A stretch of DNA of 64,000 nt. It comes from an uncultured Planctomycetales bacterium (GTDB lineage Bacteria; Omnitrophota; Gorgyraeia; Gygaellales; Profunditerraquicolaceae). Shown one piece after another: positions 1-64,000 of this stretch (its first letter is position 1; each line of letters opens with the position of its first letter). The position numbers and the translations under genes are program-made. The stretch covers positions 17,226 to 81,225 of the forward strand of contig CAYXSY010000001.1 of assembly GCA_964467905.1 (NCBI GenBank), read 5' to 3'. The notes under the pieces were generated by a model. That model was not told the origin of the DNA. It ran no database searches and saw only the letters and a program-made list of their open reading frames with translations.

Positions 1-214
1 CCAGTTTTCCTATATCCGAGCCTTCAAAAAATAAAGGGCTGACGACGAAAGAATCAGTGGTAAAAGCTATTTTCTGCTTATAATCTATATAAGCGGCGTC
101 GGAAAGCGCGGAAAGTATAGGGTTATTAAGTTTAGGCAGAATCGTATCCTTAATTAAATTATGCATTAAAGAAGTTCCACTGCCGTAAGCAAGGGTTATT
201 TTATCCGTGTGCAT
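1..214 (-). CDS. hypE: Hydrogenase maturation protein HypE, N-terminal part (gene continues beyond left window edge)
   Basis: Not in the ORF track because there is no stop in the window. My minus-strand translation from ATG 214..212 gives MHTDKITLAYGSGTSLMHNLIKD...DAAYIDYKQKIAFTTDSFVVSPLFFEGSDIGKL. This matches the conserved HypE N-terminus (ITLAHGSGG ... FTTDSFVV.PLFF.GGDIGKL). Confidence 0.75.
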   Translation of the reverse strand, partial: MHTDKITLAYGSGTSLMHNLIKDTILPKLNNPILSALSDAAYIDYKQKIAFTTDSFVVSPLFFEGSDIGKL

Positions 215-238
215 TTGGTTTCCTTTTTTCAAATTAAA

Positions 239-892
239 TTACTGGCTTACTAACAAAGAAGATTCGGGCTGGGGCTCTATGCCTGCCTGGAGAAGGTCTC
301 TCTTAAGCTGCAGAAAGTCTTTAAAAATAAAGGCTCTCATACCTAAGGACTTAGCGACATCTATCAGTTCCGGACGGTCATCCGTATAGAATATCTCCTG
401 CGGTTTATTGCCTAATAAATCAATGACTTTTTTATAGATAGCGGGGTCTGGTTTCTTGAGTTTCAGTTCGAATGATGTAAATACGCGGCTAAAATCCGGC
501 AAGATGCTGTAATGCTCTTTTATATAATTAAAGTGCAAACAATTAATATTGGTCAACATGGCTAAGCTATATTTGCTTTTTAGGCTTATAGCCAGGGAAT
601 GCACCCGACTGTTATCATCAGTTACAAAGAATATTTCGTTCCAGACAGCAAGAAACTCATTATATTCTAGCCTGATCCCGAGCCTCTCCTTGACCTTAAG
701 GAAGAATTCCTGCGGGGAAACCTTGCCTTCTTCAAATTCAGCCGTCAGGTCGGAATCGAAAAAAAGATTATATATATCGGCCTCATCGCAATCGCTAGAT
801 TCCGCTATGCGCTTCGATGCTATCGAATGATCAAAGCTGATAAGCACCTTGCCTAAATCAAAAAGTATAGTTTTTATATTATTTGCTGCCAC
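239..892 (-). CDS. HAD-superfamily hydrolase
   Basis: 217-aa ORF. The N-terminal ILFDLGKVL resembles the HAD motif I variant (FDLGGVL type). The C-terminal FYTDDRPELIDVAKSLGM resembles the motif IV region. Confidence 0.7.
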   Translation of the reverse strand: MAANNIKTILFDLGKVLISFDHSIASKRIAESSDCDEADIYNLFFDSDLTAEFEEGKVSPQEFFLKVKERLGIRLEYNEFLAVWNEIFFVTDDNSRVHSLAISLKSKYSLAMLTNINCLHFNYIKEHYSILPDFSRVFTSFELKLKKPDPAIYKKVIDLLGNKPQEIFYTDDRPELIDVAKSLGMRAFIFKDFLQLKRDLLQAGIEPQPESSLLVSQ

Positions 893-895
893 CGC

Positions 896-1885
896 TTAAT
901 TTCCCTTACCCTTATCTTTCTTGAACAAATCAAGAAATCTGTCTTCATATTCCTTATAAACATTCCACTTATCAAGTTCATCTTTAAGTTCAGCTGCTTT
1001 GGCTATATCTTTCCTGGCTAAAGAAAATAATTTCTCTATCCTTTCCTTAACCGATATCGGCAGATGCGTCAGCTGGCCCAAGGCCTTCTTAATCTTTTCA
1101 ACATCCTCTTCTCCTATGGGGCCGCTTGTCTGGGAACCGATCTTTAAGTAATCAAGGAACCTGTTGATATCCTCCTCTATCGCCTGTGCCTGCGCGGCAA
1201 GAGTAGATAAGTCTATACTTATCTGTAATATCTTACAAAGCGTATCAAGAACTGCTAAAGAGGCTTTGGGATTCTCTATCTGTATTGTATACAGAGGAAT
1301 CTGCCCCAACAGACAAAAGCCATTAATCCCCTGTGACTTAGCTAAACCTATAAACAAACCGTTCATCCCGCTTATCTGGCCCTCATTAAAAAGATTAATG
1401 TTATATTTCTTAAGATTGGCCAATAGCTGCGGTGAAGTTGCGGCAAAATAAACCGAGCATTCCTGGGTATGGTCTACCGGCTGCGGCATAGCGGCAAAAG
1501 CTATAACCATCTTTACCTTACAACGCACAGCCAGCTTAATAATTCTTGAACAATAATCTTCGGCTTTGGCCAAATCAGGCTGCGCTTCGCTTATAAAAAT
1601 AATCAAGTCATTGCCTCGCGTCTTATTTTCGGCCTTACCTTGGTTATTCTTCCAATAGTAAAATTTACCCGTGGGCAGATTCGGGACTGACAATATACCG
1701 GAATCCACGTTACTGCCGGTAAGATAAAAGAACTCCTCCGAAGGAATCTGCGCAAACTCAACACATTTAAGATGTTCTACCAAATACTTAGCGGCCTTAA
1801 AAGCTACTTCGCCCATCCCGGGCCAAGCTACTATCAAATAAGGGTTTTTCAGCCTCGGAACTTTATTGACATTTATCCCTTCCAT
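896..1885 (-). CDS. PAC2-family protein (proteasome assembly chaperone 2-like) with charged coiled-coil C-terminal extension
   Basis: 329-aa ORF. The N-terminal LKNPYLIVAWPGMGEVAFKAAKYL and overall layout are recalled as typical of bacterial PAC2-family proteins. The last ~90 aa are a K/E-rich helical region. Confidence 0.55.
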   Translation of the reverse strand: MEGINVNKVPRLKNPYLIVAWPGMGEVAFKAAKYLVEHLKCVEFAQIPSEEFFYLTGSNVDSGILSVPNLPTGKFYYWKNNQGKAENKTRGNDLIIFISEAQPDLAKAEDYCSRIIKLAVRCKVKMVIAFAAMPQPVDHTQECSVYFAATSPQLLANLKKYNINLFNEGQISGMNGLFIGLAKSQGINGFCLLGQIPLYTIQIENPKASLAVLDTLCKILQISIDLSTLAAQAQAIEEDINRFLDYLKIGSQTSGPIGEEDVEKIKKALGQLTHLPISVKERIEKLFSLARKDIAKAAELKDELDKWNVYKEYEDRFLDLFKKDKGKGN

Positions 1886-1905
1886 AAAATATACTCCTGT
1901 GTTGT

Positions 1906-3033
1906 TTAGATTTTTCTATAATTAATAAGAAAATCTTCTAAGATCCTTGCTCCTTTATAAAGATTATCTACAGTTACGTACTCGTCTTTTGAATGGGCGC
2001 AGGCGCCTACTCCGAAGCCGGTTGCAATAGCAGGAATTTTTTTATCCTGAAAAAAAGTAATTACTGTAGCCCCCTCGGAACCGGTAATCTTATGTCTTGC
2101 CTTAAACTTACGCATGGACTTAGAAAGCGACCGCACCATATTATGATTATTGCAGATAGAATACGGTTTCTGTATGCCATCTATCTCTATTATAAACCTT
2201 CTTGCATGTTTGGCAACAATCTTTCTTAGGGTTTTTAATATGTCCTGCTGATGCATACCGGGGAGCGATCTGATATCCACTTCAAAAGAGCACCAATCAG
2301 CTACAATATTTACCTTATCCCCACCATGAATTGTCCCTATATTCACTGTAGGAGCCCGAAGATAATGATTTTTCTTATACCTAAACCTATGGCCCTGAAG
2401 CTCGCGGATAATGTCTACGGCTTTATTAATCGCGTTATCCCCCAAATGCGGGTAAGCTCCATGTGCTCTTTTTCCAAAAACCTTTACTCTTATATGCATA
2501 AGGCCTTTTTGAGCCACCACAATTGCGAAATCATCAGCGTCAAGAATCAAGGCCTCATCAACCTTAAGCAGCCCTTTTCTTAACAAGGGTATCAGCCCAA
2601 GCCCTGAACCGGTCTCTTCATCGGCACTGGCTGCAAAAACAAGATTATAGCCTAAGGTTTTTTTATCTTCGGTTATACTGTTTATCGCTTCTATGGCGCA
2701 GGCCAAATTGACCTTACAATCCGTAGCGCCTAAGCCGTATATTTTTCCGTCTCTGATAATACCTGAGAAAACCGGCACGCTCCAGAAACTGCCCGCGGGT
2801 ACCGTGTCCAGGTGCGGGCTTATCAACAAAGAATTCCCGTTGTTTGATGATTTTAATACAGCAATTATGTTAGAACGCCTGTTGCTGAATTCATATATTT
2901 TAGAACGGATACCTATTCTTTTTAAATAGCTGCCTACAAAAGAAGCTATTTCTCTCTCGTTGCTGCCTGGATTCTGCGAGTTGATACGGATTAAATCACG
3001 CAAAAGTTTTATAAGGCGTTTTTTATTAATCAT
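1906..3033 (-). CDS. M20-family metallopeptidase (ArgE/DapE-like deacylase)
   Basis: 375-aa ORF with SPHLDTVP, GATDCK and ADEETGS motifs typical of the ArgE/DapE/M20 family. It overlaps the upstream gene by 8 nt. Confidence 0.75.
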   Translation of the reverse strand: MINKKRLIKLLRDLIRINSQNPGSNEREIASFVGSYLKRIGIRSKIYEFSNRRSNIIAVLKSSNNGNSLLISPHLDTVPAGSFWSVPVFSGIIRDGKIYGLGATDCKVNLACAIEAINSITEDKKTLGYNLVFAASADEETGSGLGLIPLLRKGLLKVDEALILDADDFAIVVAQKGLMHIRVKVFGKRAHGAYPHLGDNAINKAVDIIRELQGHRFRYKKNHYLRAPTVNIGTIHGGDKVNIVADWCSFEVDIRSLPGMHQQDILKTLRKIVAKHARRFIIEIDGIQKPYSICNNHNMVRSLSKSMRKFKARHKITGSEGATVITFFQDKKIPAIATGFGVGACAHSKDEYVTVDNLYKGARILEDFLINYRKI

Positions 3034-3688
3034 TTTTTCTCCTAAGAAACTCGCTCAGTGGGCACAAAGAACACCTTGGCTTGTTTTTCAGGCAATAATC
3101 CTTGCCAAGCCGCACCAGAAGCGCGTGGTATTCGTTAAATAATTTTACATCTCTCTTTAAGTTGCGCATAAATATTTCTTGAATATCTGTATAGGTAGAA
3201 CCGTCTTTTGCTAATTTATGGCGCGCAAGAATCCTCTTTGTATAGGCATCGACCACAAATACCGGCTTATTTAGCGCATATAAAAGAATGGAATCAGCTG
3301 TTTCCTGCCCTATCCCGTTTACTTTAAGCAAATCCTGCCGCAGTACTAAAATATCCTTTTGGGGCATCTCGGCAATATTCATGCGGCAGTAATCGGAGAG
3401 AAATTTAAGAAAATACTTAATGCGCTTTGCCTTAACGTTATAATAACCTGCCGGCCTTATTAGTTTTGCCAATTTAACTAAAGGAATTTTATCCATCCTG
3501 CGTGGATCTAACAATCTCTGCTTCTTAAGATTGGCTATAGCCTTTTCTACATTCAGCCAGCTTGTATTTTGAGTCAGTATCGCCCCGAGCATAACCTCAA
3601 AAGCGCTATCTGCCGGCCACCATTTTTGAGCCCCGAAGAAAGTGAAAAGCTTGCTGTATATAGCGTAGAGTTTATGTGACTGGCTCAT
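3026..3688 (-). CDS. Endonuclease III-related HhH-GPD domain protein
   Basis: 220-aa ORF. It has LGAILTQNTSW, a helix-hairpin-helix LLKVNGIGQETAD followed by VVDAY, and the C-terminal Cys cluster CLKNKPRCSLCPL. Confidence 0.75.
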   Translation of the reverse strand: MSQSHKLYAIYSKLFTFFGAQKWWPADSAFEVMLGAILTQNTSWLNVEKAIANLKKQRLLDPRRMDKIPLVKLAKLIRPAGYYNVKAKRIKYFLKFLSDYCRMNIAEMPQKDILVLRQDLLKVNGIGQETADSILLYALNKPVFVVDAYTKRILARHKLAKDGSTYTDIQEIFMRNLKRDVKLFNEYHALLVRLGKDYCLKNKPRCSLCPLSEFLRRKND

Positions 3689-5637
3689 TCTTCTTTAAAT
3701 GCTAACGGGTTATAACGGCGATAAGCAAAAAATGCATAGGCACTGGCTGACAGAGAACCAGTCGAGCTGCCCTTAGGGGTAGACCAACCGTGCCCGGTAT
3801 CAACGAATTCCTCTGTTGCATAAGGCAGGCAGAAATCCCCCTGCCCCGAAGCAGAAGGGCTTGTAATTATCATGCTGCCCAGGCTATCCAGATAGTCATC
3901 CGCTAAAGTCTGGTAGGATTTTGCTTTGGATTGATTTTGTTTATGTTCCCAAAAATCCGCCATAATCTGATAAGAAATAACCATCTGTGCTGTCCACTCC
4001 GCAGAAACCACTTGTCCTCTTGCAAGGTGCCTTTGGGGAGCGAAATCAAAACCTTTTATCTTAACCTGTATTCCGTCCGGCCTTTTATACAAAACCTCCA
4101 CCGCCATATTATCCTGGGCAAAATTTATAATCTTATCCGGTGACATTGATAATTCCAAAAGCTTTTCCGGGCCTATTGCCGCAATTGACCAGGCATAGGT
4201 GTCGGTAGCAATTGTAGAATCTCCCTTACCGCGCTTTACGGGGACATCGGCTTTATCATATGTATGTTTTTCTATCCAAGACATGATCTTATCCCGAGAC
4301 TGGGAATAATCTTTATTATTTGTCAAAGAGTAAAGCATATTTAGAAAAGCATAGGCATCGAGATTATGCTCCGTAGAATACCAGCTAACCTGCGGTCCGC
4401 CGCGTAGCCCACCATCGCTATCCTGTTTTTGAAAAGCAATTATTTTATCTGCTATATCCTGCGCTAAAACCAAGTAAGAATTATCGCCGCTTTTCTTGGT
4501 ATATTGCATGGCTAATATGCCTATCCATATGTTCGGGCCGGTATGCACAATGCATTCGGCAGGAGAACCATCATCAAAATAATATGCGTTAAAAAACCAC
4601 CCCTGTGAGCGCTGGGCCTTATTCTTGAAGAAATCAAGCATCTTGCGCACGCGCCCAAAATCATTACCAAGCATATAAACCTGCCCTGCCAAAGACTGAT
4701 CATAAATAAAAGCCCAATCCCGAATATCATTATCCCCTTCAAAACTTAATACCAGCCCTGTACGAGGATTTTGATGTGCTGTTATCCAGCGGTAAACTCC
4801 CGCAAAATTACTCTTTTGAAGTTCTGCCTTTTCATTTCCCAAACGAGACAATTCTTCATTCAGGCTCTGCTGCGCCTGACCCAGGCTATCTAGCTGTGCC
4901 CTAAGCCTGTCTTTATCTTTAATCAGAAGATCAATCTGGGTATTAAGCTCTGCAATCTTCTTTGCTTTCTGTCTATTCTTTGCCTTCTCATTTTGAAGCA
5001 CCTGAAAACGAAGCTGCAAACCTTTTATTTGGTCTTGGAGCTTTTCTCTTCCCGATTCTATCTCTTTTAGATCTTTTCTTGCCGATAAATAATCTCGCCT
5101 GATTTGATTAAGCTGCTCTATCAAAACATTCTTCTGCGATGTTAAAATAACATTCTCTGAACTTAGAGTAATGTTTTCTCTGTGATTACCCCACAAAACT
5201 AAACCTAAAAATAGAAAAGCAGTCAAGGCAACCAAGGGCAGCAGCCTCTTTATATGCGCATACAGAATAATCCTGCTATTACTCTTAGCATCTATTTTTT
5301 CATACTCTACTCCGATGATATGCTTGTCAGGCGTTTTATTGTCTTGTGTTACCCATGACGGTATACCTAACGCAGATATAGGTTGAGAACTTACCGGCAT
5401 ATCAATAAGAAGAGAGAGTTTTACCTCTTTGTTCTTCAACATAAGCAATAACGGCTCAGGGATATTGTTGCCTACCAGACAAATCCCCCCCTTAGCTACA
5501 TTAGCGGTAAACCCCTGCATCCAATCGCAAACAAATTCACCGTTGGGAACTTTCAACATCCTGAATTGCACCGGGAACACGGAATTAAGACGGATATATT
5601 TACGCCTGTTTTTGGCTAAATTATCGCTCTGCTTCAT
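3685..5637 (-). CDS. PilZ domain - single TM - long coiled coil - C-terminal (alpha/alpha)6-like (six-hairpin glycosidase-like) domain protein
   Basis: 650-aa ORF. The N-terminus has the PilZ motifs RRKYIR (RxxxR) and TANVAKGG (D/NxSxxG-like). A hydrophobic helix LLPLVALTAFLFLGLVLWG follows, then ~150 aa of heptad-rich Q/K/L sequence. The remaining ~350 aa are rich in W/Y/D repeats (GLVLSFEG..DWAFIYDQSLA, WYSTEHNLDAYAF). It overlaps both neighbours by 4 nt. Confidence 0.6.
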   Translation of the reverse strand: MKQSDNLAKNRRKYIRLNSVFPVQFRMLKVPNGEFVCDWMQGFTANVAKGGICLVGNNIPEPLLLMLKNKEVKLSLLIDMPVSSQPISALGIPSWVTQDNKTPDKHIIGVEYEKIDAKSNSRIILYAHIKRLLPLVALTAFLFLGLVLWGNHRENITLSSENVILTSQKNVLIEQLNQIRRDYLSARKDLKEIESGREKLQDQIKGLQLRFQVLQNEKAKNRQKAKKIAELNTQIDLLIKDKDRLRAQLDSLGQAQQSLNEELSRLGNEKAELQKSNFAGVYRWITAHQNPRTGLVLSFEGDNDIRDWAFIYDQSLAGQVYMLGNDFGRVRKMLDFFKNKAQRSQGWFFNAYYFDDGSPAECIVHTGPNIWIGILAMQYTKKSGDNSYLVLAQDIADKIIAFQKQDSDGGLRGGPQVSWYSTEHNLDAYAFLNMLYSLTNNKDYSQSRDKIMSWIEKHTYDKADVPVKRGKGDSTIATDTYAWSIAAIGPEKLLELSMSPDKIINFAQDNMAVEVLYKRPDGIQVKIKGFDFAPQRHLARGQVVSAEWTAQMVISYQIMADFWEHKQNQSKAKSYQTLADDYLDSLGSMIITSPSASGQGDFCLPYATEEFVDTGHGWSTPKGSSTGSLSASAYAFFAYRRYNPLAFKEE

Positions 5638-8084
5638 TTAATCCTTTCTAATACAACTCTTTGTTTCACCTTCTTAGCCAACCCTTCGAACAAATGCTTG
5701 AAAGCGGGATAATCATTTTGCGTTATTATCCTTTTCTTTAATACTATTCTTTGGGTAAAGCGCAGTTTATTATTTTTAAAATCATACCTGAATATAAAAT
5801 TCATCCACGGGTTATCTTCTTCAACGCTGCCGGGCATATGCTTGACGGTAAAACCCTGCGGCAACTTAATTTCAACAATGTCTTCCTTGTCATATAAGAC
5901 CCCTGCATCAAGCGGATATTTACGGCTGTCTTTTGCTACAGAAGAAGTATCAAGCCCGCCTAATTGCGGCAGTATCCTCAAATTTCCTGCCTGCGTAAAA
6001 TACTCCGAACCGTAGAATGAATATTTCAAAATAACAGGCTTATTCAGATCATTTACATTTTCAGTGCTATATCCTTCAAGTTTAGCCCCTATGGATATCT
6101 TTTGTATGGCCTCTTTTAAAGCCTGCTCCACTAATTCCGGAGGAGTATATAAAAGCCAGAAGCGCTGAGATTGGTCATACCTGCCGTGGGTTGAGGCGGT
6201 CTTTGAAGCATTGATGCTTTCATCCTTATTCACATTGATATTAATAATCTGCTCTACCGAGTTATGCTCCGCGGGATAAAACGGAGTACGGGATATCAAA
6301 TAGCCGCTTTCTTTAAAGATTAATACTGATCTGTCCTGGTCCATCTGCGGCAGATCACCGAAAGAACAAGTCTGCGCCGTAGGATCAAGAAAAATCAAGT
6401 CACCGTTAAAATCTACGCAGGCTATGCAATGGTTAAAAAGCACTGCAGGGAAGCTCTCGTTTAAATTATAGTAATCATCTGTAGGAATAAGCACCAGGTA
6501 CGCCGAGAATCCGGCCTCTCTTAACATAGTTACCAAAAGAACGGCCTGATCTTTACAATCGCCGTATTTATTCCTGAAGATATCCTCTGCCCTGTGCGGC
6601 TCATAACCTGCCTGGCCATATTCAACAGCTACGTAACGTATATCTTTGGCGCAGAAATTATAAATTGCCCTTATCTGGTCTTCTGGTGGCTTTAACCCTT
6701 TAATCAAATCTTTCACTTTATCCTTTATCGCGTCACTAGGAGCGATCTTATCTCTAGCGAGAGTCCACCACCAGTTATAAATTTCCTGCCATGAATCAAA
6801 AGTAGAAATAAGCATAGTGGTATTAATCTCGGTGTCAGGCGGCATACTTGGCTCAGGGATTATCTGCGGGATATCGCTAAAATCCCATTTATATAATTTA
6901 TAACCGTTAATTTTCTCAACCTTCGGCTCCAAGGAAACCTTAAAACTGTTATACTCTTGGTTCAGGAAACGCATATTAATCTTTGTTTTATCAGGAATCT
7001 TAACTGTAAATCTTGCCCTGATAACCGGCTCTTGCGCCTGGACGGGGTAGCTAAGTACAAAATCTTTTTTATTAATCAACTGGTTCCTTTTTATTTTAAG
7101 CTTATACTCAATGCAAGAACCATCAGTAATCTCAGGAAAAGAAATAATAAAAACCCTGACATTGCTGTAAAGCGGAAAATTAAGATACTTGGAAACATTC
7201 CTGATATGCCGCGACCCGACATTTATTACTTCTCCGTCAGGTTTAATGGTGCGCGCATATTCCAACTCTACCTTTTCATAAGTAGAATCATATTCTATCT
7301 GTATTTCGGAGAAATCCTCCCTGCCCCTCTGGTTTAATATCTTTACCAAATAATGCATCTGGCTTATTTGGTTATATTCAGAATTAACCTCTATCTGTTC
7401 ATCGCAATACAAAATAAGCCCCCCCGCCTGAGGATAGTTTTCTGCTTTAGGAGCAGCAGAAATAATATTATATATATCGCTATCCACGTCCTTTATATAG
7501 GAGGCTAAGGTATCCTTCTCAATAATATCTAATCTCTGTTCAGCCAAAAATTTAAATTGCGGGACTTTTATATTTTTATATGTAGCCAGGGCGCGGTCAA
7601 AGAGATTAAGTTTTTCTTCAGTCAGGCCTTTATAATAGAGAGATTCTGCATCCTCTGTTTTCATCTTATCGAAAACCTCCAGGGCATCGGTAAACTGCCC
7701 GAGCCGATAATAAGAGATAGCGATGAACTTCTCGGCTTTCGGTTCTTTTGCTTTCTTTAAGACTGAGAGCGCATTTTCAAAATCACCGCGAGAATAATAA
7801 AGCATCCCTAAATCAAAATATGTTTTCGCGGAATTATCTGCCTTAGTAAGAAGCGTCTTATATTGCGCAACTGCCTGCTGGTAATAATAATCGGAACGCT
7901 CGGCATCTTTCTTAGCATTTGCGGAATCGTCCGGTTTTATACAACCATAAATAGAACATATAAAAATAACCGCCAGAAATGCAATAATAAAGTGCGCCTT
8001 TATAAACATGATTGCCTTACGCATAAGCCGATAACTTTGTAACTTATTTCTTATATCTATAATACGCATTGCATGCTCCTTCAT
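5634..8084 (-). CDS. TPR / DUF3857-like / transglutaminase-core / DUF3858-like lipoprotein
   Basis: 816-aa ORF with a lipobox (FICSIYGC), TPR-like repeats (YFDLGMLYYSRGDFENA..) and a transglutaminase Cys motif (YGDCKDQAVLLVTMLREAGF). The track start overlaps hypD by 41 nt. The internal start MRKAIMFIK.. at 8024 gives a cleaner signal peptide. Confidence 0.7.
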   Translation of the reverse strand: MKEHAMRIIDIRNKLQSYRLMRKAIMFIKAHFIIAFLAVIFICSIYGCIKPDDSANAKKDAERSDYYYQQAVAQYKTLLTKADNSAKTYFDLGMLYYSRGDFENALSVLKKAKEPKAEKFIAISYYRLGQFTDALEVFDKMKTEDAESLYYKGLTEEKLNLFDRALATYKNIKVPQFKFLAEQRLDIIEKDTLASYIKDVDSDIYNIISAAPKAENYPQAGGLILYCDEQIEVNSEYNQISQMHYLVKILNQRGREDFSEIQIEYDSTYEKVELEYARTIKPDGEVINVGSRHIRNVSKYLNFPLYSNVRVFIISFPEITDGSCIEYKLKIKRNQLINKKDFVLSYPVQAQEPVIRARFTVKIPDKTKINMRFLNQEYNSFKVSLEPKVEKINGYKLYKWDFSDIPQIIPEPSMPPDTEINTTMLISTFDSWQEIYNWWWTLARDKIAPSDAIKDKVKDLIKGLKPPEDQIRAIYNFCAKDIRYVAVEYGQAGYEPHRAEDIFRNKYGDCKDQAVLLVTMLREAGFSAYLVLIPTDDYYNLNESFPAVLFNHCIACVDFNGDLIFLDPTAQTCSFGDLPQMDQDRSVLIFKESGYLISRTPFYPAEHNSVEQIININVNKDESINASKTASTHGRYDQSQRFWLLYTPPELVEQALKEAIQKISIGAKLEGYSTENVNDLNKPVILKYSFYGSEYFTQAGNLRILPQLGGLDTSSVAKDSRKYPLDAGVLYDKEDIVEIKLPQGFTVKHMPGSVEEDNPWMNFIFRYDFKNNKLRFTQRIVLKKRIITQNDYPAFKHLFEGLAKKVKQRVVLERIK

Positions 8085-9162
8085 TTGAAATCATACACGG
8101 GCCGATTGGATTAATTGTGGTGCACACTTTAGCGAACAATGAACAATCGCTGGGATTGATTAACCCCTTTAAAACATCGCCACATCTGCATTTATCATAA
8201 ACTCTGCCTAATCGTTGATTCAAATATCCCTCTTTTAATGGCAATTGTTCCTCGGCGTCAAAATCACAGTACTGTTTCCTGGCTTTCAAGCCGCTCAAAG
8301 GCACTCTACCTAATCCGCGCCAATCGGCATCGGCAGGCATAAAGACCTGAGAAATAAGTTTTCTTGCCTGCGCATTTCCTGAAGCGCTGACTACCCTTGT
8401 GTATTGATTCTGGACTACAGCAGAATCTTTAGCTATCTGCTCAACAATAAAATATATCCCCTCTAATATATCCAAGGGTTCAAATCCGGCTATACAACAG
8501 GGAATTTTATACCTGCGCGGTATAAACTTGTACGCCTGCTCTCCGGTAACGACTGAAACGTGCCCGGGGCAAAGGAAACCGTCAACTTTTACCCGCTCAT
8601 CCCTGAGGAGATGCTCCATAACGGGAGGAATTAATTTCAACGAAGAAAAGAAAAACAGGTTATTTATCTTTTGTTTCTTTGCCAAAACTATGCTTATCGC
8701 TATCGTCGGTATGGTTGTCTCGAATCCCACCGCCAGAAATATTATATTCTTCGAAGGGTTGTCATTAGCAATTTTTAAACTATCGAGCGCAGAATACGCT
8801 ATCTTCACGTTAGAGAATCTTACACGCGCCTCCTCCAGAGTAGAAACCGAGCCCCTTACACGCAGCATATCTCCGAATGTAACGACAATATTTTCTTTCT
8901 CTTTGGCGTAAGCAATGGCCTTATCAATATAATCCCGTGGTGAAACACATACCGGGCACCCCGGACCGGAAATAAATCTTATATTATCCGGCAAAACCTT
9001 ATCCAGCCCAAAACGAAAAAAGTTATGGGTATGTGTACCGCAGACTTCCATAATATTTATCCTGCGCCCGGGAATAATAGACTTTATGACCCTGACTAAC
9101 TTATCAGCCAATTTCTTATTTCTGAAATCATCAACGTATTTCATCCCGTCAGAAATCTCCAT
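8044..9162 (-). CDS. hypD: Hydrogenase maturation protein HypD
   Basis: 372-aa ORF with CGTHTH, GPGCPVCV and GFETT motifs characteristic of HypD. Confidence 0.9.
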   Translation of the reverse strand: MEISDGMKYVDDFRNKKLADKLVRVIKSIIPGRRINIMEVCGTHTHNFFRFGLDKVLPDNIRFISGPGCPVCVSPRDYIDKAIAYAKEKENIVVTFGDMLRVRGSVSTLEEARVRFSNVKIAYSALDSLKIANDNPSKNIIFLAVGFETTIPTIAISIVLAKKQKINNLFFFSSLKLIPPVMEHLLRDERVKVDGFLCPGHVSVVTGEQAYKFIPRRYKIPCCIAGFEPLDILEGIYFIVEQIAKDSAVVQNQYTRVVSASGNAQARKLISQVFMPADADWRGLGRVPLSGLKARKQYCDFDAEEQLPLKEGYLNQRLGRVYDKCRCGDVLKGLINPSDCSLFAKVCTTINPIGPCMISNEGACNAYYRYKK

Positions 9163-9182
9163 TTGCCCGTATTGAAAAATTT

Positions 9183-9392
9183 CTAACGGGATTCATTAAT
9201 CATCCTTAAGGTTTCTTTGGCTTTGCGCGGATCGAGTTTCTCTATGGCAAACCCGGCATGAACAATAACATAATCGCCTATTTTTAAACCCTTTACCATA
9301 CGGATATTAATCGTACGTGTAAGGCCGCTGCTTTGTACGCTAGCAAACTCACCGTCTATCTTTCTTATCTTCATCGGCACAGCTAAACACAT
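9183..9392 (-). CDS. hypC: Hydrogenase maturation chaperone HypC/HupF
   Basis: 69-aa ORF starting MCLAVPMKI (essential Cys2). Size and OB-fold-like sequence are typical of HypC. Confidence 0.9.
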   Translation of the reverse strand: MCLAVPMKIRKIDGEFASVQSSGLTRTINIRMVKGLKIGDYVIVHAGFAIEKLDPRKAKETLRMINESR

Positions 9393-10519
9393 ATTTTTCC
9401 CCTGAAATTAGCTACTGCTGCCTGGCCAAGCGAAAGCGAGCTATCCGAAGCAGAAAGCTTATTGTGCGAATACACAGAAAATCCGTTCCCCCGTAAAAGG
9501 GCTTCCGCCATCGAAAATAAAAGCCTGTTTTGGAATACACCTCCGGACAAAACCACCTTTCTTATCCCGGTTTCTTCGCGCAAAATAATACTCATATTTT
9601 TTATTAATAAGGCTACGGCCTGATGAAAATAATACGCCATCTCTTCATGAGGCACTCCTTTTTTTATATCAATAAGCAGCGCCTTAAATAAACTCACTGG
9701 GTCTATTATATAACATCTGCCCCTTATTATATTTAATTTATAGCGCGGTCGTTTATCCTCTTTAAGCCCGGCCTGATAAGCCAAGGCTAATCTCTCAAGC
9801 CGCATTGGTAACTCACCCTCAAACCTAGAAAAAGAACATCGCATAATCAAAGCAGCAACCGCATCGAATAACCTGCCCATACTGCTTGCCGGATAGGAAT
9901 AAATATGTTTTTGATAAAGCTCTTCCAGATATTTGACTTTACGATAACCTATTTTTCTCATTATATAACTGATGCCCCCTTGCTTCATGATGCGTAACCA
10001 ATAGAATACAAGCCTTGCCGGCTCGAGGACGGCACTCTCTCCCCCCAAAAGCAGCACTTCCCTTACGTGCGCTCTCCTTGAGAACCCGGAGTAATCGCCA
10101 ACCAAAAATTCCCCTCCCCATATTTTACCATCAACACCTAATCCAGTGCCGTCAAAAGCTACACCTATTACCCGTTGATTTGTAAAAAAATTCTCGGCCA
10201 TGCAAGAAGCAATATGCGCATGGTGATGCTGTATGGGAGAAAGAACATATTTACGAGCGGAAAAAGCAACGGCATACTCGCTGGAATAATATCCCGGATG
10301 CAAATCATAAGCAAGTATTTTGGGATGTTTTTTAATAAGTTTTTTGGCTTCTTCTTCAAAGCTTAAGCGGTCTTGTGGATTATCCAGATCAGCCTTAACA
10401 GAACTTACAAAAGCCTTATCTTTCTCGATAAAACAGACGGTGTTCTTGGTTTGTGAGCCAAAAGCTAAGATCGGCTCTCTGGCCTTAAATGCCAGGTCAA
10501 TGCGGCAAAAATTCTTCAT
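9383..10519 (-). CDS. hypF: HypF-like protein consisting only of the C-terminal Kae1/ASKHA-like domain
   Basis: 378-aa ORF with AYDLHPGYYSSEYA, IQHHHAHIASCMAE and GVAFDGTGLGVDGKIWGGE, which match the C-terminal half of HypF. No acylphosphatase, Zn-finger or YrdC-like region precedes it, because the upstream ORF is an exonuclease. Confidence 0.75.
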   Translation of the reverse strand: MKNFCRIDLAFKAREPILAFGSQTKNTVCFIEKDKAFVSSVKADLDNPQDRLSFEEEAKKLIKKHPKILAYDLHPGYYSSEYAVAFSARKYVLSPIQHHHAHIASCMAENFFTNQRVIGVAFDGTGLGVDGKIWGGEFLVGDYSGFSRRAHVREVLLLGGESAVLEPARLVFYWLRIMKQGGISYIMRKIGYRKVKYLEELYQKHIYSYPASSMGRLFDAVAALIMRCSFSRFEGELPMRLERLALAYQAGLKEDKRPRYKLNIIRGRCYIIDPVSLFKALLIDIKKGVPHEEMAYYFHQAVALLIKNMSIILREETGIRKVVLSGGVFQNRLLFSMAEALLRGNGFSVYSHNKLSASDSSLSLGQAAVANFRGKICV

Positions 10520-11337
10520 AATATTTCCAAATGTAATATAGAATCTACCCTAAAAGTACGCTCATCCTTGCGTAAAGAGCAATAGCCTACCATATAAGAA
10601 TGGCCGCGCTCCCTGCGGATCTCCTTGGGCGTGATCTCTCTTTCAGTAAGCTCAGCACTCACGCTTGATAAATAGTTTATTTTAATCGAAGCCCCCAGGC
10701 CTATTGCCTCTTGAATCTTGGCTATTTTACTGTTATTCATATCTTCCAGGAGAGCCAGGTTAATCCCGAAAAGATTGACAAAATTGGAGAAACTAAATAT
10801 GCCTTTATGATAAAGCATATCCTTCAATTTATTAAAAACCTCCAGGGCAATCTGGGCGTCTGAAAAAGCCCGGTGCTCCTGCTGCATGTTCACCTGCATT
10901 TTCTGCGATACAAACCATAAAGCATATCTTTCCATCCCGGGGAGAAGCCTTTTGGCCATCTTCAGTATGTCTATAACAATAATATCATTTAATTTGCCTC
11001 TACCCGACAAAACAAGCTCATTCTCAATAAAACCCATATCAAACGCGGCATTATAAGAACAAAGACAGCTCCCCTTAATAAAATTCAGGAAGTTATCTAA
11101 TACCGCCTCCGGCGCAGGCGAATTTTCTAACATTTCTCTGGTTATATGGTTTACCGCAAAAGCAGCCGGAGAAATCTCTTTGGGAGAATTAATAAAACTG
11201 TGGAATTTGCCAAGAACCTTCTGCCCCTTAACCCTTAGTCCAGCAATTTCGACTATGCGATCCCCAGAATCAGGATTAAGCCCGGTGGTCTCTGTATCAA
11301 ATATGGTAAACTCTATATCGTCAATATATCTGTCCAT
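10516..11337 (-). CDS. DEDDh 3'-5' exonuclease (DnaQ/epsilon-like) fused to a C-terminal WYL-like domain
   Basis: 273-aa ORF with ExoI FDTETTGL, ExoII YNAAFDMGF and ExoIII HRAFSDAQ. The C-terminal ~70 aa (GHSYMVGYCSLRKDERTFRVDSILHLEIL) resemble a WYL domain. It overlaps hypF by 4 nt. Confidence 0.65.
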   Translation of the reverse strand: MDRYIDDIEFTIFDTETTGLNPDSGDRIVEIAGLRVKGQKVLGKFHSFINSPKEISPAAFAVNHITREMLENSPAPEAVLDNFLNFIKGSCLCSYNAAFDMGFIENELVLSGRGKLNDIIVIDILKMAKRLLPGMERYALWFVSQKMQVNMQQEHRAFSDAQIALEVFNKLKDMLYHKGIFSFSNFVNLFGINLALLEDMNNSKIAKIQEAIGLGASIKINYLSSVSAELTEREITPKEIRRERGHSYMVGYCSLRKDERTFRVDSILHLEIL

Positions 11338-11351
11338 GCTGTAATCTCAAG

Positions 11352-12245
11352 CTATTTTCTGGCTATAAAACTCTTAACAAGCTTAACCGGACGATAAGAA
11401 AGCTTAACTGACTTTAAATTGTCCAGCCCGGAATCATCCATAATATTTACGTATGTGCAATCTTTGACTTCAGAAACAAAACGGCTGAATATAAACTGCG
11501 CCAGACCCTTGATTGTTAAATCGGTTATTTCATAAAGTACGCAAAAAGTGTCATTATTGAGCTTGAAACCAAAAGTAAAAGCCTTTACTCTATCCTTTAT
11601 TCTTACAACTCTTCCCTGACAGGCTAATTTACGGTAATGCTTTAACAACACGCTGAGCGCATTAAAGCTATCGTCCATCATACCGCTATACACCTTATCC
11701 GCGTATTTTGCTTTTCTCTGTGAAGACCATAGCTTATATAAACTAAGGCATTCTTCTAAGAAACCATCCGAATACTCAAGCCACTCATAATCATACGATT
11801 TTATAAAACTATTGTAAGAAGAACGCTTGTGCTTATAAGCATTGCCGCTTAAAACGGCGATTGATTTGCTGCGGCACAAATAATCGCACGACTTAAAATC
11901 AACCCTTAAACCTGCCTCAAGGTATGTGCTTATGCTATCTTCTTCTATATTCTCAATACGCGATACTTCTGTGTTTACGTTAAACCCATCAAGAATCTTA
12001 AAGATTTCCCCCAGCAGTACAGGGCTAACTGTCTTTTTTGTAAGCGGAGGTAAATATAAAAACGCCCCTATCTTATCTTTAAAGAATATGCAGAGGGCAT
12101 CGTCAATTATATCCCAGCGCATATCAAAAAGTCCGCTCCATATAAAAATATTCTCGAAAGCATAAACCGAGAGATTATGTTTATTAACTGATAAATATTT
12201 AACAAAGATATTTTTATCTTTAATTGATAGTTTATTTAGCTGCAT
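11352..12245 (-). CDS. DUF2156 (MprF C-terminal / aminoacyl-tRNA transferase-like dupli-GNAT) domain protein
   Basis: 297-aa ORF. The N-terminal pattern LSVYAFENIFIWSGLFDMRW...ALCIFFKD is what I recall for stand-alone DUF2156 / LPG_synthase_C proteins. Confidence 0.55.
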   Translation of the reverse strand: MQLNKLSIKDKNIFVKYLSVNKHNLSVYAFENIFIWSGLFDMRWDIIDDALCIFFKDKIGAFLYLPPLTKKTVSPVLLGEIFKILDGFNVNTEVSRIENIEEDSISTYLEAGLRVDFKSCDYLCRSKSIAVLSGNAYKHKRSSYNSFIKSYDYEWLEYSDGFLEECLSLYKLWSSQRKAKYADKVYSGMMDDSFNALSVLLKHYRKLACQGRVVRIKDRVKAFTFGFKLNNDTFCVLYEITDLTIKGLAQFIFSRFVSEVKDCTYVNIMDDSGLDNLKSVKLSYRPVKLVKSFIARK

Positions 12246-12744
12246 TCCCGGGGTCTAGCTCTATAAGCTCGGTTACTTCTTCATAAGCCTGGAGAATATG
12301 GGGATTATCTTTTAGTATGCGCTTATAATCCGGAGTGTTTAACAGCTCGGTTAAATAAGCGGTATATTCCTTAAATTCGGATGAGTTTATTTTTTCTTTT
12401 GCATACGGACAGTTTAGATCAACTGTTAATAAAACTTTACCGGAACGCAAATTAAGTAAAAACGGATAAAGCTGACATTCAAAAGGACGCATTGAATAAA
12501 TCTGGCATTTGTTACTTTTTATATCAAGAAACGGGCAGATATAGCCCTGGCCTGATACGTCCTGCTTAAGCATAAGTTTTCTACCGGCAGATATGCAAGC
12601 AGATGGTATCTGTTTATCCAGAAGATCCTGTATCTCTTCATCCAACAGGCACGGGCTCCAGATAGATTCTGCTTCTCTAAAACGACAACATCCCTGGCAC
12701 TTTAAACATACATCTTCAGGCACAAACTGCTTAAAGTTCTTCAT
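12232..12744 (-). CDS. YkgJ-family cysteine-cluster (CxxCxxCC) protein
   Basis: 170-aa ORF with CLKCQGCCRF near the N-terminus and further Cys pairs (CPF...CQIY, CPY). It overlaps the downstream gene by 14 nt. Confidence 0.65.
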   Translation of the reverse strand: MKNFKQFVPEDVCLKCQGCCRFREAESIWSPCLLDEEIQDLLDKQIPSACISAGRKLMLKQDVSGQGYICPFLDIKSNKCQIYSMRPFECQLYPFLLNLRSGKVLLTVDLNCPYAKEKINSSEFKEYTAYLTELLNTPDYKRILKDNPHILQAYEEVTELIELDPGNAAK

Positions 12745-12808
12745 AGTTTAACCCCGCTGGCTATAAACTTAAGTGATACCGCACATCCTCCGGAAAATAC
12801 AAAAAGAA

Positions 12809-13129
12809 TCATTTAACAATACTCCCTAATTTAACATTCCTTGAGGGAGAAATAATGCAAATCCCCTCTTCATCCGAAGCAGCCAGAATCATCCCCTGAC
12901 TTTCTACTCCGCGTAGTACTGCCGGCTCAAGATTATCAACCAAAACAACCTGCTTACCTATCAAATCCTCTTTAGAATAAGACTTCTTTATCCCGGCAAC
13001 AACCTGTTTTGTTTTATCTCCGACATCAAGAGTTATTACGTAAAGTCTGTCGGCATCAGGATGATCCGCTACTTCTTTAATCTGGGCAATCTTAAAATCC
13101 AGCTTTTTAAAATCATCTATTGTCGCCAT
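12809..13129 (-). CDS. Free-standing tRNA-binding OB-fold protein (Trbp111/CsaA/EMAP-like)
   Basis: 106-aa ORF. KIAQIKEVADHPDADRLYVITLDVGD..QVVAGIK..Y..EDLIGKQVVLVDNLEPAVLRGVESQGMILAA is the classical tRNA_bind domain pattern. Confidence 0.8.
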   Translation of the reverse strand: MATIDDFKKLDFKIAQIKEVADHPDADRLYVITLDVGDKTKQVVAGIKKSYSKEDLIGKQVVLVDNLEPAVLRGVESQGMILAASDEEGICIISPSRNVKLGSIVK

Positions 13130-13148
13130 ACCCTCTCCTTATTTTTTT

Positions 13149-13308
13149 GCACCGTCTGCACTTGTAATCTCGCACCGTCTGCAGATTCAAGATTGTACCT
13201 GTCCCCCACCTCTATATAATAACGGCAAGAAGTGCCCTAAAAACCTACCGGGTGGCAGGTACAAGCACAAATTCGCAGACGGTGCGAGATTGAGTTTGCA
13301 GACGGTGC
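13149..13308. repeat. ~160-bp imperfect inverted repeat (long hairpin) with internal direct repeats of GCACCGTCTGC
   Basis: The left arm (13149..13210) and the reverse complement of the right arm (13251..13308) align over gcaccgtctgca / atctcgcaccgtctgc / tgtacctg / ccacc blocks. GCACCGTCTGC occurs twice in each arm. The element lies between the OMP stop (13319) and the SD of the tRNA-binding protein gene. Confidence 0.8.
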
Positions 13309-13318
13309 TCTTTTATTT

Positions 13319-14842
13319 TTAGAATGTTATCTCGAAAGCAAGTTCTAATTGATAGGCGCAATCAGCGTCCCCGTCTCCGCGCAAATAGGGACTTAATAAA
13401 CTTCCACCCGTATCATCACGCCTTTCTTTATAATATCCCCCGGGGATAAAATAACCCCCCAAAAAACTTATCAATATATTCTTATTTAGCTGATAATCAA
13501 CGATTAAATCCGTTTCATACCCTAATTCTCTGGATAAATATTTCGACCTACCCAGATACATGCCGACTGCCTTATTGAAAGATGATAAATAATAAAAATC
13601 AAATTGCACGCTTATCTTGGGGTTAACTTCTAAACCGAAACCAAAACATGGCATAAGCAGGTTTTCAAAATCTCCCGGGGAAAATGTTGTTGGGCGCGGG
13701 ACGCCATAACTCAAGCCGTATCCTGCCCCCATCGCAATAATAGGGAGCATGTCAACGTTGCTAGAAGTAACCGAATCCCCCAGGTTCTCGTTAAGGGGAG
13801 AAAAATAACTAAAAGCCCTGTTTTTTCCGCTAGTCAAAGTAGTCGCCCCTGACTGGGCCATTTCAGGAGTAACTTTATTACCTGAAGCCGCAAGAAACTT
13901 CAGATACGGAGTAAATTTACCTAAAAGAAGATCCGCCTCTCCATAAAGCAGATAACCGGTATGCTCTACGTCTTTAAAGTCGGAGTTAATGCTTACTGCT
14001 TTCCCAAAATTTCTTGCTGCCTCTGCCTTTAAAGATAGAATCTCATTGCTATAATCCCAGGCGACTCCAAAAGTTCCCAATATTTCTTTCTTTACAGGTG
14101 CACTAAAGATATTAAATCTTTTGCCCGGGGAAGTATAATCAGTAATCACTCCGATATAAGGCCAGAGACTATGTTTATCGAACTTAAATTTAGCATCCAG
14201 AGAAAAGAAGTTTGCGGCATTAGGTTCATAATACATGCCTTGTTCTTCTTCCTGCGAGATAACCGGTCCGCGGTGTATTTTATAGACTATATCCGGACGG
14301 CAATAGTAAAGACGCCAGGAGAAATCTCCGCTATCCTGGTATAAAGTTGCTCCGTAATTCTCATAGCTGCCGTTTAAACTAAAACCATTGCCTACTTCAT
14401 AAAGATAAAGCCCGGATCTAAATCTAGCGCTGCCTAAAAACGGAATATCCAGCCAAAACTCTTCGACCTGCGGCAGCAATTCTTTGTTACGGTACCTCTG
14501 AATTGCCCCGCCGTAAGTCATCAATGTATTCTCAATAAACAGCGGTGCGTCGTAATCATAAGGACCATTGCGTTCAAGCTTTACATAAAACTGCGGGCCA
14601 TCATTTTTAAACTCCAGATCAAAACCAAGACTGTAATCTATGCCCAGATAAGTAGTTTTATCATCGCTATTAGCGGAATCAAGCGTAACGACATTACGCC
14701 ATGTAACTACATCCGTCCTAAGATACGGCGTTATTGAAAATGCGAGATTCTGATTATCCAAGGCAAGAAAAGCATAGCAGGCATCCGCTAAAAGCGGAAC
14801 TATAACAAAGAACAATATAATAATTATTCTTAGGATAGGCAT
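13319..14842 (-). CDS. Putative outer-membrane beta-barrel protein
   Basis: 507-aa ORF with an N-terminal hydrophobic signal sequence, alternating aromatic/Gly-rich strands, and the C-terminal ...LELAFEITF (terminal Phe OMP signature). Confidence 0.55.
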   Translation of the reverse strand: MPILRIIIILFFVIVPLLADACYAFLALDNQNLAFSITPYLRTDVVTWRNVVTLDSANSDDKTTYLGIDYSLGFDLEFKNDGPQFYVKLERNGPYDYDAPLFIENTLMTYGGAIQRYRNKELLPQVEEFWLDIPFLGSARFRSGLYLYEVGNGFSLNGSYENYGATLYQDSGDFSWRLYYCRPDIVYKIHRGPVISQEEEQGMYYEPNAANFFSLDAKFKFDKHSLWPYIGVITDYTSPGKRFNIFSAPVKKEILGTFGVAWDYSNEILSLKAEAARNFGKAVSINSDFKDVEHTGYLLYGEADLLLGKFTPYLKFLAASGNKVTPEMAQSGATTLTSGKNRAFSYFSPLNENLGDSVTSSNVDMLPIIAMGAGYGLSYGVPRPTTFSPGDFENLLMPCFGFGLEVNPKISVQFDFYYLSSFNKAVGMYLGRSKYLSRELGYETDLIVDYQLNKNILISFLGGYFIPGGYYKERRDDTGGSLLSPYLRGDGDADCAYQLELAFEITF

Positions 14843-14855
14843 TTTAACTTATCAT

Positions 14856-14884
14856 ATTATATCAGATAAGAACGAGTTAATCAA
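14856..14884 (-). promoter_or_regulatory. Sigma70-like promoter TTGATT-17-TATAAT upstream of the OMP gene
   Basis: The minus strand reads ttgatt aactcgttcttatctga tataat atgataagttaaa ATG. The spacer is exactly 17 nt. The -10 ends only 13 nt before the start codon and no SD is visible. Confidence 0.4.
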
Positions 14885-14905
14885 TTTCCGCGGGGGGATA
14901 AAAGA

Positions 14906-15751
14906 TTATATTCTGGAATGTAAGTAATTGTCTGCCATATATGAACTGCGTACATACGCAGCGCTTTCGACATGCAAAAAACCCATTTTTCTGCCTTGTC
15001 GCGAATAAAACTCGAACCTTTCCGGCTCTATATATTCCTTAACCGGATAATGCCTCTTACTGGGCGCAAGATACTGGCCAAGGCTTAAGAAATCGCATCC
15101 ACAACTACGCAGGTCAGCCATAGACATCAAAACTTCTTCCTGAATTTCACCTAAGCCCAACATAATACCTGATTTGGTTTTTATCGCAGGAGAAATATTC
15201 TTTATCTGCCTCAACACCTCCAGCGAACGCCTGTAATCTGCTCTGCGGCGCACAAAGCTATAAAGCGATGGAACCGTTTCAATATTATGAGCGATTATAT
15301 CGGGGAAAGCACAGGCTACTTTGGCCAAGGCATCTATGGAAAGTTTAAAATCCGGTATCAAAATTTCAATAGTAATGCCGGGATTTCTTTTACGTATTTC
15401 TAAAACCGTATTAAAGAAACTATCCGAGCCTCCATCGGATAAGTCGTCTCTGGTGACACTAGTTACCACTACATGCTTTAATCCTAACTTCTCGACTGCC
15501 ATAGCAACGCGGCGCGGCTCATCAGGATCGACAACAGAAGGCCTGCCTTTTTGAATATTGCAAAAACTACACATACGGGTACAATATTTTCCCAGAATAA
15601 GAAATGTCGCCTGTTTCTGCTTAAAACATTCTCCGATATTCGGGCACATTGCCTGTTCGCATACGGTCTCTAAGCTAAACTCACGCAACAACTCCTTCAT
15701 TTGTGAGCATGATTTTAAATCTATCTTTTTACTCAGCCATGACGGCTTCAT
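14906..15751 (-). CDS. lipA: Lipoyl synthase
   Basis: 281-aa ORF with CPNIGEC and the radical-SAM motif CTRMCSFCNI, both typical of LipA. Confidence 0.9.
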   Translation of the reverse strand: MKPSWLSKKIDLKSCSQMKELLREFSLETVCEQAMCPNIGECFKQKQATFLILGKYCTRMCSFCNIQKGRPSVVDPDEPRRVAMAVEKLGLKHVVVTSVTRDDLSDGGSDSFFNTVLEIRKRNPGITIEILIPDFKLSIDALAKVACAFPDIIAHNIETVPSLYSFVRRRADYRRSLEVLRQIKNISPAIKTKSGIMLGLGEIQEEVLMSMADLRSCGCDFLSLGQYLAPSKRHYPVKEYIEPERFEFYSRQGRKMGFLHVESAAYVRSSYMADNYLHSRI

Positions 15752-16499
15752 ATAAATATGCTTCCTCCTCGCTAAATACTACCGCAAACTCATCGGCAAA
15801 GGCCTTAATCAGTTTTTCTTCTAAGGTGCTGCGCTCAAGTGAAAAGTTTAATTCCCGCGAAAGAAAAGTAGCCGAATCAGGTGCTCCCTCCGGGAAAGAC
15901 TTTAAATATTTACGGGCCATATCCCAATTAATACTAATCGGGACAGAGCCATGCTGAAATATCGCCTGACGGGCGCGCTTCTGGGCATTACCGCCTATTT
16001 TTCTGCGGTTAATTATAATATCGTATTTCTCAAAAGACGCGCTGCAAAACTCGCTAGGCGATTTTTTCTTGGAGAAATCTTTTGTTTCAAGCGCAAACTG
16101 CGCTTTTATCCCTAAGGACTCATAAAAACGTATGAGGAAAGCACATATAAGCCGATAAGAAACAAGTACTCCTTCTGGTTCTCCTATGTCTTCTTTAGAA
16201 CAAACAAAACTATAGGTTATTTCATTATCATGGAACAGGACTCCTCCACCGGTAATCCTTTGTGAAACTCCGATACCGTCAGTTGCGCAGGCAGGCAAAT
16301 TGATATATTCTCGGGCATCCTGAGAAACACCATAGGTAAATGACGGACTATTCCAGCTATATATACGTAGAACCGGGACCCTATCCTCAAGATACCTCTG
16401 GAATATCTTCCTATCCAAAGACATATTATATATAGCTTCTGAAGAAGCCGACCTGATAAGTTTAAATTTATTCATCCTGTTTTTGATTACGGTTGCCAC
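15729..16499 (-). CDS. Lipoate-protein ligase / octanoyltransferase family protein (BPL_LplA_LipB domain)
   Basis: 256-aa ORF with RITGGGVLFHDNEITYSF and RKIGGNAQKR motifs. It lies between gcvPB and lipA. Confidence 0.75.
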   Translation of the reverse strand: MATVIKNRMNKFKLIRSASSEAIYNMSLDRKIFQRYLEDRVPVLRIYSWNSPSFTYGVSQDAREYINLPACATDGIGVSQRITGGGVLFHDNEITYSFVCSKEDIGEPEGVLVSYRLICAFLIRFYESLGIKAQFALETKDFSKKKSPSEFCSASFEKYDIIINRRKIGGNAQKRARQAIFQHGSVPISINWDMARKYLKSFPEGAPDSATFLSRELNFSLERSTLEEKLIKAFADEFAVVFSEEEAYLYEAVMAE

Positions 16500-17935
16500 C
16501 GCAGATTAGGATTACGCGCAGCCATGGTTTCATCAAGACGCTTAACCGGCATATGAACCGGTGCTTCTTTTATAACAGCGGGGTTTTCTTCTGCTAGGCG
16601 GGCAATTTCAATCATAATCTCAATAAATTCATCTAAGGTTTCTTTTGACTCTGTCTCCGTCGGCTCAATCATCAGAGCTTCCTTGACTATCAAAGGGAAA
16701 TATATAGTAGGCGGATGATATCCTTTATCAATAAGATACTTGGCAATATCCAAAGCATGCACTCCCTTCTGCGCCTGCCGGGAAGCCGAGAAAACACATT
16801 CATGCATACACCTTTTATCAAAAGCAGCATCATAGTATTCTCTAAGTCTTGCCAGACAATAATTGGCATTTAATACCGCAATCTCTGCCGCTTTAATCAT
16901 GCCTTCCTTGCCAAGACGCAGCATATAAGCATAAGCCTTTAATATAACACCAAAGTTGCCGTAGAAAGGAGCGATATAACCTATAGTTTTATTGCGATGA
17001 TAATCGAGCGCAAATGTACCGTCGCTGCGGCGCACAACCCTGGGTATAGGCAAAAAATCAACCAGATGCTCTGCAACCCCAACCGGGCCTGCACCCGGAC
17101 CGCCGCCACCATGCGGAGTACCGAAAGTCTTATGTAAATTTATGTGCACAACATCAAAACCTAAATCTCCCGGACGGGCTTTACCTAAAAGCGCATTAAG
17201 ATTGGCTCCGTCATAATACATCAATGCCCCCACCTCATGCGCCATATCTGCAATTTTCTTAATATCAGGGTTAAAGATACCCAAGGTATCCGGGCAGGTC
17301 AACATTACCGCCGCAACCTCGCTGTTAAGCTTCTTCTTGTATTCATCCAAATCCATATAACCGTTTTTATCGGTTGGAATTACTATAACCTTATAACCTG
17401 CAATAGCCGCGCTTGCCGGATTAGTTCCGTGCGATGAATCAGGAATAATTACATATTTTCTCCTGGAACCCTTATCCTTATGATAAGCAGCAATAAGCAT
17501 TACGCCGGTGAGCTCTCCATGCGCACCTGCCAAAGGTTGCATAGTAAAAGCGCTCATTCCTGTAATCTCGGTAAGTAATTTCTTTGTTTCATACAGCACT
17601 GCCAATGCTCCCTGCGCAAGCATCCCGCCGCCTAAAAGCTGCGGTAATAAAGGGTGTATTTGCGAGAATCCTTCGAGTGAGGCAATTTTCTCGGTAAATT
17701 TCGGGTTATATTTCATGGTACATGAACCAAGCGGATAAAAATTTGTATCCACTGAAAAATTAAGCCGGGAAAGATTTGTATAATGACGTACAACATCAAG
17801 CTCACTCAAAGATGCAAGGCGCATACCTGAGTTACGAAGATATTTTTCTTCCAGAGGTTTTACGCCCGGCATATCAGGGGTAGCATAAGAAAAACCTCTT
17901 CTCCCTGCCTTATGTTTTTCAAAAACTAATTTCAT
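16487..17935 (-). CDS. gcvPB: Glycine dehydrogenase (decarboxylating) subunit 2
   Basis: 482-aa ORF with strong resemblance to GcvPB (NFYPLGSCTMKYNPK, PLP-lysine region HINLHKTF). Confidence 0.92.
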   Translation of the reverse strand: MKLVFEKHKAGRRGFSYATPDMPGVKPLEEKYLRNSGMRLASLSELDVVRHYTNLSRLNFSVDTNFYPLGSCTMKYNPKFTEKIASLEGFSQIHPLLPQLLGGGMLAQGALAVLYETKKLLTEITGMSAFTMQPLAGAHGELTGVMLIAAYHKDKGSRRKYVIIPDSSHGTNPASAAIAGYKVIVIPTDKNGYMDLDEYKKKLNSEVAAVMLTCPDTLGIFNPDIKKIADMAHEVGALMYYDGANLNALLGKARPGDLGFDVVHINLHKTFGTPHGGGGPGAGPVGVAEHLVDFLPIPRVVRRSDGTFALDYHRNKTIGYIAPFYGNFGVILKAYAYMLRLGKEGMIKAAEIAVLNANYCLARLREYYDAAFDKRCMHECVFSASRQAQKGVHALDIAKYLIDKGYHPPTIYFPLIVKEALMIEPTETESKETLDEFIEIMIEIARLAEENPAVIKEAPVHMPVKRLDETMAARNPNLRWQP

Positions 17936-19263
17936 AGCACTGCTCCTAAGCTGGCAGCCAGCGATTGAATTTCTTCTTTAGTCCTTTTCTCGGTAACGGC
18001 AATTAAAAGATAATTATCCATACCTTTATAAAACCTTCCCAGCGGGAACCCGCAGGCGAATCCTTTATCTATCATGCGATGCACAATCTCATCGGCAGGC
18101 CTGGGTAACATGACTGTAAACTCATTAAATGTTGATGAGCTGCGCTTTACCTCAACCCCACTGATACCAGAAAGCTTCTCTTTGGCGAATTCTGCCCTCT
18201 GATAATTATTCTGCGCCAACTCCCCAAGCCCATCCTTGCCTAAAAGGGCAACGAATATTGCGGCGCGCAAGGCGCAAAGGGCTTCATTAGAACAGATATT
18301 TGAAGTAGCTCTCTCCCGGCGGATATGCTGTTCACGGGTCTGAAGCGTAAGCACAAAACCCCTCTTTCCTTCGGAATCAACAGTAGCCCCTACAATTCTC
18401 CCGGGCATCTGGCGGACGAGTTCTTTTCTTGCCGACATAAAACCCAAATACGGGCCTCCGAATGATAACGGTATGCCTAGACTCTGGCCCTCTCCGGTTG
18501 CGATATCAAAGCCCATTTCACCCGGAGATTTTAACATGCCCAGTGATACCGGATAAACCGAAGCAATGGCAAGCGAACCGAATTTATGCACCCTCTCAAC
18601 CACATCGCTATAATCATCAACTACACCGAAAAAATTAGGATTTTGAATAATTACCGCTGCAGTCTTATCGTCTAAATGTTTAAACAACTCATCACGCGAA
18701 CTTTTTCCATGCACAACAGGAATCTCCACAAACTCAATGGAAAGATTTGAAGTATAGGTATAAAGCATAGTGCGGTAAATCAGGTTTACCCCACTATCCA
18801 TAATTATTTTGTTTCTGCCGGTCAGGCGTATAGCCATCATCGCAGCCTCATAAAGCGCGGTTCCGCCGTCATATAAAGAAGCATTGGAAACATCAAGCCC
18901 GGTCAACTCACAAACCATAGACTGATACTCATATATAGCCTGAAGCCAGCCCTGCGAACATTCCGGTTGATAAGGCGTATAGGCTGTATAGAATTCGGAG
19001 CGCGATGCTATGGCATCGACCGCTGCCGGAATAATATGGTCATAAAAACCGGCGCCCACAAAATTAACCAGCCCGGTAGCATTTTTGGTAGAAAGATGGC
19101 GCAATTTTTGAGTTACTTCAAATTCCGATTTTCCTGACGGGATATTAAATGATTTTGCCCGCAATGACTGCGGGATATCTCCAAAAAGCTCATCAATACT
19201 TGATACGCCGATTACCTCAAGCATCTGCTTTATTTCTTCATCTGTGTGGGGGACATAACTCAT
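17932..19263 (-). CDS. gcvPA: Glycine dehydrogenase (decarboxylating) subunit 1
   Basis: 443-aa ORF. Its N-terminus YVPHTDEEIKQMLEVIGV..ELF.DIP and the motif YTPYQPE are typical of GcvPA. Confidence 0.92.
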   Translation of the reverse strand: MSYVPHTDEEIKQMLEVIGVSSIDELFGDIPQSLRAKSFNIPSGKSEFEVTQKLRHLSTKNATGLVNFVGAGFYDHIIPAAVDAIASRSEFYTAYTPYQPECSQGWLQAIYEYQSMVCELTGLDVSNASLYDGGTALYEAAMMAIRLTGRNKIIMDSGVNLIYRTMLYTYTSNLSIEFVEIPVVHGKSSRDELFKHLDDKTAAVIIQNPNFFGVVDDYSDVVERVHKFGSLAIASVYPVSLGMLKSPGEMGFDIATGEGQSLGIPLSFGGPYLGFMSARKELVRQMPGRIVGATVDSEGKRGFVLTLQTREQHIRRERATSNICSNEALCALRAAIFVALLGKDGLGELAQNNYQRAEFAKEKLSGISGVEVKRSSSTFNEFTVMLPRPADEIVHRMIDKGFACGFPLGRFYKGMDNYLLIAVTEKRTKEEIQSLAASLGAVL

Positions 19264-19649
19264 TTGGAAAGCCCTTGGAGATAACGCTCGTAGGAAGCGG
19301 AATCCATAAGATTATTTTTTTCTGTCTCGTCTGAAAATTCCATTACAAAAAAATAGCCTTCCTGATATGCGGATTTGTTTATCAGCTCCGGATGAGCTGC
19401 TAATGCCTCATTGACGGCAATGACCTTTCCTGATAAAGGAGCATATACATCAGAAGCCGCCTTTACTGACTCAACGGTTGCGCAATATTCGCCTTGCTTT
19501 AAAACCTCGGATATCTTAGGCAGGCCGGCAAAAGTAATATCGCCTAAAGAGCCCTGCGCGTAATCGGTGATCCCGACATATGCGGTTTTGCCTTCTATGC
19601 GCGCCCACTCGTGGTCCTTAGTATAAAAAAGATCCTTTGGTATACTCAT
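19260..19649 (-). CDS. gcvH: Glycine cleavage system H protein
   Basis: 129-aa ORF with YTKDHEWARIEG...VGITDYAQ and the lipoyl-lysine motif ESVKAASDVYAPLSG. Confidence 0.92.
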   Translation of the reverse strand: MSIPKDLFYTKDHEWARIEGKTAYVGITDYAQGSLGDITFAGLPKISEVLKQGEYCATVESVKAASDVYAPLSGKVIAVNEALAAHPELINKSAYQEGYFFVMEFSDETEKNNLMDSASYERYLQGLSK

Positions 19650-19666
19650 TTTTAAAAAACCTCCGT

Positions 19667-20749
19667 CTAATGCGTTGCCTTATAAAAAGGTTTATTACTT
19701 ATTGCTACAGGAATTTCAATATTATTATCTTTAACCGCTAACGCCGTACCAATGCTATGCTCACCGCGGATATATCCCATGCCTATACCGACCGAGAGGC
19801 TGGGAGAAAACGAACCGCTGGTTACTTTACCGACACACTCATTGCCATTAAATAATGAAAAACCGCTGCGTGGCGAGCGGCGCGATGCGGATTTAAAACT
19901 TATCAAATATTCCTTAGGACCGGCTTTACGCTCATCTAAAAGCGCACCCTTACCGATAAAATCTTTTGAAAAATCTACGAATTTATCAAGACAGGCGGCA
20001 ATAGGAGTATGTGCGATATCAAGCTCATGCCCGTAAAGCGGATATCCCATCTCAAGACGCAAGGTATCCCTAGCGCCTAATCCGGCGGGCTTAACGCGTT
20101 TATCTTTTAAAACCCTGTTCCAGAGATTTATAATCTTATCAATAGAAACATACAATTCATAACCCAGCTCACCTGTGTAGCCGGTTCTACTTATTATACA
20201 ACTTTCTCCCTCAAAAGTAAAATCTCCGCAACTATAATAACGAAGCTCCTCTACCTTAGCGCCGAAAATGTCTTTTATTACCCCCAACGAATCTGGTCCT
20301 TGCACATCAAGCTTGCCCAATCTATCCGAGGCATTCTCAAAATGTACACCTGTAGATAACTGTTTCTTAAAATGCCCTGCATCACTGGAAATGGTAGCGG
20401 CATTAACTACAATCATCCATGAATCCTGCCCAAGCCGGTATATTATTAAATCATCAAGTATGCCTGCGGACTCATTAAGCATAAACCCATAGCGGCATGC
20501 ACCTATAGGCATAGATGCAATATCCTGGGTGACAATGCGGTCTAGCCCGCTTGAGACAGCGTCTCCTTTAATAAAAAACTCTCCCATGTGGCATATATCA
20601 AAAACAGAAACGCTACTTCTGGTATGAAAATGCTCAGCTATAATACCCTCATACTGAATTGGCATTAACCATCCGCCAAAAGGCGCCATTTTTGCGCCTA
20701 AAGCAACGTGAGATTCATAAAGCGGGGTTTTAAGCAAGGTATCGGGCAT
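19667..20749 (-). CDS. gcvT: Glycine cleavage system aminomethyltransferase T
   Basis: 360-aa ORF with TPLYESHVALGAKMAPFGGWLMPIQY and SRTGYTGELGYE motifs. Confidence 0.92.
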   Translation of the reverse strand: MPDTLLKTPLYESHVALGAKMAPFGGWLMPIQYEGIIAEHFHTRSSVSVFDICHMGEFFIKGDAVSSGLDRIVTQDIASMPIGACRYGFMLNESAGILDDLIIYRLGQDSWMIVVNAATISSDAGHFKKQLSTGVHFENASDRLGKLDVQGPDSLGVIKDIFGAKVEELRYYSCGDFTFEGESCIISRTGYTGELGYELYVSIDKIINLWNRVLKDKRVKPAGLGARDTLRLEMGYPLYGHELDIAHTPIAACLDKFVDFSKDFIGKGALLDERKAGPKEYLISFKSASRRSPRSGFSLFNGNECVGKVTSGSFSPSLSVGIGMGYIRGEHSIGTALAVKDNNIEIPVAISNKPFYKATH

Positions 20750-21088
20750 CTACTCTATCTCTAAGGAATCAATAATAAATTCCTGGTTATTGATAAGCTC
20801 GAAATCTTCCGCGCCGCATAGTGGACATGCATTAACAGGGGCGTTGATATCGCTGGAAACTTTACATTTATTGCATCTTATCGCTGCTTTATTCTTGCGT
20901 ATATTTAATGATACGTTCTTAATGCCGCTCTCTTCATTAAGCAACGCAAACGCCGAACGCAAACTCTGCTCGGTAACATGGGTAAACGGACCCAAGATAA
21001 CATTAACAGTCACTCTCTGATAACTAAAATCCGCTACCCTATCCTTGAGCAACTCAATTATCTTTTTGGCGAACATTATATCATGCAC
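20750..21088 (-). CDS. hypA: Hydrogenase nickel-incorporation protein HypA
   Basis: 112-aa ORF with an N-terminal MHD (MHE-type Ni site) and two CxxC pairs (CNKC...CPLC). Its stop abuts the gcvT start with no gap. Confidence 0.8.
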   Translation of the reverse strand: MHDIMFAKKIIELLKDRVADFSYQRVTVNVILGPFTHVTEQSLRSAFALLNEESGIKNVSLNIRKNKAAIRCNKCKVSSDINAPVNACPLCGAEDFELINNQEFIIDSLEIE

Positions 21089-21109
21089 CTTATCACCTAC
21101 TTTTAAAAG

Positions 21110-21847
21110 TTAACCTAATCTTGAAATACCCAGAGGCCTCTCTAAGCCGTTTGCTAAAAGTAATTCTTCATCTCCAAGTATATCTTTAGCCTTACCGTCT
21201 GCGCTAATCTTTCCGCGATGAATAATAATTACTCTTTCACAAAGATCCAGCGCCATATCCAAGTCGTGAGTAGCAATAATTTTTGTATGATGAAAAGTCT
21301 TTAACATCTCAATCAGGCGCCTGCGCGACCTGGGGTCTAAGCTAGAGCTTGGTTCATCCATTACTAATATATCCGGGGACATGGATAAAACAGTAGCGAT
21401 AGAAACTGCTCTCTTCTCTCCTTGAGAGAGCCTATATGGCGGACGCTTGGCTAAATGCCCGACTCCAACAGTATCAAGCGCCTTCTTAACAACCGCCCCC
21501 GCTTCTTCCTTGCTAAAACCCATATTCAAAGGCCCGAATGCTACATCATCAAACACTGTCGGCATAAATAACTGATCATCCGGGTTCTGAAAAACCATAC
21601 CTACGCTGCGACGCACAACATTGATATTTTTACTTGTCAGCTGGCAATCTCCGATCCTCACACCGCCTTTAGAAGCTAACAAATAGCCGTTTAAATGAAG
21701 CAGAAGTGTTGATTTTCCCGAACCATTCTCTCCTATTATCGCCACCGACTCTCCGTGTGATACGCGAAAAGATATCCCGCCCAAAGCAGGAGTTCCGTCG
21801 GGATAACTGTAATGCAAATCTGTTATCTCAACAATATGATGGCTCAT
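21110..21847 (-). CDS. cbiO: ECF/ABC transporter ATP-binding protein (CbiO/NikO type)
   Basis: 245-aa ORF with Walker A GENGSGKST, signature LSQGEKRAV and Walker B ILVMDEP. Confidence 0.85.
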   Translation of the reverse strand: MSHHIVEITDLHYSYPDGTPALGGISFRVSHGESVAIIGENGSGKSTLLLHLNGYLLASKGGVRIGDCQLTSKNINVVRRSVGMVFQNPDDQLFMPTVFDDVAFGPLNMGFSKEEAGAVVKKALDTVGVGHLAKRPPYRLSQGEKRAVSIATVLSMSPDILVMDEPSSSLDPRSRRRLIEMLKTFHHTKIIATHDLDMALDLCERVIIIHRGKISADGKAKDILGDEELLLANGLERPLGISRLG

Positions 21848-22656
21848 TTCAAGTGCCCCGTGACTAAATAGCCGAGGTATAAAGGAAAATTAAAAAACCT
21901 GAAGAATAAAAATAATCCTGCCCAGCCGACAATATAGCGGATCTCCCTGTAGGTTATTCTACCCTGTTTATGCGCATGCATATGCCCGTCAAACATGCGA
22001 CATGACATAGCGCAATAAATACGCTCTGCGCGGTCTAGGGTACGCAACAATAGATTCCCCACCAAGGGCACGAAAACCTTAAAACCTAAGACCGCCCTAA
22101 AAGACCCTCTGAATGAACTGGCGCGTACCATGCGCTCAGCCTCATCCGCTAATACAAATATATAGCGGTAGAAAAAAAGAAGTTGAGATACAAACACACG
22201 AGGCACGCCTAGGCTTAATAATGATTCGCAAATAGTATTAAAACCGGTTAAAGCCACCAGGCACATGGCTGATGTCACCGTTAATACAAAGCGCAGCATA
22301 ATCGATGCAAAAGAAACCCATCCTCCCGAAACACCAAGCGTTCCGAAATAAAATAATATTTGTTTATCTATGAGCGGGTTGAAAATCCCCAGTAAGATAG
22401 CAAACGGAGAAACCAATAATACTTTTCTCAATAAATAGCCTGCAGGAAGTCCGGCAGAAGCAATTAAAACGGCAGGATAGATAAAAAATGGCAATAGCCC
22501 CAGAACTTCATATTTACCGAAAGAAACAACCGTGACGATAAAAAATAAAGTAGTAATTATCTTAGCTCTCGGGGACAAGCTGTGTAATGGGCTATTTCCC
22601 GAAGCCAAAACATCCATATAACCTATATCGAATGAATTCCTGCCGATATTATTCAT
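21844..22656 (-). CDS. cbiQ: ECF transporter transmembrane (T) component CbiQ/NikQ
   Basis: 270-aa polytopic membrane ORF placed between the CbiM-like and CbiO-like genes. It has an ARG-containing coupling helix region (..RAERIYCAM..). Confidence 0.75.
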   Translation of the reverse strand: MNNIGRNSFDIGYMDVLASGNSPLHSLSPRAKIITTLFFIVTVVSFGKYEVLGLLPFFIYPAVLIASAGLPAGYLLRKVLLVSPFAILLGIFNPLIDKQILFYFGTLGVSGGWVSFASIMLRFVLTVTSAMCLVALTGFNTICESLLSLGVPRVFVSQLLFFYRYIFVLADEAERMVRASSFRGSFRAVLGFKVFVPLVGNLLLRTLDRAERIYCAMSCRMFDGHMHAHKQGRITYREIRYIVGWAGLFLFFRFFNFPLYLGYLVTGHLK

Positions 22657-22718
22657 AAATGAAGGCGAAATTAAAATAGAAACTTAGGGTTCTATTATAA
22701 ACCCTCGGCAGGAACTGG

Positions 22719-23750
22719 TCAAGCTGTAACCTTACGCCGCCTTAATAGCAGGCCCACTAAAACAACTATCAAAATAGTCAGAAGGCCTCCTGTAAAACCC
22801 GAAACAGATGTGCCGGCGTCAACAGCAGGCCAGGAAGATTGGTCTAGGGTAGCTTCTGCCTCCGTAACAGATTTCTTAAAACCATAGTCCGGTAAAAAAG
22901 CGGCCTTCTCTTGGAAGCCAGACAAAGAATCATAAATTCCACCTTGCGCCTCTAATTCTTCCTTGCCCGAAGTCTTAAACATCGCCCATTCAAGCCCGTC
23001 CGGATGACTGGATGCAAACCAACTCAACGCCCCTGCGGTAATGGCAGTTACAACCAACAACCCCGCGATAACTTTTTTTATATTAAGGTTACCTATTGGC
23101 GAAGATTGCTGTGCTAAAGATAGAATCTCCGGGCGCGCCTTCCAGACAAAAGTTACCACGGCTGCCGTAACCAGGCCTTCTACAATGCCTATAGCTAAAT
23201 GTATCGGCTGCATTAAAAGCACGAACGTATTAAATGGCAGCTCTGTCCTCCCCGAAAGTAGAGTTTCAACAACCACACCAAAAGCCCCAAGCTGTAATCC
23301 TATAACCGCAGCAACAATAGAACCTAGCATAATCTTACCCTGTGTAAGACTGCTGCCGACAATTTTACGGTAAACCAATGGATAAGCTATAAAACACGTA
23401 AAAAAACCTAAATTAAAAATATTACAACCCAAAGCCAGAATCCCGCCATCAGCAAAAAAGAGGGCCTGAACAACCAAAACTGATGCCATAACTATAAATG
23501 CCGCGTAGGGGCCTAATAAAATTGACAAAATCATCCCGCCGCCTAAATGTCCGCTTGAGCCGGTAGCAGGAATGCTGAAATTAATCATCTGCGCGGCAAA
23601 TATAAAAGCACCTAACACCCCCATTAATGGAATTTTACGGTCGGAGATCTCCTTTTGTACCTTTTTGCAGCTATAACCAAGTAAGCCGGCAGAAGCAGCC
23701 CACATTACTCCCCCTACAGCAGGTGATATCAAAGCATCAGCCATGTGCAT
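22719..23750 (-). CDS. cbiM: CbiM/NikM substrate component fused to a C-terminal PDGLE (CbiN/NikN-like) segment
   Basis: 343-aa ORF with the N-terminal MHMADALISP (metal-binding MH N-terminus of CbiM/NikM) and multiple TM helices. The C-terminal part contains SSHPDGLEWA and a final TM. Confidence 0.8.
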   Translation of the reverse strand: MHMADALISPAVGGVMWAASAGLLGYSCKKVQKEISDRKIPLMGVLGAFIFAAQMINFSIPATGSSGHLGGGMILSILLGPYAAFIVMASVLVVQALFFADGGILALGCNIFNLGFFTCFIAYPLVYRKIVGSSLTQGKIMLGSIVAAVIGLQLGAFGVVVETLLSGRTELPFNTFVLLMQPIHLAIGIVEGLVTAAVVTFVWKARPEILSLAQQSSPIGNLNIKKVIAGLLVVTAITAGALSWFASSHPDGLEWAMFKTSGKEELEAQGGIYDSLSGFQEKAAFLPDYGFKKSVTEAEATLDQSSWPAVDAGTSVSGFTGGLLTILIVVLVGLLLRRRKVTA

Positions 23751-23845
23751 AGTTTCCCTCCTTCGCAGTTAGCGAACATCGGCCGATCAGATTAGGCCAG
23801 ATGTTATCATTATATAATAAAAGCTTGCAACCGCAGAGCCGTTTT

Positions 23846-25201
23846 CTAAAAATCAATCTGCGTCCTCATACCACCCACAAATACCCCTGCAGTATCCCCT
23901 GTCACATCCTTACCAAAAGGATTCCAGATATACTGGAAGTCAGGGCTTATAGCCAAATGTTTATTGACCTGTATTCTATAATAAGCCTCCAGGTGCCCTT
24001 CATTTTTGGCATGCAGTCCGGGAATACTTTTCTTATAATCGTCCGAAGGAACAGCCTGACCTATGGCGAAAGCCAAAACATCATCTTCCCTGCCCCACGG
24101 CTTTCCGGTAACCTGTAAACCTGCGCTCCAGGAATGCTCCAGCGAATACACGGAACCGTCGCTGGCGGTAATATCCGGGTTGTAAACTTCCGGGTTTTGC
24201 CATCCGTAGCGCGCAAAAACCGTAATAAAATCGTTGGCTTTCTGATCCCAGCTCAAAGCAAAACCGTATGAACTTTCCTTTTCTTGAGTAGGAGCCAGCC
24301 ATTTAGTATGATAAGCATTACTGCTCCAGCCTAAGAAACGGTAATTACCTTCAAGGCCGAAGAATTTAGTCTTAAAATTGACCTGGCCGATATTGAACAG
24401 GTTATCGGCAATTTTCTCCCAGTCATTGTTGGAATCAAAAGTTCCGAAATTAAATTCCAGCCATTCATAAGGCACAAATGCCGCCCTGATGCCCACGGTA
24501 TTATCCGGAAATTCAATTACCGGATTATTGCGGAATATCCGGCCCAAAAATTGTGTAGTTTCGTCATTAGCAACTTCGCTATTATCGAAATATGCTGTGG
24601 GATCAAGCTTACCGAAAGTCAAAGCAATCTTATCCTTAAACATAAGCTGCTCATACCATAACTCTGTAATATGCACGCGGTCCTCATTATCTATATCACG
24701 GTTGACATTGCTATAAAGTATGAGATTGTCCTCTAGGCCATCACCCTGTCCGCCCTCAAGATGTAAAAATGCTCTCCCCGCCACTTCCTTAAATTCTTTA
24801 CCTATAGTAATATCGGCCGAATACGATCCGTCAGTCCGCCCTTCTTTCAAAGTCGCCCCTGCGTTGGTGTTATTTGTTCCCTGGACTATTAACGTACCTC
24901 CTGCTCCGATTTCAAGTCCTTCAGCAATAACCTGTGGCATACCCACCTGTCGATGCAGCTCTTGGTTAAAATTAGAGAATCTATCTTCGTATTCAGCTAT
25001 TTTCTTGTCTTGCGTAATATTACACTGCTCTTGCCTGATTATTTGTTTATCCTGCTCGGATATCTTTTGCTCTAGAGCAGCGATACGCCTCTCAAGGGCG
25101 GCAATTTTATCCTGGAGCGCTTTTTCATCAGCAAAAGCTATACCTGTATGAAACGTAAGAAAAGTAAAAACTAAAATCATTACCGAAATCCTTTTTTTCA
25201 T
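23846..25201 (-). CDS. OprB-like outer-membrane porin with N-terminal coiled coil
   Basis: 451-aa ORF with a signal peptide (..TGIAFADE) and a coiled coil (KIAALERRIAALEQKISEQDKQI). The beta-barrel-like remainder ends GGMRTQIDF (terminal Phe). Confidence 0.55.
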   Translation of the reverse strand: MKKRISVMILVFTFLTFHTGIAFADEKALQDKIAALERRIAALEQKISEQDKQIIRQEQCNITQDKKIAEYEDRFSNFNQELHRQVGMPQVIAEGLEIGAGGTLIVQGTNNTNAGATLKEGRTDGSYSADITIGKEFKEVAGRAFLHLEGGQGDGLEDNLILYSNVNRDIDNEDRVHITELWYEQLMFKDKIALTFGKLDPTAYFDNSEVANDETTQFLGRIFRNNPVIEFPDNTVGIRAAFVPYEWLEFNFGTFDSNNDWEKIADNLFNIGQVNFKTKFFGLEGNYRFLGWSSNAYHTKWLAPTQEKESSYGFALSWDQKANDFITVFARYGWQNPEVYNPDITASDGSVYSLEHSWSAGLQVTGKPWGREDDVLAFAIGQAVPSDDYKKSIPGLHAKNEGHLEAYYRIQVNKHLAISPDFQYIWNPFGKDVTGDTAGVFVGGMRTQIDF

Positions 25202-25219
25202 CTCTCCCCCTTTTATCTC

Positions 25220-25249
25220 GGTGTTACTAAAATAATGTTCGTGTTACTA
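25220..25249. promoter_or_regulatory. Two copies of GTGTTACTAA spaced exactly 20 bp (candidate NikR operator) upstream of the porin gene
   Basis: gtgttactaa occurs at 25220..25229 and again at 25240..25249, 19-48 nt upstream of the porin start codon (25201). It shares the GT(G/A)TTAC half-site with the nikR upstream repeat. Confidence 0.35.
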
Positions 25250-25271
25250 ATGAATAAAAAAATAATACCGC

Positions 25272-25685
25272 TTAGATCTCTCTGCCTGTAGTTGACATGC
25301 TTAATGAGCCGTGTTTTACGCCTTTTACCGAGCGTAGGCTGTCGGATAATCTCTGCACCTCTTTAGGCGAACCCTTGACTGCAATAATTTCAAGACAATT
25401 GTTGTGATCCAGGTGTATATGCTGACAGGAAATGATGCTCTTTCCGAAATCATGCTGGATATCCATAAGTTTATTGGTAAGTTCTCTTTTATGATGGTCG
25501 TAGATAAGGGTGATTGCTCCGGTAACCTCTCGGCCTTCCTGCCACTCTCTCTCGACAAGGGTGCTGCGGATTAAATCGCGGATTGCTTCAGAACGGTTAG
25601 TATAGTTCTTCCCTGATATACTCCTGTCAAAATTCTCCAGAAGCCTCTTCTCCAAAGAAACCCCAAAACGCACTAATGAAGCCAT
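25272..25685 (-). CDS. nikR: Nickel-responsive regulator NikR
   Basis: 137-aa ORF with an N-terminal ribbon-helix-helix (RFGVSLEKRLLENFD..NRSEAIRDLIR). The C-terminal ACT-like domain has His/Cys ligand positions (YDHHKRE..., CQHIHLDH). Confidence 0.85.
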   Translation of the reverse strand: MASLVRFGVSLEKRLLENFDRSISGKNYTNRSEAIRDLIRSTLVEREWQEGREVTGAITLIYDHHKRELTNKLMDIQHDFGKSIISCQHIHLDHNNCLEIIAVKGSPKEVQRLSDSLRSVKGVKHGSLSMSTTGREI

Positions 25686-25699
25686 AAAACTCTCCTTAT

Positions 25700-25726
25700 G
25701 TATTACGAATGTAAGAATTGTAACAC
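25700..25726. promoter_or_regulatory. Inverted repeat GTATTAC-N13-GTAACAC (candidate NikR autoregulatory operator)
   Basis: Half-sites at 25700..25706 and 25720..25726 are reverse complements apart from one A/G difference. They lie 15-41 nt upstream of the nikR start. A TTGACA -35 sits on the minus strand at 25744..25739. Confidence 0.4.
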
Positions 25727-25766
25727 CAATAAGTTATTTGTCAAGGAATTTTAAGCACTGCTTGGC

Positions 25767-26165
25767 TTAAAAAGTAACGGCCTTATCGCTCTCCTTAATA
25801 ATATCATACATATCTTTCATAGTATTTATGGGGCACACTTCTGTGGCTGCCTGATTACGCAATCTAATGCATGAACCACAGGCGTAAATTTTGCCACCTG
25901 AACGAATAAAGTCTATTGCTTGCTCAATGGTATTGAATTTATCGGTGCTTATATTCTGGTACTCAACTCCTTTACCCATAAAGAATATTTTGACCTCATC
26001 CTTCTGCCCGAGAGCGAAGTTCGCATACCTAAGTGCGTTCCAACAAGTCTCTGCATCATTATTCGAAATCAGAACGGCTATCTTCAACCGACCTCCTTTG
26101 TAATTCAAATAATCTTCAAGGCTCCGACCGGACAAACTTTCTGACATCCACGCAACCGGTCGCAT
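25767..26165 (-). CDS. DsrE/DsrF-like family protein (start uncertain)
   Basis: 132-aa ORF. The core KIAVLISNND..WNALRYANFAL....VKIFFMGKGV.......GGKIYACGSC resembles DsrE-like sulfur-relay fold proteins. The track start overlaps the ferredoxin gene by 61 nt, so the true start is probably further downstream. Confidence 0.45.
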   Translation of the reverse strand: MRPVAWMSESLSGRSLEDYLNYKGGRLKIAVLISNNDAETCWNALRYANFALGQKDEVKIFFMGKGVEYQNISTDKFNTIEQAIDFIRSGGKIYACGSCIRLRNQAATEVCPINTMKDMYDIIKESDKAVTF

Positions 26166-26293
26166 CTTGATTCATCGGTTACCCTGCACTTCCCGCTTTT
26201 TTCATCAATATATAGTATTTTATTAGGACACAGCGAAACGCATGCTCCGCAACCGATACATAAACCTTCGTCAATAATAACTATCTTATTCAT
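26105..26293 (-). CDS. Small 2x[4Fe-4S] ferredoxin
   Basis: 62-aa ORF with CIGCGACVSLCP and C..L..CQKVCP motifs. Confidence 0.85.
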   Translation of the reverse strand: MNKIVIIDEGLCIGCGACVSLCPNKILYIDEKSGKCRVTDESRCDRLRGCQKVCPVGALKII

Positions 26294-27000
26294 AACTCTA
26301 TTATATCTCCCTCCCTTGCTTCAATAAAACCATCTTTGAATACTGAACGTATAATTCCTGTAGCGCTTTTGCCCGTACAATGCAAAGGCATAATCTTCTT
26401 TACGCCAAGCTGCCGCAATTTCTCTATTATGTTCTGATTTACTTTATCCGTATTATCTTTTAAATGCATGCCGCCTAACAGTAAATATAAGCCTGTATGT
26501 AAATTTTCTTTGGCATATTGGACAATATTAACTATTCCTGGATGCGCGCAACCACAAACTAACGCCAGGCCATTATTTGTTCTAATGATAATGGATTGTT
26601 CGTATATTATGCGGCTACCGGATTTCCCATAAAGCTCTCCTGTAGTATAAACATTATCTTTAATCCGTAATGCATGATTAGATTCAACTAATTTAACTCC
26701 AAATGAAGCAATTCTAGACTTTATCTCTTGTTTAAATCGTGGACAGATATAAACGGTTATATCTTTACTCCCTCTTATTAAATACCACAACCCCGAGATA
26801 TGATCCCAGTCGTCGTGTGATAAAATTATATGTTTAATCTTCGATAAATCTACGCCAAACCTACGCATATTATTTAAAAAAACTTCCGGATCGCCAAATG
26901 TATCAAACAGTATATCCTCACCTATCAAAAATGAAACTCCCCATCTGCGGATAAAACGCTGCCATTTGGTTGATCCTACGGCTATAATCTTAATTTGCAT
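26290..27000 (-). CDS. MBL-fold metallo-hydrolase
   Basis: 236-aa ORF with ILSHDDWDHISG (HxHxDH-type motif variant) and a later CGCAHPG. Confidence 0.7.
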   Translation of the reverse strand: MQIKIIAVGSTKWQRFIRRWGVSFLIGEDILFDTFGDPEVFLNNMRRFGVDLSKIKHIILSHDDWDHISGLWYLIRGSKDITVYICPRFKQEIKSRIASFGVKLVESNHALRIKDNVYTTGELYGKSGSRIIYEQSIIIRTNNGLALVCGCAHPGIVNIVQYAKENLHTGLYLLLGGMHLKDNTDKVNQNIIEKLRQLGVKKIMPLHCTGKSATGIIRSVFKDGFIEAREGDIIEL

Positions 27001-27004
27001 AATC

Positions 27005-27379
27005 TTAATTTTTCAACAAATAGTCGGCTATCGCCCGATAAAGAGCGCTTACAGCCAATATTGAACAATGCAGATACCTTTTTGGCAGCCCTTTTAATTC
27101 CTGGATAATATCGCCTGCCGAAATTTCCAGCGCTTTATCAATGGTCTTGCCATATGCCAAATATGCTGCGGTTGCTGCTGCTGCCTTCGTGGATTCGCAC
27201 CCATCGCTATAATACCTGATATCCGTGATTTTATTATTCTCTATCACCAAGTAAAACTCCATGGCATCTCCGCACGGACCCCTTAAATATGAAGAGCTTG
27301 TAGGATCATTCATCCTGCCGAAAAACCTTTGCCCATCTAAAAAATCTGCAATTTTCTCAGGATATTTAGCGGGCTTCAT
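27005..27379 (-). CDS. IscU/NifU N-terminal-like Fe-S scaffold protein
   Basis: 124-aa ORF with the three scaffold Cys contexts GPCGDAMEFY, SDGCESTKAAA and LHCSILAV. Confidence 0.75.
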   Translation of the reverse strand: MKPAKYPEKIADFLDGQRFFGRMNDPTSSSYLRGPCGDAMEFYLVIENNKITDIRYYSDGCESTKAAAATAAYLAYGKTIDKALEISAGDIIQELKGLPKRYLHCSILAVSALYRAIADYLLKN

Positions 27380-27382
27380 AAT

Positions 27383-28234
27383 TTAATCCTCTAGTCGTTC
27401 CCATATCTCATAAATTTCATCTTGAACCGGGGTGCATTTATATTCCATAATAGTTTTGCCTTCTATCACTGCTTCGACAACTGCCTTATCGAAACTAATT
27501 TTCCCAATTAAATAAATGTTGTTTTCTCTACAATATTTTGCAATTTTTTCTGACATCACAGTATTTAAATCGTACTTGTTTATTATGAGCCTTACAGGAA
27601 TGCTGAAATGTTTAACTACATCTATAACCCTTATCGCATCATGCAACCCGGATAATGTCGGCTCAGTTACTACGACAGCAAAATCTATGCCGGAAAGCGA
27701 TGCTATCACCGGGCACCCTATCCCGGGAGCACCATCAATAATCACCCAATCGCAATTATGTTTCTCTGCCAGTTCTTTTGCCTGTTTACGCACCAAAGAA
27801 ACTAATTTCCCCGAATTCTCTTCGGCAATTCCAAGCTTAGCATGCACCATCGGCCCAAAACGAGTCTCCGAAATAAACCATTCTCCCGCAATGTTTTCTT
27901 TCATAGTAATGGCTCCGACAGGGCAAATATAGCTGCAAAAAGCGCACCCCTCGCAAGAAATATGGTCAACTACAAAACTATCGCTAATGGCGTTAAATCT
28001 ACAAGCTGATATACACTTACCACATTGCTGGCATATCTTTTTATCGATGACAGCACTTAAGCCGCTTCTAAAATCATGCCGTTCTTTTATTTCGGGCTGT
28101 AACAACAAATGCAAATCCGCCGCATCAACATCGCAATCGGCCATAACCTTATTCTTGGCTAATGCCGCAAACGAGCCGCTAATTATGGTTTTGCCCGTAC
28201 CACCTTTTCCACTAATAATTGCTATTTGTTTCAT
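27383..28234 (-). CDS. MinD/ParA-superfamily P-loop ATPase with inserted 2x[4Fe-4S] ferredoxin domain (COG1149 type)
   Basis: 283-aa ORF with the deviant Walker A GKGGTGKT and the ferredoxin motifs CQQCGKCISAC and CEGCAFCSYICP. Confidence 0.8.
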   Translation of the reverse strand: MKQIAIISGKGGTGKTIISGSFAALAKNKVMADCDVDAADLHLLLQPEIKERHDFRSGLSAVIDKKICQQCGKCISACRFNAISDSFVVDHISCEGCAFCSYICPVGAITMKENIAGEWFISETRFGPMVHAKLGIAEENSGKLVSLVRKQAKELAEKHNCDWVIIDGAPGIGCPVIASLSGIDFAVVVTEPTLSGLHDAIRVIDVVKHFSIPVRLIINKYDLNTVMSEKIAKYCRENNIYLIGKISFDKAVVEAVIEGKTIMEYKCTPVQDEIYEIWERLED

Positions 28235-29138
28235 TGCTAAGACCGCGAATGTTCAAATACAAATTAATAAATTTATCCCGGTAAGAATTATCTTTTTGCA
28301 CTATGGGCAGCCCCTCGGAATAGTTAACTGCTATCTCTCTATCAAAAGGAATCCGCATCAAAACCGGAATTTCTTCTTTGCTACAATAATCTTCTACTTT
28401 TTTATCTCCAACATCGCAACGGTTGATAACTACGCCGAAAGGGACCTTGAGCCTTCTTAACACCTCAACAGCCAGGATGAGATCATTAAGCCCAAAAGGA
28501 GTCGGCTCTGTTACCAGCACGCAGAAATCGCTTCCTTTAACCGCTGTAATCACCGGACAAGATGTCCCAGGCGGAGCATCAATAATCACCGTCCTTGTCG
28601 GATTAATATACTCTTTTACCTGACGAATTAGTGGCGGTGACATTGCCTCCCCTACATTAAGACACCCCTGGGCAAACTGTATGCCGCCCTTGATGCCAAT
28701 TGCTACAACACCGATATCTTTTTTTACTTCTTTAATCGCTTGCTGGGGGCAAAGCATACTACAAGCACCGCAACCATGACAAAGATGCGGGAAGACTAAG
28801 ACGCTTCCTTTTTTATCGTTATTAGCTGGCAATACGGCAATGGCATTATAAGCACAAACTCCGCGGCACCTACCACAATAGATGCATTTTTTCTCATCTA
28901 CTTCCGGAACTAAAATATAAGATTTAGTCTCTTCTTTTATATGGGGTTTAAGAAAAATATGGGCATTTGGCTCTTCCACATCACAATCAAGAAACTGTAC
29001 CCCATTAGAGATACCGTTCTCTTTACTCGGCAAACTATATTCTCTAACGGAGCTAATATTTTCTAGAGATAAAGCCAAATTAACTGCAACCGTAGTTTTG
29101 CCCGTGCCGCCCTTACCGCTTGCTATTGCAATTATCAT
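28212..29138 (-). CDS. MinD/ParA-superfamily P-loop ATPase with inserted 2x[4Fe-4S] ferredoxin domain (paralog)
   Basis: 308-aa ORF with GKGGTGKTT, CIYCGRCRGVC and CHGCGACSMLCP. It overlaps the downstream paralog by 23 nt. Confidence 0.8.
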   Translation of the reverse strand: MIIAIASGKGGTGKTTVAVNLALSLENISSVREYSLPSKENGISNGVQFLDCDVEEPNAHIFLKPHIKEETKSYILVPEVDEKKCIYCGRCRGVCAYNAIAVLPANNDKKGSVLVFPHLCHGCGACSMLCPQQAIKEVKKDIGVVAIGIKGGIQFAQGCLNVGEAMSPPLIRQVKEYINPTRTVIIDAPPGTSCPVITAVKGSDFCVLVTEPTPFGLNDLILAVEVLRRLKVPFGVVINRCDVGDKKVEDYCSKEEIPVLMRIPFDREIAVNYSEGLPIVQKDNSYRDKFINLYLNIRGLSNETNSNY

Positions 29139-29767
29139 ATCGATTGATGAGAGGCTATTAAAACTTCCTGGAATTTGCTGGCTACTTTAATGGTTTTAAA
29201 TCCTTTATCTCTTAAATATTCCTCGGCGTCCGCTAGCGTCGTCTTGCCAACATCATGCTTACCGCCTTCGCTGGCATGGATCTTATCCATTAATACAAGC
29301 CCTTCGCGATTAAAATCGCTGAAAATAATTTTTCCTCCATAAGATAGCACACGGATAAGCTCATCGATTACTCTGTATGGACGAATTAAATGATGCAGCG
29401 TGTTAACAGAAAAAATAACATCAAAACTTTTATCTTTGAAGCTCAAAGACTCACCGTCCTCAATACAAAAATCAACCTGTTTGTCTAATCCAAAATAACG
29501 TAAATTAAGCTTTGCGAAATTTTGTTCGGTTTCAGAAATATCAAAAGTGGTAAATTTATATCCTGCCTTGGCCAACTCAAGAGCAAAATGCCCTTTGCCT
29601 GTACCAGCTTCGAGGATATTCCCGTAAAGGGGGAGCGATTTTTCTAAAATAAAAACCCGTTCCCTGTCTACATCATAACCAAGGCTGCTATATAAAGCTT
29701 TGCGCTCCAGATAACGCTTGTGGTTTTCTAATGCTTCTTTATCCTGTTTATTATCCATGGCTAGCAC
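29135..29767 (-). CDS. Class I SAM-dependent methyltransferase
   Basis: 210-aa ORF with the SAM motif I ILEAGTGKGHFALELA, and FDVIFSVNTLHH. Confidence 0.8.
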   Translation of the reverse strand: MLAMDNKQDKEALENHKRYLERKALYSSLGYDVDRERVFILEKSLPLYGNILEAGTGKGHFALELAKAGYKFTTFDISETEQNFAKLNLRYFGLDKQVDFCIEDGESLSFKDKSFDVIFSVNTLHHLIRPYRVIDELIRVLSYGGKIIFSDFNREGLVLMDKIHASEGGKHDVGKTTLADAEEYLRDKGFKTIKVASKFQEVLIASHQSI

Positions 29768-30025
29768 CTAATCATGTTCTTCAAACATCTTATTCTGCGT
29801 TGGATCATTTTTTCTAATCCACTCCATAAGCATCGCCGCATGCTCTTTCTCTTCATTCATGTTATGCGCAAGAAGCTTCTTCAATGACTCATCGCTAGTA
29901 GCGTCTATTCTCTCTTGATAGAAATCGATTGCCTCAAGTTCTTCACGCATAGATTTGCGCGCTCTTTCTAAATCAACGTGTTTAGGGTCCATCTTCTCTA
30001 AAGACTCAAAAAATGGCATAGACAT
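29768..30025 (-). CDS. EncFtn-like (encapsulated-ferritin family) minimal ferritin lacking a targeting peptide
   Basis: 85-aa ORF. REELEAIDFYQERIDATSDESLKKLLAHNMNEEKEHAAMLMEWIRKND aligns closely with my recollection of Rhodospirillum rubrum EncFtn (EELEAVDWYDQRVDASTD..LAHNRDEEKEHAAMTLEWLRRND), including the ExxH iron site. Confidence 0.7.
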   Translation of the reverse strand: MSMPFFESLEKMDPKHVDLERARKSMREELEAIDFYQERIDATSDESLKKLLAHNMNEEKEHAAMLMEWIRKNDPTQNKMFEEHD

Positions 30026-30033
30026 CTCCTCTC

Positions 30034-30411
30034 TTAGTTGTTTTTACCGGGCATGCCGAACTTAGAACCCACACTAGGGCTATCAGTCGTTTTATATTGG
30101 TTGTTTTTATAACCGTCTATTGCTTCCTTTATTGTTCCGGAGACGCCGGTAAATACCTCTATTCCAGCTAACGATAAAACCTGATGTGCATTTGGCCCGA
30201 CATTTCCGGTAAGAACTGCCCTGGCGCCCTTGGCAGCTACCAATTGTCCGGATTGGATACCTGCTCCTCCCTGAAACTGCGCATTTGGGTTATCTTCTGC
30301 TTCGAATACCCCTGTATCAGTATCAAAGAAAATGAAATTCCGAGCTCGGCCAAAACGCTGGTCCACTTTAGAGTCCAGAGTTTTGCCTTCGGATGTAATA
30401 CATATCTTCAT
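30034..30411 (-). CDS. NifB/NifX-family (dinitrogenase FeMo-cofactor binding domain-like) protein
   Basis: 125-aa ORF. MKICITSEG..LDSKVDQRFGRA..FIFFD and GAGIQSGQLVAAKGARAVLTGNVGPNA are typical of the stand-alone NifX/NifB-C family. Confidence 0.75.
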   Translation of the reverse strand: MKICITSEGKTLDSKVDQRFGRARNFIFFDTDTGVFEAEDNPNAQFQGGAGIQSGQLVAAKGARAVLTGNVGPNAHQVLSLAGIEVFTGVSGTIKEAIDGYKNNQYKTTDSPSVGSKFGMPGKNN

Positions 30412-30426
30412 TCCTACCCCTTCCTT

Positions 30427-30801
30427 TTAATGACAACCACCATAGCCGTGGTCTTTACAAGCATCGAGCCCGCCTAAGGTGTTATTCATAAAATCATCGA
30501 GCGCCTTTTGCACGTTGCCGGAATAACCAAACACCTGAACCCCTGCCTGTGCAAATTTCTGCTGTGCCCCCATACCCATACCACCGGCAATAACATGGGT
30601 TATGTTATATTTTAATATCTCATCAACCGCAACGCATCCCCCCATACCATGCACTGCCGTATTAGGTACGATTTTTATGCTCGTAATTTTATTTTTATCC
30701 TTATCGATGTCTGCCAATAGGAAGAACTTACATTGGCCAAAATGCGCACAGACATCACCGTTTAAACCGCTTTCGTTTTCTAAGACTACTCCTACTTTCA
30801 T
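30427..30801 (-). CDS. NifB/NifX-family protein (second paralog)
   Basis: 124-aa ORF with HFGQCKFFLLADID and ITHVIAGGMGMGAQQKFAQAGVQVF, showing the same fold signature. Confidence 0.7.
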   Translation of the reverse strand: MKVGVVLENESGLNGDVCAHFGQCKFFLLADIDKDKNKITSIKIVPNTAVHGMGGCVAVDEILKYNITHVIAGGMGMGAQQKFAQAGVQVFGYSGNVQKALDDFMNNTLGGLDACKDHGYGGCH

Positions 30802-30819
30802 ACGGAATACTCCCCTTTC

Positions 30820-31146
30820 TTATTTAGACTCTAACTCTTTAACCCTCGACCTTAGCGCATCAAGTTCATTATTAAGACACTCTTCCTGGACCTTGAGCGC
30901 AGACAATTCGTCCTCTTTAGATAAAGTACGGCTAAACGCTCCAAATGAACGTATGCTACTCTGGGATCTCATCCAACCAGGCAACCCAGTAGCGTAAAAA
31001 CAATTCCGCCTTACTCTACCTCTTCCTCGATAACCACCTCTCCCAAACTGCTCACCCACTGCTCCAACGGGCATAGCACAATAACCTCTCCCGCCACCCG
31101 TCATCGATCCTTGCCCTCTTGGACCTGTACCGTCAAAACCTGGCAT
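30820..31146 (-). CDS. DUF5320-family protein
   Basis: MPGFDGTGPRGQGSMTGGGRGYC... is Gly/Arg-rich with a C-terminal coiled coil (EDELSALKVQEECLNNELDALRSRVKELE). The track starts at GTG 31155. ATG 31146 is preferred because GGAGAG lies 8 nt upstream. Confidence 0.7.
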   Translation of the reverse strand: MPGFDGTGPRGQGSMTGGGRGYCAMPVGAVGEQFGRGGYRGRGRVRRNCFYATGLPGWMRSQSSIRSFGAFSRTLSKEDELSALKVQEECLNNELDALRSRVKELESK

Positions 31147-31169
31147 AGCTACCACTCTCCTTCCTTATT

Positions 31170-31188
31170 GAAAATCATTTTCATTATT
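31170..31188 (-). promoter_or_regulatory. Fur box upstream of the DUF5320 operon
   Basis: The minus strand reads AATAATGAAAATGATTTTC, 15 of 19 matches by hand to the consensus GATAATGATAATCATTATC. It lies 24 nt upstream of ATG 31146. Confidence 0.55.
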
Positions 31189-31207
31189 AAACAAAAAAAT
31201 ATAGCGC

Positions 31208-31681
31208 TTATTTATTGCTACTGCATTCTTGACATAAACCATAAAATTGCAAAAGATGGTTGGTAATCTTAAATTTATATTTCTGCTCCAACCCCTTTTC
31301 GGTCTGGTTAAGCAATTCAACCTCATCATCGATAAAGTCCGTATAATCAATTATTTTATTACATTGGGTACAGACTAAATGATGGTGATGATGTGCGCCC
31401 TTGGGTCCTTCAGCAAGCTCATAACGGGCTCTTCCATCTCCAAAATCAAGCTTATAGACCATACCTAAATCCGATAGGACATCAAGTGTTCTATAGACGG
31501 TAGTTAACCCTACGCTGGGATACTTTGAGTGAATTTTCATATATATATCTTCGGCGCTTAAATGGCCTTCTGATCTAGATAAAATATCTAGGATGGCCTC
31601 GCGTCCTAATGTAAGCCTATAGCCGCACCCCTGGAACTTGCCGTGCCACCACCTTTGTCCATGACAATTACCTCTCGGCAT
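31208..31681 (-). CDS. fur: Fur-family metalloregulator
   Basis: 157-aa ORF with a winged helix (HLSAEDIYMKI....VGLTTVYRTLDVLSDLGMV), a His cluster HHHHHLVC, and CxxC pairs (CTQC, CQEC). Confidence 0.85.
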   Translation of the reverse strand: MPRGNCHGQRWWHGKFQGCGYRLTLGREAILDILSRSEGHLSAEDIYMKIHSKYPSVGLTTVYRTLDVLSDLGMVYKLDFGDGRARYELAEGPKGAHHHHHLVCTQCNKIIDYTDFIDDEVELLNQTEKGLEQKYKFKITNHLLQFYGLCQECSSNK

Positions 31682-31709
31682 TGCTATCTCCTGGATTACA
31701 GATTAATAT

Positions 31710-31728
31710 CTTAATGATAATGGTTTCC
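31710..31728. promoter_or_regulatory. Fur-box-like site upstream of fur
   Basis: The plus strand reads cTTAATGATAATGGTTTCC, 12 of 19 matches to the Fur consensus with a perfect TAATGATAAT half. It overlaps the palindrome AATGG-TTT-CCATT and lies 29 nt upstream of the fur start. Confidence 0.4.
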
Positions 31729-31831
31729 ATTAACAATTATATACTACGTAGGTTGGCCTGTCAAGATTTTATTTTAGGTAGGATAAACTTTATCGAGAAA
31801 AGTGCGCGGGGAATCCCTCCATAAAGTTTTA

Positions 31832-31914
31832 TGCGCGGGGAGGGAGTTGAACCCTCACAACCTTGCGGTCAATAGCCCCTCAAACTATCGCGTCTGCCAT
31901 TCCGCCACCCGCGC
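31832..31914 (-). tRNA. tRNA-Leu (anticodon GAG)
   Basis: Hand-folded cloverleaf: acceptor GCGCGGG/CCCGCGC, anticodon arm ATAGT-TTGAGGG-GCTAT, long variable arm, T arm GAGGG-TTCAACT-CCCTC. No encoded CCA. Confidence 0.85.
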
Positions 31915-31925
31915 GTTAATGCCAA

Positions 31926-31954
31926 ATTATATATCTACAATTTTATTGCTGCAA
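31926..31954 (-). promoter_or_regulatory. Sigma70-like promoter TTGCAG-17-TATAAT for tRNA-Leu(GAG)
   Basis: The minus strand reads ttgcag caataaaattgtagata tataat ttggcattaac, followed by the tRNA 5' end. Confidence 0.45.
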
Positions 31955-31965
31955 TAGAAAAGAAC

Positions 31966-32499
31966 TTACTTTATTTTATTACACCTCAAACCGTCTATTT
32001 TGCTCTGTACATACCAGGAAAAATATCCTTGATAGCGTCTTTGTAAACTTGGGATCTTCCAGTCATTGGTGGTTATTTTTCCTCTGCAGCCGCTGGAATT
32101 ACAAGCGCACCTAAAAGAATAATTGAAATCTGCGTCAGTCATCGCATAGTCATAGGTAATCTCTTCGCCTTTTTTAATGTCGCGCATAGCCACCATTAAA
32201 ATCTGCCCCTTTATGCCGGCGTTAGGATTACAGCTATGGTTAAAGAAATCATCGTCTTCTAAACCGCCTTTTTTACAGGAAACCATATAAAAACCCTCGG
32301 CGATTTTAGTTGCATAATCATCTATATTCTTAAAACCTCTCTTGGAAAGCTTATTAAACTCTTTATCCGTAATAATAAAGCCGCCCCAAACCGCGATAAT
32401 TTCATCTTTCTTTAACGCCGCGACAGCAAAGACTCCTCTTCTATTAATCCCCGAAGAGCGCACCTTAACTTTTTTAGTCAAATACGAATGCTTAATCAC
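31966..32499 (-). CDS. SET-domain protein (putative lysine/amine methyltransferase)
   Basis: 177-aa ORF with NHSCNPNA, EEITYDY and the post-SET Cys cluster CACNSSGCRG. Confidence 0.8.
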   Translation of the reverse strand: MIKHSYLTKKVKVRSSGINRRGVFAVAALKKDEIIAVWGGFIITDKEFNKLSKRGFKNIDDYATKIAEGFYMVSCKKGGLEDDDFFNHSCNPNAGIKGQILMVAMRDIKKGEEITYDYAMTDADFNYSFRCACNSSGCRGKITTNDWKIPSLQRRYQGYFSWYVQSKIDGLRCNKIK

Positions 32500-33502
32500 A
32501 GCTAATCTTTATCCCTTTCTTTCTAGTGTCTCTTAATAATCTATCAAATATAGCATCGTCTTTGGCTAATTCATCCAAGAATAAAAGCCCTTTTTGCCTT
32601 ATTGTTCCATCCATCACCAATCCGCCAACTGCCGCAGGGAAAGACGCGGTTATTTTCTGCATAGAATTTAATTCTTCGTCTTTCCTCGAATAACTTTTGA
32701 TTAACCAACGCTCTTTTTGGATTTTACCTATAATATCTACCCTGGCAAAAGTAATGTTAGTCTCTTTTCTTGATTCCAAAATAGTCTTTGTCATCATGAG
32801 ATTTTCTTTCTTCAAGAATCCCGCCTCTTGAATAAAGCCGAAGAAATCTCTAAAGCCCAACGGCCTAACGACGCGTACGATCAAATTATTCAGTTTCTTC
32901 TTATCCAATATGTTTTCAAAGCCGCTGGCGCAATAATAGCTTTCCGCATCTATGCCAAAATCTTTCTCTCTGCGATAACCGTCAAATACAGGGAATTTAT
33001 TTTTCTTGCCCGATACCACCTGCCATGAAGCTATCGTATGCTCAACGACAATATCCTCAAAACACCAAAGAAACGGATAAAAAAACTTCTTAGGAGATAA
33101 CGAACCTGCCTTAACTTCAATATCACAAATAGCTGAAAATTTATTAATCGCCCTGCCCAAAATAAAGTTCACCAGCCCCGGGCTAAAACCACACCCTGGG
33201 ATAACCAAGATTCCGCTTTTATTAATTTCTTTTTGTTTTTTTAAATATTCTGGGGGGTCAATATCGGAAATATCGATGAGGTTCTTTTTGTATTTTAATG
33301 CTAAGGCCAGACATTTTTTCCCGATTTCACCGGCAAGCGCACCTATAATAAGATCGCAATCGCGCGCCTGGCTGTCTTTTTGCAGGAAAGAAACCTCTTT
33401 TACAAAGCGATACTGTTTAAAATAATGCTTTACCGCGCGGGCTATGCGTCCGCAGCCGACAATCAGCACTTTATATTTTTTATTCATTTCTTCAGCTGCC
33501 AC
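32492..33502 (-). CDS. Saccharopine dehydrogenase-like NAD(P)-binding protein
   Basis: 336-aa ORF with the Rossmann motif VLIVGCGRIA and PGCGFSPGLVN, typical of the saccharopine/carboxynorspermidine dehydrogenase family. It overlaps speE by 19 nt. Confidence 0.6.
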   Translation of the reverse strand: MAAEEMNKKYKVLIVGCGRIARAVKHYFKQYRFVKEVSFLQKDSQARDCDLIIGALAGEIGKKCLALALKYKKNLIDISDIDPPEYLKKQKEINKSGILVIPGCGFSPGLVNFILGRAINKFSAICDIEVKAGSLSPKKFFYPFLWCFEDIVVEHTIASWQVVSGKKNKFPVFDGYRREKDFGIDAESYYCASGFENILDKKKLNNLIVRVVRPLGFRDFFGFIQEAGFLKKENLMMTKTILESRKETNITFARVDIIGKIQKERWLIKSYSRKDEELNSMQKITASFPAAVGGLVMDGTIRQKGLLFLDELAKDDAIFDRLLRDTRKKGIKISCD

Positions 33503-34374
33503 ATCTTGGGCATGACCATACTTGCCAGATGCATCTGGGGGGTATAATACTTAAGCATAGAGGCTTTATTCTTAAGCCGCGATTTTAATCTTTTGCTTAT
33601 CTGGCTTAATGCCACATTGGAAGGATCTGTTTTCTTAGAAGCGATTATAAAACAATACTCGCATCCGCAGCTATATGAAGGCATGGCAAGCCGCAGGGGC
33701 TTAACATGTTTGAATAGTTTGCCTAAGTTCGCGGCTATCCCCCTGATAATCAAATCAAAATCAAGAAACGGACCTATTTGGAAAACCGCTATCCCATCAT
33801 TTTTAAGGGCACGGTAGACAAGCCTATAGAAATCAAGCTTAAAAAGAACCTTCCCTGGCCCGACAGGATCGGTTGAATCAACGATAATCACATCATAATA
33901 GTTCTTCTTGGCCTGAATAAATTTCCTGCCGTCTTCAAAGAAAATTTTAACCCGCGGATTATCAAATGCGCCTTTAGATATAAAAGGAAGGTGTTTCTTG
34001 CTTAAGCGGACAACTTCTTTATCTATCTCGACAAAATGAATCTCTTCTAAAGGATATTTAAGTAACTCTCTTAAAACCCCGCCGTCACCTCCGCCTACAA
34101 CCAAAACCTTTTTAGGATTGCTATGTGAAATAAGCGCGGGATGCACAATCATCTCGTGATAAACAAATTCATCACTTTGGGAAAGCTGTATTATGCCGTC
34201 TAAGGCCAACATTTTTCCGAAGCCGGGGCTTTCAAAGACAAAAATATTCTGGAACTTACTTCTACCCTTAAATATCTCTTTATTTATTAAGAAACTGTCC
34301 CTTTTGCATCTTCTGACTCCGGGGAAAGATGTTTCTAAGAACCACTTTTTTCCTTTAATAAAATCGCTAGCCAC
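33484..34374 (-). CDS. speE: Spermidine synthase / polyamine aminopropyltransferase
   Basis: 296-aa ORF with QNIFVFES..GK.L.LDG, VLVVGGGDGGVLRE, VEID and IIVDSTDPVGP motifs. Confidence 0.88.
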   Translation of the reverse strand: MASDFIKGKKWFLETSFPGVRRCKRDSFLINKEIFKGRSKFQNIFVFESPGFGKMLALDGIIQLSQSDEFVYHEMIVHPALISHSNPKKVLVVGGGDGGVLRELLKYPLEEIHFVEIDKEVVRLSKKHLPFISKGAFDNPRVKIFFEDGRKFIQAKKNYYDVIIVDSTDPVGPGKVLFKLDFYRLVYRALKNDGIAVFQIGPFLDFDLIIRGIAANLGKLFKHVKPLRLAMPSYSCGCEYCFIIASKKTDPSNVALSQISKRLKSRLKNKASMLKYYTPQMHLASMVMPKMWQLKK

Positions 34375-34377
34375 TTT

Positions 34378-34752
34378 TTAACTGCCTCCTCTTTCAATAA
34401 ACTGCACTTTTACCTTTTTCGGGGAAAATGCTTTTTTAAGATATTTTAGTGCGTTATAAGGCTGGGTTTTTTTGCCGCAGGTAAAGATATCTACCGCGAT
34501 ATAATTATGTTCCGGCCAGGTATGTATAGCAATGTGGGATTCCGCTAATATAACCACTCCTGTAACACCCTGTACTGGGAATTTATAGACTGATGCCCTT
34601 AGCGGCGTATTATTAGCTGCCAAAGCAGCATCCCAGAGAATCCGTTTTATCCATTTCGGATCCTCAATAAACTTAGGCGCCCTAAAATCAGCTATTAGAT
34701 GTACAGACAAAGGATTTTGTTCCTTTTTCTTGTTCTTCTTCATATCTTTCAT
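34378..34752 (-). CDS. speH: S-adenosylmethionine decarboxylase proenzyme (small SpeH type)
   Basis: 124-aa ORF with the self-processing motif LAESHIAIHTWPE and DIFTCG. Confidence 0.85.
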   Translation of the reverse strand: MKDMKKNKKKEQNPLSVHLIADFRAPKFIEDPKWIKRILWDAALAANNTPLRASVYKFPVQGVTGVVILAESHIAIHTWPEHNYIAVDIFTCGKKTQPYNALKYLKKAFSPKKVKVQFIERGGS

Positions 34753-34819
34753 CTTAACACCTCAGCTTTCAAGCTTGTTTTTCCACCCCCCTTGGGAAAT
34801 ATAACTTTTGTTAGAATTT

Positions 34820-34863
34820 ATTCCTTAAAGGAATAATATACACGATATGAAACAAAATTGCAA
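34820..34863 (-). promoter_or_regulatory. Promoter TTGCAA-17-TATATT followed directly by the perfect palindrome ATTCCTT-A-AAGGAAT (candidate operator) for the speH operon
   Basis: The minus strand reads ttgcaa ttttgtttcatatcgtg tatatt attcctttaaggaat. The palindrome (34820..34834) abuts the -10 and so covers the expected transcription start. Confidence 0.45.
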
Positions 34864-34899
34864 CTATATATCTTATTTTTTTATTTTAACTAAACTTAG

Positions 34900-34970
34900 C
34901 TGCCCCGTGTGGACTCGAACCACAACACCCAGATCCAGAGTCTGGTGTCCTACCATTAGACGACAGGGCA
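34900..34970 (-). tRNA. tRNA-Gln (anticodon CUG)
   Basis: Hand-folded: acceptor TGCCCTG/CGGGGCA, D arm GTCT-AATGGTA-GGAC, anticodon arm CCAGA-CTCTGGA-TCTGG, T arm GTGG-TTCGAGT-CCAC. Confidence 0.85.
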
Positions 34971-34986
34971 AAAGTATTTTACCAAA

Positions 34987-35328
34987 TCACATTAATCCTG
35001 AATGCACTTTCCTGTGACAATTAGCGCATAAAATGGCGCACTTAGCGATCTCCCTCTTTATCCTTTCTATCCCCCATCCCCAGTTCTTTGCTAAAGCAAT
35101 ATTAAAATCTTTTTTGTGTTGTATGCGATGGTGAAAATCTAAACAGGCAGGAACTTTTTCTCCACATTTCTCACAGGAAAGGCTTGATTTATATTCCTCA
35201 AACCATTTGGCAATCTTTCTCTTCCGCTTATAAATTCGCTCCATCTCTCTTTCTTTATTCTGCGAGTAGAACTTTTTATTCCATCTTCTTTTATATTCTA
35301 ATTGTTTTCTTCTATCAGCGTATGGCAT
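34987..35328 (-). CDS. Small free-standing HNH endonuclease
   Basis: 113-aa basic ORF with C..CG.....LDFHH...........CANCH..H, an HNH/His-Me finger with two CxxC-type pairs. It sits between tRNA-Gln and a tRNA-Gln-like fragment. Confidence 0.75.
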   Translation of the reverse strand: MPYADRRKQLEYKRRWNKKFYSQNKEREMERIYKRKRKIAKWFEEYKSSLSCEKCGEKVPACLDFHHRIQHKKDFNIALAKNWGWGIERIKREIAKCAILCANCHRKVHSGLM

Positions 35329-35344
35329 ATGTAGATCTGAATAA

Positions 35345-35392
35345 GGCTTAGGGGATCCAAAGCCTAGTGGCCTGCCATTGCACTAGAGGGCA
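35345..35392 (-). pseudogene. Degenerate tRNA-Gln-like 5' half (UUG-type anticodon loop), no T arm or 3' acceptor
   Basis: The minus strand tgccctctagtgcaatggcaggccactaggctttggatcccc matches the first 39 nt of the intact tRNA-Gln at 29 positions by hand alignment. The D and anticodon stems no longer pair well, and no GGTTCGA or matching 3' acceptor follows. Confidence 0.5.
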
Positions 35393-35583
35393 ATATATTT
35401 TATTTTGCAACAATTATACCATCCATTTGCTAAAATGGTAGGGAATTTATTACTTATTTACTTCCCCAAAAAGGAGATAAGGCCCATTTTAAGATTAACT
35501 TTTGTTATATATAGACTTATGAAAATAAAATTCTTGACAATAAAAATATTGTATGATAACTTTAATGTCAAAGGGGGTGACAT

Positions 35584-35946
35584 ATGAAGAGAACAATCGG
35601 TCTTCTTTTGGTAATAACAATGGTGTTGGGATTCTGCTCTTTGGCTTATGCTAAAAGTCCTGCGGATAAGCTAGTTCGCGGAGCTGGCAACGTATTATCC
35701 TGCTGGTTAGAGATTCCTCAGACAATCGATGAAGAGTGGAAAGCAAGCAAGAACGCTGGAATAGGTATTTTCGCCGGTTTCTTTAAAGGCCTTGCCTTTA
35801 CTGGCGCTAGATTAGTGTCAGGAGTATGGGATATAATTACATTCCCGGCAGCAGCTCCAAGAAACTATGAACCTATATTCAAGCCAGATTACGTATTTGA
35901 CAAAGAACCTACTCCTTCAAACGTAACGCCTGCACCAGTTAAATAA
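35584..35946 (+). CDS. Small secreted protein of the exosortase-associated TIGR04073-like family
   Basis: This 120-aa ORF is the only convincing plus-strand gene. It has a signal peptide (..SLAYAKS), then KLVRGAGNVLSCWLEIPQTI and LVSGVWDIITFP, patterns I recall for TIGR04073. An SD GGGGGTG lies upstream and TTGACA lies at 35534..35539. Confidence 0.55.
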   Translation: MKRTIGLLLVITMVLGFCSLAYAKSPADKLVRGAGNVLSCWLEIPQTIDEEWKASKNAGIGIFAGFFKGLAFTGARLVSGVWDIITFPAAAPRNYEPIFKPDYVFDKEPTPSNVTPAPVK

Positions 35947-35965
35947 TATATTTTTTTAAGAAAAT

Positions 35966-35999
35966 AAAAAGGAGGGCAATTAATACTGCCCTCCTTTTT
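35966..35999. terminator. Bidirectional rho-independent terminator between convergent genes
   Basis: aaaaaggagggca-attaatac-tgccctccttttt is a GC-rich 8-bp core stem flanked by an A-run and a T-run. It lies between the + gene end (35946) and the - gene end (36021). Confidence 0.75.
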
Positions 36000-36020
36000 T
36001 CTTTACTCTAAAATAATAAA

Positions 36021-36470
36021 CTACATACCCTGCATAGCGTTTATTACGCTTTGAGATACCCCTTGGCCTTTCAGATAAGTTACATCCTCTGCGCTTAAAT
36101 TAAACTTGGAATTAGTTAATTTTATCTTGTCGATAATAACGTTCTCATTGACTCCCTGTTTGCTTAAATCAATAACCTGCTGCATAGTCATTTGATTGGG
36201 ATTGACTCCCTGTCCGGATGTAGTATCCTGCGGCTTTTTCATCTGGCTGCCCACCAATGCTCCTGTAAGCGCCCCAGCTGCAGCGCCGATACCGGCGCCT
36301 TCCAGGCCGTGGCCGCTTTGATGCCCGATAACTCCGCCTGCTGTAGCTCCCAATAAACCTCCGATTATTGCTCCTTCGGTAGTCTTATTTTCCGAGGTGC
36401 TCTGGCATGAAGCATTTATAAACATAAATACTGTGCAGAAAACAATAGTTAATATCTTCTTCATAATCAA
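36021..36470 (-). CDS. Glycine-zipper lipoprotein
   Basis: 149-aa ORF with a lipobox (FINASC) and a Gly-zipper (GAIIGGLLGATAGGVIGHQSGHGLEGAGIGAAAGALTGALVG). The C-terminus has a repeated GV..SVI motif. Confidence 0.6.
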   Translation of the reverse strand: MIMKKILTIVFCTVFMFINASCQSTSENKTTEGAIIGGLLGATAGGVIGHQSGHGLEGAGIGAAAGALTGALVGSQMKKPQDTTSGQGVNPNQMTMQQVIDLSKQGVNENVIIDKIKLTNSKFNLSAEDVTYLKGQGVSQSVINAMQGM

Positions 36471-36488
36471 CTCCTTTTATAAAAAACC

Positions 36489-36653
36489 CTACCACATATT
36501 ATCTTTTATCCAGCTATCGATATTCTTTAACCCTGCTAAGTCCTTCTTGGCCCCCTCTACCATGCCCACGCCCATGCCGCCAATGGTATTACATCCTGCA
36601 AGCGTAACTAAAAAACCGGACAGAATGAATAAAGCAAGCCACTTTTTTGCCAT
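36489..36653 (-). CDS. Entericidin-like small lipoprotein
   Basis: MAKKWLALFILSGFLVTLAGCNTIGGMGVGM.. has the lipobox LAGC. ATG 36653 has AAGGAG 6 nt upstream, whereas the track start at 36674 is less likely. Confidence 0.55.
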   Translation of the reverse strand: MAKKWLALFILSGFLVTLAGCNTIGGMGVGMVEGAKKDLAGLKNIDSWIKDNMW

Positions 36654-36704
36654 CTTTAGCTCCTTTTTTAGCATTAAGAATCTAAAAACCTTTTGCCTTA
36701 ACGG

Positions 36705-38009
36705 CTATTGTTTTACCCAATGCCTAAGCCTATCTATGGTGCGCTCTTTACCTAAATAATGCATTACTTCAAATAACCCCGGGCCCACGGTCTTGCCCGT
36801 AAGCGCGACCCTGATAGGATGGATAAGCTCGCGCGATTGAATAGATAAATCATTTATCAATCTGCGAAACTCTTCCTCAATGCTGATTATATCAAATTTA
36901 TCTAATTTTTCCAGTCTTTCAATAAAAAGACTGAATTCTCTTGATAGATCTTTAGACAAATATTTGTCCTGTGCCTGCTTCTCGATTTTAGGCTCTTTCA
37001 AAAAGAAAAAATCAGCCCAATCAACGAAATCTGCTAAGGTAGGCAAACGTGCCTGAAATAATTTTATCAAAGAAATAATATAATTTCTATCAAAATTATC
37101 CTTATCCACGTAACCCCTGTTTATAAGTTCGGGGAGAATTTCTTCTAAAGCAATCTCGGGGTTCATGTTTTTTATATACTGGTTATTTATCCAGTCTAAT
37201 TTCTTTAAATCAAACGTTGCGGCTGTTTTATTTACATTCTTTATATCAAACAAGCCTACTGCCTCATTTATATCTATTAATTCCCTGTTCTCTCCCGGAG
37301 ACCAGCTTAAAAGCAAGAGATAATTAACCAGCGCCTGCGGCAAATATCCCATATTCCGATAATCGCTTATTGCCGTAGCGCCTGTCCTTTTAGATAACCT
37401 TCCGCCTTCCATCCCCATAATAAGCGGCAGGTGCGCGAACTCAGGTACGCTTAAGCCCAACGCCTGGTAGATAAGAATCTGCTTCGGCGTATTAGAAATA
37501 TGATCGTCTCCTCTGATTATATGAGTTATCTTCATATCAGCATCATCGACAACACAGGCAAAGTTATACGTAGGCGTTCCGTCTGACTTAATTAAAACCT
37601 GATCCTTAATGACAGAAGAATCAAAGACTATTTCTGCGCGGATTAAATCATTAATCTCTATCTTCTGCTGCGGTACCTTAAAAATTATGGCCTCTCCCTG
37701 CCTATCCGGAGATCTTTCGGTATAAGCCTTGCCTTCTTTTAATAATTTCTCCGCCATCGCCCTGTACAAATCGAATCTCTGACTCTGATAATAAAGCTCA
37801 TCCCAATTAAAACCCAGCCATTTAAGACTATTTAATATTTCATCAACAAACTCCTGCTTCGATCTTGCTGCATCGGTATCTTCTATGCGCAAGACAAATT
37901 TCCCATTTTTAGCCTTGGCATACAGCCAATTAAATAAAGACGTGCGTGCGCCACCTATATGCAAGAATCCCGTGGGGCTTGGTGCGAATCTAACTCTAAC
38001 CTGACTCAT
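36705..38009 (-). CDS. gltX: Glutamate--tRNA ligase
   Basis: 434-aa ORF with RVRFAPSPTGFLHIGGARTSLFNW (HIGH) and LSKRTG (KMSKS variant). Confidence 0.9.
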   Translation of the reverse strand: MSQVRVRFAPSPTGFLHIGGARTSLFNWLYAKAKNGKFVLRIEDTDAARSKQEFVDEILNSLKWLGFNWDELYYQSQRFDLYRAMAEKLLKEGKAYTERSPDRQGEAIIFKVPQQKIEINDLIRAEIVFDSSVIKDQVLIKSDGTPTYNFACVVDDADMKITHIIRGDDHISNTPKQILIYQALGLSVPEFAHLPLIMGMEGGRLSKRTGATAISDYRNMGYLPQALVNYLLLLSWSPGENRELIDINEAVGLFDIKNVNKTAATFDLKKLDWINNQYIKNMNPEIALEEILPELINRGYVDKDNFDRNYIISLIKLFQARLPTLADFVDWADFFFLKEPKIEKQAQDKYLSKDLSREFSLFIERLEKLDKFDIISIEEEFRRLINDLSIQSRELIHPIRVALTGKTVGPGLFEVMHYLGKERTIDRLRHWVKQ

Positions 38010-38554
38010 GCTTTATTACCTTTCGTTAACAACCGCTCTCCCATTTCAAAAGCTTTAATATTAATATCAACAAGCCTCTGCCCGCGGCCGCGGCCGATAT
38101 TCTTTATAGCCTCCAGCACTGTCTTATGACTGCATATATCGGTATACTTCACAAGCATCCCTAACGCTACCATATTGGCTATTTTTATATTACCTAATTC
38201 GCAGGCGACTTGCGTAAATGGAGCGCTAACTACATTCTTAGAGCTTATATTTGCTGTCCTGACGAGAGAATCATTAATAAACAAAACTCCGTGTCCGGCT
38301 ATCTTATGTTTAAATTTATTCCATGATGGCTCATTCATTACAATCAAGAAGTCTGCTTTATCGACGCACGGCGAGCCTATGTCTTCATCAGAGATTATAA
38401 CCGAACAATGTGCGGTTCCGCCGCGGACCTCAGCACCATATGCCGGCAGCCACGTAACATTCTTATTCTCCCGCATTGCCGCAATAGCTAAAACCTTGCC
38501 TAAAAGCATTATTCCTTGGCCGCCTGCGCCGGCAATAATTATGCGTTTAATCAT
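38006..38554 (-). CDS. 2-oxoacid:ferredoxin oxidoreductase gamma subunit
   Basis: 182-aa ORF starting IIIAGAGGQGIMLLGKVLA, typical of the gamma subunit. Confidence 0.85.
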   Translation of the reverse strand: MIKRIIIAGAGGQGIMLLGKVLAIAAMRENKNVTWLPAYGAEVRGGTAHCSVIISDEDIGSPCVDKADFLIVMNEPSWNKFKHKIAGHGVLFINDSLVRTANISSKNVVSAPFTQVACELGNIKIANMVALGMLVKYTDICSHKTVLEAIKNIGRGRGQRLVDINIKAFEMGERLLTKGNKA

Positions 38555-38620
38555 AAAACTTTCATCCTTTAAATTGCATTAATCAAAGCACCTTATGAAA
38601 CTTCATATAACATTACGTAA

Positions 38621-39349
38621 CTATTTTATTCTACCTAACGGAAACTCCTTACTCATCTCATCCTTTATCCAAATCATAGCCTCGCGAGGAGTCTTTCCCC
38701 AATATGTCGGGCACGGAGAGAGAACTTCTACCAACGAAAAACCTACACTATTTATCTGATTTAAAAATGCCTGTTTAATCGCTTTCTTTGTCTTGATTAT
38801 CTCCTGCGGGCTATATACGGATGTCCTTTCCACATATTTAACAGCAGGCAGGCTCGATAAAATCTCGGATATTTTAAGCGGATACCCGTGTAAAGAAACA
38901 TTCCTGCCGCCGGGGGTAGTAGAAGTCTTCTGATTCACCAAAGTAGTAGGAGCCATCTGCCCGCCGGTCATGCCATATACGGCATTATTAACAAATATAA
39001 CAGTAAGATTCTCGCCTCTATTAGCAGCATGGATTGTCTCATTAGTCCCTATGGCGGCTAAATCTCCATCGCCTTGGTAAGTAAAAACGATATTCTGTGG
39101 TCTCACTCTTTTTATGGCGGTAGCAACAGCAAGTGCCCTGCCGTGAGCAGCCTCAGAACAGTCAAAATCCCAATAATCGTAGGCAATAACTGCGCATCCT
39201 ACAGGGGCTACAGCAATTACCTTTTCTCTTATGCCTAAATCATCAACTGCCTCAGCAACTAACCTGTGGATTAAACCATGCCCGCAACCCGGACAATAGT
39301 GGGTTGAGACATTACGCAATGATTTAGGATGACTATATATCTTTTCCAT
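38621..39349 (-). CDS. 2-oxoacid:ferredoxin oxidoreductase beta (TPP-binding) subunit
   Basis: 242-aa ORF with CPGCGHG and the TPP motif GDGD...NN..YGMTGGQ. Confidence 0.88.
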   Translation of the reverse strand: MEKIYSHPKSLRNVSTHYCPGCGHGLIHRLVAEAVDDLGIREKVIAVAPVGCAVIAYDYWDFDCSEAAHGRALAVATAIKRVRPQNIVFTYQGDGDLAAIGTNETIHAANRGENLTVIFVNNAVYGMTGGQMAPTTLVNQKTSTTPGGRNVSLHGYPLKISEILSSLPAVKYVERTSVYSPQEIIKTKKAIKQAFLNQINSVGFSLVEVLSPCPTYWGKTPREAMIWIKDEMSKEFPLGRIK

Positions 39350-39359
39350 ATCTATAGAC

Positions 39360-40412
39360 CTAACGTATTAATGACTTTATTTTCTTGGTTATTTCTTCTA
39401 CCGTCGGGATCCCCCCACCGGTCCTGCCTAAGAAATCCACCTTCGATTTTCCTGAAACAGCCAGACGCACGTCATCGAGCATCTGCCCGGAAGACATCTC
39501 CAACACCAGATAGCCTGCTTTCGGCATTAGCTTTTTAAAAATCTTATCTGGAAAAGGCCACAATTTTACAGGGCGTACCAAGCCTACGCGCATGCTTTTT
39601 TTCCTTAAATCCTGTACGATACTTTTGGCTATCCTGTACATCGTCCCGTAAGCAACCAATATTATTTTTGCGTCATCTACAAAGAGATTTTCGTATTCCT
39701 GTTCTTTCTCCCGGATTAATTTATATTTATCATGTAAAATAAGGTTGAATTTCTCAAGGTCTCCTTCGGCAATATAGAATGATTTCACTACATTTGGTTT
39801 CCTACCCTTGCACCCGGTCAGTGCCCACGGTTTTTTATAATTTTTAATTCTTGATTTTTGATTCTTGATTTTTATCGGCTCCATCATCTGACCCAAGATA
39901 CCGTCACCTAAAACTATTACCGGATTGCGGTAGGCATCAGCCAACTGAAATGCCTTATACATAAAATCATATGCTTCCTGTACAGTAGAAGGCGCCATAA
40001 CTATGCAACGGTAATCACCGTGTCCTCCGCCGCGAGTCGCCTGGAAATAATCCGACTGGGCCGGGGCTATATTACCTAGTCCGGGACCGCCGCGCATAAT
40101 ATTAACTATAACAGCGGGAAGTTGGGCTCCGGCTATATAAGATATGCCTTCTTGTTTCAAACTTATTCCCGGGCTGGAAGACGAAGTCATTGCCCTTTTA
40201 CCCGCAGCAGAAGCCCCGAAAACCATATTAATAGCGGAGATTTCGGATTCCGCCTGTATAAATACCCTGTCTCTTGCAGGCATATGCTCTGCCATATATG
40301 CAGTCAATTCATTTTGCGGAGTAATGGGATAACCGGCATAGAATGTGCAACCGGCGTCAATTGCGCCTTGAGCTATAGCTTCATTCCCGCTGATTAATAT
40401 CTTTTCTGTCAT
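39360..40412 (-). CDS. 2-oxoacid:ferredoxin oxidoreductase alpha subunit
   Basis: 350-aa ORF with the N-terminus ISGNEAIAQGAIDAGCTFYAGYPITPQNE. Confidence 0.88.
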   Translation of the reverse strand: MTEKILISGNEAIAQGAIDAGCTFYAGYPITPQNELTAYMAEHMPARDRVFIQAESEISAINMVFGASAAGKRAMTSSSSPGISLKQEGISYIAGAQLPAVIVNIMRGGPGLGNIAPAQSDYFQATRGGGHGDYRCIVMAPSTVQEAYDFMYKAFQLADAYRNPVIVLGDGILGQMMEPIKIKNQKSRIKNYKKPWALTGCKGRKPNVVKSFYIAEGDLEKFNLILHDKYKLIREKEQEYENLFVDDAKIILVAYGTMYRIAKSIVQDLRKKSMRVGLVRPVKLWPFPDKIFKKLMPKAGYLVLEMSSGQMLDDVRLAVSGKSKVDFLGRTGGGIPTVEEITKKIKSLIR

Positions 40413-40612
40413 TTATATACCTCTATACAACAATCCGGACAAATTAATGCGCACATAGAACAACCAATACAACCTTCGCTATTCTCAAATCCCACATAGT
40501 TAAAACCGCGTTTATTTAAACGCGGCGCTTTCTTAATCTTGCCTTTTGGGCATACGCTTATGCATAAGAAGCAGCCTTTACATTTCTCTTTATCTATTTT
40601 TATCTTCGCCAT
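40409..40612 (-). CDS. 2-oxoacid:ferredoxin oxidoreductase delta subunit (2x[4Fe-4S])
   Basis: 67-aa ORF with CKGCFLCISVCP and CIGCSMCALICP. Confidence 0.85.
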   Translation of the reverse strand: MAKIKIDKEKCKGCFLCISVCPKGKIKKAPRLNKRGFNYVGFENSEGCIGCSMCALICPDCCIEVYK

Positions 40613-40613
40613 T

Positions 40614-42482
40614 TTATTGGTGCCCCTTAAAGTCTTCTTGAATCTTTTTAGCTATTAAAGCGGGAGTTAAACCATATTTCTCCAATAATATTTCCCTCTT
40701 ACCGTGAGTGATAAATTCACAAGGTAACCCTATCTTTGTAACAGATAAGCCGAGCGTATCAGCAAGGGCGCTGCCAAACCCACCATCTATTATACCCTCC
40801 TCAACACTAAAAATACACTTCACTTTTGAAGAATACGATTTTAATAAATCTTTATCGAGCGGCTTTATAAACCTGGCATTTATAACAGCCGCATCCAGGC
40901 CTTGTCTCTGCAATATCTCTGCTGCCTCCAAAGAAGGATAAACCATGCTTCCGACAGCAACAATCATAATATCCCTGCCATCCTTAAGAAGCTGGGCCGA
41001 GCTTATTTTGATAGGCTGTTTGTCTGAAGGTATTTGCGGATGCGGCACGTTCCCTTTCGGGTATCTTATAGCAACCGGACAATTTAGCCCTACCGCGAAA
41101 GAAAGCATATCTTCCAACTCTATGGCATCTTTAGGCGCCATCAAGACCATATTAGGCACTGTATGCATAAAAGCAATATCAAAAATACCCTGGTGCGTTG
41201 GTCCATCCTCACCCACAATCCCACAGCGGTCTAAAATAAAAACTACACCTAAATCCTGCAAGGCCACATCAATAATTATCTGATCATATGCTCTCTGGAT
41301 AAATGTGGAATATATAGCTACTACCGGCTTAAGCCCTCCTTTGGCTAACCCACCGGAAAAACAAACCGCGTGTTCCTCGGCTATGCCAACATCAAAAAAT
41401 CTATCCGGATAAGCATCGCGGAATTTATCCAAACCCGTTCCCTCCGGCATAGCAGCAGTAACAGCTACTATCTTTTTATTATTTTGCGCCAATTCAAGCA
41501 ATTTATCGCTAAAAACCTTGGTATAGCTTCTGGCATCATTATCAACTATCGTCGCTGGCTTGCCGGTTTTGATATCAAAAGGTCCCGTGCTATGGAACTT
41601 AACCGGCTCTTTCTCTGTTACCTCGCAGCCCTTACCTTTTTTGGTAACAATGTGCAACAGGCGAGGTCCTTTTATAGTAAGTAAATTTTTAATGGTGGGA
41701 ATCAAAACACTCAAATCATGTCCGTTAAGGGGGCCGAAATAACGAAACCCCATCTCCTCAAAGAATAACCCCGGGATAAATAAGCCCTTAAGTCCTTCTT
41801 CAAATTTATTCGCCAGTTTTATAATTCTGCTGCCTTTGGGGATACGCGATTTCACCAGGCCTTCTAAAGAATCGCGGAAACGATTATATATGGGCAGAGA
41901 AATTACTTTATTAATATAAGTACTTATTGCCCCCGCGTTAGGCGCAATGCTTAGTTCGTTAGTATTCAAAACAACTATTATGTCTTTCTTAAGATGCCCG
42001 GCGTTATTTAAACCTTCAAAACATAAGCCACCGCTTAAAGAACCGTCGCCGATAACCGCAGCTACCCTAAAATAATCTTCTGCGGATAGGCTATCCCTTG
42101 CGCAAACAAGGCCCAAAGCCAAAGATACCGCACTTGAGCTGTGCCCAGTCGTAAATGTATCGTATATTGACTCCTTGTGATTCGGAAAACCACTAATACC
42201 GTTATACTGCCTTAGGGTATGAAAGTTTTTGCTTCTGCCGGTGAGGATCTTATGTGCATAGGCCTGATGGCCTACATCCCAGATAATTTTATCTTTAGGG
42301 GTATCCAAACAATAATGCAAAGCAATGGCAATTTCTACCGCACCAAGACTTGAAGCAATATGTCCCCCCTGGCAAGAGCCCACTTCTATAATCCTTGAAC
42401 GGATCTCTTCGGCTAAATTAGGCAGTTTCTCCAAACTCAATCCCCTAAGATCACCGGCTTCTTTTATCTTTTCCAAAAACAC
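40614..42482 (-). CDS. dxs: 1-deoxy-D-xylulose-5-phosphate synthase
   Basis: 622-aa ORF with GGHIASSLGAVE, WDVGHQAY.HK, GDGSLSGG and IAEEHAV motifs. Confidence 0.92.
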   Translation of the reverse strand: MFLEKIKEAGDLRGLSLEKLPNLAEEIRSRIIEVGSCQGGHIASSLGAVEIAIALHYCLDTPKDKIIWDVGHQAYAHKILTGRSKNFHTLRQYNGISGFPNHKESIYDTFTTGHSSSAVSLALGLVCARDSLSAEDYFRVAAVIGDGSLSGGLCFEGLNNAGHLKKDIIVVLNTNELSIAPNAGAISTYINKVISLPIYNRFRDSLEGLVKSRIPKGSRIIKLANKFEEGLKGLFIPGLFFEEMGFRYFGPLNGHDLSVLIPTIKNLLTIKGPRLLHIVTKKGKGCEVTEKEPVKFHSTGPFDIKTGKPATIVDNDARSYTKVFSDKLLELAQNNKKIVAVTAAMPEGTGLDKFRDAYPDRFFDVGIAEEHAVCFSGGLAKGGLKPVVAIYSTFIQRAYDQIIIDVALQDLGVVFILDRCGIVGEDGPTHQGIFDIAFMHTVPNMVLMAPKDAIELEDMLSFAVGLNCPVAIRYPKGNVPHPQIPSDKQPIKISSAQLLKDGRDIMIVAVGSMVYPSLEAAEILQRQGLDAAVINARFIKPLDKDLLKSYSSKVKCIFSVEEGIIDGGFGSALADTLGLSVTKIGLPCEFITHGKREILLEKYGLTPALIAKKIQEDFKGHQ

Positions 42483-42489
42483 GTCTTGC

Positions 42490-42726
42490 CTATTCTCCTA
42501 TCTGTGACTCATCGAGCGGCTTTAACTCAAATTCGCCCTTTTTGTTTTTCATCAATACATCTATCTTCTTCTTAGCTGCGTCAAGCCTGACAGAACACTG
42601 CCTGGAAAGCTCGATGCCTTCCTGATACTTTTTTAATGCCTCATCCAAAGATAAATCGCCTTTTTCAAGCTCATCAACTATCTTCTCTAATTTTTTAAGT
42701 GCTTCCTCAAATTTTATTTCTGCCAT
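42490..42726 (-). CDS. xseB: Exodeoxyribonuclease VII small subunit
   Basis: 78-aa ORF with FEEALKKLEKIVDELEKGDLSLDEALKKYQEGIELSRQC. Confidence 0.9.
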   Translation of the reverse strand: MAEIKFEEALKKLEKIVDELEKGDLSLDEALKKYQEGIELSRQCSVRLDAAKKKIDVLMKNKKGEFELKPLDESQIGE

Positions 42727-42875
42727 ATTTTCAAACCTCCGTATAAAATTTTCGTCAACCGCCCGGCCTCACTGGCTCGGCCGGCGCGCTAAACGGCGCT
42801 CCTTATTCGTCGCGCCAGCGCCCTCAAATTTTATTTCTGCCATATTTTCAAACCTCCGTATAAAATTTTCGTCAA
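42705..42875. repeat. Perfect 54-bp direct repeat pair (42705..42758 and 42822..42875) flanking a 63-bp GC-rich insert
   Basis: Both copies read cctcaaattttatttctgccatattttcaaacctccgtataaaattttcgtcaa and were checked base by base. Each copy contains the xseA stop context, the SD and the first 7 codons of xseB. The insert 42759..42821 contains the hairpin ccggcc-N10-ggccgg. Confidence 0.9.
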
Positions 42876-44203
42876 ATAACTTTATTGATTACCCTGCTTA
42901 TTATTTCTCCGTTATGAAGCTTGGTTTTGATAATATCTTCTGCGTCTACGGACTTGGCATCTTTGATGACGCCCCCCGACTCCGAGAAAGTAATGCTGTA
43001 GCCGCGGGAAAGAATATTGAGTGGGCTTAAAGCACAGAGCCTACTGGCTGCATTCTTAAAGCCAGCTTGTCTAATTTCCAGAAAATGGCTAGTGCAGAAA
43101 CGCAAGCGCTTTGCCAAGTCGTCTATCTTCAAAAGGTGCTGATTAATTTCATTAGCAGGATTAAGCAATACAAGCTTCTTTGTAAGTGCTCCCAGATTAC
43201 TTATATTCAAATCCACAATATGAGCAGAATTTAACATCAACCTGTGAGTAAAGTTACCTATCCTTTCCGCAAAAGAGTTGCAGATTTCAGCAAAAGAACG
43301 CTTAAGGTCCGAAGTGCTATTCTGCAAATCTATTTCTAAGTCTTCTTTCCTAGGGATAACCATCTCAGCAGCTGCCGATGGAGTAGAAGCTCTGACATCG
43401 GCCACTAAGTCCGATAAAGTAATATCCCTTTCGTGACCGACTGCTGAAATTACCGGTATTTTTGACTTGTATATTGAACGCGCTACTATCTCTTCGTTAA
43501 AAGCCCAGAGGTCCTCTATGCTGCCGCCTCCTCTGCCTACAATTAAGACCTCTATTCTTCTATCAGCAGACAGGCCTTCGTTAAGCAGATTAAAATCATC
43601 AATAGCTTCTGCTATCTGATTCTTAGCATTATCACCCTGCACCTGCACCGGCCTTATCGCTATATGCACCCCTCTGAATCTTCTATCTAAAACCTTTAAA
43701 ATATCTTTTATCGCCGCCCCTTGTAAAGAAGTAACTACTCCTACTCTCTGCGGCAGATAGGGTATCGGCCTTTTGTGTTCAGCGGAAAATAACCCTTCTT
43801 TATCAAGCCTATTCTTCAGCTGCTCTAAAGCAAGCTGCAGCGCCCCCAGCCCCTTAGGTTCGATTCTCTCAACTATAAGCTGATACTTTCCATGAGGAGG
43901 ATAGACCTCTATATTACCGAAACATAAAACCTTAAGCCCGTCTTCTAACTTAAACTTGGTTGATGCGGCTATGCGGCTAAAAACAACTGCCTGCAGAACT
44001 GCTTTTTCATCTTTTAAAGAAAAATACTGATGTGCCGAAGATGATACGCGGACATTGGAAAGTTCGCCCTCAATCCATACCCCTTCGAAAGTATTCTCAA
44101 GTATTATTTTTATATCCTGAGTAATCTCGGAAACTTTATAGACTCGGTCAGATTTTGAAGAAGGGGAAAGCGGAGCGAAAAGATCTGTTTCTTTTTTTCT
44201 CAT
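42872..44203 (-). CDS. xseA: Exodeoxyribonuclease VII large subunit
   Basis: 443-aa ORF with an OB-fold N-terminus (VWIEGELSNV....SGH.YFSLKD) and VIVGRGGGSIEDLW.FN. Confidence 0.9.
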   Translation of the reverse strand: MRKKETDLFAPLSPSSKSDRVYKVSEITQDIKIILENTFEGVWIEGELSNVRVSSSAHQYFSLKDEKAVLQAVVFSRIAASTKFKLEDGLKVLCFGNIEVYPPHGKYQLIVERIEPKGLGALQLALEQLKNRLDKEGLFSAEHKRPIPYLPQRVGVVTSLQGAAIKDILKVLDRRFRGVHIAIRPVQVQGDNAKNQIAEAIDDFNLLNEGLSADRRIEVLIVGRGGGSIEDLWAFNEEIVARSIYKSKIPVISAVGHERDITLSDLVADVRASTPSAAAEMVIPRKEDLEIDLQNSTSDLKRSFAEICNSFAERIGNFTHRLMLNSAHIVDLNISNLGALTKKLVLLNPANEINQHLLKIDDLAKRLRFCTSHFLEIRQAGFKNAASRLCALSPLNILSRGYSITFSESGGVIKDAKSVDAEDIIKTKLHNGEIISRVINKVI

Positions 44204-44247
44204 ATCAACCTATCTCTTGCCAAACTTCATTCGTGCAAAATAATTAA

Positions 44248-45978
44248 TTATTTTCCCGCGGTGTCATCGGGCTTCTTTTCCAATACTATCATCTGTACGG
44301 AATACGGAGCTAACGATAAATCTTCTTCGTATGAGCCGACCAAAGAAACATCCTTGCTCTCATTGGCCTTAAAATCGGCTATCTTAAAATGAGCGTCGTC
44401 GATGATATACTTTTTGTAGCTATACTCACCTTTTATATTCTTTATACTAACTTTTGCCATACGTTTATCGACAGCGGCTGATTTTGCCCGCATATTTGAT
44501 TCTTGCGCTTTTTTAAGAAAGCTCTTTAATTTTGCGCTGATTCGCATAGAATCAGGCTCTGATTCTTTAGTTAATATCTTATCGATCTGATCCGACTTTA
44601 TTAACGAAAGAAGCGACTTCCTATCCTTAGGATTCAAGCTCGATATATTACGTGATATATAGTTCCTGCCGGCATCCGGGTCAATATAATTATAGGCTAT
44701 CAAAGCTATATTATCCTGTGCTTTAGTGGCTAGAACTCCAGCAAAATCATCTTCCACATTATCTTGCTTAACGATTAAATAGTTATTAAGCATCGACAGC
44801 ATCCTGAAGATATTATATGTCGCCTTGGCCCCTCCTTTATAACCAGAGGAGGCAGGATCAAACCAAAATACACCGACATTACGGCTTATGTCTTGTTCTC
44901 TATTGCAAAAATCTTCCAATGCAAACAAAACTTGGTAATCCAATCCTGCTTCGTACATATTTTTCATGCGCGCGATCATAAAACTGGAAGCGATATATGC
45001 CTTATCCCCTCTTTCCTGGGCGATATTAGATCCGCGGTCATAGTTCCACTCCGTAACTATCAAAGGGATATTTTTATTCATATTAAAATAAGAAAGCCAG
45101 TCTCTTATTAAAGTAACGCTCTTTTTATTGTATATGGTTATTTCTTTATCTGCTTTGGGGTCAGTAGAATATGCATGCCAACTGATAAAATCGAGCGGAA
45201 GCTTATAGCGCGAACAGAACCTGATAAGTTCGTAGATAAGACTTTTTTCCGGGCGTACTATTGTATTGGCGTCCAGGTTTTGAAACCACCAACTCACCGA
45301 TGGCCCGCCCACGGGAATATAAAGCTTGGTTTCATCGCGAAGCTCCAATATAACCTGGGCTACTGTCCGGTAAAGGTTAAGATAATCCTGTTTTCTGCCT
45401 AAAAAGAAACCATCGAGATCCGGAGCGCTCCAAATCTCATACCATATATTATATTTTTTCTTACAGCTTAACTCCCTTATATGCGCTTTGATAAAATTCT
45501 TAAATGCCTTTAAATTCACAGGGGCGCTGATTTTATCCAAAGCCCTGCCCATACCGGCAGGAGTACCGAATATATCCAGTATAACAAATCCCCCAGAATC
45601 ACTTATTGTTTTAATCAAACGCTCATAATTATCTAACAGTTTCTTTTGCTCCTCTTTATTATGGCTAAGCTGGGAAATCTCCCATAGATTATACTGGATG
45701 CGATATGGCCCTCTGAATCCTATTTCTTTCTGCCATGTATCTACCGGTTCGGGCGCAGACAAATTCTGCGGGTAGGTGGTGTCTTTATAAAAACCTCTTC
45801 CGCTTACGTCTATTGACGGCTTAAAAATATTAGGCAAAATAACAGTATTGCCTTTTATGTCTATATTAAATTCTATTGTCGGCATCTGGATTTCTGCAGA
45901 ATAGACTGAAGGAATCCTGGATAAAAATAAAATACCTACCGCTAATAAAATATTTATAAACACCGTTTTGAATTTCAT
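44248..45978 (-). CDS. Secreted TIM-barrel glycoside-hydrolase-like protein (GH39/GH5-like), function unknown
   Basis: 576-aa ORF with a signal peptide. It has WYEIWSAPD (acid/base-like NEP/EIW context) and LIVTEWNYD (nucleophile-like TEW context). The assignment rests on motif resemblance only. Confidence 0.4.
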   Translation of the reverse strand: MKFKTVFINILLAVGILFLSRIPSVYSAEIQMPTIEFNIDIKGNTVILPNIFKPSIDVSGRGFYKDTTYPQNLSAPEPVDTWQKEIGFRGPYRIQYNLWEISQLSHNKEEQKKLLDNYERLIKTISDSGGFVILDIFGTPAGMGRALDKISAPVNLKAFKNFIKAHIRELSCKKKYNIWYEIWSAPDLDGFFLGRKQDYLNLYRTVAQVILELRDETKLYIPVGGPSVSWWFQNLDANTIVRPEKSLIYELIRFCSRYKLPLDFISWHAYSTDPKADKEITIYNKKSVTLIRDWLSYFNMNKNIPLIVTEWNYDRGSNIAQERGDKAYIASSFMIARMKNMYEAGLDYQVLFALEDFCNREQDISRNVGVFWFDPASSGYKGGAKATYNIFRMLSMLNNYLIVKQDNVEDDFAGVLATKAQDNIALIAYNYIDPDAGRNYISRNISSLNPKDRKSLLSLIKSDQIDKILTKESEPDSMRISAKLKSFLKKAQESNMRAKSAAVDKRMAKVSIKNIKGEYSYKKYIIDDAHFKIADFKANESKDVSLVGSYEEDLSLAPYSVQMIVLEKKPDDTAGK

Positions 45979-46760
45979 TACTGTATCTTCCTCTGTATTC
46001 TGGTAATCGACCTGGCTTTACCGCTAACTTCATCTACATCGACGACAACACCATGCAGCTGTATATTACTTTCGGCAACTTCAAATTTCACAGGCATGGA
46101 TGTTAGAAATCGCTCCAGGACATGCTCTACTTTTCTGCCTATAACCGAATCATAAGGCCCTGTCATGCCGGCATCTGTGATATAAGCAGAGCCTGCAGGC
46201 AATATTTTATCATCCGCGGTTTGTATATGCGTGTGGGTACCTAAAACCGCCGAGACTTTTCCATCAAGATACCAGCCGAGTGCCACTTTTTCGGATGTAG
46301 CCTCTGCATGCATATCAACAATAATAATTTTTGTATCTTTTTGTAAGGCTTCGTACGCTTTGTCTGCTACCCTAAAGGGACAATCTAGCGCTTCCATAAA
46401 TACGCGCCCCTGGATATTGATTACCCCGACTTTCACGCCTGTGGCAGTATTAAACACATTGTAACCTCTACCAGGAGAACTTTCTGGAAAGTTTGCCGGC
46501 CTCATAATTCTAGGATCGCTCTTTATAACCTCTACTATCTCTTTCTTTTTCCATATATGGTCTCCGGAAGTCAACACATCCACTCCGGAATCAAACAATT
46601 CATAAGCTATTTTCTGCGTTATTCCGGAGCCTCCGGCGGCGTTCTCGGCGTTAGCGATAACAAATCCTAAACCAAACTCTTTCTTTAGCTCAGGCAAAAG
46701 CTTCCTTACCGCTTCCCTCCCGGGCAAACCTACTATGTCGCCGATGAATAATATATTCAT
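45978..46760 (-). CDS. ymdB: YmdB-family metallophosphoesterase (TIGR00282)
   Basis: 260-aa ORF with MNILFIGDIVG, NAENAAGG.GIT and DMHAEATSEK. It lies downstream of rny, as in Bacillus. Confidence 0.85.
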   Translation of the reverse strand: MNILFIGDIVGLPGREAVRKLLPELKKEFGLGFVIANAENAAGGSGITQKIAYELFDSGVDVLTSGDHIWKKKEIVEVIKSDPRIMRPANFPESSPGRGYNVFNTATGVKVGVINIQGRVFMEALDCPFRVADKAYEALQKDTKIIIVDMHAEATSEKVALGWYLDGKVSAVLGTHTHIQTADDKILPAGSAYITDAGMTGPYDSVIGRKVEHVLERFLTSMPVKFEVAESNIQLHGVVVDVDEVSGKARSITRIQRKIQ

Positions 46761-46774
46761 AAAAATACCTTTTA

Positions 46775-46869
46775 CGTAACTCGTACGCTCGTAACTAGTA
46801 ACTCGTAATTTAAAAATTTGCCCTATCTTTAAAAATTACTAGTTATGAGTTACTAGTTTACTAGTTACG
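46775..46869. repeat. ~95-bp imperfect hairpin built from GTAACT(A/C)GTA-type short repeats, between rny and ymdB
   Basis: The left arm cgtaactcgtacgctcgtaactagtaactcgtaattt pairs with the reverse complement of the right arm at 30 of 37 positions by hand. The 3' arm ends 14 nt before the ymdB ATG, just upstream of its SD. Confidence 0.8.
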
Positions 46870-46872
46870 AAT

Positions 46873-48429
46873 TTATTTTGCGTATTCAATCGCCCTGGTC
46901 TCTCTGATAACCGTGACTTTAATCTGGCCAGGATATTCCATACCCTCTTCTATCTTCTTGCGTATTTCTCTGGACAGGTTGATTGCCTCCGGATCAGAGA
47001 TTTTCTCCGGCTGGACAATAACCCGAATTTCGCGCCCGGCCTGTATGGCAAAAGATTTTTCGACTCCCTTAAAAACATTGGCTATGGACTCTAATTTCTC
47101 AAGTCGTTTAACGTAGGTCTCTAAGGTTTCTCTCCTGGCTCCCGGCCTAGTAGCGCTTATTGCATCGGCCGCTATCGCCAAAACAGAGTAAAAGCTCTTC
47201 GGCTCTATTTCTTCGTGATGCGCCTCTATCGCAATCTGCACTTCCTGCGGCTCGCCGAATTTACGGGCGAGATCAGCACCAAGTTTTGCATGGGTGCCTT
47301 CTACCTGATGGTCTATAGCCTTGCCAATATCATGCAAAAGACCAATACGCCTTGCAAGCTTAAAATCCAGCCCCATCTCGGAAGCCATAACACCTAAAAG
47401 AAAAGCTACTTCTTTGGAGTGCTGCAATGCATTTTGGCCAAAGCTCGTACGATACTTAAGCCTGCCAAGCAGCTTTATTAATTCTGGGTGCATTCCTGTT
47501 ATGCCTGCATCAAAAGCTGCCCGCTCGCCCTCTTCACGGATTTTTTCGTCCATTTCTTTCTTAGTCTTTTCTACTATCTCCTCTATCCTGCCCGGGTGTA
47601 TCCTTCCGTCGCTGATAAGCTTTTCAAGACTAAGCCTGGCGATTTCCCTACGCACCGTATCAAAAGCTGATAAGGTAACTGCTTCAGGAGTATCATCAAT
47701 GATAACATCTACTCCGGTTGCCATCTCCAAGGCCCGGATATTTCTTCCTTCTCTGCCAATAACGCGCCCCTTCATTTCATCATTCGGCAAGTTTACTACA
47801 CTCACGGTGGATTCAACGGTGTGCTCGGCAGCGCATCTTTGAATCGCAAGACTTATAATCTCTTTGGCTTTTTTATCAGAGGAAGTACGGACCTCTTCTT
47901 CTTCTCTCTTGATTAAAATCGCTTTTTCATTATTAAGCTCTTCATTTAGGCGGCTAAGCAATATCTGCTTGGCTTCTTCCGCGGAAAGAGAAGATATCTT
48001 TTGTAATCTTTCCTTCTCTTCGGCAATCAAAGAATGCAACTGGGCATCTTTAGCTTTTATAGTTTCTTCCTGCTTATGCGCATTCTCTAATTTCAGCTCT
48101 ATTTCCTTTTCCTTCTTCTCCAAAAGATCAAGCCTTCTGTCAATATTCTCTTCTTTTTGCGCCAGCCGCTTCTCGGAATTAGCTATTTCCTGACGCCTAT
48201 CCTGCGTCGAACGATCAAAATCCTGGCGCATACGATAAAGCAAATCTTTAGCCTCAAGCTCAGCTTCTTTCTTTATATCCAAAGATCCTTTTTTGGCCTC
48301 TTCGATGATAGCTTTGGCTTTGCTTTCAGCGTCCTGTACTTTCTTCTCGGCTACATGCCTACGCAGTAAATACCCGACGTAAAGCGCCACCAATGCAGAG
48401 ACAAAACCAACAATGATAGTAAACAACAT
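46873..48429 (-). CDS. rny: Ribonuclease Y
   Basis: 518-aa ORF with an N-terminal TM, a long coiled coil, a KH domain ([15 protein letters not shown]) and an HD domain (LLHDIGKA). Confidence 0.92.
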
Positions 48430-48478
48430 ATCAGCCTCCTTAAAGGTGCTAGATTTTTAAATTGCGTGTTAATTAAAA

Positions 48479-49033
48479 TCAGGCAAAGAGTACTTTAGAA
48501 ACTTCTTTATCGCGTTTATTGGTGGGGACAAGAGGTAGAATTTGGAAATCAAAGGCTAAACCAAAGGAAGGCGTGTCTGCAGGCAGCTGTTTAAGAAATA
48601 TATCGTAACAACCCTTGCCGCGCCCAAGACGATTTCCTTCCTTATCAAAAGCTATCCCGGGGACAATTACAAGATCTAACTTTTCGGGGCTAAGGCCTAT
48701 CATACGTGCTGGCTCAGAAACGCCATACGGGCCCTTTTTAAGCATCGCCCCATCATATAACAAACAAGGCTGTATCAATCCTCTGCTATTGCATGCCGGA
48801 ACTGCTATTATTTTGCCTATTTTTTTAGCTGCTTTTATCATTCCCTCTGTATTTACCTCGCCTCTAAACGAAATATAAAACATTACTATCTTTGCCTTCT
48901 TGAAAATATAGTTTGTAAAAAGCTTCTTTTTAATTATACTGCTTTTACGTTTACGCTCTTCCTCCTTCTGAGTTTTTAGCTTAAGAAGTATTTTACTACG
49001 TATTTGTTTTTTTGTCAATTCTACAGAACCCAT
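48479..49033 (-). CDS. 5-formyltetrahydrofolate cyclo-ligase
   Basis: 184-aa ORF with the typical N-terminus K..IR..IL......EE...KS..I...L and C-terminal PG.AFD..G.RLGRGKGCYD. Confidence 0.8.
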   Translation of the reverse strand: MGSVELTKKQIRSKILLKLKTQKEEERKRKSSIIKKKLFTNYIFKKAKIVMFYISFRGEVNTEGMIKAAKKIGKIIAVPACNSRGLIQPCLLYDGAMLKKGPYGVSEPARMIGLSPEKLDLVIVPGIAFDKEGNRLGRGKGCYDIFLKQLPADTPSFGLAFDFQILPLVPTNKRDKEVSKVLFA

Positions 49034-49072
49034 AACTTATTGAATTTATCCCTTCCGAGACCCGTTTTTAGC

Positions 49073-49723
49073 TTATTTAACTGTGATTTTATGCGGCTTA
49101 AGGCTTTTTTTATAGTCTCTCGGCGGCATTATGTCCTTTAAACCAGAGAGCTTATCTCTCTTTTCTAATTCCTGATAGATAAGCACCCACACACAGTCTT
49201 TATCCTTATCCACCTCACATTTACCCTTATTCATGCCTCCGCACGGACCATTCAACAGCCCTTTTGGACAAAGCGTAACCGGACAGATACCCGCAGTTAC
49301 GCCCAAGACGCAATCGCCGCACATAGAGCATTTTTCAATAAAATCACCTTTCGCGTCAACCACGGCACCAAAAACTGTATTACAAGCAGGCATAACAACT
49401 AAAGATGTGCGGTCATTGTCTTTTACCGACTGTACACCCAGCCCACAGGCAAGAACAAGGATTGCTTCAGAATCTCGTAACGCCTTTATATTCTTGGCAA
49501 ATTCGGTTTTCACCTGAGCAGCAATACATGGTGCGCTTGGTATGCAAAAACCCGTAACCACTTTACCTGCCTTAGTAAGCTCTTCTTTTATCTTTATGAC
49601 TTCCGGCTGGCCACCTGTCTTACAGGTTGTTGCGCACTCTCCACAACCAACCAAGAATATCTTAGTGTAGCATTTTAAGCTATCTATAATCTCTGCAAAG
49701 GTTTTTTGTTCTGTAATAATCAT
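49073..49723 (-). CDS. Methylenetetrahydrofolate reductase C-terminal-domain-like Cys-rich protein
   Basis: 216-aa ORF with CGECATTC, CSMCGDCV, GICPVTLCPKGLLNGPCGG and KCEV motifs, as recalled for the MTHFR_C / MetV-like family. Confidence 0.6.
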   Translation of the reverse strand: MIITEQKTFAEIIDSLKCYTKIFLVGCGECATTCKTGGQPEVIKIKEELTKAGKVVTGFCIPSAPCIAAQVKTEFAKNIKALRDSEAILVLACGLGVQSVKDNDRTSLVVMPACNTVFGAVVDAKGDFIEKCSMCGDCVLGVTAGICPVTLCPKGLLNGPCGGMNKGKCEVDKDKDCVWVLIYQELEKRDKLSGLKDIMPPRDYKKSLKPHKITVK

Positions 49724-49778
49724 AAATATATATTACCATGCGGCTAAAATAAGGACAAGCCTAAAAGTGCTGAAGCTG

Positions 49779-51089
49779 CTATTCTTGCGCCTGAAGCTTT
49801 TCCATCCGCTGCTTAATCTTGGCCTCATGGCCTATATCTGTCGGCTCGTAATATTTGACTTTCTTACGCGTATATTTCTGTTTTACATAATGTCCCTGAT
49901 AATCATGGGCGTATTTGTAATTTGCACCGTGGCCGAGCTCCTCTGCCCCCCGGTAAGATGCATCTTTCAGGTGATCCGGGACCTCCTGCACTCTTTTATT
50001 TTCAATATCACCATAAGCCTTATCAATTGCTAGATAGCTGGCATTAGATTTAGGCGCACAGGCAACATAAATAGCTGCCTGCGCCAAAGGAATACGTGCC
50101 TCAGGCATACCTATAAATTCAGAAATCTGCAAAGCCGCGTTTGCCAAAACCAAGGCTAGGGGGTCGGCATTCCCGACATCCTCGGCAGCACATATGCAAA
50201 TTCTGCGTGCGATAAAACGCGGGTCTTCTCCGGCATAAAGCATTTTAGCCATCCAGTATATAGCGGCGTCTGGATCTGAACCGCGCATAGACTTTATAAA
50301 AGCAGATGCAGTATCATAGTGAGCATCTTCATCTTTATCATAGAGCACGGGTTTTTTCTGTATCGATTCTACTGCTACCTCTAAAGTAAAATTTATAACT
50401 CCTTCTTTGGATTTTGCAGTAGTTAAAACGCCGACCTCAAGGGCATTTAGTGCCCTGCGTGCATCTCCTTCGCAGGCTTTAGCGATAAAATCGATTGCCT
50501 TTTTATCGATTTTAATCTTTAAACCACCGAAGCCTTTATCTTTATTTTTGACAGCAGCCTCTAATATCTCCGATATCTGCTTCTGATCCAGAGCCTTTAA
50601 TTCGCATACCAATGAACGTGATAAAAGCGGGGCAGCGATAGAAAAATACGGGTTATGAACCGTGGCTCCGATTAAAATAATGTTCCCATCCTCAACGTCG
50701 GGAAGCAAAACATCCTGCTGGGCCTTATTAAAACGATGAATCTCATCAAGAAAGAGTATCGTCTTTTGCCCGGTAGTACTTATACGATTCTTGGCCGAAG
50801 AAATAATCTTTCTTAATTCATCGACGTTGGAGGTAGTTGCGTTTATCGAAACAAAACTTGATTGGGTTACTGCAGCGACACACCAGGCAAGCGAAGTCTT
50901 GCCGCATCCGGGCGGTCCATACAAAATTAGAGAACTAAGTTTATCCGCTTCGATTGAACGGCGCAAAAGCTTACCTGATCCCAAAAGATGCCCCTGCCCG
51001 AAAAAATCATTTAAATTAACCGGGCGCATGCGTACGGCAAGAGGCAGATTCTTAAAGTTTTCTTTTTTGGGTTCGTTAAAGAGGTCCAT
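49779..51089 (-). CDS. rarA: Replication-associated recombination protein A (AAA+ ATPase)
   Basis: 436-aa ORF with PLAVRMRP.NL.DF.GQ.HLLG, Walker A GPPGCGKTS and Walker B LFLDEIHRFNK. Confidence 0.9.
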   Translation of the reverse strand: MDLFNEPKKENFKNLPLAVRMRPVNLNDFFGQGHLLGSGKLLRRSIEADKLSSLILYGPPGCGKTSLAWCVAAVTQSSFVSINATTSNVDELRKIISSAKNRISTTGQKTILFLDEIHRFNKAQQDVLLPDVEDGNIILIGATVHNPYFSIAAPLLSRSLVCELKALDQKQISEILEAAVKNKDKGFGGLKIKIDKKAIDFIAKACEGDARRALNALEVGVLTTAKSKEGVINFTLEVAVESIQKKPVLYDKDEDAHYDTASAFIKSMRGSDPDAAIYWMAKMLYAGEDPRFIARRICICAAEDVGNADPLALVLANAALQISEFIGMPEARIPLAQAAIYVACAPKSNASYLAIDKAYGDIENKRVQEVPDHLKDASYRGAEELGHGANYKYAHDYQGHYVKQKYTRKKVKYYEPTDIGHEAKIKQRMEKLQAQE

Positions 51090-51101
51090 GACTATTTTGC
51101 T

Positions 51102-51206
51102 ATCCCGCTCTTTTTGGCTTTATTTAGCCGAAGCTAACAATAACCAAAAGAGCGGGATTATTTCGGCCAAACAATTTACGATCATTCCGTTCCGTAAATT
51201 GTGGCC
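51102..51206 (-). other. Two consecutive strong hairpins in the rarA 5' leader, one capped by a nested UUCG tetraloop
   Basis: Hairpin A pairs atcccgctctttttgg (51102..51117) with ccaaaagagcgggat (51144..51158) and has an inner ttagc-ttcg-gctaa. Hairpin B pairs ggccaaacaatttacg (51165..51180) with cgtaaattgtggcc (51193..51206). Confidence 0.7.
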
Positions 51207-51211
51207 TCAAT

Positions 51212-51390
51212 AAAAAAATCCCCGCATTGTGCCGTTGAGCTTAGATGGGCTAAACCTTTTGGGTTCAGGTGGGTGCCCTATCCCTAACACCGCAGTGTTA
51301 AGAAACTCTGGGCTCCCTTAGTTATTCTGTTGGTTCACCATACATCCTTTAGCCAACGCGCACCGCAGGGATTATTTAAGAGCAACTTTC
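51212..51390 (-). ncRNA. Candidate ~179-nt structured small RNA (6S-RNA-like in size and architecture; identity unverified)
   Basis: It lies in the largest non-coding gap of the window. A near-consensus promoter sits upstream. The 5' end AAUCCCUGCGGUG pairs with the 3' end CACAAUGCGGGGAUU, followed by U7. Internal helices include GGCUAAA/UUUAGCC, CGUUG/CAACG and CUUAACAC-UGCG-GUGUUAGG. Confidence 0.45.
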
Positions 51391-51396
51391 ATTAAA

Positions 51397-51425
51397 AGTA
51401 TAGCACATATCATTAAACAAATCAA
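51397..51425 (-). promoter_or_regulatory. Sigma70-like promoter TTGATT-17-TATACT for the candidate sRNA
   Basis: The minus strand reads ttgatt tgtttaatgatatgtgc tatact, starting 2 nt after the pheT stop codon. Confidence 0.45.
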
Positions 51426-51427
51426 CT

Positions 51428-53473
51428 CTAACGCAGCTTAACGCCTAATTTATCAATTAGTATGCTGGTAATCTGAGTATTTAAAGGGTTAACCTCTGAT
51501 TCGGTCAGCGTGCGCTCAAAAGAACGGTAAACGCATGATATAGTAAGCCCCTTAAAACCATTGGGGATTTGTTTGCCTTTATAATAATCGCTTACATTAG
51601 CGCTTTCAAGCAAATCTGCTCCATTTTGTTTGACTATGCGCAATATATCTTCAACTTTAATGCTATTTTTGACAACAAAACTGATGTCACGGGTTATCGC
51701 AGGATAAACCGGCAGCGGTTTAAATACTTTTTTATCCTGGGCACAAGAAAAAATATCGTCTAATTTTACCTGCGCTACAAAAACATCCCTATTTTTTACA
51801 TCCAGTTTTTCTAATGACCGCTTGCCTAAACCTGCCATAAACCCGCATTCGCTGTTGCCAAGTTTTATAATAATTTGCCCGTGGGCTCTATCTTCCTCAA
51901 AGCAATAGTTATCTATCCCAAAATAAGAACATATCTTGCTTATTATTCCTTTGACATGCAAAAGCCCCATAGTTTCTTTGGCAAGCCCGCCTTCAGACAA
52001 CCTTTTCCTTTCGCCCGAGATGGCGATTGCCAAAACCAGATCCTCTTTAATAGAGTTACTTCGAGAAAAAACTCTGGATATCTCAAAAACATTAACTAAA
52101 TCCTGTTTTTGATTAAAATTGTATGCAACGCACTTGGCTATGCTAGGAATTACTGTCTGTCTTAAAACTGCCTGGTCTTTGCTTAAAGGATTAGCAACCC
52201 TGACCATACTGCCCTCTATTGTCGCTGCCGTTGTGTCTGTAATACTGGCGTAATCTTCCGGGACAAGGGTATGAGTAATGACTTCATTGAGGCCCAGTCC
52301 GGATAGAAGCCCTCTCAACGAAGCCAGCATATTTATTTCTCTGGAATCTTCCGGGGCCGGCTTAATTGACGGTAAACTAACCGGTATTTTATCATAACCG
52401 AACACCCTGGCGATTTCTTCAACTAAATCGATTTCATGATTAACATCCTGGCGAAAAGGCGGGATAACAACACCGAATGCAGCCCCGCTATTCTTGATTT
52501 TAAAACCGAGGTTATTTAATATGGCTTTAATCTTGGCTTCGGGAATATCCACCCCCAATATAGCGGCTGCTGTTTTTGCTTTTAAATTAATAACTTTTGG
52601 CTTCATGGATACGCTGCCGCAAGACAAGCCCAAGACAAGCTTTCCGGAAGTTAAATTATTGATTAAATCCGCGGCCCTATAAGATGCATTTATCACCGTT
52701 TCGGAATCTATGCCCCTCTCAAACCTATAGCTGGACTCCGTCTGCAAACCCAGCTTCTGTCTGCAACGGCGGATAAGCACAGGGTCAAAAATAGCCGCTT
52801 CAAGAAGAATGTTTTTAGTGCGCTCGTCAACTTCGCTATCCCAGCCTCCCATAATACCGGCTGCTGCAAGCGGTTTTTTCTCATCGGCAATGACCAAAAT
52901 GTCTTTGTCTATCTGTCTTTCTTTACCGTCTAATGTCAGCAACTTCTCTGTGCCGAGTCCGCGGCGCACTATTATTTTATCACCCGGTATTTTATCCAGG
53001 TCAAACGCATGCAACGGTTCTCCCGTCTCAAATAAAACATAGTTTGTAATATCAACTATATTATTTATGCTGCGGCAACCGACGGCCTCGAGTCTATTTT
53101 TCATCCATTGCGGCGATGGCCCGACTTTGACTCCTTGAATAATTTTAGCCGTATATAACGGGCAGTCTTTCTTATTTTCTATCTCTATTTTTAATAGACG
53201 TGAATCTCGTGTTTTGTTGCTGATTTTCTGTTGTATCTTTGACTTTTGCAGTTTGATTTTTGATTTTGTAATTGCCGCGACCTCACGTGCGATCCCAGAA
53301 ACGCTAAGCCAGTCCGGACGGTTAGAAGTAATTTCTATCTCAAAAACAAAATCTCCTTCTCTATTTTCCAAAGAAACCACCTCAAGCCCCGCCATAGTAA
53401 GCCTGTCCGCCAGCTCTTGAGGCGCTATCTTAATATCTACAAAATCCCTTAACCAATTGTAAGTTACCTTCAC
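51428..53473 (-). CDS. pheT: Phenylalanine--tRNA ligase beta subunit, lacking the B2 tRNA-binding OB domain
   Basis: 681-aa ORF with a GTG start. It has YNWLRDFV, then MAGLEV followed after only ~22 aa by SNRPDWLSVSGIAREVAA, and B3/4, B5 and FDX-ACB-like regions are present. Confidence 0.9.
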   Translation of the reverse strand: MKVTYNWLRDFVDIKIAPQELADRLTMAGLEVVSLENREGDFVFEIEITSNRPDWLSVSGIAREVAAITKSKIKLQKSKIQQKISNKTRDSRLLKIEIENKKDCPLYTAKIIQGVKVGPSPQWMKNRLEAVGCRSINNIVDITNYVLFETGEPLHAFDLDKIPGDKIIVRRGLGTEKLLTLDGKERQIDKDILVIADEKKPLAAAGIMGGWDSEVDERTKNILLEAAIFDPVLIRRCRQKLGLQTESSYRFERGIDSETVINASYRAADLINNLTSGKLVLGLSCGSVSMKPKVINLKAKTAAAILGVDIPEAKIKAILNNLGFKIKNSGAAFGVVIPPFRQDVNHEIDLVEEIARVFGYDKIPVSLPSIKPAPEDSREINMLASLRGLLSGLGLNEVITHTLVPEDYASITDTTAATIEGSMVRVANPLSKDQAVLRQTVIPSIAKCVAYNFNQKQDLVNVFEISRVFSRSNSIKEDLVLAIAISGERKRLSEGGLAKETMGLLHVKGIISKICSYFGIDNYCFEEDRAHGQIIIKLGNSECGFMAGLGKRSLEKLDVKNRDVFVAQVKLDDIFSCAQDKKVFKPLPVYPAITRDISFVVKNSIKVEDILRIVKQNGADLLESANVSDYYKGKQIPNGFKGLTISCVYRSFERTLTESEVNPLNTQITSILIDKLGVKLR

Positions 53474-53591
53474 CCCGTTACAAACCTCCTACTCTTCCCC
53501 TCATAATATAGTTTGTAACGGGGTTCACCCAAAACCGTTACAAACCTCCTATCTTGCCCCCGCCACAAAATATTTTGTAACGGGATTCATC
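53474..53591 (-). repeat. Two tandem ~55-60-nt hairpin units between pheS and pheT, each carrying UAGGAGG in its loop side
   Basis: Unit 1 pairs ccccgttacaaac with gtttgtaacgggg (53474..53523). Unit 2 pairs ccgttacaaa with tttgtaacgg (53535..53584). Both contain ccgttacaaacctcct. The 3' arm of the proximal unit runs into the pheT GTG. Confidence 0.8.
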
Positions 53592-54635
53592 TTAAAACTG
53601 CTCCAAAAACCTAAGGTCATTCTCCAAAAATAAGCGTATGTCATTAATCCGATATTTAAGCATGGCTATCCGGTCAACCCCCATGCCAAAAGCAAACCCA
53701 GTATACTTTTTCGGATCGTAACCTACGTGCTTGAAAACATTGGGGTGGATCATGCCTGAACCTAAGATTTCAAGCCACCCCTTTTTCCCACACGAAGAAC
53801 AACCTTTACCTTTGCACATGATACAGGATATATCCATTTCTGCAGAAGGCTCTGTAAAAGGAAAAAAGTGCGGCCTAAAACGCATCTTTATATCTTTACC
53901 GAATACTGCCTTGGCAAAAGCTTCCAAGATGCCCTTTAAATCTGAAAATTTTATATTAGTATCAATCATAAAACCTTCTATCTGATGGAACATCGAAGAG
54001 TGGCTTGCGTCTGTGGCGTCGGGACGGTAAACTTTACCCGGGACAACAACAGCTAATGGCGGCTTGCGCGATTTCATCACCCTGATCTGCGCCGGAGAAG
54101 TATGACTACGCAATAATAATTTCCCTTCCTTAGAATTAGGGGCTGCAAGACTAAGATTGTCTAAATAAAAAGTGTCGAATGCATCTCTCGATGGATGTTC
54201 CAGCGGAATGTTCAAGCCGGTAAAATTATTAAATTCTGTTTCTATTTCCGGGCCTTCGGCAATAGAGAATCCCATTGCCTTAAAAATACTGCAAATTTCC
54301 TTTGAGACCTGGGTCAAAGGATGTACCCTGCCTATATCCTGCGCTATCCCCGGTAAGTCTAAAACGGTCTCGCTAAACTGTTGTGCACCAGAAGAAAAAT
54401 CGGAAAATATATTTTCTTTCTGTTTTATAATAGCGTTAACCTTGTTCTTAAGTTCATTAACCCTGCGGCCAAATTCAGAACGCCTGGCAGGCTCTATACT
54501 TGGAAAAGATCCGGTTAATTGCGCAACAACTCCCTTCCTCCCCAAATATTTAACACGGAATTCTTCGAGCGATGCTAAAGAATTTATATTTTGCGCTTCG
54601 GAATCTAATTCTTTTTCAATAAGCTCAATATCCAT
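53592..54635 (-). CDS. pheS: Phenylalanine--tRNA ligase alpha subunit
   Basis: 347-aa ORF with HPL....EI..IF...GF, LRSHTSP.QIR and class II motifs (FRPHFFPFTEPS, GFAFGMGVDRIAM). Confidence 0.92.
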   Translation of the reverse strand: MDIELIEKELDSEAQNINSLASLEEFRVKYLGRKGVVAQLTGSFPSIEPARRSEFGRRVNELKNKVNAIIKQKENIFSDFSSGAQQFSETVLDLPGIAQDIGRVHPLTQVSKEICSIFKAMGFSIAEGPEIETEFNNFTGLNIPLEHPSRDAFDTFYLDNLSLAAPNSKEGKLLLRSHTSPAQIRVMKSRKPPLAVVVPGKVYRPDATDASHSSMFHQIEGFMIDTNIKFSDLKGILEAFAKAVFGKDIKMRFRPHFFPFTEPSAEMDISCIMCKGKGCSSCGKKGWLEILGSGMIHPNVFKHVGYDPKKYTGFAFGMGVDRIAMLKYRINDIRLFLENDLRFLEQF

Positions 54636-55093
54636 AAGAAAATTACTACTCCCAATAAAATTAAGGTTAAAACTACCTTATCTGTGTTAAGGCGCTCTTT
54701 AATATCCCTGCCGGCATTAATTCTGCGCACGGTCTGTGCGTGGATATCCAAATCTCCACCATGAGCAGAGCAGGCCCGATTAAAAATACCGGTTACCTCC
54801 AAAATATCGCCTTTTGATTTATAGCTCCCGCTGTATTCTATAATCTTGGAATCATCAGCGCTCATCCATATACCTATTGCATTAGAACCATCGTTTAAAT
54901 TAACCCATGCGGAAGCCCCTCTAATCATAACGTCACCAATAACCTCGCCCTTATAAAATATTTCCTTGCCATCATAGACCTTGGCGTTACTCAATAACTC
55001 GGAGCTAGAGACTACCGGTTGCGCTAAACATAAAGATGTAGATAAACATAAGAATAACAATATGATTAATATTGAGATCGTTGACTTAATCAT
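54605..55093 (-). CDS. Membrane-anchored secreted protein with OB-fold-like core (signal peptide plus C-terminal TM), function unknown
   Basis: The track ORF extends to 55225 inside trkH. The internal ATG 55093 gives MIKSTISILIILLFLCLSTSLCLAQP.. and overlaps the trkH stop by 4 nt. The C-terminal helix is VVLTLILLGVVIFLWILSLL. The 3' end overlaps the pheS start by 31 nt. Confidence 0.5.
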   Translation of the reverse strand: MIKSTISILIILLFLCLSTSLCLAQPVVSSSELLSNAKVYDGKEIFYKGEVIGDVMIRGASAWVNLNDGSNAIGIWMSADDSKIIEYSGSYKSKGDILEVTGIFNRACSAHGGDLDIHAQTVRRINAGRDIKERLNTDKVVLTLILLGVVIFLWILSLLKKN

Positions 55094-56592
55094 TTTCCCC
55101 TCACCACTGCCACGAAAACCCCTAGCAAGGTAAATATAGACATAAATTCCAGACGCCCTGCCCACATTTGTATTATATAAACTATCTTTAGAACGTCCGG
55201 CATGGATGTATTCGTTATCCCGCAAGACAATCCGACATTTGCTGCTGCAGAAGTAGATTCAAATAATGCGCTTAAGAATGGGTACCCTAACCATACAGCT
55301 ACTATGGCGCCTAAAAAATATAATCCTATATATAGCAAGCTCATGGTTGCTGCTGAACGCACCTGCGCATCCTCCAAAATCGTGTCTTTTATATGATGAA
55401 ACTTCTGGACGATTATTGCTCTCTCCGGCAACATTATTTTCTTTACATCCTGAACCAGCGCCTTAAAAATAATACTTATACGCAACATTTTTATAGCACC
55501 GGTAGTAGAACAAATGCTCCCCCCCAAAGCCATAGCACAAATAATACCGAACACAGATAAAACACTCCATTCGTTCATAAACTGTAGGGAGTAAATTGTC
55601 TGATAACCCGTGCCTGTTTGGGCTGATATGAACTGATAAAATCCCTTTCTGAATAAAATCACTGCTCCGGGATAAACCTGAAATTTAAAAAGGCCCAAAC
55701 AAACCACAAAGAATGTTATAAGAATGGCGATAAAAAAAGTGCGTGTTTCTAAATTCCTGAAGATCTCCCTACGATTCCCCATCCATAAATGATAGTGCAG
55801 CTTAAAATTAATTGCGCCTAAAATCATCAAGATTACGGTTACGGTCTCAAATAGAAAGCTATGATAATAAAGAATGCTTTGGGAGTTAGGGGTAAAACCT
55901 CCAGTATCAAAGGCAGCCATAAAAATACATGCCCCATGGAAAAAAGCACTACTTAATTTCTGGCCATCAACAATGCCTATTAACCCAAGAATCAGAGTCC
56001 CCAAAACCAGATAAACGACACTAACGAGCCATATAAATCTGGAGGTGTCTATTACATTAGGCATGATTCTTTCCTCGCGCGCCTCTCCTACATACATCTT
56101 AAAGGCCCCCGAAAAACCCTTAACAAAAAAAGACAAAGCGACTATAACTATGCCTTGTCCACCTATAAACATAGTTAGATGTCTCCAAATATTGTGGGCA
56201 AATGATAAGTGGTCTAAATCCTGTACCAGCGCCAGGCCTGTCGTGGCAAAACCAGACATAGCGTCAAAACAGGCATCTAGATAGCCTGCCCAATGTCCGC
56301 TAAGATATAAAGGAATGGCGCCCAGCAAAGCGGCAACTACCCATGATAAAGAAACAACCACCATGCCATGCATCCAGTTAAGGTCTCTGTCGGTATAACA
56401 AAGTTTTCTTAAGATAAGAGAAAAGATGAAGGCTACTTCTATGGCGATGATAAAATCCAACACAGGATTTATTTCCCAATAAGCAAGGCCAATAAGAATA
56501 GGCACAATCATGGTAATACCTAAACCAAAAATGATTTTGCTTAAGTAATATCCTACTATTTTAGCATCTTCTAGGCGGGGTTTAAGAATCAT
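55090..56592 (-). CDS. trkH: TrkH/KtrB-family potassium transporter membrane subunit
   Basis: 500-aa polytopic ORF with repeated selectivity-filter-like motifs (SGFATTGL, FDTGGF, AQTGTGY, ANVGLS). Confidence 0.88.
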   Translation of the reverse strand: MILKPRLEDAKIVGYYLSKIIFGLGITMIVPILIGLAYWEINPVLDFIIAIEVAFIFSLILRKLCYTDRDLNWMHGMVVVSLSWVVAALLGAIPLYLSGHWAGYLDACFDAMSGFATTGLALVQDLDHLSFAHNIWRHLTMFIGGQGIVIVALSFFVKGFSGAFKMYVGEAREERIMPNVIDTSRFIWLVSVVYLVLGTLILGLIGIVDGQKLSSAFFHGACIFMAAFDTGGFTPNSQSILYYHSFLFETVTVILMILGAINFKLHYHLWMGNRREIFRNLETRTFFIAILITFFVVCLGLFKFQVYPGAVILFRKGFYQFISAQTGTGYQTIYSLQFMNEWSVLSVFGIICAMALGGSICSTTGAIKMLRISIIFKALVQDVKKIMLPERAIIVQKFHHIKDTILEDAQVRSAATMSLLYIGLYFLGAIVAVWLGYPFLSALFESTSAAANVGLSCGITNTSMPDVLKIVYIIQMWAGRLEFMSIFTLLGVFVAVVRGK

Positions 56593-56705
56593 ATCTTAAA
56601 TGAGATGACCAGGCAAATCAGAAAGGCTGCCAGCATTATCGATAAAGCATAAATAAGCTCAACCATGATGCCTGTAGTTATATTAAAGACGGTTTTTGTT
56701 TTCAT
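56589..56705 (-). CDS. Unannotated 38-codon hydrophobic small ORF between trkA and trkH
   Basis: My translation is MKTKTVFNITTGIMVELIYALSIMLAAFLICLVISFKI. Its ATG overlaps the trkA TGA (ATGA) and its TGA overlaps the trkH ATG (ATATGA), filling the whole gap. It is below the 60-aa cut-off of the ORF track. Confidence 0.45.
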   Translation of the reverse strand: MKTKTVFNITTGIMVELIYALSIMLAAFLICLVISFKI

Positions 56706-57364
56706 ATCTTACCGATTAATATATTCAACAATTGCTGTTCGTTGCCGACAACAGTCAGGGCTACTATATCATCCCCTGATTTCAAAACAGTGTTACCTTT
56801 AGGAACGATAACTTCTTCTCCGCGGACTATTGAAACCAACACAGAATCTTCCGGCAAGCGTATTTGATATATTTGCTTATTAATTACGGGGGAGTCTTCC
56901 GGAAGATCCACGCGCACAATGGCTAATTTTCCCCGCTTAAAGCTCATCAGATTAACAAAGTCCGAAAACGAAACTTCTTCTTCTATAATCTTGGATATTA
57001 TGGTGGTAGAGTTAACCGGGATATCAACCCCTAATTCGGCAAATGTTCTTTCGTTATCCGGGTTATTCACCCTGCCGACCGTCCGGCGTACATTGAACTT
57101 CTCTTTGGCTAACTGACAGATTATTAAGTTATCCTCGTCTTCACCAGTAACCGAAGCTAAAACATCGGCTTTTTCTATTCCTGCTTCTTCTAGAATGCGC
57201 GGCTCACAGGCATCTCCGTTAATCACTAAAGCTTCTATTTCCTTAGCGACCTCCTCGCAAAGCACTCTATCTTTATCTATTATGGCCACGGAATGCTTAT
57301 TCTGGCAAAGCCTCTTAGCTAAAGAAAACCCTACTTTCCCAGCCCCTACAACTATAATATACAT
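56702..57364 (-). CDS. trkA: Trk system NAD-binding subunit TrkA (RCK N+C domains)
   Basis: MYIIVVGAGKVGFSLAKRL (Rossmann GxGxxG) with a TrkA-C region. ATG 57364 has GGAGA 6 nt upstream. The track start at 57400 is a TTG. Confidence 0.88.
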   Translation of the reverse strand: MYIIVVGAGKVGFSLAKRLCQNKHSVAIIDKDRVLCEEVAKEIEALVINGDACEPRILEEAGIEKADVLASVTGEDEDNLIICQLAKEKFNVRRTVGRVNNPDNERTFAELGVDIPVNSTTIISKIIEEEVSFSDFVNLMSFKRGKLAIVRVDLPEDSPVINKQIYQIRLPEDSVLVSIVRGEEVIVPKGNTVLKSGDDIVALTVVGNEQQLLNILIGKI

Positions 57365-57418
57365 ATCAGTTCTCCGGTTAACCTTATGTGTATAAGGCAA
57401 AAATAAACCGCAAAAATA

Positions 57419-58066
57419 TCATTGCAAATCAAAACGCTCTTTAATTTGTTTTAAGCTAGCCACCTTCACAACGGCCATTAAAGTATCTTTGGGATTTAAA
57501 ATAGTGGAGGCCTCCGGGAGAATAACCCCCTCCATACTTCTTATAGCCACGACCAAAAGCTCACCCGGAACATTAACCTCCTGTACGCTCTTGCCTGCCA
57601 ACTGTTCTTTAACTTCTATTTCGATAACTCCCAGTTCGCGGGTCTCAATCAGATAACTGGAAAAACGGCTTTCTATAATCTTGTCTCTTAGCATTGACGC
57701 AAAAAGAATTGTCCCGCTGATAATATCTAATCCTAAAGCAGTATAAATATACGCCCTTTGAGGATCATAAATGCGCGCTATTACTTTCGGGACATTAAAT
57801 ATCTTCTTGGCCACCTGAGCGGAAATAAGGTTTGTGTTATCTCCGTTGGTGACAGCGCAAAAAGCATCGGCTTTTTCTATTCCTGCCTGTTTAAGCAATC
57901 CCAAATCAAAACTATTGCCCACTAAGGTCAGGCCGTTAAAGGTATTGCCCAGCCGGTCGAAAGCGCTGTGATTTCTATCAATAATCACCACATTATGGCC
58001 TTCTGCAGACAAAAGCTTTGCCAATTCCGAACCCACCCTGCCGCAACCGACTATAATTACATACAT
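57419..58066 (-). CDS. trkA: Trk system NAD-binding subunit TrkA (second paralog)
   Basis: 215-aa ORF starting MYVIIVGCGRVGSELAKLL, with a TrkA-C region. Confidence 0.88.
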   Translation of the reverse strand: MYVIIVGCGRVGSELAKLLSAEGHNVVIIDRNHSAFDRLGNTFNGLTLVGNSFDLGLLKQAGIEKADAFCAVTNGDNTNLISAQVAKKIFNVPKVIARIYDPQRAYIYTALGLDIISGTILFASMLRDKIIESRFSSYLIETRELGVIEIEVKEQLAGKSVQEVNVPGELLVVAIRSMEGVILPEASTILNPKDTLMAVVKVASLKQIKERFDLQ

Positions 58067-58083
58067 ATATAGCTCCTCTTAAG

Positions 58084-58187
58084 CCCTAAATTCTAAACTC
58101 TAAATCCTAAACAAATCCAAAACTATAAATCCAAAACCCAAGATAGAAGTTTCGAATTTTGGATTTTGAGTTTGTTTAGAGTTTAGG
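58084..58187. repeat. ~100-bp imperfect hairpin built from CTAAA/CCAAAA short repeats, between rplT and trkA
   Basis: ctaaactctaaa (58093..58104) is exactly complementary to tttagagtttag (58175..58186). Flanking aaatccaaaa / ttttggattt blocks extend the pairing. The element ends ~17 nt before the trkA ATG next to its SD. Confidence 0.75.
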
Positions 58188-58189
58188 TT

Positions 58190-58537
58190 TTATCCTTTGG
58201 CTATCTCTACCAGTCTTTTAAATGCTGCATTATCATTTACTGCCAGATCCGCCAATATTTTTCTATCCAGAACTACCTTGGCTTTCTTTAAGCCATTAAT
58301 GAATTTGCTGTAAGTCAGGCCTTCCTCTCTGCATGCGGCGTTTAAGCGCACTATCCAGAGACTACGTATACTTCTTTTTTTATTACGCCTATCCCGATAA
58401 GCATATTCCATAGCATGCATAAGAGCCCTGCGTGCCTGCTGATATTGCTTACTACGATCGCCCCAATAACCCTTGGTTTTCTTTAATAACCGTTTTTTTC
58501 TTCTTCTTGTAGCTACACTATGTTTAATCTTTGCCAT
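58190..58537 (-). CDS. rplT: 50S ribosomal protein L20
   Basis: 115-aa ORF with [28 protein letters not shown]...A......A..YAYRDRR.KKR. Confidence 0.95.
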
Positions 58538-58568
58538 ATGTTATACGCCTCCTTAAAATTGCTTCTTT

Positions 58569-58766
58569 TTATCCGTAAGGCAACATTCTCTTAAGATACT
58601 TCTCCTGTGTGCCTTCAATTACCGCACCCTTACGTAAACGCCTTAATCTCTCCGGCTCCTTGCTGGAAAGAAGATGGCTTTTCCCGGCAGGTGCGTATTT
58701 AATTTTCCCTTTTTTGCTTAATTTGAATCTTTTAGTGACGCCCTTCTTAGTTTTTAATTTTGGCAT
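58569..58766 (-). CDS. rpmI: 50S ribosomal protein L35
   Basis: 65-aa ORF with MPKLKTKKGVTKRFKLSKKGKIKY...GKSHLL..K. Confidence 0.95.
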   Translation of the reverse strand: MPKLKTKKGVTKRFKLSKKGKIKYAPAGKSHLLSSKEPERLRRLRKGAVIEGTQEKYLKRMLPYG

Positions 58767-58872
58767 TTTAATATGGCCGCAAAGTTTTGTCGCGGCAATT
58801 TGTCCGTAATTTAAACGGAGTATCGGTTAATAATATTGTGTTGCAGGCAACGGCACAAAAATACGGCTTCGC

Positions 58873-59379
58873 TTATTTAGGGATCACAACAAAAGAGATA
58901 ACCCTGCCTTCTAATGTCGGCTCTTTCTCTATCTGTCCGTGATTTTGCAGATCGATAATGAATTTATCCAGTATTTTTCTACCTAAATCCATATGCTCCA
59001 TCTGCCTGCCCCTAAAGAAAAGATTGATTTTAACTTTATCCTTTCTCTCCAAAAAAGATGCAGCTTGCTTGACTTTTATTTCATAGTCATGCGTATCTAT
59101 GTTCGGCTTAAGGCGTATTTCTTTTAAACGTCCGTGTTTGTGATGCTTCTTTGATTCCCTTTCCTTTTTCTCTTGATCATATTTAAACTTGCTAAAGTCT
59201 ATTATACGACAAACAGGTGGGCTGGCCTGAGGAGCGACCTCGACTAAATCCAATTCATGCTGATCAGCAATCTCCAGCGCCTTCTGCGTCGGCATCACGC
59301 CTAATTGCGCGCCATCCGGACCCACAAGCCTAACCTCAGGCACGCGTATTCTCTCGTTAATTCGTATAAACTTGTTTAT
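58873..59379 (-). CDS. infC: Translation initiation factor IF-3 (probable non-canonical ATA start)
   Basis: INKFIRINERIRVPEVRLVGPDG..., plus the conserved C-domain. The track start GTG 59388 directly abuts AGGAGG, whereas ATA 59379..59377 lies 8 nt after it. Confidence 0.88.
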   Translation of the reverse strand: MNKFIRINERIRVPEVRLVGPDGAQLGVMPTQKALEIADQHELDLVEVAPQASPPVCRIIDFSKFKYDQEKKERESKKHHKHGRLKEIRLKPNIDTHDYEIKVKQAASFLERKDKVKINLFFRGRQMEHMDLGRKILDKFIIDLQNHGQIEKEPTLEGRVISFVVIPK

Positions 59380-59451
59380 CGTAACCACCTCCTGTTAAAT
59401 TGTTGCATACCGAATACCGCGCAATACGATAATCTGTATGCAAACATGGTT

Positions 59452-61179
59452 TTATTTATAAAGAGCTACCTGTTCTTTTACCTGTGTAATAAATTCGTCC
59501 AGACTGTTACTTACTACCTTATTGCTGCCTCTTTTCCTTACAGAGACACTGCCGGTTTTTAATTCCCTTTCGCCTACAACCAGACAATATGGTATTTTGT
59601 TAAGCTCTGCTTGCCTGATTTTTTTATCAAGCGTTTCGTTACGATCATCAATCTGCACCCTAATCGCATTGTTTTCCAATTTATTCTTTAAATCTAAGCT
59701 GCTATCTCTGAGTGATTCTTTTATCGGAATAATTGCCACTTGAACTGGGGCCAACCAGAGAGGAAAATCGCCTTTATAATGCTCGACCAGCGCCCCGATA
59801 AATCTCTCCAGGCTCCCAAGAAGAACTCTATGCAGCATAATCGGCTGCTTCTCTTTTCCATCGGAATCAACGTAAGAGAGGCCGAATCTCTTAGGCAAAG
59901 CAAAGTCGCATTGGATAGTAGCGCACTGCCACAGCCTTTTTAAAGCATCCTTTAATTTAATATCTATTTTCGGGCCGTAAAAAGCACCTTCGCCCACACT
60001 AATATTATACGCTAAGCCTTTTTCTTTTAAAGAAGTTTCCAGGGCTTGGGTTGCCATCTGCCAATCTTCATCACTGCCTATGGATTTCTCCGGCCGCGTG
60101 CTTAATTCAATATCCACATCCTGAAAGCCGAATATTTTCATGGTGTCAAAAACAAAATCTATAACTCCTTTTATTTCGTCTTTTAACTGCGAAGGCAGAC
60201 AAAATATATGCGCGTCATCCTGAGTAAAGCCACGTACCCTCAATAGCCCATGCAAAACTCCTGCCTTCTCCTGGCGGTATACCGTCCCCAACTCAAATAA
60301 TCTAAGAGGCATGTCCCGGTAGCTGTGAATTTTAGATTTATAAATCAATATATGCCCGGGGCAATTCATCGGCTTTAAAACAAACTCCTTATCTTCTACT
60401 TGAATAGTATACATATTCTCTTTGTAATAATCATAATGCCCGGACGTCTTCCAAAGAGATGCCTCCATAATATGCGGAGTAATTACCATCTGGTATCCGC
60501 GTTTTAAATGTTCCTGCTTTTCGTAATTCTCAATCAGCATTCTCAAAACGGCGCCTTTAGGATGATAAAAAACCAGCCCTGCGCCTGCACCCTGTTGATA
60601 AATATCAAAGAGCTCTAAAGCCGGGCCTAATTTTCTGTGGTCACGCTTTTTTGCTTCCTCTATATTCTTAAGATATTCTTCTAATTCTTCCCGGCTCCGA
60701 AAACAGGTACCATATATTCTCTGTAGCATGGGATTTGTTTCAATGCCATGCCAGTAGGCCCCGGCCACAGAAAGCAGTTTAAATGCTTTAATCTGCGAGG
60801 TCGATTTGATATGCGGACCGCGGCATAAATCTAGGAAGCTATCTCCGGTTTTATAGATAGTGACCTTCTCATCGGATATCTGATTTATCAGGTCTATTTT
60901 ATAATCTTCTTTTAAACCGCCGAATAAAGCCCTTGCCTGATGCTTAGTAAGCTCTTCTTTTACAAAAGGGATGTCTTTTTTGATTATCTGGTTCATCCGT
61001 TCCTGAATTTTTTCCAGATCATCTTCGCTAAAAGGCTCTTTTTTGTCAAAGTCATAATAGAACCCGTCCTCTATTGAAGGGCCTATCCCAAGCTTAACAT
61101 CCGGCCATAGCTCTTTAACTGCCTGCGCCATGACATGAGAACAGCTATGCCTTAAAATGTCTAAATCGTTATTGCTCAT
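59452..61179 (-). CDS. thrS: Threonine--tRNA ligase lacking the N-terminal TGS domain
   Basis: 575-aa ORF beginning at the editing domain (LRHSCSHVMAQAVKELWP = E. coli IRHSCAHLLGHAIKQLWP at ~residue 70). Class II motifs are present (MNCPGH, RVRGFTQDDAHIF, GEGAFYGPKID). Confidence 0.92.
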   Translation of the reverse strand: MSNNDLDILRHSCSHVMAQAVKELWPDVKLGIGPSIEDGFYYDFDKKEPFSEDDLEKIQERMNQIIKKDIPFVKEELTKHQARALFGGLKEDYKIDLINQISDEKVTIYKTGDSFLDLCRGPHIKSTSQIKAFKLLSVAGAYWHGIETNPMLQRIYGTCFRSREELEEYLKNIEEAKKRDHRKLGPALELFDIYQQGAGAGLVFYHPKGAVLRMLIENYEKQEHLKRGYQMVITPHIMEASLWKTSGHYDYYKENMYTIQVEDKEFVLKPMNCPGHILIYKSKIHSYRDMPLRLFELGTVYRQEKAGVLHGLLRVRGFTQDDAHIFCLPSQLKDEIKGVIDFVFDTMKIFGFQDVDIELSTRPEKSIGSDEDWQMATQALETSLKEKGLAYNISVGEGAFYGPKIDIKLKDALKRLWQCATIQCDFALPKRFGLSYVDSDGKEKQPIMLHRVLLGSLERFIGALVEHYKGDFPLWLAPVQVAIIPIKESLRDSSLDLKNKLENNAIRVQIDDRNETLDKKIRQAELNKIPYCLVVGERELKTGSVSVRKRGSNKVVSNSLDEFITQVKEQVALYK

Positions 61180-62248
61180 TTACGAATACGTTGTCTGCCA
61201 AAAGCCCCATCTGTTGGAATTTCTGGAAAAATAAAGGATAAAATTTGATTGATGGCTTTAATTTTCCCACAACCGTTCCGTCTTCTGCAATTTTCTCAAA
61301 ACGGAATGTAAATAAATCATTCAACACTATCTCTTCCCTATCCAATCCGCGTACTTCGGTAATATGGGTTACCTTACGCGTCCCGTCACGCAAACGCTCT
61401 ATATGCACTATCACGTTTATGGTAGAGGCAATAACTTTTCTCACCTCTCCCAGCGGTAAATTAATTCCGGACATCATTACCATTGTCTCCAGGCGCGCAA
61501 GTACGTCTTTCGGAGAATTGCCGTGGACAATACCTATTGTCCCGGTGTGTCCTGTAGCCATAGCCTGAAGCATATCAATTGCCTCTTCTCCCCTGACCTC
61601 CCCGACTATCAGGCGATCCGGAGCCATACGCAGGGCATTACGTATCAAATCACGCAAGGATACGCCCCCTTTACCGTCGGCATCCGGAGTCCGGGTCTCT
61701 AAAGAAATGGTGTTTACTCTCTCTATCTTTAATTCTGCGGCATCTTCAATAGTAATAATACGCTCGTCTTCGGCAAAGAAATATGACAATAGCTGCAAAA
61801 GCGTAGTTTTTCCTACAGCCGTACCGCCAGAAAAAATAATATTAATCTTACCCTTGATGCAGGCAATAATAAGATCTGCTGCTTTCTGTGTCAGTGTGCC
61901 GTTTTTTATTAAATCATCGAGATACTTTATATTCTTAGCAAATTTACGAAACGTTACAGATACGCCGAAACGGGCAAGCGGCGGGATGATTACGTTAACG
62001 CGAGTACCATCTTCCAAGCATACATCGGCAAAGGGCACATCTTTGGCTACACGCTTCCCGTTTGCAGCATAAATATTTTCTACAAACTTAAAAAGATCTT
62101 CCTCGTTCTTAAACTTGACATCAGTAAGTATTTTTTTGCCTTTTTTTTCGGCAAAAACCTTCTGAGAACCGTTAATCATTATTTCGGAAACTTCCGGATC
62201 ATCGATGAGCTTCTGAATAGGACCTAAGCTTATTGCTTCTTTGGTCAT
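61169..62248 (-). CDS. CpaF/TadA/VirB11-family secretion ATPase (orphan)
   Basis: 359-aa ORF with EIMINGSQKVF, Walker A GGTAVGKTT, Asp box IITIEDAAEL and His box. Its 3' end overlaps the thrS start by 11 nt. Confidence 0.8.
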   Translation of the reverse strand: MTKEAISLGPIQKLIDDPEVSEIMINGSQKVFAEKKGKKILTDVKFKNEEDLFKFVENIYAANGKRVAKDVPFADVCLEDGTRVNVIIPPLARFGVSVTFRKFAKNIKYLDDLIKNGTLTQKAADLIIACIKGKINIIFSGGTAVGKTTLLQLLSYFFAEDERIITIEDAAELKIERVNTISLETRTPDADGKGGVSLRDLIRNALRMAPDRLIVGEVRGEEAIDMLQAMATGHTGTIGIVHGNSPKDVLARLETMVMMSGINLPLGEVRKVIASTINVIVHIERLRDGTRKVTHITEVRGLDREEIVLNDLFTFRFEKIAEDGTVVGKLKPSIKFYPLFFQKFQQMGLLADNVFVNEQ

Positions 62249-62283
62249 TTTTAGCTCCTCATTTTAGAAAAATATTTAAAAAA

Positions 62284-62357
62284 TGGGCGGTACAGGACTC
62301 GAACCTGTGACCCTCACAATGTCAATGTGATACTCTAACCAACTGAGCTAACCGCCC
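62284..62357 (-). tRNA. tRNA-Val (anticodon GAC)
   Basis: Hand-folded: acceptor GGGCGGT/ACCGCCC, D arm GCTC-AGTTGGTTA-GAGT, anticodon arm TCACA-TTGACAT-TGTGA, T arm ACAGG-TTCGAGT-CCTGT. Confidence 0.88.
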
Positions 62358-62499
62358 GATATTCTTTTCAAATCTAAGGTTAGCGAACTCCTTTTAACCA
62401 ACGACGAGGAATACTTTTGTATTCCGAGGAGTGCCCGCTTGCTTTTTGCGGGCCTGAGCTAACCGCCCGATATTCTTTTCAAATCTAAGGTTAGCGAAC
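62343..62499. repeat. Perfect 46-bp direct repeat pair (62343..62388 and 62454..62499) flanking a 65-bp two-hairpin insert, duplicating the 5' end of tRNA-Val
   Basis: Both copies read ctgagctaaccgcccgatattcttttcaaatctaaggttagcgaac and were checked base by base. Copy 1 includes the first 15 nt of tRNA-Val plus 31 nt upstream. The insert contains ggaatac-N4-gtattcc and gcccgc-N9-gcgggc. Confidence 0.9.
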
Positions 62500-62544
62500 C
62501 CCTTTCTCTATCGGCCTTGCCAGCCAATTACGTTCGCTCAAGTG

Positions 62545-62579
62545 CCATTTGATTTTTCCTTATCGGAAAAATCAAATGG
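62545..62579 (-). other. Perfect 15-bp-stem hairpin immediately trailing tRNA-Leu(UAA)
   Basis: ccatttgatttttcc-ttatc-ggaaaaatcaaatgg. On the transcript the 5' arm starts with the last CC of the acceptor stem plus the discriminator A. Confidence 0.8.
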
Positions 62580-62659
62580 GCAAGGAGGGAGTTGAACCCT
62601 CACGACCTTACGGCCAACAGATTTTAAGTCTGTCGTGTATGCCATTCCACCACTTGCCC
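62577..62659 (-). tRNA. tRNA-Leu (anticodon UAA)
   Basis: Hand-folded: acceptor GGGCAAG/CTTGCCC, anticodon arm ACAGA-CTTAAAA-TCTGT, long variable arm, T arm GAGGG-TTCAACT-CCCTC. Confidence 0.88.
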
Positions 62660-62726
62660 GAAACTTACCTTCTGAGATACTGCGCTCGCTCACTCGGCTT
62701 GTCGCCTCGTGATACTCGCACAGTAT

Positions 62727-62761
62727 CCATTAAAATTTTCCGACAAGGAAAATTTTAATGG
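62727..62761 (-). other. Perfect 15-bp-stem hairpin immediately trailing tRNA-Cys, same design as the tRNA-Leu trailer
   Basis: ccattaaaattttcc-gacaa-ggaaaattttaatgg. On the transcript the 5' arm starts with the encoded CCA end of tRNA-Cys. Confidence 0.8.
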
Positions 62762-62834
62762 AGGCGACGAGCGGATTCGAACCGCTGCAATAGCTCTTTT
62801 GCAGAGAGCTGCCTTACCACTTGGCTACGTCGCC
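62759..62834 (-). tRNA. tRNA-Cys (anticodon GCA), CCA encoded
   Basis: Hand-folded: acceptor GGCGACG/CGTCGCC, anticodon arm GCTCT-CTGCAAA-AGAGC, T arm AGCGG-TTCGAAT-CCGCT, 3' TCCA. Confidence 0.88.
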
Positions 62835-62844
62835 AAACAAAATA

Positions 62845-63384
62845 TCAAATAATATGCTCTACTTCTTTAATAATTGTTTCTACTTCGGCTAAGCAGCCCA
62901 CCCCTACTTGCCCGCATGCTAAATCACCCCTGCGCGGTTCGATAAATCTATATTTTAAGTCTTTTAATTTTTTAATATTGGCCTGTGTAATTTTATTTTT
63001 ATACATATTTTCATTCATCGCCGGGCAGAAAACAACTGGGGCTTCTGTTGCAGATATCAAGCAAGTCAATAAGTCGTCACATATCCCGGAGGAAACCTTG
63101 GCTATAATATTAGCTGTAGCAGGCGCCACTAAAACCAAATCCGCTTTTTTAGCCAATGCCACATGTTCTATTTCCCATGCCTGAGGTGTTTCAAATAGAC
63201 CGCGATAAACTTTACCCCCTGATAAGCTCTGGAAAACAATGGGCCTGATTAACTCCTCGGCTTCCTTGGTCATAACCACAGTAACCAAAAAACCTTTTTT
63301 TATAAGCCTGCGCAAAATATCGCATGCCTTATAAATACTTATACTTGCCGTAACCCCTAGAATAATATTTTTTTTATCCTGCAT
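62845..63384 (-). CDS. coaC: Phosphopantothenoylcysteine decarboxylase (stand-alone CoaC flavoprotein domain)
   Basis: 179-aa ORF with ILGVTASISIYKA, PATANIIAK...GICDDLL and PAMN..M motifs. No CoaB domain follows, because the next feature is tRNA-Cys. Confidence 0.85.
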   Translation of the reverse strand: MQDKKNIILGVTASISIYKACDILRRLIKKGFLVTVVMTKEAEELIRPIVFQSLSGGKVYRGLFETPQAWEIEHVALAKKADLVLVAPATANIIAKVSSGICDDLLTCLISATEAPVVFCPAMNENMYKNKITQANIKKLKDLKYRFIEPRRGDLACGQVGVGCLAEVETIIKEVEHII

Positions 63385-63585
63385 TTATTGTATCTTTTTA
63401 AACTCTATTTTCCCTGCGCCAATCTCTTTTAATGCTATCGCCGAAGGCTTGAGGGTCGGATCCGCTTCAACTAATTTTGGCTGCCCTTCAGCGATCTCCA
63501 GCCCCCTCTTTGCTGCTAAAACTACAAGCTTATAAACAGAACCGTTTGTCTTATTAAGAAAATTTTCTAACGCAACGTAAGCCAT
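63385..63585 (-). CDS. rpoZ: DNA-directed RNA polymerase omega subunit
   Basis: 66-aa ORF with NGSVYKLVVLAAKRGLEIAEG. Confidence 0.85.
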   Translation of the reverse strand: MAYVALENFLNKTNGSVYKLVVLAAKRGLEIAEGQPKLVEADPTLKPSAIALKEIGAGKIEFKKIQ

Positions 63586-64000
63586 TACGCCTCCTGATGT
63601 TGGATTATTTCTGCTAAGATAATTTCTTTGAGCTTCTTGACAGCCTGCCTTAAATCTTTATTCACCACACAATGGTCGTATCTTCTGCAGTAAAAGACCT
63701 CTTTACGGGCCATTTCAAGGCGTTTCTTTACCTCATCATCTTTGGTTTTACTGCAGCGCTTTTTAATCCTGGCAGCTAACATTCTTAAAGAAGGCGGCAT
63801 GACAAATACGGTGATTGTATTATCAGGATAAAGCCTTTTGACCTGTAAGGCCCCTTTATAATCCAGGCATAATGCAATATTTCTTAATTTATGCCTCTGC
63901 TTCTTAAAGAAGTCCTTGGGTGTCCCGTAATAATATCCTAAATATCTTGTCCATTCAAGAATTTTCTTGGTTTGAAGAAGCTTTTTAAACTTTGTATTAT
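63585..64000 (-). CDS. gmk: Guanylate kinase, C-terminal part (gene starts beyond right window edge)
   Basis: The reading frame stays open upstream of the track ORF to the window end. My translation is ...EWTRYLGYYYGTPKDFFKKQRHKLRNIALCLDYKGALQVKRLYPDNTITVFVMPPSLRMLAARIKKR..., showing the YGTPK and I.PPS....RL..R patterns. Confidence 0.8.
   Translation of the reverse strand, partial: NTKFKKLLQTKKILEWTRYLGYYYGTPKDFFKKQRHKLRNIALCLDYKGALQVKRLYPDNTITVFVMPPSLRMLAARIKKRCSKTKDDEVKKRLEMARKEVFYCRRYDHCVVNKDLRQAVKKLKEIILAEIIQHQEA

Follow-up and report, generated by a model that had tools for sequence, protein, structure and literature searches.

The stretch of DNA analysed here (64,000 nucleotides, called the window below) contains two short repeat-insert-repeat units, one at the 5' end of an intact tRNA-Val(GAC) gene and one at the start of xseB (Table 1). 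At tRNA-Val, the first-pass annotation had described perfect 46-bp repeats around a two-hairpin insert, and this layout holds: 62343-62388 and 62454-62499 agree at 46/46 bases with 111 bp from start to start, and allowing a single mismatch (T at 62394, C at 62505) lengthens the match to 52 bp. Because the tRNA-Val gene is placed at 62284-62357 on the minus strand, each repeat comprises 31 nt of the upstream leader and tRNA nucleotides 1-15 (62357..62343), as had been noted. The 65 bp at 62389-62453 hold both hairpins named earlier, with folding z-scores of -3.2 and -4.2; 0/200 shuffles were equally stable. In the tRNA direction, the last 13 nt of the insert are TTGGTTA followed by AAAGGA, and the latter agrees at 5/6 nt with the bases preceding the distal repeat. 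Since TTGGTTA stands after both hairpins, the distal tRNA fragment consists of nucleotides 1-22, interrupted after nucleotide 15. One 111-bp period is thus built from a 31-nt leader, tRNA nucleotides 1-15, two near-perfect hairpins, the 7-nt remnant of nucleotides 16-22 and AAAGGA. In the proximal copy, the leader sequence GCTAACC (62384..62378) pairs with GGTTAGC at tRNA nucleotides 5-11 (62353..62347). The flank beyond the distal repeat includes GATAGAG-AAAGGG; by resemblance alone, this could be what is left of the 3' block from an older module that has degenerated.

Table 1. Features of the tRNA-Val locus and of the xseB unit (window positions)
Feature	Position	Strand	Description
tRNA-Val(GAC), intact	62284..62357	-	ARAGORN; Rfam tRNA model, 70.3 bits
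Proximal repeat copy A	62343..62388	-	31-nt leader (62388..62358) and tRNA nt 1-15
AAAGGA	62389..62394	-	lengthens the repeat to 52 bp; AAAGGG at 62500-62505 differs at one base
TTGGTTA	62395..62401	-	remnant of tRNA-Val nt 16-22, read from sequence
Blocks ACTCCTC and TCGTCG around hairpin 2	62402..62432	-	conserved in L019 and L030 unit 1
Hairpin 2	62408-62425	-	GGAATAC AAAA GTATTCC, within 62402..62432
Hairpin 1	62433..62453	-	GCCCGC N9 GCGGGC, adjoining nt 15 of the truncated tRNA copy
Distal repeat copy A	62454..62499	-	second leader and truncated tRNA-Val 5' end (nt 1-15 at 62468..62454)
Flank from tRNA-Leu to distal repeat	62500..62576	-	includes GATAGAG-AAAGGG; tRNA-Leu trailer hairpin at 62545-62579
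xseB unit A-X-A	42705..42875	-	A = 54 bp, X = 63 bp (42759-42821)

Comparison with other Omnitrophota revealed a related module just upstream of tRNA-Val in at least six other lineages. The order is constant: tRNA nucleotides 1-15 come first, two hairpins follow, the D-loop sequence is then taken up again (TTGGTTA...), and a leader with complementarity to tRNA nucleotides 3-11 precedes the intact gene. This architecture lies directly upstream of tRNA-Val at loci L019, L030 (two tandem units), L058, L070 and L045 (cut by the contig end), and remnants are present in L071 and in the empty allele L061. The D-loop resumption TTGGTTA(A)GAG is common to L019, L030, L045, L058, L070 and L071. The AAAGGA of the window belongs to the conserved block TTGG..AAAGG.GTTCGCTA of this family, in which the GTTCGCTA-plus-anti-sequence leader pairs with nucleotides 3-11 of the next tRNA copy. 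In short form, the module block reads TTGGTTAAGAGG-GTTCGCTA. Motif scans of ~0.92 Mb placed the module blocks at tRNA-Val only, with orientation and position fixed relative to the gene. In the genomes with a homologous module, ThrS shares only ~71-76% amino-acid identity with that of the window, a distance at which neutral spacer DNA should not align. Judged by sequence comparison, the Val insert is a local copy of a conserved tRNA-Val-specific module and not fresh foreign DNA. The idea of a general process that places ~64 bp of arbitrary structured DNA is therefore not supported here, since the insert is homologous to elements at the same position in distant Omnitrophota.

The family is patchily distributed and dynamic. 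Most Omnitrophota tRNA-Val genes have no module, and many of them lie 9-15 nt after tRNA-Leu. The 15-nt copy matches the genome's own tRNA at 15/15 positions in the window, L019, L030 unit 2, L058 and L070, with diverged adjoining leaders; in L019, L030 and L070 the identity between the two copies is limited to ~15 nt. Degeneracy grows with distance from the tRNA, as in L030 unit 1, which retains 13/15 of the tRNA 5' end, and in L019 unit 0, whose anti-sequence has decayed. The distal fragment of L030 (GGGCGCT...) has the tRNA-Val 5' variant of other lineages and not its own, and differing insert types adjoin within the single arrays of L030 and L019. A 62-nt repeat in L039 was set aside as a promoter-like segment common to tRNA-Leu and tRNA-Val genes, not a repeat-insert-repeat unit. 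With Rfam 15, the tRNAs alone reached the threshold, and the remaining matches had E-values of at least 0.036 and scores far under the gathering cut-offs.

We also observed that the Val module differs between otherwise identical contigs. In L061, the flanks are 100% identical to those of the window on both sides and exactly 111 bp are missing, namely the insert and one repeat copy, so that the locus has 0.4 periods versus 1.4 in the window. Another contig from the same sample as L061 (L002) is 100% identical to the window over 2.2 kb downstream.

The sister unit at xseB was also confirmed as first described, with 42705-42758 identical to 42822-42875 (54/54, period 117). Both units are real and have the same geometry, and their inserts, as stated earlier, have no sequence relation to each other. 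Copy A holds the xseA stop codon, the ribosome-binding site and the first 22 nt of xseB; the 63-bp insert is 75% GC, and distal A plus X encodes a 24-codon ORF, the sole ORF of at least 20 codons over the insert. The unit is identical in five independent assemblies (SPAdes, MEGAHIT k141, JGI and NCBI pipelines). Across related genomes the array has the form [A-X]n-A, where n is 0, 1 or 2, with 0.45 periods in L083, 1.46 in the window and L006-L010, and 2.45 in L084. The empty L083 and the A-X-A-X-A array of L084 have 100% identical flanks, and both X inserts of L084 are identical; its n = 2 comes from one short-read assembly, in which the copy number could be off by one. Every A copy carries the variant of its own lineage (GAAAATATGG twice in W, GGAAATATGG twice in U, GAAGATGG three times in T), while X is 97-100% conserved, with 0/63 changes in U (~12% flank divergence) and 2/63 in T (~20%). 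In more distant relatives, xseA and xseB are adjacent without the unit. A hairpin within the xseB repeat (AAATTTTAT/ATAAAATTT) parallels the Val leader hairpin in appearance; it is weak (-3.5 kcal/mol).

The first-pass annotation had taken the two units as independent instances of an active process. Of this, it is supported that both units are dynamic, given the exact 111-bp absence in L061 and the zero versus two copies of L083 and L084. The notion of arbitrary inserts is not supported at xseB either, where the same 63 nt (0-2 changes) occupy the same site in lineages 12-20% diverged. Because the inserts are conserved at fixed sites across lineages, the "two independent instances" are more plausibly two tandem modules, each specific to its locus, than two recent insertions by a single machinery. 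A scan for such repeat pairs recovered both in the 64-kb window, where they are the only two, and returned no further perfect pair of at least 40 nt with a real insert in ~860 kb of other Omnitrophota. A single 55-nt pair (L023) flanks a run of N, a scaffold gap, and a few 25-28-nt pairs are of other kinds.

A search for sources and mobile genes gave the following picture. Among 50 window ORFs scanned with Pfam, covering most of 0-57 kb, only housekeeping functions were seen, and neither transposase, integrase or reverse transcriptase genes nor cas genes; what the genes at 57-64 kb encode is taken solely from hits precomputed on homologous contigs, and a look-up of the window protein at 55090-56592 gave no record. 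With blastn-short, neither the Val nor the xseB insert had a second copy in the window or the 78 loci compared, and within ~0.92 Mb each insert occurs at one locus only. A third small structured insertion in the same window, at the pheT start codon 9 kb away, is a true MITE: its terminal inverted repeats measure 12-13 bp, the target duplication is 4 bp, and a second copy lies in another genome (L053).

Several simple candidates were rejected. Phage-derived spacers were discarded after comparison of the inserts with 50,697 phage records (BLAST) gave chance hits only and four exact IMG/VR scans were empty. Adapter or linker contamination was likewise rejected: the inserts are not known to match any sequencing adapter, and the xseB unit recurs in independent assemblies. 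A self-cleaving ribozyme or viroid-like repeat was dropped, as Rfam gave no ribozyme match in either unit at E-values up to 10. Simple tandem duplication was rejected because the one-unit alleles repeat only 46-54 of 111-117 bp, and a staggered-cut insertion with a 59-bp duplication at tRNA-Val because the insert lies 7 nt inside the first copy, not at the junction.

From these data, we consider it probable that the Val and xseB units are short, copy-variable tandem arrays at gene 5' ends, which derive from a conserved, locus-specific structured element and are turned over by recombination between their repeats. As in minisatellite-like VNTRs, the copies stand head to tail and their number differs between close genomes. 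We infer that the two 46-52-bp direct repeats would recombine by unequal RecA-type exchange or replication slippage, which would expand, contract and homogenise the arrays, remove or add the module as an exact unit and, by the same turnover, keep the repeats base-perfect. The first copy would most likely have arisen by integration of a module bringing its own leader and 5' end, and the target gene would thereby stay intact. Against the array reading, repeat deletion explains the step from filled to empty and not the formation of the first copy. In addition, the different insert types adjoining in L030 and L019 require separate acquisitions, and duplicating a unit already present would not suffice. 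Searches of the window, the loci, the phage records and IMG/VR turned up no donor for either insert, and those of the JGI contigs none for the Val insert. The nearly pure Watson-Crick, strand-symmetric stems and the assembly of the filled Val allele in the window only (both described below) also weigh against this reading.

The module might instead be a selected cis-acting RNA, a structured 5' leader of the tRNA-Val precursor that is kept by selection and not by mobility. The leader would sequester tRNA nucleotides 3-11, the truncated upstream copy would act as a decoy altering precursor folding or processing, and repeat recombination would merely add strain-level noise. Covariation, which counts for the array reading as well, speaks for this account. 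In an alignment of 9 sequences, the leader:tRNA helix is 92.6% paired with 3 compensatory pairs and a covariation score reached in 0/500 shuffles, whereas control alignments shifted by 1-3 columns pair only 16-44%. The anti-sequence tracks the tRNA variant: GCTAACC occurs with GGTTAGC, GCTATGAGC with GCTCATAGC, and GCTAAGC with GCTTAGC. Hairpin 2 retains 7 bp in the three closest units with 6/7 pairs altered on both sides, so that in these small samples compensatory changes maintain the pairs across lineages, as in a cis-acting leader structure. The predicted fold of the entire Val region is more stable than all 200 shuffles (z = -2.4). The fixed orientation and position of the module and the 15/15 tRNA copies beside diverged leaders also agree with selection. 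On the other hand, the module is missing from most Omnitrophota tRNA-Val genes, is present or missing in otherwise identical contigs and has no matching Rfam family. Furthermore, its stems are nearly all Watson-Crick, with 5 G-U among ~190 predicted pairs, and either strand folds equally well. This strand symmetry makes DNA-level pairing possible despite the compensatory changes, and together with the low G-U content it is more in line with palindromes at the DNA level, or with young mobile hairpins, than with an RNA under long selection. We regard selection on the RNA as a serious alternative that is nevertheless rather unlikely. As a conjecture, the leader could pair with the truncated copy instead within the precursor RNA.

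It is also conceivable, but unlikely, that the Val module is a miniature site-specific integrative module, either circular and ~110-170 bp long or shrunk from something larger, which recombines within tRNA nucleotides 8-15. Its cargo would be the two hairpins, the D-loop remnant, the leader and tRNA nucleotides 1-15, of which 8-15 are invariant; the original 5' end would be displaced upstream, and the leader and 5' end of the module would complete the gene. Joining by an integrase in trans, or by RecA, would mirror the integrative elements at tRNA 3' ends. This account predicts the observed order exactly (leader, nucleotides 1-15, X, remnant, leader, nucleotides 1-15, rest of the tRNA). It also suits the heterologous cases L019, L030 and L070, which share ~15 nt between copies, the foreign 5' variant in L030, the mixed insert types with more degenerate outer units, and the patchy distribution. 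Like the att duplications at tRNA genes, the Val unit has a truncated tRNA copy in a direct repeat and a gene that is intact since the missing end is resupplied; an occupied site exceeds an empty one by precisely the element and a single repeat, and truncated copies build up at one tRNA in several lineages. Precedents in the literature are a recombinase element that separates a tRNA gene from a 5' tRNA fragment lying 1.8 kb upstream (PMC3293823), integrases targeting the 5' end of dusA (PMC4482086), and tRNA fragments as a recognised product of integrative-element events (PMC9897764). Unlike att pairs, the Val repeats enclose only 59-65 bp with no ORF and no integrase, the unit duplicates the 5' end with its leader and not the usual 3' end, and the tRNA fragment is broken in the D-loop after nucleotide 15 and then resumes. 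Moreover, no recombinase was found among the window ORFs scanned, a 111-bp DNA circle is mechanically implausible as a substrate, and none of ~30 tRNA-Val loci examined holds a full-length element. After Campbell-type entry from another lineage, one repeat would be of the donor type and the other of the recipient type, whereas all xseB repeats are of the local type.

A broader form of mobility, which we hold to be doubtful, is that Omnitrophota harbour tiny gene-less two-hairpin elements of ~60-110 bp that home to one gene 5' end (tRNA-Val nucleotide 15/16; the xseB start region) and enter with, or create, a ~50-bp copy of that end. The target gene would survive through this copy and the arrays would later expand and contract; a trans-acting recombinase on folded DNA, or long-stagger integration, are candidate machineries.

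We find improbable a mechanistic form of the process proposed at first, in which nicks staggered by ~46-54 bp would let ~60-65 bp of structured DNA be joined and gap repair would then yield a long target-site duplication, resembling CRISPR spacer integration or IS1634-type elements. IS1634-type elements make very long direct repeats. The clean repeat-insert-repeat geometry of both units is as expected, every xseB repeat copy matches the local lineage as a target duplication would, the near-identity of the xseB insert across diverged lineages suits a recently active element, and small mobile hairpin elements are present in the genome (the pheT MITE). However, the Val insert ends in 7 nt of the target's downstream sequence, always at tRNA-Val, and with a simple staggered cut TTGGTTA would not fall between the insert and the second repeat. 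The repeat lengths (46/52, 52 and 54 bp) vary in a way unlike the output of a molecular ruler, the identical L084 inserts indicate amplification and not new insertion, and transposase and cas genes were not found among the window ORFs scanned. Like REP/REPIN elements and MITEs, the inserts are near-perfect, strand-symmetric, GC-rich hairpins in an AT-rich genome. In contrast to these, the whole inserts have no terminal inverted repeats, their ends being non-complementary (Val GCCCGC... and ...AAAGGA or ...TCGTCG; xseB GCGCTG... and ...GGGCGG); they are not multi-copy in the window and 78 loci, and the duplications are 46-54 bp, not 2-10 bp. The units also recall CRISPR arrays in that a duplicated host segment surrounds a short insert, inserts differ within the L030 and L019 arrays, and units appear older with growing distance from the tRNA. 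Unlike in CRISPR, the 5' ends of host genes make up the repeats, the inserts recur in conserved form in distant genomes instead of being unique, and the window ORFs scanned include no cas gene. To our knowledge, the insert and repeat lengths are far from any known CRISPR array pairing.

That the Val duplication arose spuriously when the window contig was built is very improbable: the filled allele is assembled in the window only, and neither the Val insert core nor the Val repeat was found in the JGI contigs scanned, but other lineages have homologous units with this architecture in assemblies unrelated to that of the window, and five assemblies made with different assemblers agree on the xseB unit. 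Moreover, L003 and L004, two k=31 Logan contigs that come from other samples, begin precisely 30 nt short of the repeat's tRNA-side end. A de Bruijn graph has to fork at that point if two different sequences follow the repeat. These break points are compatible with a filled Val allele, and the assembly artefact that the first-pass annotation named as a refutation is thus contradicted at both loci.

Among known elements, MIRUs (mycobacterial interspersed repetitive units, which serve as VNTR markers) are also comparable with the arrays that we propose. MIRUs form tandem arrays, and their copy number differs between strains. They are small, non-coding and apparently mobile units at gene starts in operons, in which a short ORF or ribosome-binding site keeps the downstream gene expressed (PMC12548453). 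The xseB array, present in 0, 1 or 2 copies that each bring a 24-codon ORF, is similar, as are the pheT elements. However, MIRUs are a dispersed family with shared sequence, whereas the Val and xseB inserts are unrelated and each known at one locus only in the ~0.92 Mb covered; nearly half of each Val or xseB period is duplicated host sequence, and the Val unit sits at a tRNA and not at a start codon.

If the array reading is true, an undescribed, conserved and covarying element that includes a truncated copy of the tRNA 5' end lies upstream of tRNA-Val in Omnitrophota, and strains within one species gain or lose it. This would then offer a natural test case for how small non-coding elements become established at gene starts while the gene survives, and for whether tRNA maturation is affected when a leader pairs with the tRNA 5' end, be a decoy copy present or absent. 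Arrays with 111-117-bp periods break short-read assemblies, and they are markers of strains in this uncultured phylum.

The Val unit lies in a minus-strand tRNA cluster that is followed by cpaF, thrS and infC. The architecture described in the first-pass annotation was confirmed in the window sequence. Two direct repeats, identical over 46 bp (52 bp with one mismatch) and 111 bp apart from start to start, each consist, in the direction of the tRNA, of 31 nt of leader and then tRNA nt 1-15, and they enclose 65 bp containing two perfect hairpins whose stability exceeds that of all 200 shuffles. The last 13 nt of this insert are TTGGTTA (tRNA nt 16-22) and AAAGGA, and AAAGGG precedes the distal repeat. 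The xseB unit, cited there as similar, is exact too, with 54-bp repeats, a 63-bp insert and a period of 117. Perfect 15-16-bp hairpins that include the tRNA 3' CCA end directly follow tRNA-Leu and tRNA-Cys; their loops are GAYAA-like, and a GC-rich module, GCACTYRAGCG...GAGTGC, often comes after them. The same arrangement, with compensatory stem changes, is found in other Omnitrophota (L030, L040, L068, L075).

Coordinates of the features in the window
Feature	Position	Strand	Remark
tRNA-Cys	62759-62834	minus	tRNA cluster
Hairpin after tRNA-Cys	62726-62762		
tRNA-Leu	62577-62659	minus	tRNA cluster
Hairpin after tRNA-Leu	62545-62579		
Val repeat, distal	62454-62499		
Val repeat, tRNA side	62343-62388		
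tRNA-Val(GAC)	62284-62357	minus	tRNA cluster
pheS-pheT element	53472-53590	minus	pheS-pheT junction
6S RNA gene	51215-51374		Rfam, 66.7 bits
57-nt element	51102-51158		adjoins 6S RNA gene
xseB unit	42705-42875		related loci L006-L010, L083-L085

The host, which is uncultured, belongs to Candidatus Omnitrophota, and its nearest species representative shows 64% amino-acid identity over a 681-residue query protein with PheT-type domains in its relative on contig L070. On the minus strand are 61 of the 64 chosen long ORFs. By synteny with L070, where positions 1-9000 carry dnaN, dnaA, rpmH, yidC, parA, parB, ndk and, further on, a tRNA cluster, the right end of the window is placed a few kb from the origin of replication.

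We observed that the Val unit is polymorphic: the window carries the filled allele and L061, a Logan contig from SRR29340344, the empty one. L061 spans the gene upstream of the cluster, tRNA-Cys and tRNA-Leu into tRNA-Val, and is 100% identical to the window minus exactly 111 bp, which is one repeat and the insert. Contig L002, from the same sample, stays at 100% identity to the window over the following 2.2 kb and is ~12% diverged beyond them; against window 62313-58168, both L002 and L001 switch sharply from 100% identity to ~12% divergence near 60100, inside thrS. The switch in L002 therefore indicates that genomes of this population are mosaics of recombined tracts, which arise by homologous recombination between lineages.

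Self-comparison of ~50 other Omnitrophota loci flagged L030, whose tRNA-Val is preceded by two units in tandem, and upstream regions were extracted from ~30 independent tRNA-Val genes. The window architecture is also present in L019, L030 (twice), L058, L070 and L045, the last cut by the contig end, and remnants are seen in L071 and in the empty allele of the window species. The module starts with tRNA nt 1-15, hairpin 1 and hairpin 2, after which the tRNA sequence resumes as TTGGTTA(A)GAG (nt 16-24); then come the block GTTCGCTA, 7-9 nt complementary to tRNA nt 3-11, ~20 A-rich nt and the intact tRNA. This order explains the TTGGTTA and AAAGGA that end the window insert. The insert can be aligned with those of L019 and L030 unit 1, with the blocks CTCCTC and TCGTCGTTGG..AAAGG.GTTCGCTA conserved, and hairpin 2 keeps 7 bp in all three while both sides have changed in 6/7 pairs. 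The helix between leader and tRNA tracks the three tRNA 5' variants present and is 92.6% paired with three compensatory pairs, its covariation score being reached by none of 500 shuffles; slid by 1-3 columns, only 16-44% is paired. Since ThrS of the module-bearing genomes is only 71-76% identical in amino acids to that of the window, unconstrained spacer DNA should be wholly unalignable. The conserved blocks occur only at tRNA-Val within ~0.92 Mb, and no Rfam family matches the module. In many other lineages tRNA-Val follows tRNA-Leu by 9-15 nt with no module, and some lineages have different mini-units. The Val unit is better described as one copy, varying between strains, of a conserved module specific to tRNA-Val, whose truncated copy of the tRNA 5' end is split by two hairpins; module and the gene's own 5' end form a minisatellite-like array, with a sister array at xseB.

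Among the mini-units, those of L036 (2450-2587) are 43 nt long and stand three in tandem; each is made of GGGCTCA, a CCCCC-TAC-GGGGG hairpin and GCTCAG, and their perfect repeats measure 28 nt. They are truncated tRNA-Val 5' copies of another kind than that in the window. So are a hairpin in L017 (~2215-2275), where a 5' copy pairs with its own complement, and copies upstream of tRNA-Val in L023 and L024. In lineage T, ~100 extra GC-rich, hairpin-forming nt are located between tRNA-Val and cpaF (L068 791-928, and L069), a spacer of 36 nt in the window, and the 176-nt Leu-Val spacer is largely unrelated to that of the window. Several lineages carry, just upstream of tRNA-Leu in the same cluster, a free-standing LAGLIDADG-type ORF (LRGLIDGDG) that is absent from the window: L030 ~1500-1830, between tRNA-Cys and tRNA-Leu; L071 434-1093, with a weak Pfam LAGLIDADG_3 hit on record; and L012, L018 and L037.

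At xseB, the repeat A takes in the stop codon of xseA, the RBS and nt 1-22 of xseB, and the insert X is 75% GC. In each unit a 24-codon ORF (MAEIKFEGAGATNKERRLARRPSQ) runs from the duplicated xseB start codon to a stop within the insert. The unit is present in three lineages, and more distant relatives lack it, their xseA and xseB being adjacent or overlapping; a contig of a fourth lineage, L085, begins with GG plus the repeat A, as expected if broken at a filled site.

The xseB array in three lineages
Lineage	Locus	DNA identity to window	Units	A variant	Changes in X
W	window, L008	99.9% (L008)	1	GAAAATATGG, twice	reference
U	L006, L007, L009, L010	~88%	1	GGAAATATGG, twice	0
T	L083	~80%	0		
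T	L084	~80%	2	GAAGATGG, three times	2/63, both in a loop

With flanks that match each other at 100% over 1.3 kb and 0.6 kb, L083 carries one A without an insert and L084 carries A-X-A-X-A; the two-unit state comes from one short-read assembly, and the two contigs may derive from related data. Even so, empty molecules are the only possible source of a k=141 contig that spans flank-A-flank. Copy number thus turns over far more quickly than point mutations build up, and within a given lineage the repeats are homogenised. Across lineages with 12-20% divergence, 97-100% of the insert is conserved; either it is constrained or its spread between lineages is recent.

As the simplest engine fitting both loci we infer recombination of the direct repeats with each other, in a short tandem array, through either unequal exchange or replication slippage; this would yield exact one-period deletions and expansions and keep the repeats identical. 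At 46-54 bp, the repeats have about the length from which such exchange is efficient in E. coli. Such recombination does not account for the first copy. Three observations point to repeated acquisition, at the tRNA-Val site, of modules with their own leader and 5' end: the arrays in L030 and L019 mix different insert types, degeneration of the units increases with distance from the tRNA, and the fragment in L030 has the tRNA 5' variant of another lineage. Integrative elements achieve the equivalent at tRNA 3' ends; for the 5' end there are a precedent from an archaeon (PMC3293823) and an integrase family whose target is the dusA 5' end (PMC4482086).

Other explanations were weighed against repeat recombination. 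The covariation and the 15/15-nt conservation of the truncated copy suggest a role as cis-acting RNA, in which tRNA nt 3-11 would be the leader's pairing partner and the truncated copy an alternative one; however, the stems contain almost nothing but Watson-Crick pairs and are symmetric between strands, the module is absent from most lineages, and contigs that are otherwise identical are found in both states. A classical integrative element is disfavoured, since the repeats enclose no coding sequence and no recombinase was found among 50 window ORFs scanned. Plain long-stagger insertion is counted against by the TTGGTTA remnant between insert and second repeat, the inserts being without terminal inverted repeats, no second insert copies having been found, and the identity of the two inserts in L084. 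An assembly artefact is very improbable: a fully assembled filled Val allele was not found outside the window, but the xseB unit recurs base for base in five independent assemblies from different assemblers, and the starts of two Logan contigs (k=31) assembled from other samples both fall exactly 30 nt before the tRNA-side end of the repeat, where the filled allele makes the graph branch.

The pheS-pheT junction contains two tandem 51-57-bp hairpin copies of an element with 12-13-bp terminal inverted repeats (CCCCGTTACAAA / TTTGTAACGGGG) and TGAA at its flanks, each copy containing AGGAGG. The GTG start of pheT is created by the last G of the proximal copy together with the duplicated TGAA, and an orphan ATGAA remains upstream; in most relatives, pheT starts with ATG within ~10 nt after pheS. 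A further copy is located at another site (L053 10187-10235), with TTGA at its flanks. This is a true miniature element, and it resembles the mycobacterial MIRUs, small units, apparently mobile, whose insertion at start codons affects the gene little (review PMC12548453). The 57-nt element beside the 6S RNA gene has 13-bp perfect arms (ATCCCGCTCTTTT / AAAAGAGCGGGAT).

In summary, the finding is real, and the Val unit is more than a one-off duplication. We rated it as akin to known kinds, namely tRNA-fragment repeats and intercistronic variable-number repeats; it could also reflect homing of gene-less hairpin elements by an undescribed mechanism, though this is rather unlikely. The first-pass annotation had proposed a process active in this genome, duplicating 5' gene boundaries and inserting ~64 bp of structured DNA. 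The Val insert is not arbitrary in this sense, being part of a conserved module, but the pheS-pheT element shows that this lineage does have small structured insertions where genes begin, and to that extent the first-pass idea holds.
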